From Hemiscyllium ocellatum (lineage: Eukaryota), in assembly GCF_020745735.1 (NCBI RefSeq), contig NC_083409.1, positions 14,665,873 to 14,729,872 on the forward strand: DNA of 64,000 bases. The letters run 5' to 3'. The position numbers and the translations under genes were made by a program. This document shows positions 1-64,000 of this stretch, piece by piece (position 1 is the stretch's first letter; each line of letters begins with the position of its first letter). The notes under the pieces are model-generated. The model was not told the DNA's origin. It did no database searches and saw nothing but the letters and a program-made list of their open reading frames with translations.

Positions 1-1713
1 TTCAAACATGACCAAGATTCACAGAAGCTCTTCAAATTATTTGATGTGCTTTGAAACTCAAACACGACGTGCAGTTTAAAAAAAAAGTTGCATGGCTGAG
101 AGTATAGCACAACACCGAGGGATGGTGATTCTTGAGCCTTTGTCTAGTGTGAAAGTGAAAATAACACCTGAAATGGCCTTGCTGAAGGATTTATTCAGGG
201 AATTTTGTTTTAACTCACTTGTTGGATGTGGGCATTGCTGGGTGGCCAGTATTTATTGCCCATCCATGATTGTCCATAGAACAGTTAAGAGTCAACCACA
301 TTGCTGTGGGTCTGGAGTCACAAGGAGACCAGACCAGGTAAAGATGGCAGTTCTCTTCCCTAAAGAACGTGAGTGAACCAGATGGGTTTTTCTGACAATT
401 GACAATCGATTCATGGTTATCGTTAGACTTTTAATTCCAGTTTTTTTTTATTTTATTGAATTCAAGTTCCACCATCTTGCATGGTGGGATGATGACATGA
501 GTTCTGTCGCAGGAGGTTTACCCTCTATTACTGTACTGTCACTGTCATTGAGACTGACAGCCCAGAGTTAAGGCGTGGTAGATTGTTTGTTAACATCTCG
601 TTCTGTCAGTTTCCTTTGGAATCTCTGAAGTTGAAACAGTAAGAGCTGAATGCCTATGCAAGTTTGATTTCATTGGTCTGTAACTTCGGTCATGTTACAC
701 CTGTCTAAATTGGAGAAAGAATGCCACCAGCTTGTCAGAAAAAATTGCACACCACTGAAGTATTCAACAAAGAAAAGTCAACTCCAACAGGTTTGCCTGT
801 TTCTGACTCTCCAGCTGTGTCCCTTTGCCACTCCAGCCTCTCATTTTCTATCCTCAGCTGGTCCACACCATTTCTATCTCAGCAGCATGTTCCAGCCTTG
901 AGTGAACCCAGCATTTACTCATCACAAACCTGTGTCTGGAAAGTTACCTGCCTCCTGCCTCATCATCCACAACTCTCACTCAGAGACATGACCATTCCAT
1001 CCTCTTCTGGTCAGATTGCTGTCCTTATACTCCCTGAATGTGAGCACTTCCGAAAGTCTGGAAAGAGCGCTTATTCTGAAAATTATCAGACCGGCCTTAA
1101 TTGACTTTTGCCTCCCAATTTTTCAACATCTCCAATCTAATTTTCACATTTAAGAAAGCCCTTCATGATGAATCCCTCTCTCTCTTTGTGACTTTTATTT
1201 GAATATCATCCTCCAACCTCTTGTGGTGTTCATTTCCCTTCCAGAGTTAACCTAAATCATGGCCATGTATAGTAGCCCGATTGCAGAATTCATTTCCAAA
1301 TCCCATTCCTCTCCTGTCCTTCAAATGCACATCTTTTGCAAGCTTTTAGTCTCTAGCTTCTCATTTTGGCTTTTTCCTCAATATGGTTCTAACCATAATA
1401 ATTGCATCATGCTCACTGTTACTGACTGCCCAGATAGTCCTGCTGTGTGATCAGCCGGTGTGTACGGTGATACTGTAGGTCTGAGGAGTTGATGTGTTTG
1501 GTGACACTGTGGCCCCCAAGTGGTCAGTGTGTCCATTGCGTGAGGCTTTGTCAGTGGTACAGCAGGTTTGATTAAAGCTGTTGAACAGGTTGTGAGAAGT
1601 GTCACCAAGAGTTATGCAAGTTTGCATATATCTCTTATCCACTAATGTTAGTGTCCAAGTTGAATTTGATTGTAAGGATACCTGTTAACATCCATTGGGT
1701 GGATCTTCAACAG

Positions 1714-1874
1714 AAACTACGTCAGACCAGAATAATATTGAGATCAGGATCCGTGCACTGAAGGATGAACTTAAGAAGCGAAAGACCATTGTGGACAAGC
1801 TGAAGAAAGAGCAGGAGGAACGTCAACAGGATCGGTTGAAAACCCAGGAGGCCAGCCTCATCAAACAGCTAGAG
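1714..1874 (+). pseudogene. CEP350: CEP350 partial copy A, exon (ETTSDQNNIEIRIRALKDELKKRK...QEASLIKQLE)
   Basis: CAG acceptor at 1711-1713 and GT donor at 1875. Open 161-nt exon closely resembling vertebrate CEP350 'ETTSDQSDIEGRIRALKDELRKRK...QEASLIKQLE' as recalled. Confidence 0.9.
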
Positions 1875-2600
1875 GTGAGATTGAACCCTCCACTGCCCTG
1901 CAGGTTTCAGCTGGGGATGGTTGGAACATGAGACCGTACAGCGGTCGAGTTCAGAGCATTTCACATGTTTCATATTGTGTTCTCAAAACCAAATCAGCAT
2001 CCATCTCCTTTAATGAAAAATTGTTGGGGGCTGTTGACTTTTATTCTTGCCATCTTAAGGAAAAGTGGTTGAGCAGGGTTGCTTTTTCTGTTTGATTTTT
2101 TTTCTCTGCCATTAATAAGCGTTTTTATATTCTTCCAAACATTCATTCAAATCTTTTATCCCAAATTCCTCTTCATATCCTCATCTCATCCGACTTTCAA
2201 GAGTTTCCTTTTTCCAATGGTGTCTTGGGTATTCTGTCCTTATACTTTCTTCTTCCTGAGCAATATCCCAGTATTCTTTATTAAAACAGCTTTGGGGCCT
2301 ATTACTTGTTAAATGCTGCATAAACAGGTTGCTGTCATGTTGAATGGTGTGTGCAATGGCTTGAGAGGAATATCCAGAATAAACAAACTTGTTTTGATCA
2401 CATTCAACCAACTGGGCCTTTTGGTCTCCCTGTTAATCTTTCTAAATTTTGTGGTTAACTGGTTTTATAGATTGTTAAAATTAGATTTGTTCATTCAAAA
2501 AAGAATTTGTGGTTTGTCTTATGCAGTTGGCAAAATGGTGTCATGTGGACTTCTTATCATCGCAATGTTTGATTTCACCTGCTCTCCATGTCTCTTTCAG

Positions 2601-2744
2601 TTCTATGATGAGTTTATTGCAAAGGTCCAAGCTGAACTCAGTGGAGATCTTGATGTTGGCAGCTCAAACTCCACCAAACCACAGAATAAAACTGTGCGCC
2701 ACTGAAACTGAGAAGGCAAAGGTTAAACCGCTCACCCTGCAGAG
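2601..2744 (+). pseudogene. CEP350: CEP350 copy A exon (FYDEFIAKVQAELSGDL...), frameshifted
   Basis: AG/GT bounded. 144 nt versus 146 nt for the paralogous exon at 10046-10191. The 2-nt loss near 2695 gives TGA at 2703-2705. Confidence 0.9.
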
Positions 2745-4583
2745 GTACTTTCAGTAATGGATGTTAATTGTGTAACCTTATGAAGGGAGCCTCTTGTATT
2801 TCTCTTTTATACCCTCGAGGGACCCCTTTTGTCCACATTAGTTGGTGATTAAATTGTTCTTTTGCAGTGACTTTACATCAGAGAAATGTGCCTTTTGGCC
2901 CAACAGATTTGTGCAGTTATTTCCTCTCCATGCAAGTCTCCTCCCACTTTGTTTCATCCCATCAGTGCGTCCTTCTGTATGTTTCCCCCTGAGGTACTTA
3001 TCCAATTTCCCCCGAAACATATTCGTGCTATTCAACTTCAGCATTCCCGATACTAGTTGTCATGTTGTTCCATGTTGTCCCCTTTCCAGGGAAGAAAGTT
3101 TTGTTTTGAATTTCTGATTCGATTCTGAGTGATCAAATCAAGCTATATTCTTAAAATTTCTGGTGTCTCAGTGTTTTCTACCTTGCCCATCAATTCTCAA
3201 AATATGTGTAAGTACGCCTGATTATTTCTCAAGGATTTAGTGACGTTTTCCACAGTGTAATTACTGAGTTTAGAACTGAAGGATTGCTATTGAACTTCAA
3301 ACCTTTTCCTCCTGCACTTTTATGCCCTTCCCTAAAAGGGAGGCAGTGTTTTTAAAGAGGATCTTTTAAACTAAGTTTTGAATCATCTCTGGTTTTTTCA
3401 AGTTTGCATGCAGTTTTTCCAGTGTAGTGTTCTGAAGCAAAGTCCTGAGACTGAATGACCATCTGATTAGAAGAACAGAAGGGTTTATGGTTTGAACATA
3501 TTAACATTGATTGGACAAGCAGCTCTTTTGATGAAAGTGCTTGACAAGTTCTCATACTGTCCATTCCTTTCTGAGCATTCAATGTAGGAAATCACTGAAA
3601 TAGGTGCTTGGGTCACTTTGATTTGACACAGCAACACCCTGACTAAACTGCCACATGCTCTTCTGATTTGCCAATATTTGTGTTTCCCTATAAAGTGCAG
3701 GAATAAAAAGAGGTGCAGCAGTCAACTGAAAGTGATCTGACTTTTGAAAGCTGAAGCTCAGAACGTTCAGTCTGAAATCATTCATTCCCCTAAGTACACG
3801 GCAGTTAGTAGATGAAGAGATTCTCCATACTTATTCAGTTTACCAGGAAAGATTTGAACAGTCTATATCAGTTTCCTAAAATGGCCATTACTTTCTCTGT
3901 GGTTACTTGTAACAAACCATGTTTTGGATTGCAAAGTTTGAAGGATATTCACTGTTTTCATTGCAATGTATCTGATCCTGAACTGTCAAGAAGTATTCTT
4001 TTCAGTTCAGTAACTGTGTTCTTCTCATCCTCCACACTCCATGATAGTCCATGATATCTCCCTTTGTGAGCCTAATGAAATATTGATTCCACCTAATGGA
4101 TAAGTGTGACATGTTCTTTTCATACTAAGTTTATATTTCAGACTCAGGGAAAAAGCTTGTGATACTTTGAAATTTTGTAAAGATGATTATTTTCACCACC
4201 TTGATTATGGCCAAAAACCTTTAAAACTTAAAAAGGAGTATAAACCATTTGTTCTGACTCCAAGTAAATTTTGTATTGAGTTTGAGTACTCAGTCTTATA
4301 AAATATACTGTTTAATGTTCTGGATCTCACTCCATGTGGAAACCTTGACTTTCATTACATGGCTGAGAATAAATTGGAAATGAATTCCAGCCTGTGTCTG
4401 ACACGTCAGACATACTCTGAGAGATAAAAAGATTCTCGTTTGTTTGTCTCCCATTTTCATGTTTTGATTTCACAGTTTATTATAACCATGTATTGGTCAT
4501 TAATGCTTTGAAATGAATTCCATCATTTTTGTTCCTGACCTTCAGTATATAGATTGACCAACAGTTTGTGTACTTTGCAACAG

Positions 4584-4823
4584 GGCAGCCCAGTGCAGGA
4601 GCCCCAGTCCCTAAAAGATGTGCCCCGAAACATCCAAGGGGAAAATAACTTTGCTTTTGCTGAAGATGCTGTCGAGATTGTGACACTGGTTCATGGAGCG
4701 GCTGAGGAGCTGTGCAAATGGCAGGAACTTGACCATGATCTGGGGGATTTGCAAATACCCCCAGACTTTGGGAATTATAAATGGAAGGATGATGAGAGTG
4801 TCAGCAGAAGAGCTTATTGTGAG
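4584..4823 (+). pseudogene. CEP350: CEP350 copy A exon (GSPV[del]...LVHGAAEELCKWQELDHDL...RRAYCE) with in-frame 144-bp deletion
   Basis: CAG acceptor, GTGAG donor at 4824. Paralogous to 20478-20860 and similar to CEP350 'LVHNAAEELWKWKELGHDL'. Confidence 0.88.
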
Positions 4824-5638
4824 GTGAGACCCAGATTTTGCATTTGAAAACCAAATTATTTTTTCTTTGTTAAGCAAGAAACATATGGGTTAAGAGTGCT
4901 CCATTGCAGCTCTGATTGATGATATGTATAACAGAGCATGTTAAAAACATTATCTCGATCCTGATGACTGCATTGAATTCAATTTACCATTTTGCCCCTT
5001 CCCTAAAAATCCAAAGCCCCTTTCTCCTCCACTGTTTGTACTCTCCCATTATTAATTTATCATACTCATCATCATCATACTGTTATCCGTTAAATCCCAT
5101 CTGTCATAACTTTGCCCAGTCTGAGAATCTATAGGTTCTGTTTCTATTAACATAATATATGGTGTCCCTTCCAGCCACTCAGTGTTTTTTTCAAATTCTT
5201 CTCCCTCGTTTCTGACTTTCCATTGCTGTTTCCATTGGTTGATAATACAATATTTGATTATTATTCACCTTAATGATTGGAGCCATGATAGTTTTGTTTT
5301 CTATTTACAGCATGTCCCACAGATGTCATTCATTTTGTTTCAAAGATTTGCCTCCTTTTATGTTGTGGTGCCTTCCTCAGTATTATGCAGGAAATCTTGT
5401 CTAGTACATCTTGGTAGTTCTGCAATCCTTTTAAACTCTGATCTCTGTTTTGCCTTGTCTCCTGCAATCAATGAACTTCTAAATGTATCCTTGGTTCAGA
5501 TCGTGGAGCAAACAGTTGTTATTTTATATATTTTGAACAGGATTCCCCTTTGTTTTCACTGTAATGATCTCACCAGCTTTTTGTTGAGTGGAGAGGACGC
5601 AGCTAATATAAACTTTTCTCTTAGTCTTTTACTTCCAG

Positions 5639-5783
5639 CTTGTCCTTAATGTGACGGGAAATTTTTGTTGACATCTTTTCTGACGACCTCCGTGCCAGCC
5701 CAGCCCCGTGGATGAAGCCAAGCCGAATTAGCTCTTTATTCTTCAAACGAGCGAGGAACCCACAGAATTTAAATGAAGTGAAG
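5639..5783 (+). pseudogene. CEP350: CEP350 copy A exon (LVLNVT/EIFVDIFSDD...PWMKPSRISSLFFKRARNPQNLNEVK), frameshifted
   Basis: AG at 5637-5638, GT at 5784. 145 nt, 2 nt short of the 49-codon CEP350 exon 'AVFDLTKEIF...WMKPCRI...NPNNLDEIK'. Not present in the ORF track. Confidence 0.85.
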
Positions 5784-5849
5784 GTGATAACTCCATGTAA
5801 TCCTTTTGTCCTACTTGTCAGTAATAATGTTGCAAACGTGATGCTGGTT

Positions 5850-6800
5850 GGAGTTAAAATACGTAGATTAAGTGAGTGAGTGACTCAACTTGTAAACAGT
5901 GGTCACTATCCTGACTTGGAAATCTGTCACTGCATCTCGGAAGTCCCTCCGTCATGAGATTGCAGGTCAAGCTCAGCACCATCTTGTCAAGGACAACCAG
6001 GAAGGGGCAATAAGTGCTGGCCAGCCAGTGACATCCACATTTCATGAATGAATAAAAAACATTCCTCTATGCTCATTGAGTACCAAGGAACTCCATTTTA
6101 ACTCTAAACTCCTCAATGACCATTTTTTAAAATGACTCACAGGGTCTGGGCATCGCCGGCTGGCCAGCATTTAATCACCGATCCTAGTTGCTTTTGAGAA
6201 ACTGGTAAGCTATCTTTTGTAACCACTGCAGTCCATGCTCTGTAGGTAGACCCACAATGTCCTTTTGGGAAGGAATTCCCGGAATTTGATATCGCAATCC
6301 TGAAGAAACAATGATATTTTTTCAAGTCAGAACGATGAGTGGCTTGGAGGGGAACTTGCAGGTTGCGGTCTGCTGCTCTTGTCCTTCTTGATCTAAATGG
6401 TCACAGATTCGGAAGGATCTGGCTGAAGATCTCTGAATTTCAGCAATGCATCTTGTAGGTTGTACACACTACTGCTACTGAGTGGAGAGTGGTGGAGGGC
6501 ATGGCTGCTTGCAGATGTGGTGCCAATGAAGTGGGCTGCTTTGTCTTGGATGTGGTGAGCTTTTTGTGTGTTACTGGAGCTGCACTCCTCCAGGCAAGTG
6601 GGGCGTATTCCATCAGACTCCTGACTTGTACTTTGTACTCGGTGGATTTGCGATGGAGGTGCGTTATACTCCACAGTATTCCAAGCCTCTGACCTACCCT
6701 TGTAACCCAAAGTATTTATATACTGAGTCCAGATGAGTTTCAGGTCCATGGTAACCCCCATGATGTTCATCGTGGAAGATTCAGTGAGGGTAACACAAGG
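5850..6800. mobile_element. L2/CR1-clade LINE fragments
   Basis: 3'-tail-like sequence ending 'catgaatgaataaaaaa' near 6050. Minus-strand late-ORF2-like segment at ~6390-6770. Confidence 0.55.
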
Positions 6801-6829
6801 GCCATTGGTTAAATATTCTCTTGGAGTTG

Positions 6830-7835
6830 TAGACTTGTACAGCTCAGAAACAGACCCTTTGGTTCTACTTGTTCATACAGACCAGTTATCCGAGATATAA
6901 TCTAGTCGCATTTGCCAGCATTTGATCCATTTCCCTCTTAAACCCTTCCTATTCGTATACGCTGCCAGATGCCTTTTAAATATCATCATTATGCCAGCCG
7001 TCTCCACTTCCTCTGGCATTCCATGTACACACCACCCCCTTCATAAAACAGTTACCCGTTACGTAGCTTTTAAATGTTTCCCCTCTCACATATGCCCTCT
7101 AGTTTTGCCTTCACCAGGGAAAAGACTTGTCTATTTACCCTATCCATACCACTCATAATTTTATAAATGTTTTCACAGTCGCCTCTTAGCCCCTGATGCT
7201 CCAGGGAAAGTAACCCCAACCAATTCTTCATCTTCCTATACCAGAAACCCCCCCACCCTGGCAACACCCTTGTAAATCTTTGCATAACCCTTTCAAGATT
7301 CACAACATCCTTCCAAGAGCAGGGAGTCCAGAATTGCACAGAATATTCTAAAAGAGGCCTGATCAGTGTCTTATTCAGCTGCAACATGACCTCCCAACTT
7401 CTATACTCAATGCTCTGACCAATAAAATCAAACATACCAAACACCACCTTCACTATCCTGTTTACTTGTCACTCCACTTTCAAGGAACTATGAACCTGCA
7501 CTCCAAGGTCTCTTTGCTCAGCAACACTCCCCAGTGCTTTACCATCGAGTGTATAAGTCCTGACCTGATTTGCCTTTCCAAAATGCAGCACTTCACATTT
7601 ATCTGAATTAAACTTCATCTGCCACTCCTCAGCCCATCTGTTGGAGATCCTGTTGTATTCTGAACCTTCATCACTGTCCATTGCACCTCCAATTTTGGTG
7701 TCATTTGCAAACTTACTAACCATACTATGTCCCATGTTCACATCCAAATCGTTTATGTAAATGATGAAAAGCAGTGAACCCAGCACCGATCCTTGTGGCA
7801 CACCACTGGTCACAGGCCTCCTACTGGGAATGGTC
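6830..7835 (-). mobile_element. CR1 LINE 3' fragment (RT C-terminus and tail)
   Basis: Minus-strand ORFs contain VTSGVPQGSVLG, YINDLD, KFANDTKIGG, KCEVLHFG and LVRPxLEYSVQFW motifs. Confidence 0.9.
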
Positions 7836-9557
7836 ATTGACTGGCAGTTTTGGTGTGAAAATTACTTGCCTCTTACCAGTCCAAATCTGCATATTGTCTA
7901 GGTCTTGTTGCCTTTGAACATAATTCCTCAGATACTGAAGCAGTCTATGAATGGTACGGCATATTGTGCAACCTTCCGCACTTCTGACTTTATGATAGAA
8001 GTAAGGTCAGGAACTGAGGAACCCCATTTTACTCTGATCTCCCCAGTGATCCTCGAGGAACCTCATTTTACTCCCAACTGGAGACACAATGCTCCGAGTG
8101 TTAGCCATGGCTCAGTGGCACTGTTCCTCAATCAGCAGAGGGGATTAAACAAACACTGAAGTGAAATCCTGGATGATAGTCCTGGGGCAGTACTGAAGTA
8201 TTGTTTTCAAAGTGAGGCCCCATTTTCCCCCTTGGGTGAGTTTTTTAAAAAAGATTTTTAGTGCTACTTTGAAGAGGAGTGGAGTTCCCCCTCATGGTCC
8301 TGGTCAATCTACTACATGAGTCAGTATGGCTCAGCGTTTACTGAACCATTTCTCTAATTTGTGGGAACATGCTGTGTGAAAGTTTGTTGCAGCTTTTGAC
8401 TATATTATAATTAGTGACTATACTTCAAAGGTTGGGAACAACATGGTGCAAGTGTGAAAAGTTATATATTGCAAGTTTTTTGGCAATTTGAGGTTAAGGT
8501 GGATGACTTGAGCATTGGTTAAAAAGTATTGTCCAGCACAAAGACCAAGTTCTTTACTATTACAACAATGCAACTTCTATTTTACTGTGGCGCTGACATT
8601 GAAGTGTACACTGGATGTCTCCTTCCAGTAACTCAGACTTGCAACACTGCAATGTGAACTTTTTACCACGGTCTGAAGTTAACATCAAGCTACTCATTGT
8701 CTAGCCTGACTTCACTTTGTGCACAGTTTGTGAAGTGTTGCACTTTGCCAGGGACTGAGAATGGACATGTGTAAATCAGCTTTTCATTCACAGAGCAAAT
8801 TTGGGACTGTTCATTTCCTTTGCTTTATCTTTATAACTCGACTGTAATGTGTCTTCAGTCTGAACTGTACTATTTCCCACACCAACATTTCCGGGCGTGT
8901 TACTGGCCTTTGACGGTGTTAGCCGAGAAACCTGCCTGGAGCCACGTGAGGCAGTGGTCAGTGGTTAGATCATATAGCTTTGATGAACTCATCTGTTAAA
9001 CTGAGAACAATTTGACCTTCTTGAAATGCTGGGTGCGCTGTATGAATCCATATCAGCCCCAATATTTATTGTGAGACAGCTGATCTTCACTTGTCTGCCT
9101 ACAGTTTATTAAAGGCAGATCATTTTTGGAATTTGACAGAGTAGAGGCCAGCACTTGTTGTCAAAGTGCTGAACCACGTAATGCAGTGAATTGATAAGTG
9201 AATAATTACTTATTTCTCAGTCTCGGCCTTAGGCAAGGGAAAATGTTAAACCTTCTCACAATCTGGGAGAATTGCATGCTACCTTAAAGTTGTTTTGTTT
9301 ATGCTTTCGGATCTCACTGACATTATTCACTTCAATTATAATTAAGTTTTAAAGCATTTAGTGATTTTTGTTTAATGGAACATGCTTTGAGTATCATCCA
9401 ATTTTACGTCATTCAGAATGGGAGAAGAATCAGAAGGTCCACGCATCAAAGTCTTCATTGAGCAGTTTACGGGGAGGATAATGGATTGGAGGTTGTTTTG
9501 TCTGTGTATTTCGGGTGTGTGCATTAGCTGCCATTTCTCCTGTGCTTCTATTCCCAG

Positions 9558-9680
9558 ATCTTCATTTCTAATGAAGTTATAAATATGTTTGGATTCAACC
9601 AGGAGCAATATCAGAAGACAGGCTGGCAGAAGATGAAGACATTTGGCAGGAGAAAACGTGATTGGGTGGACAATATTTTG
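9558..9680 (+). pseudogene. CEP350: CEP350 copy A penultimate exon (IFISNEVINMFGFNQEQYQKTGWQKMKTFGRRKRDWVDNIL), open
   Basis: TTCCCAG acceptor and GTAAGT donor at 9681. Exactly 41 codons, matching CEP350 'SFIASEVLKLF...KTDWQKMMKFGRKKRDRVDHIL' as recalled. Confidence 0.88.
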
Positions 9681-10045
9681 GTAAGTGCTTCAGTTTAGCA
9701 ACTGTTCAGTATTATATTGTACCATTACATCACAATTATGAACACTGCATCCTACATCTGAACTTTCTATTATTTCAAATGGCAAATGCTTTATCTGTTT
9801 TTGGCTTACCTGTCTGGCTCTCCAGCACACATCCAGAAAATGCTTCAACTTTCTGATTGAATTGAAAACTTGGGTCCTCACTGGAGTAATTTGCTGAAAA
9901 TCAAGACCTGCTATTCCTTAGTTGCCAGAAAACTTACTTAAAAATTCAGAAGTACATTGATTTCAGTGCAGTTGGCAAAGTAGGGTCATGTGTACTTCTT
10001 TAAATCCCAGTGTTTGATTTCCCTTTCTCTCCATGTTTCTTTCAG

Positions 10046-10191
10046 TCCTATGATGACTTTGTGAAGAAGACCGAAGCTGAACCTAGTAAAGATCTTGATG
10101 TTGGCAGCTCAAGCTCAACCAAACCGCAGATTAAAACTCTGTACTCCACTGCTACTGAGAAGCTGAAGATTAAACTGTGCTCTCTGCAGAG
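10046..10191 (+). pseudogene. CEP350: CEP350 partial copy B exon (SYDDFVKKTEAEPSKDL...KPQIKTL...LQR), open
   Basis: TTCAG acceptor, GT at 10192. Paralog of 2601-2744; flanking intron is also homologous to ~2500-3125. Confidence 0.9.
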
Positions 10192-10569
10192 GTACTTTCA
10201 GTAATGGATGTTAATTGTGTAATCTTATGAAGGGATGTCTCTTGTATTTCTCTTTCATATCCCAGTGGGACCCCTTCTGTCCAAATTAGTTGGTGATTAA
10301 ATGGTTCTTGAGTGAAGGAGACCAGAACATGTACAGATACTTCACAGCAGGGAAATGTGCCTTTTGGCCCAACAAACCATGCGACTCTACTCCCACTTTG
10401 TCTCATCCCATCAGTGCATCCTTCTGTATATTTCTCCCTGAGGCACTTATCTAATTTCCCCTAAAACATATTCATGCCACTCAACTGAAGCATTCCTGGC
10501 ATCAGCAAGTTCCATGTTGTCATTCTTCTCAGGGAAGAATATCTTGTTTGAATTTCTGATTCGATTCGT

Positions 10570-13500
10570 TAATATGAACTTCCTGTTCAGGTCAGCCTCA
10601 CAAGTGAAAACATTTTTCCCTCCATGCAGCTCAAGCACCTTCAGCGAGGACCACAGGCCTGACGGGAAGTTAACTTTAAATATACAAACGTACCTCGGGG
10701 GATCAGTGTTCTTCATTTTATGGGCGGCAGTTGGAGTGGGAGGAGCGACAATGAGGACCAGAGACCCGATGGGATGATAACTTTAAAATATAAAAACTTA
10801 GCTTGGCGGAGTGAACACTGAACAGGAACGGACGTGAGACTGCTTGACAAGTGAGGCTTTTGAAGGAGCAGCAGAGCGACAGGCCACAGCAAGACGCAGA
10901 GGACTGTTGGGTATATATTGGGGCAGCAGCTGATTCCCGATATACTACACGTGTCGTGTCTTCCCCCGCCCTCTCCTCTAACCAAAGAAAAGAACTCTCG
11001 TGTGTTGCAAAGGTAAGGCGTTTCAATTGATATTTCTTGTGTATTGTATGATTGATTAAAAGTTCATTATTAGTTGGTTAGTTGAATAACATTTAACTTA
11101 TAATTTTGTATAAATTAATTAAATAAGTAGAGATGGCTAGACAGTTGATGTGCTGTAGCTGTATGGTGTGGGAGCTGGCTGATCCCATTGTGAAGGGCAG
11201 TGACCACATCTGCAGCAAGTGTTGGTTGCTGAAAGAACTCTGGATCAGAATTGATGATCTGGAATCTGAGCTTCAAACACTGCGGGCACATCCGGGAGGG
11301 GAAATGTTACCTGGACGCAGTGATTCAGGAGGCAGTCACACCCGGTAGATTGAGTAATTCAAATTGCGTTAGTGATCAGGAACAACAGGGTGTGACTGTA
11401 AGTGAGGTAGGTAGGGAGATTCTGAGTTCAGGAGTGGAGGAGCCTCAGCCCTTGAACGTGTCCAACAGATATGTGATTTTTGCTCCCTGTATGGATGAGG
11501 AAAAGGGCTGTGGACAGGATGAGCCAGCTGACCTTGACACCATGGTTCAGAAGGCCACTCAAGAGCGGGAGCAAAAAGACAAGTAGTTGTTACAGGGGAT
11601 AAGCAGCAGGTTAGCATGTGTACAGGGTTTCAGTTCAAGGCAGACCAGGAATGAAGCAAAAATGAAGGATAACTTTGGACACATTACTAGAGATATTGGA
11701 AATCATGAGGAGAAGAAAATGAGCATTAAGGCACTTTACCTGAATGCTCATAGTATTTGTAACAAAGTAGATGAATTAACAGCACAAATAATCATGAATG
11801 ATGATGATGATGTGGTAGGCATCACAGAGACGTGGTTGCAGGCGGTTCAGGACTGACAGTTAAACATCCAAGGATTTACAACTTATCGAAAAGAAAGGGA
11901 GGTGGGCAGAGGGTGCAGGGTTGCCTTATTAGTTTAGAATGAAATTAAATCCATGGCACTGAATGTCACAGGATCAGATGATGTGGAGTTGAGGAACCAA
12001 AGGCAAAAAAAACCATAATGGGAGTTACGTACTGACCTCACAGCAGTGGTCAGGACCAAGGGCACAGGATGTACCAGGAAATAGATAGGGCATGTCAGAA
12101 TGGCAAGGTCAAGGTGACCATGGGGTACTTGAATATGCAAATGACCTAGTTGAATAATGTTGCCGGTGGATCCAAACAAAGGGTATTCATGGAATGCTTA
12201 CAGGATGGCTTTTTGGAACAGCTTGTGATGGAGCCCACGAGGGAGCAGGCTATTCTGGACTTAGTTTTATGTAATGAGCCAGACTTCATAAAAGGTCTTA
12301 AAGTCAGGGAACACTTAGGAAGCAGTGATCATAATATCATAGAGTTCAGGTTGCAGTTTGAAAGAGAGAAGGCAAAATCGGATGTAATGGTGTTACAGTT
12401 AAATAAAGGTAATTACAGGGCCATGAGAGAGGAACTGACGAAAATCAACTGGAAACAGAGCCTAGTGGGCAAGACAGGAGAGCAACAATGGCAGGAGTTT
12501 CTGGGTGTTTCCAGGTGGGGGGAGGTGGATTTAGAGAGCCATGGCTGACAAAGGAAGTCAGGACATGTATCAAAGAGAAAGAGAGAGCCTATGAAGTGGC
12601 TGGGAAGACTGGGAAATCAGAAGATTGGGAAGACTACAAAAACAAACAGAGGATAAGGAAGAGAGAAATCAGGAGGAAAGGATCAAATATGAAGGTAAGC
12701 TCACCAGTAATATTAGAAATGTTAGTGAAAGTTGCTTTCAATACATAAGAAATAGATGAGTGGCAAAAGTAGAAATTGAGCTGTTCCAAATTGATGCAGG
12801 AAGGCTAGAGATGGGAGTTAATAGCTGAAGAACTTAATAAGTACTTTGTGTCAGTCTTCACAGTGGAAGACATGAGTAATATCCCAACAGATAAGGAAAA
12901 TCAGGGAGCAGAGTTGAGTATGGTTGCCATTACAAAAGAGAGAGTGTTAGAAAAGCTAAAAGGTCTAAAAATTGCTAAATCTCCTGGCCCGATGGGCGAC
13001 ATCCTAGAGTTCAGAGGGAAGTGGCTCAGGAAATAGAGAAGGCGTTGGTTGTGATCTTTCAAACATCAATGGAGTCAGGGAAAGTCCCAGATGATTGGAA
13101 AATCACTGTTGCAACCCCCTTGTCTAAGAGGGATCCAGGCAAAAGATGGAAAATTACAGGCCGATTAGCCTAACCTCGGTTGTCGATAAAATTTGCAAAT
13201 ATGTTGTTAAGGATGATATTTCTAAATTCTTGGAAGTGCAGAACGATTAGATTAGATTAGATTAGAACGAGTCAGCATTGATGTAGTAAGAGGAGATCGT
13301 ACCTGACAAACCTGTTTGAATTCTTTTGAAGAGGTAAGAAGTAGGTTAGACCAGGGAAACCCAGTGGATGTTATCCATCTCGACTTCCAAATGGCCTTTG
13401 ATAAGGTGCCTTCTGGGAGACTGCTGAGTAAGGTGAGGGCCCATGGTGTTTGAGGTGAGCTACTGGCATGGATTGAGGATTGGCCGTCTGAAAGAAGGCA

Positions 13501-14545
13501 GAGAGTTGGGATAAAAGGTTCTTTTTCAGAATGGCAGCCAGTCACAAGTGGTGTCCCGCAGGATTCAGTGTTGGGGCCGCAGCTATTCACTTTATATATT
13601 AATGATCTGGATAAAGGGAACTGGGGGCTTTCTGGTAAAGTTCACCGATGATAAGTAGTTAGGTGGACAGGCAGGATGTTCTGAGGAGGTGGGGAGGCTA
13701 CAGAAAGATTTAGACAGTTTTGGAGGATGATCCAGGAAATGGCTGATGAAATTCAACGTGAGCAAATGCGAGGCCTTGCACTTTGGAAAAAAGAATACAG
13801 GCATGGACTATTTTTTAAACGGTGAAAAAATTCATAAAGCCAAAGTACAAAGGGATCTGAGAGTGCTAGACCAGGATTCTCTCAAAGTTGACTTATAGGT
13901 TGAGTCCGTGGTTAAGAAAGCAAATGTAATGTTGTCATTTATCTCAAGAGGATTGGAATATAAAAGCATTGATGTGCTTCTGAGACTTGATAAAGCTCTA
14001 GTTAGGCCCCATTTAGAAAGCTGTGTCCAATTTCGTGCCCCACACCTCAGGAAGGACATACTGGCACTAGTGTGTGTCCAGCAGAGACTCTCACGGATGA
14101 TCCCTGGAATGGTAGGCCTAACATACGATGAACGGCTGAGGAGCCTGGTATTGTATTCATTAGAGTTTAGAAGGTAGAAGGGAGATTTAATAGAAATATA
14201 CAAGATAAAGCATGGCTTAGAAAGGGTGGAAGCTAGGAAGTTGTTCCCGTTAGGCAGGGAAACTAGGGCCCATGCGCACAGCCTTAGAATGAGAGGGCGT
14301 CAATTTAGAATGGAAATGCTGAAACATTTCTTCAACCAGAATTCATTGCCATGGAGCACAGTGGAGGCTGGGATGTTGGGTGTCTTCAAGGCAGCGATTG
14401 ATAAATTCTTGATCCCACAAGGAATTAAGGGCTATGGAGAGAGTGCGGGTAAGTGGAGTTGAAATGCCCATCAGCCCTGACTAAATGGCGGAGTGGACTC
14501 AATGGGCCGAATGGCCTTACTTCCACTCCACTGTCTTATGGTCTT
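10570..14545 (+). mobile_element. Near full-length decayed CR1 LINE (5'UTR, ORF1 zinc-finger/coiled coil, ORF2 APE-RT, tail)
   Basis: ORF1 start MARQLMCCSC...HICSKC at 11133. Endonuclease motifs ALYLNAHSI, GITETWLQ and GSSDHN. RT region [13 protein letters not shown]. Tail near 14460-14540. Many stops and frameshifts. Confidence 0.92.
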
Positions 14546-14584
14546 CATTTTTAAACTTCTCTATCAAATCTCATTTTTAAAGTT

Positions 14585-15305
14585 CTGTATCCAGTCACTA
14601 GTTTATACAGTTAATGGTCGGGCCCTGGGGTGTGTTGCTGAACAAAGAGACCTCGGGATGCAAGTGCACAGTTCCTTGAAAGTGGAGTTGCAGGTAGAAA
14701 GGGTGGTGAAGAAGGCATTTGGCATGCTTGCCTTCATTGGTCAGAACATTGACTGTCGTGGTTGAAGTGTTACTTTGCAGCTGTACAGAACATTAGTGAG
14801 GCCTCGTCTGGAATACTGCATACAGTTCTGATCACCTTTCTGTAGGAAGGATGTTCAATCTGAGAGAGTGCAGAAAAGATTTACAAGGATGTTGCTGGGA
14901 CTGAGTTGCAGGGAGAGGCTGAATAGGCTGAAATATTTTTCCCATGGAGCATTGGAGGCTGAAGGGTTTTTGTAGAGGCTTATTAAATCATGAGGGGCAT
15001 GGATAGGGTGAATAGCCAAGATTTTTTTCCCAGGGCAGGGAAGTTGTAAACTAGAGGGCATAGGTTTGAGGTGAGAGGGATAACTTTTCAGGCGCAGTGA
15101 GCTGCACACATGGAATGAGCTGCCCGAGTGGTGGAGAGGGGAATAATTACAACATGTACCTTTTAAAGGCATCGGGATGGGTACATGAATAGGAAGGGTT
15201 GAGAAGGATTTGGGCCAAATGCTGGCAAACTGGGACTAGGTCACATTGGGATATCTGGTTGGTGCGGATGACCTGGGTCTGTTGTATACCTGACTCTATG
15301 ACCCC
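14585..15305 (+). mobile_element. CR1 LINE 3' fragment
   Basis: QRDLGMQVHSSLKV...AFGMLAFIGQ motif followed by a typical CR1 tail. Confidence 0.85.
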
Positions 15306-15787
15306 ATGAATTTTGATGTCAATGCTGAATCAACCTTTTGAGATAAAATATTTCATGGTCAGAGCTATCTGGAATTTAATGTCTTTTTTTAAAAAAAATG
15401 CATTTGTAATGAAGTCGATCTGTTTACTCTGTGTGAAAAAGAAAGAGAATGGATCATTATTTTTAAAGAGGAAATGATGGCTAAAGGTTGCTTTGACATC
15501 AAACTTGTACACTTGCTGCTGCAGAATATTATATGTTCATTCAGAATATAATCTGTTCTGTTGGGTGAGTTTTTGAGATGTGCCTTAAAGCAGTTTAGTG
15601 GGTGAGAGATTTCTATGAAGTATTGAGTATTGTTGGAATAGAGAACTGCCACATATACTGTGATCCGACCCCCATGCTGTAAGTTTTCAAACAATTAAAT
15701 CACTGCCGATTCATATTCAATCCCCTTTTGTATGTGAAATGTGATCTTTGTTGTGCTTCCCACTTCCCTATCTCTATCTACTGAGGA

Positions 15788-17100
15788 TGTGAACCCTGAA
15801 TGCAGACTGAGGTAACCAGTTGTTGTCAGGAACAACCACTTCACACATGCTCTTACTAACTAAAATGGGAACAAAATGGCTTCTTAATGCAAATAATGTG
15901 ACAAAATGGCTTCTAGGCTGCAAATTGACAATTCTGCTAAAAGCTGCATAAAATAGCTTTTAACGCTATTAGAGCTGCATAATTGACTATCACAGTCTGC
16001 CTCAACAGAGCTGAGCAGGCAATGCTTCCTTTACAGCGTAGAAATAACTAGACTAGATGAGACATTACTGGCCAATCTAACTGACCTTCAAGTGCTGGTG
16101 CAAAGATTCCGTTAGTGAGATAAGAGGGGCTTAAGTGTTGGAAAATAAAATTGGTTCCCAGGAAATATCATTGGACCAAGTTGCTGTCAGTTAAGATTAT
16201 TTCGTAACTTGATTGGTAATTGTCTGAATGTACTACACGATAATGGCCTGTACCTTTCTTTAAGAAAAGTATAAATATATCTTTGTTTTAAGCCATGCGT
16301 GCAGCTCCTCTGAGGAACACGGAAGTGTATAACCTCTGTGTTTCTGGGCGATCTGTGCCTGGCCGTATGAAAAATAAAAAATGAAGTGTTAAAGAACCAG
16401 ACAGAATGTGAGTGCTTATTGACCGATCACGGAACAGAACCTCCCCCGCCCCAGTCCACTGGGGTCCAAATCCCATCTGGTGCTATGACTCGGACTCGTT
16501 ACGGACAGATTATGGGAAGTGGTGTAAGTGCCTTGAGTCCTCCGCTATTGAGTGTAGAGGAATCGGCCAGCCAGGCGTGAGTATTTTGGTCGTTTGGTTT
16601 CCCTCTCATTCATTAGTGGTTCACTTGACCCCTCGTTACTTACCAGGGATCGGCCTTGGTAAGAATTAATTCAGAAAAGATTAAAGAGGAGGTGGGGACA
16701 CCCACGAACAGGTCGGGGACCTGTGGATCCAAAATATAGTCCAGGACACACTTTTTTTAAAAAAAGAGAGGAGTCGGGACTCCGATTCGGTCGGATTGGT
16801 GTTGTCTAAATTAATTCTGAAATTGTTCTGTGAAAGACAAAGCAAAGAAGTATCACGATATAACAAAACTGTCGGGTTTTATAATGTCGAGAATGTTTTG
16901 CAGAAATCGTTAGTCTTGTTGTTCAATGTTGGGTTGTTGATTAGTGAAAGTTTCTAAACTATCTGAAGCATGGCTGCATTAATTCGTTGCTACCAAAGAA
17001 TGCAAAGAATTCTGCCTGTGATTGGGAGATCCCAAATGCTGTGTGCCAGCCCTGACGGGGTTGATTGGGACCAGGATACCCACTGGGGGCGTAACCTACC
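15788..17100 (+). mobile_element. Endogenous retrovirus 5' LTR, PBS and leader fragment
   Basis: Candidate TG start at 15788, ATTGG 16212, TATAAA 16270, AATAAA 16373, CA end at 16475. PBS TGGTGCTATGACTCGGAC at 16478-16495 matches the tRNA-His 3' complement at 15/18. LTR start and leader end are uncertain. Confidence 0.7.
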
Positions 17101-17114
17101 TCAGAGGCTCACCC

Positions 17115-18801
17115 AGCAATCTGATCAAAATCACCAGTGACAAAAATCTCACTGAGGCCCATGTGCTCTCCTTTCCTGAGCATTTCAGCAGCAGGGAATG
17201 AATGAAGGGGAGAAGCTTTCTCGAAGTGTTTCACCAAGTATCAGTGTGGATGATGAAATCAGTGAGCGGCTGGGTGAGAAATACTCTCCCAGCTGTGGTA
17301 GCGTACATTCAGAACAACTTGGAGACTTGAAATCACCAACTGAGAAGAGCAAAGTGTTGCCAGCAATGAGGAACAGACTCCCATGCCATCACACTGTCTC
17401 TGTCCGTGTCACACTCAAACAGCCATGTCCCTGAAACCGATGAGCTGCCTGAATTCCAAATTGGTGCAAGAATTTTAGTTAGTAGCATCCAACTAGGGAC
17501 ACTTTGCTTCAAGGGCAGAACTAGCTTTCCCAATGGCTTTTGGGCTAGTGCAGGATAAGCCAGAAGGCAGTAATAATGGGACATGTGATGGAGGTTGAGC
17601 CAGAGCTTTCAAAGGAATTAGCAGAACTGTAGGCGGAAGAGTTTGGTCAAAGTAATACTCCTGGAGGGCAAGTAGACTTTAAGCTCTGTTCATTTAAAAA
17701 CAATTTGAATGATCAAAATGTAAGTAATCAGTTTTCTGAACCAAGTAAGTCTGACTTGCTGCACATTATTAATGAATCTAGCAAGGCAGTGGTAACCTTT
17801 GGAGATGACCAAAATTGAAAAGAGAGCTTGTCCAAGTCTGGTGAGGAGGAACGATTGGCAAACTTGAGTGAAGACCAGAATGTAGAAAACATGAACTGGA
17901 ATGATGTGTTCATAGAGAAGGCATCCAAGGCAGTACTGGAGACAGAAACCAAAATCAATACCAATGTGTCTGTGTGTTCTTCCAGTGCACAATGGGAGAC
18001 GTTTTCACTAAATATCCATGAGATCTCTTCATCTCCTCTGTTGGATTTACTGAACAGGGAAAAGGACCAACTTGAGGCTCAATTTAAAGTACCATTCCTC
18101 GAGCCTGAATCTGAGGAAATCCATGAGGAGCCACGTGGACATTAAAAGAGAGGAACCAAAGGGCGATTGTGAGGATAGTGAAAACTTTAACGGAGATGAT
18201 CTGAAGAGCAGTGACTCAAAGGCCAATTCTTTGGTTGATATGATACAGGTAGACAATCTTTTAACCCGAATCCCGAAATCCGAAAAGCTCAAGTCCGAAG
18301 TTGTTTTTGTGAAGTTATTCCTCATTAACATGGCTGTTTGACGCATCACTCTGATGTGATGTAGTGGGGGATGGGGGGAGCTGCACTGGCAAACCACAAC
18401 TCTGTTTCATCGCCCCATTTTACAGAGTGAGTGTGCTCCTCCGGTATGATTTTAATCATTTCACCATCAAACTGTCACTTATTCTGAAATTTGAAGAGTT
18501 CTGAATTCCGAGAACCAGCTGGTTCCGAGCATTTCAGAGAAAGGATTGTGTACCTGAGCTATCTCCCTTTGTCAAGGCCACTGTTGGACAATTACATGAC
18601 ATCACAAAGTCTCGAGCTGAGAAGATCCAACTTACTAATCAAGGATTACAGTTCAAATTGGATGTTGAATCCTGACCCAGGTCATCTTCCAAGAATCGAG
18701 AGGAGGAACACAAGACTGTTATCCAATTGGAGACATCTGAAAGAGATTACAGTGATGATGATAAGGAGGAAGTATTATCTCCAGATCTTTGTCCTCGACC
18801 T
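17115..18801 (+). pseudogene. CEP350: CEP350 copy B, 3' part of the large CAP-Gly exon, degraded
   Basis: Motifs DDEISERLGEK...LKSPTE, ELPEFQIGARILV...GTLCFKGRTSFPNGFW / DKPEGSNNGTCDG (frameshifted CAP-Gly), SPLLDLLNREKDQLEAQ and EKIQLTNQ...KEEVLSPDLCPRP. Ends at a GCAAGT donor. 5' boundary approximate. Confidence 0.9.
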
Positions 18802-20477
18802 GCAAGTATTAATTTTGAACCTGTTTTGGGATGGATTTGAATTTCAAGAATTGGAGATGTGTTATTGGTCTCGAAGCATTGATGCAATTGTTTTATTAAT
18901 AATTCCAGAGCTGCTTAAATTCCCATGTTTTAACATACTGACAGGATTGTCATTGTTTCTGTCACAATATGTCAAAATACAACTCCACTTTTTTCAGGCA
19001 CATTTTGCAGGTCATCATTTTCGGAAATTACCCTGAGTGTTCCCCTTTACTGAGGACACTTTACAAAAAGACTGTTGAATTGTTAATTATATTTGTGGGT
19101 GATAAAATCCAGCTTTGGGCAATATTAATAAAATTTCTGGTGTTTCGGTGTTTTCCACCTTGCCCATCAATTCTCAAAATATGTGTAAGTATGCTTAATT
19201 ATTTCTCAAGATTTAGTGACCATTTCCACTGTGTAATTATTGAGTTTAGAACTGAAGGATTGCTTTTGAAATCCAAAACTTTTACTCTTGCACTTTTCTG
19301 TCGTTCCGAAAAGGGAGGAAGTGTTTTTAAAGATGTTCTTTTAAACTAAGTTTTTGATGATGCTTTTCAATCTCTTGCTAAATCAGTTCACACACACTTT
19401 ATCCAGCGTCGTGTTCTGAAGCAAAGTCCCGAGCCTGAATGACCATCTGATTAGAAGAACAGAAGTGTTTATGGTTTGCACGTATTAACATTGATTGGAC
19501 AAGCAGCTCTTTTGATGAAAATGCTTGACAAGTTCTCATACTGTCCATTCCTTTCTGAGCATTCAATGTAGGAAGTCATTGAAATAGGTGCTTGAGTCAG
19601 TTTGATTTGACACAGCAACATCCTGACTAAACTGACACATGCTTTTCTGATTTGTCAATATTTGTGTTTCCCTGTAAAGTGCAGGAATAAAAAGGGGTGC
19701 AGCAGTCAACTGAAAGTGATCTGATTTTGGAAAGCTGAAGCTCAGAACGTTCAGTCTGAAATCGTTCATTCCCCTAAGTACACGACAGTTAGTAGATGAA
19801 GAGATTCTCCATACTCCAGGAAAGATTTGAACAGTCTGTATCAATTTCCTAAAATGGACATTATTTTCTCCATGGTAACTCGTAACTAGCCATATTTCTT
19901 GTGATTGCATTGTTTGAAGGATATTCACGGATTTCATCACAATGTATCTGACCCGAAACTGTTCAAAAGCTGTATTCTCCCCATCCTCCACACTCCATGA
20001 TAGTCAGCAGTGGGATCTCTCCCTTTGTGAGCCTCGTGAAGTATTGCTCAGTGTGTTGTGTTCTTTTCATAACAAATGTATTTTTAAAGCTCAGGAAGAC
20101 CACTTGGGATACTTTGCATCTTTGTAAAGATGATTTTTTTTTCCACCACCTTGATCAAGTCAAGTATTTTTAAAAATTTAAAATGAGTATAAAGCATTTC
20201 TCCAGACTCCATTAACTGAATTGTGTATTGAGTTTGAGTACTCAATCTGATAAAATATACTGTTTAATGTCACTCCATGTGGAAAGCTTAACTTTAATTA
20301 CATGGCTGAGAATAAATTGGAAATGAATTCCAGCCTGTGTCCAACTCGTCAGACATACTCTGAGATATCAAAAGAAGGTTTTTGTTTGTTTGTCTCCCTG
20401 TTTTCATGCTTTGATTTCAGTTTTGTTCCTGACCTTCAGTTTCTAGATTGACCAACAGTCTGTGTACTTTGCAACAG

Positions 20478-20860
20478 GGCAGCCCAGTGTTTGGCACAAG
20501 TGGGCAGGAAGAATTGGCCAAATGCCTGGCAGAGTTGGAATTGAGTCATGAGGCACTCGATGACCTGGTAGATGACCAAGATTGGTTTGATGAGGACTTT
20601 GGGCTGAGCTGTAGCAAAGTGCAGCATCCAGTGCAGGAGGCCCAGTCTCCACAGGATGGGCCTCTGAAAATCCAAGGGAACCTACTTTGCTGCAGCTCCT
20701 GATGCTTTAGAGGTTGAGAAGATGGTTCATGCAGTGGCTGAGGAAGTTGAAGGAACTTGGCCACGATCCAGGAAATCTACGAATACCCCTACAAATTCTT
20801 ATCTTGAGAATAAGAAATGGAAAGATGTAGACAGTGTGAGCAAAAGAGTTTTTTTGTGAG
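20478..20860 (+). pseudogene. CEP350: CEP350 copy B exon (GSPVFGTSGQEELAKCLAELELS...DDQDWFDEDFGLS), frameshifted
   Basis: CAG acceptor, GTGAG donor at 20861. 383 nt, a net -1 relative to copy A plus 144. TGA at 20700-20702. Confidence 0.92.
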
Positions 20861-21289
20861 GTGAGCTTCAGCTTTTGCGTTTGAACACAAAATTATTTTT
20901 TCTCAATTAAACAAGAAAGGTGTGAGTTAATAGTGCTCCACAGCAGCTCTGATTAATGATATGCATAACAGAGCATGTTAAAAACATTATCTCGATCCTG
21001 ATGACTGCATTGAATTCAATTTACCATTTTGCCCCTTCCATAAAAGTCCAAGGCCCCCTTTCTCCTCCACTGTTTGTACTCTCCCATTATTAATTTATCA
21101 TCATCAACCTCCTCCTCATCCTGTTATTCACTAAATCCCATCTGTCACAACTTTGCCGACTCTGAGAATCTATAGTTTCTGTTTCTATTTACATAATATC
21201 TAGTGTCTCTTCCAGTCACTCATTTTTTTGAATTCTTCTGTATCATCTGTCTTTCCATTGGTTGATAATACAACATATAATTATTAATC

Positions 21290-22245
21290 ATCTTCTTAAA
21301 ACTCTCCAGAATCTTATCTTCCACAGGTCACTCCATAATTTTCAGATGAAGAAAGCCTTAAAGGTTGCACTTTTCTGTCCGAACTTGTAATGAGGTTCCC
21401 AAAATTGACCAAAATATTCTAAGATCTTATGCAACTTAATGTCTTAATCGTTTGTGTGCAGTTGGATGTGTCAGGTTTTTTTTAATGGCCGTATCTATCA
21501 CTTTAAATGGCCTGTATGTTTGAATACTTTGTGGCCTTTTTCTCTGATCTGATTAGGATCTTACCATTTCAGGTGTAATCCCTTTTCTTATCCACTTAAT
21601 GTATTACTTCATCTCACTCTCAACTTCAATTCCATCTTCCGGAAAATGTTCTTCTGTATCTGTCACTGCAGTACAGTTCCATCTCTGTCCCTTCAACCCA
21701 AGTCGGAATCATTTAGTTTCCTTCTCTTAAATTCCCAAGTCAAGATTGTGTTTATTACTATAACAATTAAGGGCAATCTGAGCATGGGCTCCTGTGGACC
21801 CCTTCCATTCTCCACACCTTTCTCATGTGAAATCTTTATTTTACCCCGAACCTTGCATTTTCCCAACCACCTCTATCCATTTGACTGTGCTCCCCCTTCA
21901 TTTGAGGTGTTTTTGAGTTTTGCCATTGGTCTTCTCAGAGGTAACTTCTTGAAATAATTTCTGAAAATCCATGTAAAACATGAACACTTCTTTTCGTTCT
22001 AATCTGCTCTTTTATTAATACATCCTTGTCAAGTTATTTGGTAGTTCACAACCTGTTAATTAGAAATTCATGCCAATTGTTCCCGACTAGCTACTGTCTC
22101 TTGAAGTGCTCATATTTATCTCTATATTTTTAACTCTTAATTTACCAACAACTGAAGCAAAACTAACTGACTGAGAAATTCCTGTTTTTCTTATTTTGAT
22201 CGAGAAGTTAGCTGCCCGAAAATCCTCTGGTCAAGTTTTAGGAGC
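21290..22245. mobile_element. Unclassified ~950-bp insertion specific to copy B intron
   Basis: Flanks are collinear with copy A ~5270/5280, but this block is absent from copy A. Confidence 0.5.
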
Positions 22246-22429
22246 TAATAATTGGAGCCATGATAGTTGCTTTCTATTTCCAGCATGTCGCACAGAAGTC
22301 ATTCATTTTTTTCAAAGATTTGCCTCATTTTGTGTTGTGGTGCCTTCCTTAGTTTTATATTAGTAAGCTTGTCTAATACATCTGCACCTACCCTTGGTCG
22401 TTCTGCAATCCTATTAAACTGCTGTGCTT

Positions 22430-22487
22430 TTCCAGCAACACATTTTCAGCTCTGATCTCAGCATCTGCAGTCCTCACTTTCTCCTAA
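22430..22487 (+). mobile_element. Penelope-like terminal repeat fragment at the gap edge
   Basis: Same sequence as 31490-31555 (tgctg.gcttttccagcaacacattttcagctctgatct). Confidence 0.6.
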
Positions 22488-22987
22488 NNNNNNNNNNNNN
22501 NNNNNNNNNNNNNNNNNNNNNNNNNNNNNNNNNNNNNNNNNNNNNNNNNNNNNNNNNNNNNNNNNNNNNNNNNNNNNNNNNNNNNNNNNNNNNNNNNNNN
22601 NNNNNNNNNNNNNNNNNNNNNNNNNNNNNNNNNNNNNNNNNNNNNNNNNNNNNNNNNNNNNNNNNNNNNNNNNNNNNNNNNNNNNNNNNNNNNNNNNNNN
22701 NNNNNNNNNNNNNNNNNNNNNNNNNNNNNNNNNNNNNNNNNNNNNNNNNNNNNNNNNNNNNNNNNNNNNNNNNNNNNNNNNNNNNNNNNNNNNNNNNNNN
22801 NNNNNNNNNNNNNNNNNNNNNNNNNNNNNNNNNNNNNNNNNNNNNNNNNNNNNNNNNNNNNNNNNNNNNNNNNNNNNNNNNNNNNNNNNNNNNNNNNNNN
22901 NNNNNNNNNNNNNNNNNNNNNNNNNNNNNNNNNNNNNNNNNNNNNNNNNNNNNNNNNNNNNNNNNNNNNNNNNNNNNNNNNNNNNNN
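22488..22987. other. Assembly gap (500 N)
   Basis: Run of n characters. Confidence 1.
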
Positions 22988-23562
22988 GCCTCAGTAGTGA
23001 TGCTTCTGAGCAGCTTTTGATGGTGGACTTTGAAGTCCCTTACTCACGGTATATCCTGCATCATTCCCACCCTCAGTGCTCCCTCCAAGTGTTGTCAAAC
23101 ATGGAGGAGGACTGACTGCTCCGTTGAGGTTGGAGCGGAGGGCGGTGCTATGTGGTAATCAGCAGGAGGTTTCCTTCCCCATGTTTGACCTGCTGTCATG
23201 AGGCTTCATGGGTTCCATAGTTAATGGTGAGGACTCCCAGGGCAACTCCCTTCTGACTGTACACACCACTGTGTTGCTTTCCCTGCTTGGTCTATCCTGC
23301 CAGTTAAAAACTGAATGAGGGAACAATTCTGTGCAGGTTTCACAGCTTGGAGACAGAGCTGCTGCTGGATTCTGTTTCTAATCTCGAAGTGCAGGCGTGT
23401 GTGTTTGTGAGAGAGTGACTGACACTTTTTCCATCACCGTGCTGTTTCTGAAAAGAAAAATCCCAGAACCAGCCTCCTGTGCTGTCAGGTTCCAGGGAGA
23501 GCAGACAGTTCACAGTTTTCTCCCATCTCAGTAACAAACACCCAGCTGCTCCGAGCTCCTTC

Positions 23563-23577
23563 TTTCACTTCCTCTTT
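23563..23577 (-). promoter_or_regulatory. ETS-IRF composite element (PU.1/Spi-B + IRF4/8), candidate
   Basis: TTTCACTTCCTCTTT, reverse complement AAAGAGGAAGTGAAA. CAGCTG E-box at 23543-23548. Confidence 0.5.
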
Positions 23578-24359
23578 GGTGAATTTTCAACCTTGTGCTC
23601 TGACAGTCTTTGCAACTATTTTTTACACTGGGGCTTTCTGCTGTGGTCAGAATCTCTAATAATAAGTGTCTAATCAGTGACAATCACAGCAGCTAAGAGC
23701 AGTCAGGACTGAAAAGCCCGGACTCACTGTGTAACATATTGGGAAGATCAAAGCCATCCTCTTCATCTCCTGCTCCAAACTCCATCCCTCTCCCTGGGGG
23801 TCTGCTGCACAACCAGACCCTTTACAAACGTGGCCACATCTCTGAGAATGATCTGACCCCTATATCCTCCATATTATACAGACCAGCCACTGAAAATCTC
23901 AATCATGTCTGTGGGACTCCAAACATGACCATTCCAATGTTGTGCTAGCACACATCACAGCAATCGCCCTCCATAACCTTCAGTTCATCCCAAATTCTGA
24001 TGCCTGTATTCAAACTTGCATCAAGTCCTGTTCCCCCAACCCCCTGCACCCTGTATCTACATTGGCTCCTCTCCAGCAACTCCTTGATTGTCGAGTTCTC
24101 ATCCTTGTTCGCAAAACCCTCTCTGCCCTCCACCCTCCCTATCTCTGCCTCAGTCAGTGTGATCAGCAATCTTGGATGTACAGCTCTCTGTTTCTTCATC
24201 CAAGTCATTCAGAAATATCATAAAAAGCTGAGCTCCCAGCACAGATCCCTGGGGATACCACTATTCACATCTTCCTCACTGGAGGATGCACTCACTATTC
24301 TTCCTCTCTGCCTCCTACCTCCAAACTAATTCCTGACCAAAGACAAATACTTTTCTCTG

Positions 24360-25410
24360 ATTGGCTTGATGGTAGGAAGCAGTGGGTAACAGTGGAAGGA
24401 TGCTTGTCAGACTAGAGGCCTGTGTCTAGTGGAGTGCCTCAGGGCTCAGTCCTGGGCCCATTACTCATTGCTATCCACATCAATAACTTGGATGAGAATC
24501 TGCAAGGCATGATTGGGAAGTTTGCAGATGACATTACAGTAGACATTGAGGGAGGTTATCAGAAATTGCAGCAGGACCTTGATCAGCTGTAGAAATGAGC
24601 AGAGAAATGACAAAATGAGTTCAGAGAGATAATTGTGATAATTGCACTTTCGGAAGTTTAATCGAGGTGGGAGTACCATGGTGAATGGTAAGGCCTTAAG
24701 GACTGTAGTGAAACAGAGAGATCTTGGAGTTCAGGTACACGGTTCTCTGGAAGTTGAGTCACAGTTCGACAGGGCAGTGAGGAAGGCTTTTGACACACTG
24801 GCCTTCATCAGTCAGGGCATTGAGTATAGAAGTTGAGAAGTTATGTTACCATTGTACAGAACGTTGGTGACGTCGCACTTGGAGTATTTGGTCACCTTGT
24901 TATAGGAAGGACATTATTAAACTGGAACAAGTTCAGAGGAAATGTACAAGCATGTTGCTAGGACTCAACAATCTGAGTTTTTGTGAGAGGTTGGACAAGC
25001 TAGGACTTTTTTCAGAGAGTGTAGGAGACTGAGGGTTTTTTTTTAGAAGTGTATAAGACCTTGAGAGACATGGATAGGGTGAATGCACTCAGTCTTTTTC
25101 CCAGGGTTGGGGAATTGAGGATGAGAGGGGTTTTAGGTTAGAGGAGAAAGAATAAAAGGGAACCTGAGGGACAACTTGTTTACACAGAGGGTGGCACGCA
25201 TATGGAATGATCTGCCAGTGGAAGTGATTGAGGCGGGTATATTAACAACTTTAAAAAGGCATTTGGACAAATGCATGGATAGGAAAGGCTCCGAAGGATA
25301 TGGGCCAAGTGCAGGGAAATGGGGTTAGCATGGATGGACATTTTGGTCAGCATGGACCAGTGTGGACCAAAAAGCCTGTCTCTGTGCTGTAGGACTCGAT
25401 GACTCTTTGA
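24360..25410 (+). mobile_element. CR1 LINE 3' fragment
   Basis: SGVPQGSVLGP, KFADD and QRDLGVQVHGSLEV motifs plus tail. Confidence 0.85.
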
Positions 25411-26724
25411 CTCTATAATTCCATAGGTTTCTATGTTTACGGACAGTCTCTCAAACGCAGAACAAAGTAACGAACAGCAGGACTAGGCCATTCAGCCCTT
25501 CGAGTGGGGTCTGCCATTAAATATGACCATGGCTGATCATTCAACTTAGTCCCCTGTTCCCACTTTTTTCCCATAACCTTAATCCCTTTCGTCCTAAGTC
25601 CCTTTAGACCTATCTCCTTCTTGAAAACTTTTAATGTTTTGGTCTCAACTGCTTTCTGTGATAGAATATTCCATCAGCTTCCCACTCTCTGGCTAAAGAA
25701 ATGTCTCCTCAGCTCAGTCTGAAATAACCTTTCCCTTTTCTTTAAACTGTAATTCCTGATTCTGGATTCTCCAATGATCAGGAACATACTTCCTGTGTTT
25801 TTCCGGTCTTGTCCTGTTAGGATTTTAAAGGTTCCAACGTGATTCCTCTCAATCTTCTAACCTCCAGTGAATATAATCCTAACTGATCCAGTTTCTCAAC
25901 AGATCTAAGTGCTGTCATCCCAGGAATCAGTCTGGTAAACTTTCGCTGTCCTCCCTCCACAACCAGAACATCCTTTCTCAGATAAGGAGACCAAAACTGT
26001 ACACAATACAATCATAAAATCACACAGTACAGAACAGGTCCTTCAGCCCATTAACTGTGTACCAGCCAAACTACACTAAACCTGCACCAATCCCACTTTC
26101 CAATATGAGCCCATAGCTAGAATGTTATGACATTTCAACTGCTCACCCAAGTACTTTTTAAAGTTTTTGAGGTTTCCCACGTCAACTGCTCTCCCAGGCT
26201 GTGCGTTCCAGACACCCACCACCCTCTGGATAAAAAAACATTTTCCTCAAAACATCTTGAAACTTCCTATCTTTCACAATGAATGTAAACCAACTTTTTA
26301 TTGACCCTCCCATGAAGAAGAACAGCTGCTTTCTCTCCTCCCTGTCCATTCCTCTCATAACCTTATACACCTCGATCAGGTCCCCCTCCACCTTCTCTGC
26401 TCTGAAGAAAACAACCGAGCTGATCCAATTTCTCTTCATCACTAAGAGGCTCCGTCCCACACAACATCCTGGTGATTCCCTCTGCACCCCATCCAGTGCA
26501 ATCACATCCTTCCTACAGTGTGGTGACCTGAACTGCACACAGTACTCCAGCTGTGGGCTAACCAATGTTCTGCTTAACTGCACCATATCCTCCTGCTTTT
26601 ATAACCAATACCTGACATGGCCAAGGCAAGTGTCCTCTGTTAACCTGTCTTGCCCCATTCGGGGATCAGTGGACAAGTACCCCAAGATCATTCTGTTCCT
26701 TTGAGCTTTCTCAGGTCCAAGAAC

Positions 26725-29700
26725 AAGGGACAAAGAAAATTACAAACAGGAACAGGCCCTTCGGCCCTCCAAGCCTGCACTGATCCATAGCTTCAATTTC
26801 AACCTATCATCAATTTTCCAAGGATCTGTATCCCTCTGCTCCCTGCCCATTCATGCATCTATCTCGATACATCTTTAATGATGCTATCATGCCCGCCTCT
26901 ACCACTTCCGCTGGCAACGTGTTCCAGGTACCAACCACTCTCTGCGTAAAGAACGTTCCACGCATATCTCCCCTAAACCTTTCTCCTCTCACCTTGAACC
27001 CATGGTCCCTAGCAATTGAACCCCTCACTCTGGGAAAAATCTTCTTGCTATCCATCATGTTTATAGCTCTCGTGATTTTGTAGACCTCTAGCAGGTCCTC
27101 CCTCAATCTTCAACTTTCTATTGAAAATGATGCTAATCTACTCAACCTCTCTTCATAGCTCATGCCCTCCATATGAGACAATCCTGGTTAAGCTCCTCTG
27201 CACCATCTCCAAAGCATCCTCATCCTTTTGGTAATGTGGCGACCAGAACTGTATGCAGTATTCCAAATGTGGCCAAGCCAAATTCTGATACAATTCTAAC
27301 ATGACCTGCCTACTCTTGTACCCCAACCGATGAAGGAAAGCATGCCATCTGCCCACTTGACCACTCTATCAACCTGCATTACCACCTTCAGGGTACAATG
27401 GACCCGAACATCCAGATCTCTCTGTGCATCAATTTTCCCCAGGGCTTTCCATTCAGCATCTAGTTTACTCCAGAATTGGATCTTCCAAAATTCATCAGAT
27501 CACATTTGGCCGGAGTGAACTCCATCTGTCTGTTTCTCTGCCCAACTCTCCAATCTATCTATATTCTGCTGCATTCTCTGACAGTCCCCTTCACTATCTG
27601 CTACTCCACCAATCTTAGTGTCATCTGCAAACTTGTTAATCAGACCACCTATACCTTCTTCCAGATCATTTATATATATCATATAAACAAGAGTGTTCTC
27701 AGCATGTATTCCTGTTCTCCATTTTGAGAAATTCCCTTCCACTACTACTCTCTGTCTCCTGTTGCCCAGCCTGTTCTATATCCATCTAACTAGTACATAC
27801 TGGACCCCATGCGACTTTAATTTCTCTATCAGGCTACATGGGGAATGTTATCAAACACCTTACTGAAGTCCATGTGTATGACATCTACAGCTCTTCCCTA
27901 ATCTATCAACTTTGTCACTTCTTCTAAAAATTCTATGAAGTAGGTAAGACATGAAATTCCCTGCACAAAATCATGTTGCCTATCACTGATACATCCATTT
28001 TCTTCCAAATCAGTATCTGCTTCAGCAGCTTCCCTTCCACTGACGTCAGGCTCACCGCTTGATAATTACCTGGATTATCTTTGCTACTCTTTTTATACAA
28101 GGGGACAACATTAGCTATTCTCCAGTCCTCTGGGACCTCACCCATGTTCAAGATTGCTACATAGATATCTCTTAAGGCCCCAGCTATCTCCTCTCTTGCT
28201 TTCCACAGTACCCGGGGATAGATTCCATCCTGACCTGGGGACCTGTCCACCTTAATGCCTTTTAGAATACTCAACACTTTCTCCCGCCTTAAACCAACTT
28301 GACCAAGAGTAATCAAACATCTATCCCCAACTTCAATGTCCAGCTTTTCCATCTCCTTGGTGAGTACCAAAACAAACCACTCTTTTAGAATCTCTCCCAT
28401 TTTCCCTAACTCCATGCTTAAATTTCCTCTGTCCTTGAGTGGGCCAGCCCTTTCTCTAGTCACCCTCTTGCTCCTTATATATGAATAAAAGGCTTTGGGA
28501 TTTCCTTAACCCATTTTGATAATGATGTTTTGTGACCCCTTTTAGCCCTTTTAATTCCTAATTTCAGATCGGTCCTAGTTTCCCAATATTCTTCCAAAGC
28601 TTTGCCTGTTGTCAGCCACCTAGACTTTATGGATGCATCCTTTTTCCTCTTAGCTAGTCTCACAATTTCACCTGTCATCCAGGGTTCCCTAATCTTGTCA
28701 TTTCATCCCTCATTGTCACAGGGTCATGTCTGTCCTGCATTCTAATCAACCTCTCTTACAAAGCCTCCCACATATCAAATGTGGATTTACCCTCAAACAG
28801 CTGCTCCCAATCCACATTACCCAGCTTCTGCCGAATTTTGCTATAGTTGGCCTTCCCCCAGTTTAGCCCTCTTCCTTTCGGACCACTCTTGTCTTTGTCC
28901 ATTAGCATTCTAAAAACTTACGGAATTGTGATCACTGTTCCCAAAGTAATCCCCGACTGAGATTTCAACCACCTGGCTGGGCTCATTCCCCAACACCAGG
29001 TCCAGTATGGCCCCTTCCTGAGTTGAACTATTTACATACTATGTAAAATCCTCCTGGGTGCTCCTTACAAATTTTGCTCTGTCTAAACCTATAACTTTAA
29101 ATGAATCCCCGTCAATGTTGAGAAAATTAAAATCTCCCATCGCCACCACCCTGTTGCTCCTACATCTTCTGTAATCTGTTTACATATTTGACCACTATCT
29201 CGTGCTGGCTGTTGGGAGGACTATAGTACAGCCCCAGCATTGTTACTGTACCCTTCCTGTTTCTGAGGTCTGCCCAAATTCCCCCTCTGCTCAAGTCCTC
29301 CATCGTGCCTTCCTTCAGCACAGCTGTGATGTCCTCTCTGACCAGTAATGCTACTCCTCTACCCCTTTTACCTCCGTCTTGAACCCATCAGATACATCTG
29401 TATCCTGGGATATTTAGTTGCCAATCTTGCCTTTCCCTCGACCAAGTCTCAGTAATAGCAATAACATCATACCACCAGGTACAAATCCAAGCCCTAAATT
29501 CCTCTGCCTTACCTACTACACTTTTTGCATTAAAACAAATGCATCTCAGACCACCTGTCCCTTTGTGTTCATCATCTACCTATTCTTACCCTTAATCACG
29601 CCCATTTCATTACTTAGTTCCTTACAGGTTTTAGTTACTACCTCCTTACTGTCCACTAACCTCCTCATTTGGTTCCCATCACTCAGCTACATTATTTTGA

Positions 29701-30100
29701 ACCGTCCCCAAGAACGTGAGCAAAAGTAGCCTGGAGGACATTGGTTCCAGTCCTGCCCAGGTGCAGGCATTCTTGATTTGTAATAGTCCCACCTCCCCCA
29801 GAACCAATCCCAATGTCGCAAAAATCTGAACCCCCCCCCCCCCCCACCACTGCGCCATCTCTCAAGCCACTCATTCATCCTGCCTATTCTTCCATGTCTA
29901 TTCTGACTAATACGCGGCACTGGTTGCAATCCTGAGATTACTACCTCTGAGGTCCTTATTTTTAATGTGGTTCCTAACTCCCTAAATTCTGCATGTTGGA
30001 CCTCATCCCGTTTATTATGTATATCATTGCGGCCTACATGCACCATCACAGCTATCTGTTCACCCTCCCTCTTCAGAGCTATTCAGGAGTCTCGTTTTTG
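26725..30100 (-). mobile_element. Long CR1 LINE (tail, ORF2 pieces, ORF1 SGNH-esterase region)
   Basis: KFADDTKIGG; WRIANVVPLYKK..KDNPGNYQAVSLTS; ORF1 VHVGRNDI...VVISGL...HWDWFWGRWD. Confidence 0.9.
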
Positions 30101-30529
30101 ACCACAGAACCACCTATCTATTCCCCTTACAAAGTCCAAATAAACCACATCCGCTGGCTCCCCCTTGTTAAATCCATTCACTACATCCTCAAACAAGTCC
30201 AGTCGATTTGTTAAGCATGATTTTTCTTTTGACAATCCATGCTGACTCTGCCCAATTCTGTCACTGTTTTCTCAGTGCGAAGCTATAAAATATTTTATAA
30301 TGAATTTGAGCTTTTTCTCCACTGCTGATGTCCGACTAATTGGTCTAACATTCCCTAAAGTTAATGCTCAATGTTTCCCTTCATGGGAAAGTAAGGGCAA
30401 TGCAGAAAACCACTGAGTGACCACTAGGACACGATCCAGGATACAGGAGGATCAGAAAGCTGAATTGTAGCTATTTCAATGTAAGGAGCTTGACCAGTAA
30501 TGTGGTTGAACTGAGAACATTGAACGGCA

Positions 30530-31420
30530 CTTGGGAATACAGAGTCAGCGAGACATAGAGATGTACAACGTGGAAACAAACCCTTTGGTCCAACCTGTCC
30601 ATGCCGACCAGATGTCCCAACCCAATCTAGTCCCACCTGCCAGCACCCGGCCCACATCCCCCCAAACCATTTTTATTCATGTGTGCATCCAAATGCCTTT
30701 TAAATGTTGCAATTGTACCAGCCTCCACCACTTCCTCTGGCAGCTCATTCCATACACATACCACTCTCTGTGTGAAAAAGTTGCCCCTTGCGTCTCTTTT
30801 ATATCATTCCCCTCTCACCCTAAACCTATGCCCTCTAGTTCTGGACTCCCCAACCCCAGGGAAAAGACTTTGACTATTTATCCTATCCATGCTCCTCATA
30901 ATTTTGTAAACTTCTATAAGGTCACCCTCAACCTCTGCCGCTTCGGGGAAAACAGCCCCAGCCTGTTCAGCCTCTCACTTTAGCTCAAATCCTCCAACCC
31001 TGGCAACATCCTAATAAATCTTTTTTGAACACTTTCAAGTTTCACAACATCTTTTCGATAGGAAGGAGACCAGAATATTTCAACAGTGGCCTCACCAATG
31101 TCGTATACAGCCACAACATGACCTCCTAACTCCTCTATTCGATACTCTGACCAATAAAGGAAAGCATAGCAAACACCTTCTTCACTATCCTATCTACCTG
31201 TGACTCCACTTTCAAGGAGCTATGAACCTGCACTCTAAGGTCTCTTTGTTCAGCAACACTCTCTAGGACCTTATCATTAAGTGTATAAGTCCTGCTAAGG
31301 TTTGCTTTCCCAAAATGTATCACCTCGCATTTATCTGAATTAAACTCCATCTGCCACTTCTCAGCCCATTGGCCCATCTGATCAAGATCCCGTTGTAATC
31401 TGAGGTAACCTTCTTTGCTT
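30530..31420 (-). mobile_element. CR1 LINE 3' fragment
   Basis: QWAEKWQMEFNSDKCEVIHFG motif and tail. Confidence 0.88.
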
Positions 31421-31426
31421 AAAAGA

Positions 31427-31556
31427 AATCCCTGAAGAAGGGCTTATGCCCGAAACGTCGATTCTCCTGCTCCTTTGATGCTGCCTGACCTGCTGCGCTT
31501 TTCCAGCAACACATTTTCAGCTCTGATCTCCAGCAACTTCAGTCCTCACTTTCTCC
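31427..31556 (+). mobile_element. Penelope-like terminal repeat with minimal type I hammerhead ribozyme motif (31427-31463)
   Basis: CTGAAGA-A-GGGC/TTAT/GCCC-GAAACGTC: catalytic core, stem II, palindromic ACGT helix III and GUC triplet. Confidence 0.7.
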
Positions 31557-31689
31557 GAACCTTCTTTGCTGTCCACTCCACCTCCAATTTTGGTGTCATC
31601 TGCAAACTTACTAACCATATCTCTTATGCTATTTCATATGCTGTTGCATTGTCTTTTTGGAATATCATATTGTTGCAATTGCTGAGACA

Positions 31690-32780
31690 AGATTGAACAA
31701 AGATAGGACTGGCCACTCAACATTCCAGGGTAGACAAGTCTGAGGTGGGATAGACAGGACGCAAGAGAGGTGGGTGTGTTGCATTATTGATAAAAGAAAC
31801 CATGACTGCAGTATTGCTACTGAAGGAGCATTTCTTGGAAGGGTCTTCAAATGACGCCGTCTGGGTAGAGCTAGACAAAAGGACAATCACTTTGCTGGGC
31901 TTATACTACAGCCTCCCCAATAGTCAGATGGAGAGAGAGGAGCAGATATGTCGGCAAATCACTGAGAGGCGTGAGAGGAATAGGGCTATATTAGCAAGGA
32001 ATTTCAACTTCTCTAACATAAACTTTATGTTTGACTTCATGTGAATGGAATTTTTAAAGTCCATCCAGGAGAGCTTTTGGTGCCAGTACGTAGATAGTCC
32101 CACTAGACATGGGCAGTGCTGGGCTCAATCCGAGTAATGTCAAATTGTTGAAGAGTCAATGGGTGAGCATTTTGGAGATAGTGAACATAACTCCGTACGT
32201 TTCCTAACTATTATGGAAAGGAATAAGGGTAGTGCAGAAGTTAAATGTCTAAAGTGAGGCAAGACCAATTTCAATTTCATTAGACAGGATCTGGCAAATA
32301 TAGACTGGGATCAGTTACTTGGAGGTCAGTCTACATTTGGAAAATGGGGATCTTTTTAATGTAGTTCAGGGCCAGCTCAGAAAGAAAGGCAAGGACAGCA
32401 GCTCCTGGGATCCTGGATGTCAAAGGACATGGATAGTTTGTGAAAGAAAAAGGAATAAGCACATACCAAGTACAGAGCTTTAAAAAGAGGGGAGGCCCTT
32501 CGGGAGAAGCGAAAGTGTGGGGGGGTACTTAAAAAATAGGAGGACAAAGAGGGGCCATAAAATATCTTTGGCAGCCTGATCCCCTCACCCCAGAATACTT
32601 AGGAAAGTGGTATTAGAAAGAATAGATGCACTCGTCATCATCTTTCAGAAATCTAGACTCAGGAGCAGTTCCTATGGACTGGAAAGTGGCTAAATAACCC
32701 CACTATTTTAAGAAGGAAGACAGATAGAACACAGTGTTTTTTGTCGACCAGTTAGCTTGGCATCAGTAGTGGGAGAAATA
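31690..32780 (+). mobile_element. Decayed CR1 ORF2 fragments (endonuclease/tether)
   Basis: GGVALLIKE..AV...., WVELD...TLLGLYYSLPNS motifs. Confidence 0.75.
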
Positions 32781-33739
32781 CGGGAGTCTATTATAAAAGA
32801 TACGCAGCAAATGTTGTTGTAACCTGTGCCTTATGAACCGGCATTCTTGACAAACCGGCAAAAGTTATATCCCACAAATGCTGCAAAGTTTAATATATCA
32901 TTCTGTCCAATTATTATACATTTATAATTTATTAACTTCAGTGTAAATATACTTGTTTTCCAATTGAATGGCCACATGAAATACCAACAGTTGATTCAAT
33001 TTCGAGTCAATTTCTCCTCAAACACGGCAAGCTGGGTAATCAGTTGAGAGTGTGAGTGAGAAGGATATGGGGACAAAGTGGGCTATTCTAGATACAAAGC
33101 ATTGCTGACCACAATCATCTAGTGGCCTGCAGGGTGTAGCTTGTCAGGAGCTGAACAAGAAAGAAAGAGTCATTAGGCTGAACAAGAAAGTTTGCAATTA
33201 AAGATGCCCAAGTACATCAGTCACATACTGAGAGCAAAAGGATTTGCCTGGATTCTGGAAAGGTAAGAGCGGTGGCAGTGATGTGGTGACGGACAGATGT
33301 GAAAACAGTGTAAGGGTTTGTTGGATTCATCAAATACGAAGTGTCAATTTCTAATTAGAGTGACAATAATGATGCTAGCCAACTATTCCCATCCCTACTG
33401 CTGGTATTATTGGACAACACAGATCTCAGACTGAAACACAAACAAACTGCTGAAGAAATGCAGTTGGTCTGCAGCATCTGCAGAGCATAAGTACGCAATG
33501 CTGATGATTTAGATTGAATAATAAGACCTCAGTGCACAAAAGAAATGACGATAAAATAAAACATACTGACAGAAAACACAATTGCAAAAGATTTCAAAAC
33601 AAGGCAAAATAAAATCCTTTCTATTCAAACATTATAGCTTTATTGTATTGAAATAACAGTGAGAAGGCGTTCATTTCTCTAACGTGTCTTTAGGTTTAAC
33701 TTAACTGTAGTTTTCATTTCATTGTCTTGAAAGTTTAAT

Positions 33740-36500
33740 TGCCTTTTCCTTGATGGATACTTCGCTGGCCACAGGTGAAGTGCCAGACTGGAGGATTGTC
33801 AATGTGGTTCCTTTGTTCAAGAAGGGCAGCAGGGATAGGCGAGGCAATTCCAGACCAGTTAGTCTGATGTCAGTGTGAGGGAAATTATTAGAAAAAATCC
33901 TGAAGTACAGGATTAAGCAATACTTGAAGAGGTCGGGATGCCAGTATTGATTTGTTTGACAAAGGCCCCACATGGAAGGCTGATCCAGATGGTCAGAGCC
34001 CATGGGATCCAAGGCAAGTTGACAAGTTGGTGAAGGGTTGTCTTCGTAATTGGAAGCCTGTGACCAGTGGTGTATGACAGGAATTGGGGCTGCGACATTT
34101 TCTGTTTGTAATGTACCTTAATGAATTGACTGTGATTGTATAATTAGAAAGTTTTCAGATGCCACGTAAATTGGTGGTGTTGTTGATATTGATTTTATTT
34201 TATTGTTACATGGACTCAAGTACAAAAGTATTGGAGTACAGTGAAAAGTATGTGATGTCACCTTGGAAGGAGCCATCTTAGGTACAAGGACCGAGATACA
34301 GAATCTTAAGAACAAGGTATAAAGAAAGAATAAATTTAAAAGTTACACGTTACAGACTTTTTTACCTTTTTAGTTTTAAGAATAAAATAAAGAAATAAAT
34401 CTGGAAGTTCAATCATTCCAGTCTTTCTTAAGTGCTTAGCTACCGTGGGATCATACTTTGAATCATTCACTTCGAGACCGGAAGGCAAGCTGAGGCTGTG
34501 CTGGGCTGAAAGACCACTATATACAGCAAAAGACCACACTGTGGGCCGAGAGACAACCACGTTGGTCCATTGAGAGATCGCCATGCTAGGCCGAGAGTTC
34601 GTCACGCTGGAGTGACAGTCGAGCATTCTGAGCCGAGAGGCCTCCACATTAAACTGAGAGCCCAACACGTCAGACCGAGAGTTTGCCTCACCGAGCTGGG
34701 AGGTCTCTGTGCCAAATTAGGACTCTGCCACACCAAGTCAAGAGGCCGCAACACTGGGGCTGCACTGGTCAGAGGCCTGGCGAGTGAGGCTGGAAGTCCG
34801 TGGCTGGGAGAGAAAAGAAGAGAGAACCGCAAAAGAAAAGCACAAAAGAAAATAAAAACCAGTGGAAGAAAAAGCAGAAAAGGAAACAGACGGAGCAGAT
34901 GAACTTGGTCTGAAGAGTCCTACTCTGCTGCCATCTTGGATTACTGGGTCTCAGGCTACAGTCTGATATTGATCAGCTGGTAACTGGGCAGAACAATGGC
35001 AGATGGAATTTAATCCTGACAAGTGTAAGGTGATCCAGTTTGGGAGGTCTAATAAGGGAGGATATACACAATGAAAGGCATGTGCCTTGAGTGTCCTTAT
35101 GCATGAATCACAGAGGGTTGGTCTACAGGTACAACAAGCAATTAGAAAGGCAAATGGAATTTTGTCCTTCATTGCTAAAGGGATTGAGTTTAAAAAGCAG
35201 AGAGGTTATACTGCAGCTGTACAGGATGCTGGTGAGGCCACACCTGGAGTACTTTGTGCAGTTTTGGTCTCCTTACTTGAGAAAGGATGTACTGGCACTA
35301 GAAGGGGTGCAGAGAAGGTTGACTCCAGAGTTGAGGGTATTAGCTTATGAGGAGAGACTGGGTAGACTGGCATATATTCATTGGAACTTAGAAGAATGAG
35401 GGGGGATCTTATAGAAACATATAACATTATGAAGAGAATAGATAAGACTGAAGTAGAGAGAATATTTCCACTGGCAGGTGAAACTTGGACAAGAGGGCAT
35501 CGCCTCAAAATTAAGGGGAGCAGATTTAGGATTGAATTGAGAAGGAACTTCTTCACCCAGACGGTCAAAATCTATGAAATTTCTTGTCCAATGAAGTAGT
35601 TGATGTTTCTTCAGTAAATATTTTTAGAGCTCAGATTTTGTTTTTGAAAAATAAAGGAATTAAGAGATAAGATGAGAGTGCAGGTATGTGGATTTGAGTC
35701 CAGGAAAAGATCCGCCATGATCTTATTGCACAGTGGAGCAGGCTCGAAGAGCCAGATGGCCAACTCCTGCTCCTGGCTCTTATGTTCTCATGTTCTTGGG
35801 AGTAGTGAGGAACAAAGGGACCTTGGTGTACAAGTCCACCGATCCCAGATGGAATCAGCACAGCTAGACAGGGTGGTGAAGAAGGCAAATGGGATGCTTG
35901 CCATCATTAGCCGGTGTGCAGAATATCGGAGTAAGGAAGTCTCATTGTTAATTTACAGAGCATTGGTTAGGCCATATCTGGAACACTGTGTACATATCAC
36001 TGTTGGACAAACATGATTGGACTGGAGAGGGTGGAGAGTAGATTCACCAGGATGTTGCTTGGGATGGAAAGTGTTAGTTATGAGGAGAGAGACTTGATCA
36101 ACTGAGTTTGTTTCCTGTGGAGCAGAGGAAGCATGGGGGGGGTGGGTGGGGGTGGGGCGTGGTGGAAGGGGTTGGTGAATCTGATTCTGAGAGACATAAA
36201 CAAAGTCAATTGTGATCATCTTTTCCCCATGGCAGACATGTCTATGACCGGAGGAAATAAGCTTAATGTGATGAAAAGGTGGTTGAGAGGGAATTGAGGA
36301 TTTTTTTTACCCCAGAGGGTGGTAGAAATATGGAATGTGCTGCTTGAGAAGGTGATGGAGGCAGCTCCTCTCACAACATTTAAGACACATCCAGATGAGC
36401 ACATAAAATGCCAGGGCATGGAATGCTATGGACCAAGTGCAGGTAAATGGGATTAGTGCAGTTTGGTGTTTACTGATCAGCACTAACATGGTGGGCAGAA
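33740..36500 (+). mobile_element. Nested CR1 RT and 3' fragments
   Basis: DWRIVNVVPLFKKGSRD, LYRMLVRPHLEYFVQFWSPYLRKD and similar motifs. Interrupted by another element at ~34190-34930. Confidence 0.8.
34190..34930 (-). mobile_element. Short internally deleted LINE-like element with both ends present
   Basis: Minus-strand start 'tccaagatggcagcagag', degenerate GC-rich ccgag repeats, and end '...catgtaacaataaaataaaa'. Splits a CR1 RT segment. Confidence 0.45.
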
Positions 36501-36534
36501 AGGCCTGTTTGTTTGCTTTATGACTCTATGACTA

Positions 36535-36960
36535 TGAAGAGAAGGAGGTGGAGACATTTTTCATGCCTTTTGAGAAGATATTTAAACAAGTGAGGCGAGG
36601 AAAAACAATGGAGTTTGCCCATGCAAAATGAACTTGGGAAGCACAAGAAGTTTCTATACCCCTGCCAGAGGAACATTCTCAGGATCACAAGGAAGTGAAA
36701 AGGTGAAAAGCACATATGCATCGATCCCAGAAACAAACAGACAGATGTTTCAGAACTTACAGAAACAGCCTCCACAAACTTCTACTGAGTTTGAGAGAAT
36801 TCAGCAAAATAATGTTGACAGGTGGATAAGAGCATTAACAGCTGAGAATACTTACAATGCTGTCGGAGAAATTATTCTCTGAGAAGGATTTAAAACTTTC
36901 TTCCCTACTAGAATCAGAATTCATGTAAAAGCCTGAAGGGGAAGAACAGCATGACAAGCA
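36535..36960 (+). mobile_element. Ty3/Gypsy gag (SCAN-like) remnant
   Basis: EKEVETFFMPFEKI... and AYASIPETNRQMFQNLQKQ...FERIQQNNVDRWIRAL...EIIL*EGFK resemble vertebrate Gypsy gag. Confidence 0.7.
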
Positions 36961-36989
36961 GCTAGAATGGTTAATGATTATAGTCTTCA

Positions 36990-38085
36990 TTAAAGCCAAA
37001 ACCTTGCAGATGCTGGAATCCAAAGTCGACAAACAGGAGGCTGGAAGAGCACAACAAGCCAAGCAGCATCAGGAGGTGGAGAAGTCACCTGATGGGCGAT
37101 TAATCCAGAAGCCTTTTTCCCATCAGGCCCAGAAATGGGAGAAAAATAAAAATGGGAGTGTGTGTGGAAGGCAGGTAGACAGGGGAGAGAATGGACAGGA
37201 GGGACCTGCCGGAGAACTACTCTTCAGATTAAGAAAGAAATTGCTGAGGCTGGAAGCGATGATCAGAAGTTGAAACGATTCTCTTGGAATAAGGTGGGCC
37301 ATGTGCGTATGGAATGTTGGAAACTGTGAGGTAAGACCCAGGAGATTTATGGGAGTTAGTAAAAATGAGTCAGAAGAGGGAATGCAAACAGATAATCCCA
37401 CGGAGCAGGTTGTAGCTGTAACTATAACAAAAAGGCTGGAGGTGAATTCTGTCATCAGTAAAGGAAGTTGTAAAATAGATGAGAGGTGGACAGGATTTTT
37501 ATCAAAAGGAATGGTGACTCCTTTTTCTTCAGCTAAACCCAGAATCAAACTGAGAGATACAGGGGCAATACAATCACTTTTACTGGAGAAAGAATCGATT
37601 TTCCCTCCAGAGAGCTCAATGGATTCTAAGGTGTTCATCAAAATGTACAACTGGAATGTGATTTGTTATCAGGAGAAGTAATTGTCGGAGTGGGGAAATA
37701 TTCCCTGTTGAGGGAGTTGATTTTCTTCTGGGGAATATTTTGTCAGGATTAAAGGCAGTATCTTCCCCGATAATTACAGAATGTCCAAAGGAGGGCCAAG
37801 AAACAGAACAATGACAGGAACAGGTTCCTGGTCTCTCTCCTTCACGTGAGGTAACCAGAGCAATGGTTAAACAAAATCCATCAATAAGGGTTGATGTGAC
37901 ATCACAGCAAGTGAAAGGATCGCTGAAACTTTCCAAAAGGGTGAAGATAATCCAGGTGGAGTGGTTGGTATGATGTCCCTAATTACAACAGATCCAAAAA
38001 GCAGATCCCGAATGAAATAAATGAGCACTGTCAGTTCAGACTGAGGTCGAGGCTGGAGGGGTTTCAGAATGCTATTATCTTCAGA
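36990..38085 (-). mobile_element. Decayed Penelope-like element body and terminus
   Basis: Reverse complement of the same terminal repeat family at ~36995-37075, plus weak GIY-YIG C-terminal-like sequence. Heavily degraded. Confidence 0.45.
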
Positions 38086-38089
38086 ATGG

Positions 38090-39670
38090 AGCACTGATGA
38101 GGAAGTGGAGACCGCCCCTCCACCACCGTCCCTCCATGGACCCCCAGATGAAGAATGGTTGGTTAGATATTGGCTCGTGGTACCATCCAGCTATCACAGG
38201 GAGATATCGTGAGGAGCACATCAGATTTCCATGACAGGACCGTGGGGATTTGGAAATTGTCCAATTGTCCACAGGCATCCAGAATCAGGTGTTTTATTGA
38301 GCCAAAATTATATAAAGATGTGGCACAGTTTTATAAATGTAACATACTTGAACTCATTTTTACCAATCTGCCAGCTGCAGATGCTTCTGTCCACGAAAGT
38401 ACCAGTAAGGGTGACCACCGCACAGTCCTTGTGAAGACCAACACCCGCCTTCATTGAGAATAGCCTCCATCGTGTTGTGTGGCACTTTCACGAGACTAAC
38501 TGGGACAGACTTACAACCAATCTCACAACTCATGACTGGGCATCCATGAAGGACTGTGGGCCATCAACAGCAGCAGAATTGTGCTCCAGCCCCGACACGA
38601 CCATTATCATCAAACCAGGGAATCAACACTAGTTCAATGGAGAATTCAGGAGGTCGTACCAGGAGCAGCACCAGTCATTCATCAAGATGAGGTATTCCTG
38701 CATTCCTGATGAAGGGTTTTTGCCCGAAAGGTCAATTTTACTGCTCCTCGGATGCTGCCTGAACTGCTGTGCTTTTCCAGCACCACTCTAATCTAGACTC
38801 TGGTTTCCAGCATCTGCAGTCATTGTTTTTACCAAGATGAGGTATTTACCTGGTGAAACCACCAAACATGACTACTCGCATAGCAAGCAGCACAAGCAGC
38901 AATTGACAGACAGTATTAGACAACACACAACCAATGGATCAGGTCTAAGCTCTGCAGCCCTGTCACATCCAGTCATGAGTACTGGTAGACGATTAAACAT
39001 CTCACTGGATGAGCGGGCTCCACACAAATATCCCCACCCTCAATGATGGAAGAGTCCAACACATCAGGGCAAAAGATAAGGCTGAAGCTTTTGCAGAAAT
39101 CCTCAGCTAGAAGTCCTGAGTGGATGATCCATCTTGGCCTCCTCCAGTGGTCCTCAGCATTAAAGATAACCATCTTCAGTCAATTTGATTCACTCCACGT
39201 GTTATCAAGAAATGGGTGGAGGCACTGGGTACTGCAAAGGCTATGGACCCTGACAACATTCTGGTAATAATACTGAAGACTTGTGCTCCAGAACTTGTCA
39301 CTTCCCTAGCCAAGCTGTTCCAGGAAAGCTATAACACTAGCATCTGCCCGACAATGTGGATAATTGCCCAACAATGTCCTATACATAAAAAGCAGGACAA
39401 ATCCAAGCTAGCCAGTTACCGCCCCATCAGCCTCCTCTCGGTCATTAGCGAAGTGAGGGAATGTGTCATCAACAGCACCTGCTCAGCAATAACCTGCTCA
39501 GTGATGCCCAGTTTGGGTTCCACCAGGGTCACTCAGCTCCTGGCTTCATTACAGATTGGTTCAAACGTGGACAAAAGAGTTGAATTAGGGATGAGCAATA
39601 AATGCTGGCCTTGGGCAACTGGGGATAAGCAACTAATCCTGGCCAGCCAGTGATGCTCACATTACACAAA
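38090..39670 (+). mobile_element. L2/CR1-clade LINE ORF2 fragment
   Basis: ELIFTNLP...KGDHRTVLV (endonuclease) and KAMDPDNI...KTCAPEL...SYRPISLLS (RT N-terminus). Confidence 0.85.
38697..38832 (+). mobile_element. 136-bp Penelope-like terminal insertion with 14-bp target-site duplication and degenerate hammerhead
   Basis: CAAGATGAGGTATT at 38683-38696 and 38833-38846. CTGATGA-A-GGGT/TTTT/GCCC-GAAAGGTC at 38706-38733. Confidence 0.8.
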
Positions 39671-39989
39671 ATGAATAATTTTTTAAAAACACTTGTCAAG
39701 TTATAGGTAAACCTCAACATGTGATTGAACCAGCATCCTTAATTCCTCTCTCAGTTTTTGAGGAACCATTCAGTCGTGCACAGGTGTGTCAAGTAGTGAG
39801 TATAATGGAGGAGGGGATGAGAAAAAGCATGAGATCCAAAGGCAATTGGACAATTTCCAAAGTGAACTTCCTCCTATGAGGTGAACAAATTCAGAGATAT
39901 TATAGAATTCAGACACTGTATTTTTGCATCTGGAGGAAGATCAACAGAGGGACAGAGTGAGATTGCTCAGAGAATACAAAGAAGTTTGT

Positions 39990-40420
39990 CTGAGGAGTGG
40001 TTGGAGCCAGTATTCAGTCTGTACTTGATGGAGTTTGGAAGGATGAGGGACAATCTCAGTGAAACATACTGTATACTGAGAGGCCTGGATAGAGTAGACA
40101 TGGAGAAGATGTTTCCACTTGGCAGAGAGACTGAGGGCACAGCTTCAGAGTGAAGGGACCATCCTTTGGAACTGAGATGAGGAGGAGATTTTTCATCCAG
40201 AGAGTGGTTAATCTGTGGATTAATCATTGCTGCAGAATGCTGTGGAGGCCAAGTCATTGAGTGTATTTAAGACAGAGATAGATGGATTCTTGATTGGTAA
40301 AGGGATCAAGGGTAATGGAGAAAAGGCAGGAGATTGGGGTTGACAAACAAATCAATTATGATCGAATGGCAGGGCAGACGTGATGGGCTGAATGGCCTAA
40401 CTCTACACTGATACATGGTC
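39990..40420 (+). mobile_element. CR1 3' tail fragment
   Basis: LRGLDRVDMEKMFPL motif and tail. Confidence 0.8.
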
Positions 40421-40429
40421 TTTAGAAGA

Positions 40430-41350
40430 TACACTTAGGTGTCCCAGATTAATCGAACATGATGTGGATGTAGGTTATTCAGACCCAGTAAAACAAAATC
40501 CATTTTGATTAAAACCAGAGAAATAAGTCAAAGTAACAAATGAAGCTCAATTCATGTTGGAGAATCAATTGATTGAATTGTCAGCGTAATTGGAGTTCTC
40601 TTGTGTAGGATTGAGCAAAAGTCACTATCATCTAAAACCCTGGATTTTTTGTAAAAAATGGCTGCCTGGAACTATTGTTCTGCCTGGAATTCCAGTTCAC
40701 ACTTCAACTCTGAAAGGGACACCAACCAGAACACAATCTCTTGACTAAAACTAACTTTTACAACCTCGGCCTACTAACACACACTACCAACAAGCAGCTT
40801 TAGAACCAACAACTACAGAGGCTGAACAGAGAAGCTGAATCCAGACACCAAACCAAGAGCATCATCGTAACAAAGGACACCCGAGAGCGGGAACACCAAC
40901 CAAACGCTATCTGAACAAGAGCTTCCAGACACAGGCCTGTTCTGAATAAACACAGAGATTCTTTTGCCCTGAAACACCTGTCTATTGCCTTCTTAATTTC
41001 ACAGTTTTAAATCAGCCCATTTGTGGAACCAGGGATCTGGGGATGATTCAAACCACCTAAAAATCAGCAAATTACTGATCACAAACAAGAGAGGGTCCCC
41101 TGATTGAACTGTTAAGAGTAGTTGGAGTTCTCTTGTTTGGTGACTCAGCCAGATGTTTCAATTCGATTCTGTGTACACTATAGGAAAGTGAATGTAGTCA
41201 CAAAGATGGATTTGTAACCTATTCCCAGGTCAGAAGATTGCATTGAAATGGTGGGTAGTGTGTCATTCCTATTGAAAATTGATTTGATGAAAGTATATTG
41301 ACAAGTATCGCTGACAAAAGCTGACAAGGAAATTTCTGCCTTTGCTGCAT
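40430..41350 (+). mobile_element. Ty3/Gypsy reverse transcriptase remnant interrupted by ~500-bp insertion
   Basis: EHDVDVG..PVKQNPF...MLENQLIE (40455-40600) and VHYRKVNVVTKMDL*PIPRSEDCIEMVG...KIDLMKVY*QV...KEISAF (41172-41345). A ~35-bp direct repeat at 40570-40604 and 41101-41136 flanks the insertion. Confidence 0.8.
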
Positions 41351-41429
41351 TCTGGATCTTTGTACACAAAGGAAAACTCAAATCCATTTGAAACATGTTG
41401 GGACGTCAGGGTATAGACTGAGGGCAGAA

Positions 41430-43870
41430 CTGAAGAAAATTAGTTTTATTCGGGAAATGGTTTTGGAAAATTTATGGGATTAAAGTTTGATAAATCCGCA
41501 GGGACCAATAACCTACATTTCAGATTACTTCAGGAATTGCCCAAAAATTTTGGGAACATTGGTGTTCAAGATTCTATTGATTCTGGAACTTTCCCAGTGA
41601 CTGGAGAGTTGCGAATGTAACATCACTGTTTAAAATGGGAGGGAGAGAGAAAAGTGGGCAACCTGGACCAGTCAGCCTGGCATTGGTATTGGGAAAAATA
41701 GTCAAGTTCGTTGTGAAAGATTTAATCACTGGGCACGTGGAAGACAGTGATAGGATTAGACAGAGTCAGCATGGTTTGTGGAAAGGGAAATCATGCAGAA
41801 CAAATTGACTGGAATTGTTCGAGGATGGAATGAGCAGATTTGACAAGGGGGAGCCAACGGATGTGGTTTATCTGGAACCTTCAGAAGGCTTTTAAACAGT
41901 CCCACAGTAGAAATTAGCGAGTAAAAGTAAGACTCAATGGACTGGGGCAGTGTACTGACATGGATAGAGAAGTGGTTGGCAGGCTGGAAACAAAGAGTAA
42001 AAAAAAACAGACCTTTTCAGAAAAAGGTCTGTTTTTTTTACTCTTTGTTTCCAGCCTGCCAACCACTTCTCTATTCATGTCAGTAATGTTCATATTTGTT
42101 CATGGTTTAGATGAGGGAACTTAAGAGTAATATCTCCAATTTGCAGATGACACAAAGCTGGGTGGGAGGGGGAGCAGTGAAGAAGATGCAGAGATGCCTG
42201 TGTCCGTGTATACCAGTCACTGAAAGTCAGCGTGTAGGTGCAGCAGGCAGTGCAGAAGGTAAATGATATGTTACCTTTATAGTGAGAGAATTTGCGTACA
42301 GGAACAGGGATGTCTTGCTGTAATTGTATGGGGCCTTAGTGAGTCCACTCCTGAATATTCAAACCAAAACTGGTTCAGTGACAGGAGACAGAGGGTGGAG
42401 GCAGAAATTTGTTTATGTGACTGGGCCCAGTGTGCAGTGGGATACCACAGGGATCAGTGCTGGGTCCCTTATTGTTCAGGATGTATTGAAACAATGAAGA
42501 TGAGAATGTGAGAGGTGAGGGGTGGGGGTGAGTGGATGATGACTGAGTTTTTGGATGACACGAGGTTTGGCAGATGGTTGACAATGAGGAAGAAGGTCTT
42601 GGGTGACACGAGGATCTAACTGGATTGGTCAGATGGGCAGATCAGAGTCAGATGGAACTTACCCCTGATAAATGTGAGGTGATGAACTTTGGACAATGTA
42701 ACAGGTGAATAAAGTATTGATGAAATCATATGGGACACTTGCCTTTATCATTTCAGGTATAGATGAGAAGACCAGGGAAGATATGTTGGAGCTATTCAGA
42801 ATTTTTGTTAGGCCACAGCTGGAGTACTGTGTGCAGTTCTGGTCACCACGCAATCGGAAGGATGGGATTGTATTGGAGGGGGTGCAGAGAATAGTCACCA
42901 GGATGTTGCTTGGGATGAAGCATTTCAGCGATGAAGAGAGGCTGGATAAACTCGGGTTGTTTTCTTTGAAGCAGAGAAGGTTGAGAGGACCTGATAGAGG
43001 TGTAAACGGCTATGAGGGGAATGGACACAATGAATAGAAAGCAGTTGTTCCTCTTCTTCGGAGTTGGCACACATTCACTGTGAAAGACAGGAGCTTCATA
43101 GGGGATTTGAAGAGGAGATTTTCACCCAGAGGGTGGTGGGGGTCTGGTTTGCATTGTCTGGGCTGGTAGTTGAGGAGGACTTTTAAAAGTACTTGGATTA
43201 ACCCTTGAAATATCATAACATTTAAAGCTATGGGCCTTGTGTTGGAAATTTGGATGAATGCAGGTTTACTGTAGTTTGGATGGTACAGGTACAATGGGTC
43301 GAAGGGCCTCTTCTGTACTGTGCGATTTTACGATTGTATTGTGTGCAGTTTTGGTCTACTTATCTGAGGAAAGATGTTCTGGCTGTGGAGGGAGGGCAGC
43401 GAAGGTTTACCAGGCTGACTCCTGGGATGACAGCAATTAGACTTAGATCTGATGAGAAACTGGACCAGTTAGGATTATATTCACTGGAGGTTAGAAGATT
43501 ATGGGGAGTCACACTGAAAACTCTAGAATCCTAACAGGACAAGACAGGATGTTCCTGATGACGAAGGAGTCCAGAATCAAGGATTAAAGTTTAAGGATAC
43601 GGGAAAGGACATTTAGAGCTGAGATGGAGAGAAATATTTTCATTCTACAGGAAGCCTGTAGACGTTTCTGTCACTGAAAGCAGTTCAGCTCAAACCACTG
43701 AATGTTTTCCAGAAAGGGCACAATACAGTTCTTAGAATGAAAGGGATCAAAGGTTATGGGGATGAAGCAGGAACAGGCAGCTGAGTTGGATGATCAGCCA
43801 TGATCATATTGAATGGCAGAACAGGCTCGAAGGGCTGAATGGCCTATTCCTGCTCCGAGTTTCACTGTTT
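41430..43870 (+). mobile_element. Nested CR1 fragments
   Basis: Multiple RT C-terminal motifs (VRPQLEYCVQFWSP) and tails. Confidence 0.8.
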
Positions 43871-44474
43871 GAGAGATTGTTCATCAACGTGGAACCATAT
43901 TGAATAAGAGAAAAAACATTTGCCTTGGGTTAGGAATTAGTTTGGAGATAGGAGACAGAGTGAGGGAATAATGTGTGTGTCCTCAAATGAGCAAGAGGTG
44001 AATAGTGGTGTGCCCAGGGATCCGTCCTGGGACTTTAGCATTTCATAATATTTCTGAATGACTTGGATGAAGGAATAGAGAGCCATATATCCAAGATTGC
44101 TGACCACACTGAGTGAGGCAGCTAGGAGGAGGTTACAGAGATGGGGAGGGTCGATGGACAGGGAGGGACTTCAGAACAAGGACGAGAATTTGAAAATCGA
44201 GGTGTTATTGGACCGGAGCCAATGTCGCTCAGTGAGGACAGTGGGGGATGGGGATGGGATTTGTTGCGAGTTCGGATTCGGGCAGCAGAGTTTTGGTGTG
44301 AGCTGAAGTTTACAGAGGGCAGTGGCTGTGATGTGGCCCAAGACAACATTAGAATGGTCATGTTTGGAGTCCCAAAGCAACGAGTGGGACTTTCAGTGAG
44401 TGATCTCTGTGCTGTGGAGGATTTGGGGCTCAGATCAGCCTCAAAGATGAGGCCAAGATTTTAAGGAATCTGGT

Positions 44475-44700
44475 ATGAAATAAAAGCCGAAAAAGCTGCA
44501 GATGCTGCAAATGAGGAACAAAAACAGAAATTGCTGGAAAAGCTCGGCAGGTCTGGCACCATCTGTGGAGAGAAAGCAGAGTTAAAATTTTGGGACGTGA
44601 ACCTTCTCAGAACTGTTCTGAGGAAGGGTCACTCGACCTGAAAGGTTAACTCTGATTTCTTTCCCCAGATGCTGCCAGACCTGCTGAGGTATTCTGTTTT
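44475..44700. mobile_element. Penelope-like inverted terminal pair with hammerhead motif at 44615-44650
   Basis: Palindromic centre cttctcagaac-tg-ttctgaggaag. Plus strand reads GTT-CTGAGGA-A-GGGTC/ACTC/GACCT-GAAAGGTT-AAC, with a degenerate mirror copy on the minus strand. Confidence 0.65.
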
Positions 44701-44955
44701 TGTAAAGAGTCTGGTTGAGCAGCAGACAGTGCTCAGGGAGAGGGATGGAGGTTGTACCGGGACCTGAAGGGGATGGCTTTGATCTTCCCAATGTGTTTCC
44801 CAGTGAGCCTGGCTACTCAGTCCTGACTGCTCTTAGCTGCTGTGATTGTCACTGATTGGACACTTATTATTAGAGATTCTGACCACAGCAGAAAGCCCCA
44901 GTGTAAAAAATAACTGCAAAGGCTGTCAGATCGCAAGGTTGAAACTTCACCAAGT

Positions 44956-44967
44956 GAGGAAGTGAAA
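44956..44967 (+). promoter_or_regulatory. ETS-IRF composite element (candidate Ig enhancer site)
   Basis: GAGGAAGTGAAA, with CAGCTG E-box at 44982-44987. Lies ~4.5 kb upstream of the V leader. Confidence 0.5.
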
Positions 44968-46569
44968 GAAGGAGCTCGGAGCAGCTGCACATTTGTTACT
45001 GAGATGGGAGAAAACTGTGAACTGTCTGCACTCCCTGGAATCTGACAGCACATAAGAACATTAAAACCAGGAGCAGGAGCAGGCTCTCTGGCCTCTTGGG
45101 CTGCTCTGCCATTCAGTAAGATCATGGCTGATCTTTTCATGGCATCAGCTCCCCCTTATCCACCTTTTCACCAAAACCCTTGATTCATTTACTGTTCAAA
45201 AAATTACCTAAATCAGCTTTAAAAACATTTACTGAGGAAACCTCAACGACTTCGCTGGGCAGGGAATTCCATAGATTCACCACCCTCTGGGTGAAGAAGT
45301 TCCTTCTCTATTTAGTCCTAAACCTGCACCCCCCCCCCCCCGCACCTGTGGTGTCTGTGAGTGATCCAATTATTCCCACTGCCCCCTCTCTCCCCATAAC
45401 CCAGCAAATCTTTCCTTTCAGCTCGATCTCCAGCTGCCTCTTGTTGACTTGGGTCCACAGCAGAGACTGTCCCTAACCTGGGCTCCAAGCTGGCATCTCA
45501 TTCATTCATTGGGAGGCAAACTGCCTGGGCTGGGAAATGGAGCTCAGGACCCTGAACATTCCCTCTCCCCTCCTGAGGGACATTTGATGCTGAGGTTTAA
45601 TTCTATGGAACTTTACAATATATGCCTACAATACACACTTCTCCATTCTGTGTGTAAAAGGCTGGAGCCTGCCAGCAGGATATTCAACTGCAGGAGCCGT
45701 CATCAATTTGACCAATTCTGACCACACCCACTCTCCGTAAACTTTCAACTAATTACTAAAATCAAATCTGTCAATCTCCTCCTTGGTATGAGACAGGGAA
45801 GGGGCCATTTCATTCCAGACAATTTGGAATTTATGGAGCACAGATGGAGTAAGCTGAGAGAGGACATCAGAATGTTGGAGTTTGGAGGTGGGATGAGCAG
45901 GAATAAGAGTTTCTGTGGTCAAGGGGCTGATGTAGTGCAGAGACAAACAATGTAGTGGAGATTGAAATAAGAGACCTAGGTGATGGAGAGGAAGTGGGGT
46001 TTGAAGCTCCAATACTGGAGGGTCCAGTGGGAAAGAAGCTCAGGCTTATTGCTGTCCATTGGACATTCCAGTGGGATGGAGGCCCATGTTTCCTGATCTC
46101 TGTTGGAGGTTCCAATTGAGTCCCATGGAATTGGAATGTTGGCATTTCTTGCAGCAATTGGAATCTTGGTATTTATTATAAAAGGACTGAATTACAGAAA
46201 TAAAGAAATATTGTGACAATTCTATTAGGCATTGGTGAGACCACATCTGAAGCATTGTGTCCAGTTGTGGTCTCCTTACTTGGTGAAGGATATGGTGGCA
46301 CTGGATTCAGTTCAGAGGATGTTCACCAGACTGATTCCCCGGATGAAAGGGCTGCCATATGAGGAATGGTTGAATAGCTAGGGCTTGTACTCACTGGAAT
46401 TCAGTTGTATGAAGGGGAGATCTGAGTGAAGTATATAAGATGCTAAAGGAGATTGATAGGGCAAGCATTGAACAGATGTACTCTCTTGTGGGCCAGTCTC
46501 GAACAAGAGGTCATAGACATAGAGTGAGAGGAGGTATGTTTAAAACTGAGATGAGGAGAAACTACAGGT

Positions 46570-46912
46570 GACAGAGTGGTGCAGTGGTGAGCACTGCTGC
46601 CTCACAGTGCCAGGGCCCCAGGTTCGACTCCACCCTCAGGCAACTGCATGGAGTTTGCACATTCTCCCCCTGTCTGTGTGAGCTTCATCTGTGTGCTCTG
46701 ATTTCCTCCCACAGTCTAATGATGTACACGTTCAGAGGATTGGCCATGCTAATTTACCCATAGTGTCCAGGAAAGTGTAGGTTAGATTCATTAGTCATGG
46801 GAAATATAGGGTTACAGGGAAAAGGTTCCAGAATGGCTCTGGGTGGAATGCTCTTTGAAGGGTTGGTGTGGACTTATTGGGCTGAATGGCCTGGTTTCAT
46901 ACTGTATGGAAT
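46570..46912 (+). mobile_element. HE1-type tRNA-derived SINE
   Basis: A-box tggtgcagtgg, B-box ggttcgactcc, V-SINE-like core and CR1-like tail. Confidence 0.8.
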
Positions 46913-47228
46913 CTGTTCCATTCCAACTACTTCTCGCAGAAGGTTGCGAATCTGTGGATGTCAGTGCGCACCATCATCTCCACCCCCCCTCCCCACTCCC
47001 CCCCCCTCCCCACCCCCTTCCTCAAGCACAGTGGAGGCAGAATCAATCAACAGATTCAAGAAAGAAACAGATATCTTTCTGATGAAAAGCAGGATAGAGG
47101 GCAATAGGTAGCCGTCTGGAAAGTGGAGAGGAGGTTAAGTTCAGCCATGATCATGTTAAATAGGAAACGGGTTTGATTACCTATTCCTGCTCCTCATTCC
47201 GAAGTTCAATCTTGCAATGAGATCCTTG

Positions 47229-47580
47229 TTTACTGGTCTGTATTGGAGGATCCATTCACAAAGAGTCACATCTTTACTGGTCTGTATTGGAGGAGCCAGT
47301 TTGAAGCTCGTCTATATTTACTGGTCTGCACTGGAGAGTTCAAAGAAATGGAGGCCTTTCTCTCCTGGTTTCTATTGGAGGGCCCAGTAGGAATAAGGTC
47401 CATGTTAACTAGGCTCTGCTCGAGTATTCAGTGGGAAATAGATCCATATTTACTGGTCTCCATTGGAGGCTCCAGCGGCAAAGATGCCTATGTTTAATGG
47501 TCTCTACTGGAGAGTTCTGTGGGAATGAATTCCATGCTTACTGGTCTCCACTGGACAGTCCAGTGGGACATGGATACTGT
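47229..47580. repeat. 44-bp minisatellite, 8 diverged units
   Basis: The tttactggtct motif or variants start at 47229, 47273, 47317, 47361, 47405, 47449, 47493 and 47537. Confidence 0.9.
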
Positions 47581-48039
47581 AGTGAGTGTGGGGCTCATTT
47601 CCTTTCTGTAGTAACTGTGTGATGGTCCAATCCTCATACCAATAAAACTGGAGCTTGACCATGGAAGGGAAAGGTGAGGGGAAAGGATTGGAACATGTTG
47701 TGAATGGATAGGATGGGTCAATGGGTCAGATCCTGTCCTATCCCTCCAGGTCATACTGATGGCCTGAGGATCTCCTCCCTCTGCTGGGCTTTCATGGAAT
47801 GAGGTTTGTGTCCAAACCAGTCCCCAGGAAGAATGGGCCAACAGCACAGAATTGCCCTTCATTTGACAAGAATCTGACCGTCTTCCTGAGAGAGGCCAAA
47901 CCCTGGTCAATGTGGGAAATGGGCCTTTATTCCAGGAGTAGACATACTCCTGGTGTCAAGGGTTAACATCCATTAGATTTGGAGGAGATATAACCTGTAT
48001 TTAACTTTTACCACTTGGGACCTTGTTGGAAAGGCAGAG

Positions 48040-48046
48040 AGTGTGC

Positions 48047-48082
<36 letters not shown>

Positions 48083-48345
48083 ATGTTGACGAGAGAGACA
48101 TAGAAGGGCAGGGTGTGAAAGTGAGAGAGAGCAGGATAAAGAATCTCAGGCAGTGTAAGATGAGTAAAAGCGGGGGAGAGAGAGAGGTAGAGAGAGGTAG
48201 AGATGGTGGAGTTGAAGAATAGAGATAGAGCGAGATAGAGTATGAGACAGTGTGACTGAGAGAGAGGGGACAGAGAGAGAGACAGACAGACAGAGTAGGT
48301 GTGAGACAAAGAGTAGAGGCAATCCAGTGAAAGAGAGAGACAGAC
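48040..48345. repeat. (GT)n(GA)n microsatellite and GA-rich low-complexity tract
   Basis: Direct reading. Confidence 0.9.
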
Positions 48346-48649
48346 GTGCAGAGATGTTCTGGTCACCATATTATGAGAAAGATATGACTGTACTCGAGAT
48401 GGTGCAAAGATTTCCCAGGATGCTGCCTGGCCTGGAGGGTGTGAGCTATGAGGAAGGATTGGAAAGTTTGGGATTGTTTCTCTTGGAGCAGTGAAGGTTG
48501 AGAGGGAACCTGCTGAAGGGCAAAAAGATTATGAGAGGCAGGGATAGAGTGGACAGGAAGGCAACTTTTTCCATGAATAGAGGGATCAATATCCAGGGAC
48601 AGAGATTGGAGATTACACAGACATACAAAGATAGAAATAGAGAGCAGGA

Positions 48650-48691
48650 GTAGGGTTAGGTTTAGGGTTAGGGTTAGGGTAAGGGTTAGGG
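48650..48691 (+). repeat. Interstitial telomeric repeat (TTAGGG)~6-7
   Basis: gtagggttaggtttagggttagggttagggtaagggttaggg inside a CR1 tail. Confidence 0.85.
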
Positions 48692-48829
48692 ATTGGCCCT
48701 GTGAGTCTGTTCTGCCATTCAATATGACCATGGCTGATCCTCTCCCTCAATGCCAAGCTGGGATTGATGTTGCTAGATCATTGATGATCAGTAGAGACTT
48801 GTTAAATGCTGTTCATGTCATTGAACTTT

Positions 48830-59890: not shown

Positions 59891-62424
59891 CACCCCCCCA
59901 CCTACCTGCAACCTCACTTCCAGTGAAGTATTCTTTTTTTTTGGATGAACTGAGAGTCTTCCAGTTGTGAAAGATGCCATTCCATGGACTTTTGGATGAA
60001 GAGCAGGCAGTTCCCCCTGGTGTCCCTAATCAATATTTATCCCCCAGTCAAAATCAATGAAAATCTGTTTCTCTTCTTTTTATCATATTGTGTTTGGGAT
60101 CTCGCTGTGCACAGTCTGCAGGAAAGATCCATTGGGACATCTTGATTTGGGGACAGGTGCTTCACAAATGCAAGTCTTTCTTTAAGTTTGAAGTCTCCTG
60201 ATCCGAACACTCACCCATTGTCTGTGCACTCTCACCTTCCGGGGGCATGGGGTCATTAGGAGCAGTGACCCAAAGGACACTGAGACTCTTTGCAGCCTCA
60301 CCCTTGACCTCAGCCCAGCAGTGTGCAGCAAGGTTTGAAATGTAATCTAGAACCTTCTACACAGACACCCCAATGTGACTCATTCCCGAAGTGTGTGGAT
60401 CCGAGTCTGCTCCAAAGTTCTCGGATAAATTTCTCCTGATCTGTGGGTGATCGGAGGTTTGTTAAAGAAGTATCAAGATCCGTCCCACTTTCCAGCTCTT
60501 GCTCCATAGCTCTGGAGGTTTCACTGTTTGAAGTGAATACCCAAGTGTTTTTTTCAAAGTGATGAGGGTTTCTGCCTCTCCCACCCTTTCAGGCTGTGAG
60601 TCCCACATCCCACCAAGCTCTGGGTGAAAACAAATACCCTCAACTCCCCTATAATCCTGCCCCCAACTGATTTCAATCTCTCCCCATGGTTATTGCCCTC
60701 TGTGCTGGTGGAAATCAGTCCTTCCTACCCACTCTGTCCAGGCCCCTCATCATTTTACACACCACCATCAAATCTCCCCTCAGCCTCCTGTGTTCCAACA
60801 AAAACACTCCCAGCCAATCCAAACATTCCTCAAAACTCAAAGTTCCCATTCCAGACAAACTCTTCCTCTGTCCTGGTCTCCTGTGGGATCACATCCTTCC
60901 TATAATGTGGTGACCAGAACCGTACACTGTTCTCTCACTGTGCTCTAACTGGGGTTTTATACAGTTCCAGAATAAACAAACTCCTTGCTTTCACAGTCAA
61001 CCAAAAATGAGATAAGGGAGGTGATGGTCTAATGGTGTTATTGCTGAGCTGTTAATCCAGAGATCCAGATAATGTTCTGGGGACCAGGGTTAGAATCCAG
61101 CAGATGGTGGCATTCAAATTCAATCAAAAAAAATCTGGAATTAAGTCTAATGACGACCATGAAACCATCTTTGATTGTCAGGAAAACGCCATCTGATTCC
61201 CTAATGTCCTTTCGGGAAAGAAACTGCCATCCTTACCATGTGACCCCAGACCCACAGCAATGTGGTTGACTCTAAACTGCCCTTTGGGTGATTAGCGATG
61301 GACAATAAATGCTGCCGATCCAGCAATTGCCCTCATTCCATCAAGGGAAAATGAAGAACAGTTTATCCCATGTGTCTTCTTACCACCTCACTGACCTGCA
61401 TTAAACACCATGGCCAAATCTTCCATCTCCACATGACTTGCAGTTTCAAATTCCTTCATTATCTGAGATACAGATAGAAACATCCAAACTACGAGCAACC
61501 GTAGGCCATTTGGCCCCCGAGCCTGCTCCACCATTCATTATGATCATGGCTGATTATCCAACACAGTCCCCTGTTCCTGCTTTCTCCCCACGTTCTTTGA
61601 TCCCTTTCATCCGAAGAACTACATCTAATTCCTTATTGAACACATACCGCATCTAATTCCCTCATGCTGGTAAAATGGATGAGAATTATTGGGTTGTTGT
61701 TTTTTGACCAGTATGGACACAATGGGCTGATGGGCCTTTTGGGTCTCTCTGACTCGATGATTCTATTATTATACTTTAAGAATAACTGAGTACCAAGGAC
61801 TGACCACTGTGTAACTACCTGTCATTCAGAAAAAGACTCATTCTTTCTGTCCTGTCTGCCAACCAGTTCCCAATCCATGTCAGTATGTGAACCCCAATCC
61901 TCTTGTTCATTTGGTCTAGATCTGGAAGCCACACCCTTACTAATTGTGGGACCAGATTCTGAACAGTCTGTCTCATCCTTCGAGGGCTCCTACTGCCCTG
62001 ACACTGATTTCCCATCATGCCATTGGTTCCGATCCACTTTTACCAAAGCACCACACAGTTTAGTAAAATGAAAACTTTTACACTTGCTCCATGGTTCTCC
62101 ATTTCCATCCCTACTCTCAATCTCACTGAGTTCTGATCACTGTCACGAAAATGCTCCCCCATTGACAGCCCTTCCAGCTGCCCAGAAACTGTCCCTTCTC
62201 TCTATGCTACTTCACCATCACCTTCTCAGGGGCAATTAGGGATGGGTAATAAATGTTGGCCCTGCCAGTGACACCCACATCCCAAGAAGCAATGTGAACA
62301 ATGCTTGGTCATTTGTTGGGTTTATTCTGTATTGACGACAAATGTTCAAAAAGATTGTATGGCCAGATTATGGTTGAATTCCCTTCCAGTGGCAGGAATT
62401 AAAATTGTTTCTCTTGTCTTTCAG

Positions 62425-62753
62425 GCCGTGAGAACTCTCAGCCCAAGCTGACCTTGCTGCCCCCCTCCCCGGAGCAGGTCAATGCCAAGGGCACTGCCAC
62501 CCTGGTGTGCCTTGCCAATCACTTCTATCCCGATGAGCTGGAGGTGCAGTGGAAGAAGGACGGTGCAGTCATTTCGGACGGGGTTCAGACCAGCAACTAC
62601 CTGCGAGCTTCAGACAGCACCTACAGTGTCAGCAGCCTGCTGACCCTCTCTGGGTCTGACTGGGAGTCCGACGCTCGCTTCTCCTGTGCCCTCACCCACG
62701 TGACCCTCCCCTCTCCCCTCAGCAAGAGCATCAGGAGATCAGAATGTGTGTAG
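62425..62753 (+). CDS. IGKC: Ig kappa-class constant exon (C1-set), intact
   Basis: TTTCAG acceptor in phase with J. (S)RENSQPKLTLLPPS...ATLVCLANHFYP...WKKDG...YSVSSLLTL...FSCALTH...RSECV-stop, with terminal interchain Cys. Resembles nurse shark NS4 C as recalled. Confidence 0.96.
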
Positions 62754-62892
62754 AGTGTTGGAGACAGTCCACAGAGGAGACACAACTTTAAACAGAACAG
62801 GGCTGAGCTGGCAGGACAAAGGTCATTGTCAGCACTGAATTTCAACTCTCTTCCTTCTCAGGATTGCTCAGAGAAACTTCTGAGGTTTGGAT

Positions 62893-62898
62893 ATTAAA
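62893..62898 (+). terminator. Candidate polyadenylation signal (ATTAAA); alternative AATAAA at 63250-63255
   Basis: First poly(A)-like hexamers downstream of the C stop. Confidence 0.45.
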
Positions 62899-63614
62899 GC
62901 AGGTCATCGCGACAGTGTCAAGAGAGCTTTACACTGTGTCAAACCCCATGCTGTCCTTGTCCTGGGAATGTTTGATGGGGACAGGATTGCCTTGTTATGT
63001 TAGCTGCACAAAACAATGTGAACCTCAGAAGTCTCTGCTTCAGTAAACCAGATCTCCTTCCTGCTCAGCTGCCAGTTCCAGTTTAAGGTTTTGTCACTGT
63101 TTAAAGGGGCAGGATTCTCGTGTTATTGAGAAAATCTCTCCAAGTGTTTTCCTCAAGCTCCATTGGGGCTATGAATTTGAGCAGCTTCCTCTGTCTGGGC
63201 TGTTAATTGCAGTTGTTTCTTTTTCTGTGAATGTGAATGTGGAAAAGGGAATAAAGGTGAAAATTCAGTCTCTGTCTCCGTGTGCTTTGGAAATAACTGA
63301 CTTTCTCCTCCCCCATCTTTCAGTTGATTGGCTGTATTTCAGCAGGTCATTGTCACAATTGGTTACTTGGCCTGTCAATCAATTACAATCATCAATCATC
63401 AATCATTTTCAAATGATCCCTTTAATCAGGAATTTATGTAGATTCCAAAAAGAACAGAAACTGAAAGTTGTTGGGACTCAGTAAGTGCAATCTGATGCAT
63501 TCCCTCTTCACTCTGTTGGTACATGCCCAGCTGATGGGATCGAACTGTGCAATCTCTGCTGCATGTCGGATAGCCCCTGAAATAATCTTCGGCCAATCAC
63601 AGACATTGTTGGCT

Positions 63615-63926
63615 GTGTGCCTCTCTGAGTGTGAGTGTTTAACTCAATACTGCCTGTAGATGTCTCTCTGAGTGTGGCTGTGTTACTCAGAGACACACCA
63701 CAGACAGTATTCAGAAACACACCCACATTCGGTGAGACACCGATCCGCAGCATGGAGTGTGAGTGTGTTACTCAGTGCTGCCTGAAGGTGTCTCTCTCAG
63801 TGTGAGTGTGTTACTCTGTGCTGCCTGTAGGTGTCTCTCTCAATGTGAGTGTGTTACTCTGTGCTGCCTGTAGGTGTCTCTCTCAGTGTGAGTGTGTTAC
63901 TCTGTGCTGCCTGTAGGTGTCTCTGA
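63615..63926. repeat. 43-bp minisatellite downstream of C
   Basis: gagtgtgttactc...ctgcctgtaggtgtctctctca starts at 63761, 63804, 63847 and 63890. More diverged units lie at ~63615-63700. Confidence 0.92.
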
Positions 63927-64000
63927 GGTCTGTGTCTCCGAGCGATGGATTGAGAATGGGCTTTGTGCTGGGGATTGAAGATTAGGCTTTAATCTTCTCA

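What the first reader, a model, noticed from the sequence alone, without database searches (positions are those of the whole stretch)
44815..45052. Candidate upstream B-cell enhancer: PU.1-IRF composite plus E-box conserved in both duplicate copies
Seen: GAGGAAGTGAAA (44956-44967) and CAGCTG (44982-44987). The paralog retains AAAGAGGAAGTGAAA (23563-23577, minus) and CAGCTG (23543-23548) despite substitutions around them. Established: GGAAnnGAAA EICE sites bound by PU.1/Spi-B with IRF4/8, together with E2A E-boxes, drive mammalian Ig kappa 3' and lambda enhancers. Inference: shark kappa miniclusters may carry their own 5' enhancer module, which would bear on how multicluster loci are activated independently. 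I know of no description of this element but cannot verify that.
Basis: partly seen in the sequence, partly recalled or inferred. Interest (0 to 1): 0.7.

Follow-up and report, generated by a model that had tools for sequence, protein, structure and literature searches.

The report
Conserved block upstream of shark kappa
A non-coding stretch of about 350 bases, 5 kb in front of a shark antibody light-chain gene, is better conserved than its neighbours and carries B-cell-enhancer-type sites, so it is a plausible but untested gene switch, though the two named motifs are no better conserved than the rest of the block.

Summary
They sit in a 354-base block (44699-45052, +) with an inverted copy at 23478-23828.

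**What supports a functional element**
- The block is not a transposon. Its summed contig depth is of the order of the V exon, about 100 times below the neighbouring repeats.
- It is not an abundant exon, an ORF or a structured RNA.
- It lies 4.7 kb upstream of the window's only kappa V. I found it 6.6 and 5.0 kb upstream of V in two Chiloscyllium punctatum clusters, one of which also has an inverted partner.
- Among the three close copies it changes at about 0.4 times the rate of its flanks.

**What weakens the reading**
- Comparisons with the diverged, germline-joined C. punctatum cluster give ratios of 0.74-1.06.
- The PU.1/IRF site (8 of 10 columns invariant) and the E-box (6 of 6) are no better conserved than the block's background (62%). 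One copy has lost the IRF half-site.
- The window's second copy has no kappa gene on its side.
- No activity data exist.

**Verdict:** a real conserved non-coding module of kappa clusters. An enhancer is the best reading, at about 45%. The scan had already found this module in at least six other windows of this genome.

The parts
44699..45052 (+). Conserved non-coding block, plus copy. It is bounded on the 5' side by a hairpin repeat insertion and on the 3' side by a TE insertion.
   Evidence: 91% identical to the inverted copy, 95.2% to C. punctatum L001, and 79% and 77% to the two L002 copies.
44815..45052 (+). The finding's own range, which is the better-conserved 3' two-thirds of the block.
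   Evidence: Identity of 95.8%, 93.2%, 83.4% and 79.7% to L001, win-minus, L002+ and L002-. 62% of columns are invariant in five copies, against 46% in 44699-44814.
44956..44967 (+). ETS/IRF composite site (EICE), GGAAGTGAAA core at 44958-44967.
   Evidence: Perfect in 4 of 5 copies; L002-minus has GGAAATGAAG. 8 of 10 columns invariant.
44982..44987 (.). E-box CAGCTG, 14 bases after the EICE.
   Evidence: Invariant in all five copies, with the spacing unchanged.
44882..44887 (-). RUNX/CBF-type site (ACCACA on the + strand), inside the best-conserved stretch 44870-44910.
   Evidence: Intact in 4 of 5 copies. Invariant runs TAGAGAT and CTGACCA.
44864..44873 (+). MEF2-consensus match (YTAWWWWTAR).
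   Evidence: Read from the sequence. Kept only in the three close copies, so this is weak.
44996..45021 (+). Second near-invariant stretch (TTACTGAGA ... GAGAAAA . TGTGAA), with no factor assigned.
   Evidence: Invariant runs in five copies.
23478..23828 (-). Inverted copy of the block. The EICE is at 23563-23577 and the E-box at 23543-23548.
   Evidence: The 490 bases beyond it (23477-22988) are unlike the plus side but match the sequence beyond the inverted copy in L002.
42733..44474 (+). Diverged colinear upstream arm of the inverted duplication. Its partner is 26635-23812 on the minus strand.
   Evidence: About 75% identity in three colinear pieces.
44475..44698 (.). Hairpin (MITE-like) repeat inserted just 5' of the block. 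It is shared with L001.
   Evidence: Self-complementary over 44537-44694. Summed depth 366,000. 88% identical to L001.
45053..45350 (.). TE insertion just 3' of the block, shared with L001. Homology to L002 resumes at 45351.
   Evidence: Summed depth 82,000.
49738..50037 (+). V-kappa exon, the only V in the window, followed by a 12-spacer RSS.
   Evidence: Best protein matches are C. punctatum kappa chains at 87-88%.
50550..50585 (+). J-kappa segment.
62454..62753 (+). C-kappa exon.

Best explanation
The block is a cis-regulatory module of the shark kappa light-chain cluster, most likely a lymphoid enhancer. It lies about 5 kb upstream of the V promoter. It would be bound at the GGAAGTGAAA composite by a PU.1/Spi-B-type ETS factor together with IRF4/8. 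An E protein would bind the CAGCTG 14 bases downstream, and a RUNX factor the ACCACA 70 bases upstream. Together these would open and activate the cluster in B cells.

Shown here: the block exists, it is linked to kappa V in two species, it is not a TE, exon or structured RNA, and it changes more slowly than its flanks among close copies.

Inferred: that the sites are bound, that the block enhances transcription, and that the slow change reflects selection.
For: - **Position.** The block lies 4.7 kb upstream of V here, and 6.6 kb (L001) and 5.0 kb (L002) upstream of V in C. punctatum, in the same orientation as V.
- **Slower change than the flanks.** Against L001 there are 17 mismatches in 353 block bases, compared with 12-14% in every flank of the same continuous 2.8-kb alignment. 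Those flanks include the two shared TE insertions that abut the block (Fisher p = 3e-6). Against the inverted copy the block is 91% identical and the flank 78% (p = 2e-7). Block-to-proximal-flank distance ratios are 0.40 and 0.44.
- **Rank within the locus.** Against the diverged cluster L002, the block's core (44875-45024, 84.7%) is the best-conserved upstream non-coding 150-base window. It ranks with the V promoter/leader (88%) and a J-C intron module (85%).
- **Copy level.** Summed depth is about twice that of V in two species and about 100 times below the TEs. 31-mers of the block are held by at least five organisms, at roughly twice the share found for the surrounding 6.7 kb.
- **Sites.** The EICE-to-E-box spacing is fixed in five copies, although indels occur elsewhere in the block.
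- **Known parallel.** The site set parallels the E-box, MEF2, PU.1-IRF4 and downstream E-box reported for human, mouse and chicken Ig lambda enhancers, and the E-box and PU.1-IRF4 of the kappa 3' enhancer (PMC3972084).
Against: - No functional evidence of any kind is available.
- The motifs are not better conserved than neighbouring bases: EICE 8/10 and E-box 6/6 against a 62% background, roughly p = 0.2 and 0.06.
- L002-minus has lost the IRF half-site and the RUNX site.
- Constraint is not uniform. Distance ratios to the flank are 0.74 and 0.89 against the L002 copies, and 1.06 between the two L002 copies.
- Only five copies, effectively three lineages, could be compared.
- The EICE pattern as such occurs at chance frequency in the window.
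- No NF-kB consensus was looked for systematically, and the MEF2 match is kept only in the close copies.
- The inverted copy in this window has no kappa gene on its side.
Confidence: 0.45

Rival explanations
1. The block has no function. The block is an uninterrupted stretch present twice per unit, whereas its flanks are broken up by lineage-specific TE insertions and indels that stop conversion tracts. Under this reading the ETS/IRF, E-box and RUNX matches are chance hits.
For: - High identity ends exactly at the hairpin-repeat and TE insertions that flank the block in win+ and L001.
- The conservation excess is strong only within the close group. It vanishes between the two L002 arms (0.326 in the block against 0.308 in the flank).
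- Four-point sums for the block favour grouping the two arms of each locus (0.421 against 0.464-0.469). Yet the sequence beyond the block's 3' end groups win-minus with L002-minus.
- The motifs are no better conserved than the block's background, and the EICE pattern occurs at chance frequency.
Against: - The proximal upstream flank is also uninterrupted and shared by all five copies, yet it is 22% diverged between the window's arms where the block is 9%.
- The same 0.4 ratio appears in two separate comparisons.
- Even against L002 the block's core is conserved as well as promoter sequence.
- Conversion tracts confined repeatedly to the same 350 bases are less economical than constraint.
Confidence: 0.25
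2. The block is functional but is not a classical transcriptional enhancer. It could be a recombination-accessibility or hypermutation-targeting element, as Ig enhancers act in the DIVAC assay. It could be a promoter of sterile transcripts, or a boundary between head-to-head units.
For: - The unjoined clusters (the window and L001) keep the block at 95%. The germline-joined cluster L002, which no longer needs V-J recombination, has the fastest-changing copies. This rests on a single joined cluster.
- The block occurs as an inverted pair between units in both species.
- Ig enhancers with this site set target hypermutation with little effect on transcription (PMC3972084).
Against: - No CTCF consensus lies in the block.
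- An RNA run with massive kappa expression shows the block at depth 22-32, like other intergenic bins on both sides. That gives no sign of a start site there.
- The contrast between joined and unjoined clusters rests on one joined cluster, which is also simply the more distant paralogue.
Confidence: 0.2
3. The block is a fragment of a mobile element, an exon of an unannotated gene, or a structured RNA gene.
For: - A 107-aa ORF (44817-45140, minus strand) overlaps it.
- It is multicopy.
- A low-depth RNA contig covers 44700-44932.
Against: - Summed depth is like V, not like the TEs. The only two copies in 64 kb both sit in colinear flanks.
- The ORF has no Pfam match and is broken by 1- and 8-base indels in other copies.
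- RNA depth is about 30,000 times below V and equals that of other intergenic stretches.
- There is no Rfam match in the block, and the covariation term is unfavourable at +6.4 kcal/mol.
Confidence: 0.05

Closest known systems
Ig lambda enhancers of human, mouse and chicken (E-box, NF-kB, MEF2, PU.1-IRF4 composite, plus a downstream E-box in mammals; PMC3972084)
   Same: - A GGAA-nn-GAAA composite followed by an E-box.
- A MEF2-consensus match upstream in the close copies.
- A compact module of a few hundred bases.
- Attached to a light-chain locus.
   Different: - It lies upstream of the V promoter instead of downstream of C.
- No NF-kB site was identified.
- The E-box is 14 bases from the composite, against about 50 in mammals.
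- No sequence homology was tested or expected, and no activity has been measured.
- It is present once or twice per mini-cluster in a large array.
Mammalian Ig kappa 3' enhancer core (PU.1 with PIP/IRF4, and an E-box; PMC3972084 legend, PMC3291551)
   Same: A PU.1/IRF composite plus an E-protein site in a kappa-type locus. The GGAAGTGAAA core is a canonical composite sequence; that last point is from my own knowledge, not tested here.
   Different: The position is 5' rather than 3'. Binding by PU.1 or IRF orthologues is untested. One diverged copy lacks the IRF half-site.
Teleost Ig enhancers (catfish IgH Emu3' and Atlantic cod light-chain enhancers; recalled from my own knowledge, not found in the searched library)
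   Same: A non-mammalian Ig locus with cluster-type light chains, where E-box and ETS-type sites drive activity.
   Different: Those elements were defined by reporter assays and lie within or 3' of the clusters. The element here is defined only by conservation.

Membership tests
EICE-containing Ig light-chain enhancer | A GGAANNGAAA ETS/IRF composite is present. | tested here: met
   44958-44967, and in 4 of 5 copies.
EICE-containing Ig light-chain enhancer | An E-protein E-box lies close to the composite. | tested here: met
   CAGCTG lies 14 bases downstream and is invariant in 5 copies.
EICE-containing Ig light-chain enhancer | The motifs are conserved above the surrounding sequence. | tested here: not met
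   8/10 and 6/6 invariant columns against a 62% background, which is not significant.
EICE-containing Ig light-chain enhancer | The module is conserved above neutral flanks. | tested here: inconclusive
   The rate ratio is 0.40-0.44 among close copies (p = 3e-6 and 2e-7), but 0.74-1.06 in comparisons involving L002.
EICE-containing Ig light-chain enhancer | B-cell-specific enhancer activity and occupancy by PU.1/Spi-B, IRF4/8 and E2A. | not testable with these tools
   No chromatin or reporter data. All runs found were plain DNA or RNA contigs.
EICE-containing Ig light-chain enhancer | Location in the J-C intron or 3' of C, as in tetrapods. | tested here: not met
   It lies 4.7-6.6 kb upstream of V.
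Transposable element | Copy number far above that of the host gene family, and copies outside the kappa context. | tested here: not met
   Summed depth is about twice that of V and about 100 times below the adjacent repeats. All five copies sit in colinear kappa-upstream context.
Protein-coding exon | An open frame kept across copies, a family match, and RNA coverage. | tested here: not met
   Frameshifting indels, no Pfam hit, and RNA depth at intergenic level.
Structured RNA | An Rfam match or compensatory base changes. | tested here: not met
   No hit in the block, and the covariation term is unfavourable.
CTCF insulator | A CTCF core consensus. | tested here: not met
   No match with up to 2 mismatches in either copy.

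The most novel reading that the evidence does not exclude
Each shark kappa mini-cluster carries its own upstream PU.1-IRF / E-protein / RUNX enhancer, placed as an inverted pair between head-to-head units. The light-chain enhancer logic of tetrapods would then predate the split of cartilaginous and bony vertebrates. Cluster-by-cluster activation, and so light-chain exclusion in a locus of about 200 clusters, would be set by stochastic firing of these modules. Constraint would relax once a cluster becomes germline-joined.
Probability: 0.35. Interest if true: 0.75.

Novelty: new variant of a known kind. Interest (0 to 1): 0.5.

Why it matters
No antibody-gene enhancer has been described for cartilaginous fish in the papers I could search. 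How a shark B cell chooses one or a few of its many Ig clusters is an open question. The heavy-chain exclusion study in the nurse shark proposes infrequent formation of a promoter-enhancer complex, but has no element to test (PMC2435157). A defined 350-base candidate, with three mutable sites and natural variants that lack one of them, makes that idea testable by reporter assays and chromatin profiling. The caution from this window is that conservation is uneven between clusters and that the named motifs carry no extra conservation signal.

Tried and rejected
- **TE reading:** rejected on depth and context.
- **Exon or ORF reading:** rejected on indels, no Pfam match and intergenic-level RNA depth.
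- **Structured RNA:** no Rfam hit and no covariation.
- **CTCF boundary:** no consensus.
- **A second kappa cluster on the minus side:** none found by tblastn with V, J and C, or by sensitive blastn.
- **Homology beyond the block's 3' end between the two window copies:** none.
- **DNA of other species:** chromosome-level assemblies of C. punctatum, Cetorhinus and Hemiscyllium, and the S. torazame assembly, returned no DNA because the files were too large. Only the older C. punctatum assembly did. Two of its four loci had too little upstream sequence.
- **Exact-pattern scan of metagenome contigs** for host-derived copies: no match.
- **Read laying:** it returned only the 40 best-supported variant rows of 703. 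That gave no per-site paralogue profile. It showed only five private changes in this copy, at 44751, 44763, 44770, 44815 and 44955.
- **Run X26:** I suspected an RNA or chromatin library, but its depth profile tracks the plain DNA run.
- **ORF-overlap protein search:** I considered searching the protein collection with the ORF that overlaps the block to harvest more copies. I dropped it because no shark read-assembly proteins had appeared.

Full report
**Observation.** GAGGAAGTGAAA is at 44956-44967 and CAGCTG at 44982-44987. The inverted copy has AAAGAGGAAGTGAAA at 23563-23577 and CAGCTG at 23543-23548.

Taken alone the motifs are unremarkable. GGAANNGAAA occurs 6 times in the window against 4.3 expected. 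The composite with the E-box occurs only in the two copies, which are one event. The two copies are 93% identical across 44815-45052. Eighteen motif bases would therefore all survive with probability of about 0.27, so nothing can be read from 'retained despite substitutions'.

**Anatomy of the window.**
- The window holds one kappa cluster on the plus strand: V at 49738-50037 with a 12-spacer RSS, J at 50550-50585 and C at 62454-62753.
- The best protein matches are Chiloscyllium punctatum kappa chains at 87-88%.
- The finding lies 4.7 kb upstream of V.
- It is the 3' part of a 354-base block, 44699-45052. That block is the best-conserved end of an inverted duplication, 42733-45052 against 26635-23478.
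- The block is about 90% identical between the arms by BLAST (91% excluding gap columns in the global alignment). The colinear remainder is about 75%.
- In the plus copy a hairpin repeat (44475-44698) abuts the block on the 5' side and a TE (45053-45350) on the 3' side.
- The minus copy is followed by 490 bases unlike anything on the plus side, and then by an assembly gap at 22488-22987.
- No V, J, C or kappa promoter exists in 1-27000. The second copy is therefore not visibly part of a minicluster.

**What the block is not.** I laid contigs of four public runs on 44100-50099 at 85% likeness or more.

| Stretch | Summed depth, DNA of the window's species |
|---|---|
| Block | 1690-2413 |
| V exon | 912-1149 |
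| Proximal flank | 458-642 |
| Hairpin repeat | 366,000 |
| TE at 45100 | 82,000 |
| SINE-like repeat at 46500 | 517,000 |

- A second species gave the same proportions: 10,900-15,400 for the block against 5,300-6,600 for V. The tool warns that depth is not copy number. Even so, the block belongs with the V genes and not with the repeats.
- Run X16 is real lymphoid RNA. V depth is about 900,000, the leader intron is spliced at 49546>49733, and there are V-J joined ends. Yet it shows the block at 22-32, the same as other intergenic stretches on both sides. The block is therefore neither an abundant exon nor a visible start site.
- The 107-aa ORF across the block has no Pfam match and is broken by 1- and 8-base indels in other copies.
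- There is no Rfam match in the block and no covariation.
- There is no CTCF consensus.

**Related loci.** Chromosome-level shark assemblies (and the S. torazame assembly) returned no DNA. The older C. punctatum assembly did.
- L001 is colinear with the window from 43045 to beyond J, including the same hairpin and TE insertions. Its block, at 3268-3615, lies 6.6 kb upstream of V.
- L002 is a more distant cluster: V is 80% and C 87% identical to the window's. Its V and J are fused in the germline. It has the block 5.0 kb upstream of V at 4945-5284, and an inverted copy 3.6 kb further up at 1356-996.
- The sequence beyond that inverted copy matches the sequence beyond the window's minus copy. 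The inverted pair is therefore an old feature of the unit.
- Sequence words of the block are held by runs of at least five organisms. One related species holds about twice the share of block words (0.43-0.47) that it holds for the surrounding 6.7 kb (0.22-0.24).

**Is it conserved more than its surroundings?** Among close copies, yes.
- Against L001 the block has 17 mismatches in 353 bases. Every flank in the same continuous alignment has 12-14% mismatches, including the two shared TE insertions that abut the block (Fisher p = 3e-6).
- Between the window's two arms the block is 91% identical and the flank 78% (p = 2e-7).
- Measured against the 120-140 bases just 5' of the block, which all five copies share, the distance ratios are as follows:

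| Comparison | Block/flank distance ratio |
|---|---|
| Window plus vs window minus | 0.40 |
| Window plus vs L001 | 0.44 |
| Window plus vs L002 plus | 0.74 |
| Window plus vs L002 minus | 0.89 |
| L002 plus vs L002 minus | 1.06 |

- Even so, against L002 the block's core (44875-45024, 84.7%) is the best upstream non-coding 150-base window. It ranks with the promoter/leader (88%) and a J-C intron module (85%).
- Constraint is therefore real among the close copies and weak or absent in the germline-joined cluster.

**Motif level.** This uses five copies, effectively three lineages.
- In the finding's range 62% of columns are invariant. The EICE has 8 of 10 invariant and the E-box 6 of 6. Binomial estimates are about 0.2 and 0.06, so neither is significant.
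- The EICE is perfect in four copies and reads GGAAATGAAG in L002-minus, which also lacks the RUNX site. The MEF2 match is kept only in the three close copies.
- The best-conserved stretches are 44870-44910, around the RUNX-type ACCACA, and 44996-45021, to which I could assign no factor.
- The EICE-to-E-box spacing of 14 bases is unchanged in all copies.

**Selection or homogenisation?**
- Four-point sums for the block weakly group the two arms of each locus (0.421 against 0.464-0.469). The flank gives the same weak preference (0.531 against 0.553-0.574).
- The high-identity stretch ends exactly at the insertions that flank it.
- Gene conversion in a large array could therefore produce part of the signal.
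- Against that, the uninterrupted proximal flank has diverged 22% where the block has diverged 9%. The same 0.4 ratio also appears in two separate comparisons.

I rate constraint as more likely than conversion alone, but I cannot exclude conversion.

**Comparison with what is known.**
- Human, mouse and chicken Ig lambda enhancers share E-box, NF-kB, MEF2 and PU.1-IRF4 sites, with a further E-box downstream in mammals. The kappa 3' enhancer has E-box, NF-kB and PU.1-IRF4 sites. Mutating these sites abolishes activity (PMC3972084; PMC3291551).
- The shark block has the composite, a nearby E-box, a RUNX site and a weak MEF2 match in the same order. However, it lies upstream of V, I identified no NF-kB site, and it has no measured activity. 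It works like these enhancers on paper; membership is untested.
- I found no description of an Ig enhancer in cartilaginous fish in the searchable library. The shark heavy-chain exclusion paper invokes a promoter-enhancer complex without naming an element (PMC2435157).

**Relation to the scan.** The scan has already reported this same module from at least six other windows of this genome, with follow-ups reaching much the same verdict. My tests were made independently on this window and on C. punctatum. They agree on the existence, position and non-TE nature of the block. They add four cautions:
- The motifs are not better conserved than the block.
- Constraint is uneven and is lost in a germline-joined cluster.
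- Conversion is a live alternative.
- This window's inverted copy has no gene.

**Verdict.** This is a real conserved non-coding module of kappa clusters.

| Reading | Confidence |
|---|---|
| Enhancer | about 0.45 |
| Another cis function | about 0.2 |
| Homogenised neutral sequence | about 0.25 |
| TE, exon or structured RNA | about 0.05 |

Noticed in passing
window 50770-51260: A second conserved non-coding module lies just downstream of J in the J-C intron. It is 96.7% identical to L001 and 84-85% to the diverged cluster L002, the same rank as the upstream block. It contains TGTGGT (RUNX type) at 50826-50831, an EICE-like GGAACTGAAG on the minus strand just upstream of it, near 50740, and a (CAG)n run at 50954-50985. 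It could be an intronic-enhancer counterpart.
   Followed up: partly
L002 10500-10580 (C. punctatum BEZZ01000502.1): V and J are fused in the germline with no RSS, giving a germline-joined kappa cluster. Both of its block copies are the fastest-changing of the five.
   Followed up: partly
window 44886-44913: The best-conserved part of the block reads like a weak 12-spacer RSS: CACAGCA, 12 bases, then GTAAAAAAT. It is kept in 4 of 5 copies. This may be chance, since cryptic RSS are common.
   Followed up: no
window 44537-44694: A hairpin (MITE-like) repeat with enormous summed contig depth (366,000) in two shark species, also present in RNA contigs. It gives weak sub-threshold matches to miRNA precursor families (mir-4524, 25.7 bits against a 68-bit cut-off).
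   Followed up: partly
window 3401-5188 and 19385-21229: Direct duplication at 82-92% identity with a period of about 16 kb, left of the assembly gap. ORFs there (for example 17828-18145) have no Pfam match. I did not work out what this region is.
   Followed up: partly
window 63587-63924: A tandem array of a 43-base unit, with up to 96-98% identity between copies, lies about 850 bases downstream of the C-kappa exon.
   Followed up: no
window 50585-62454: The J-C intron is about 12 kb here and only about 3.6 kb in L002. The excess is SINE and LINE insertions, among them several copies of a tRNA-like SINE at 53546-59180.
   Followed up: no
window 44751, 44763, 44770, 44815, 44955: At these five block positions nearly all other contigs of the species, and of a related species, carry another base. 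They are private changes of this copy. 44955 lies just 5' of the ETS core.
   Followed up: partly
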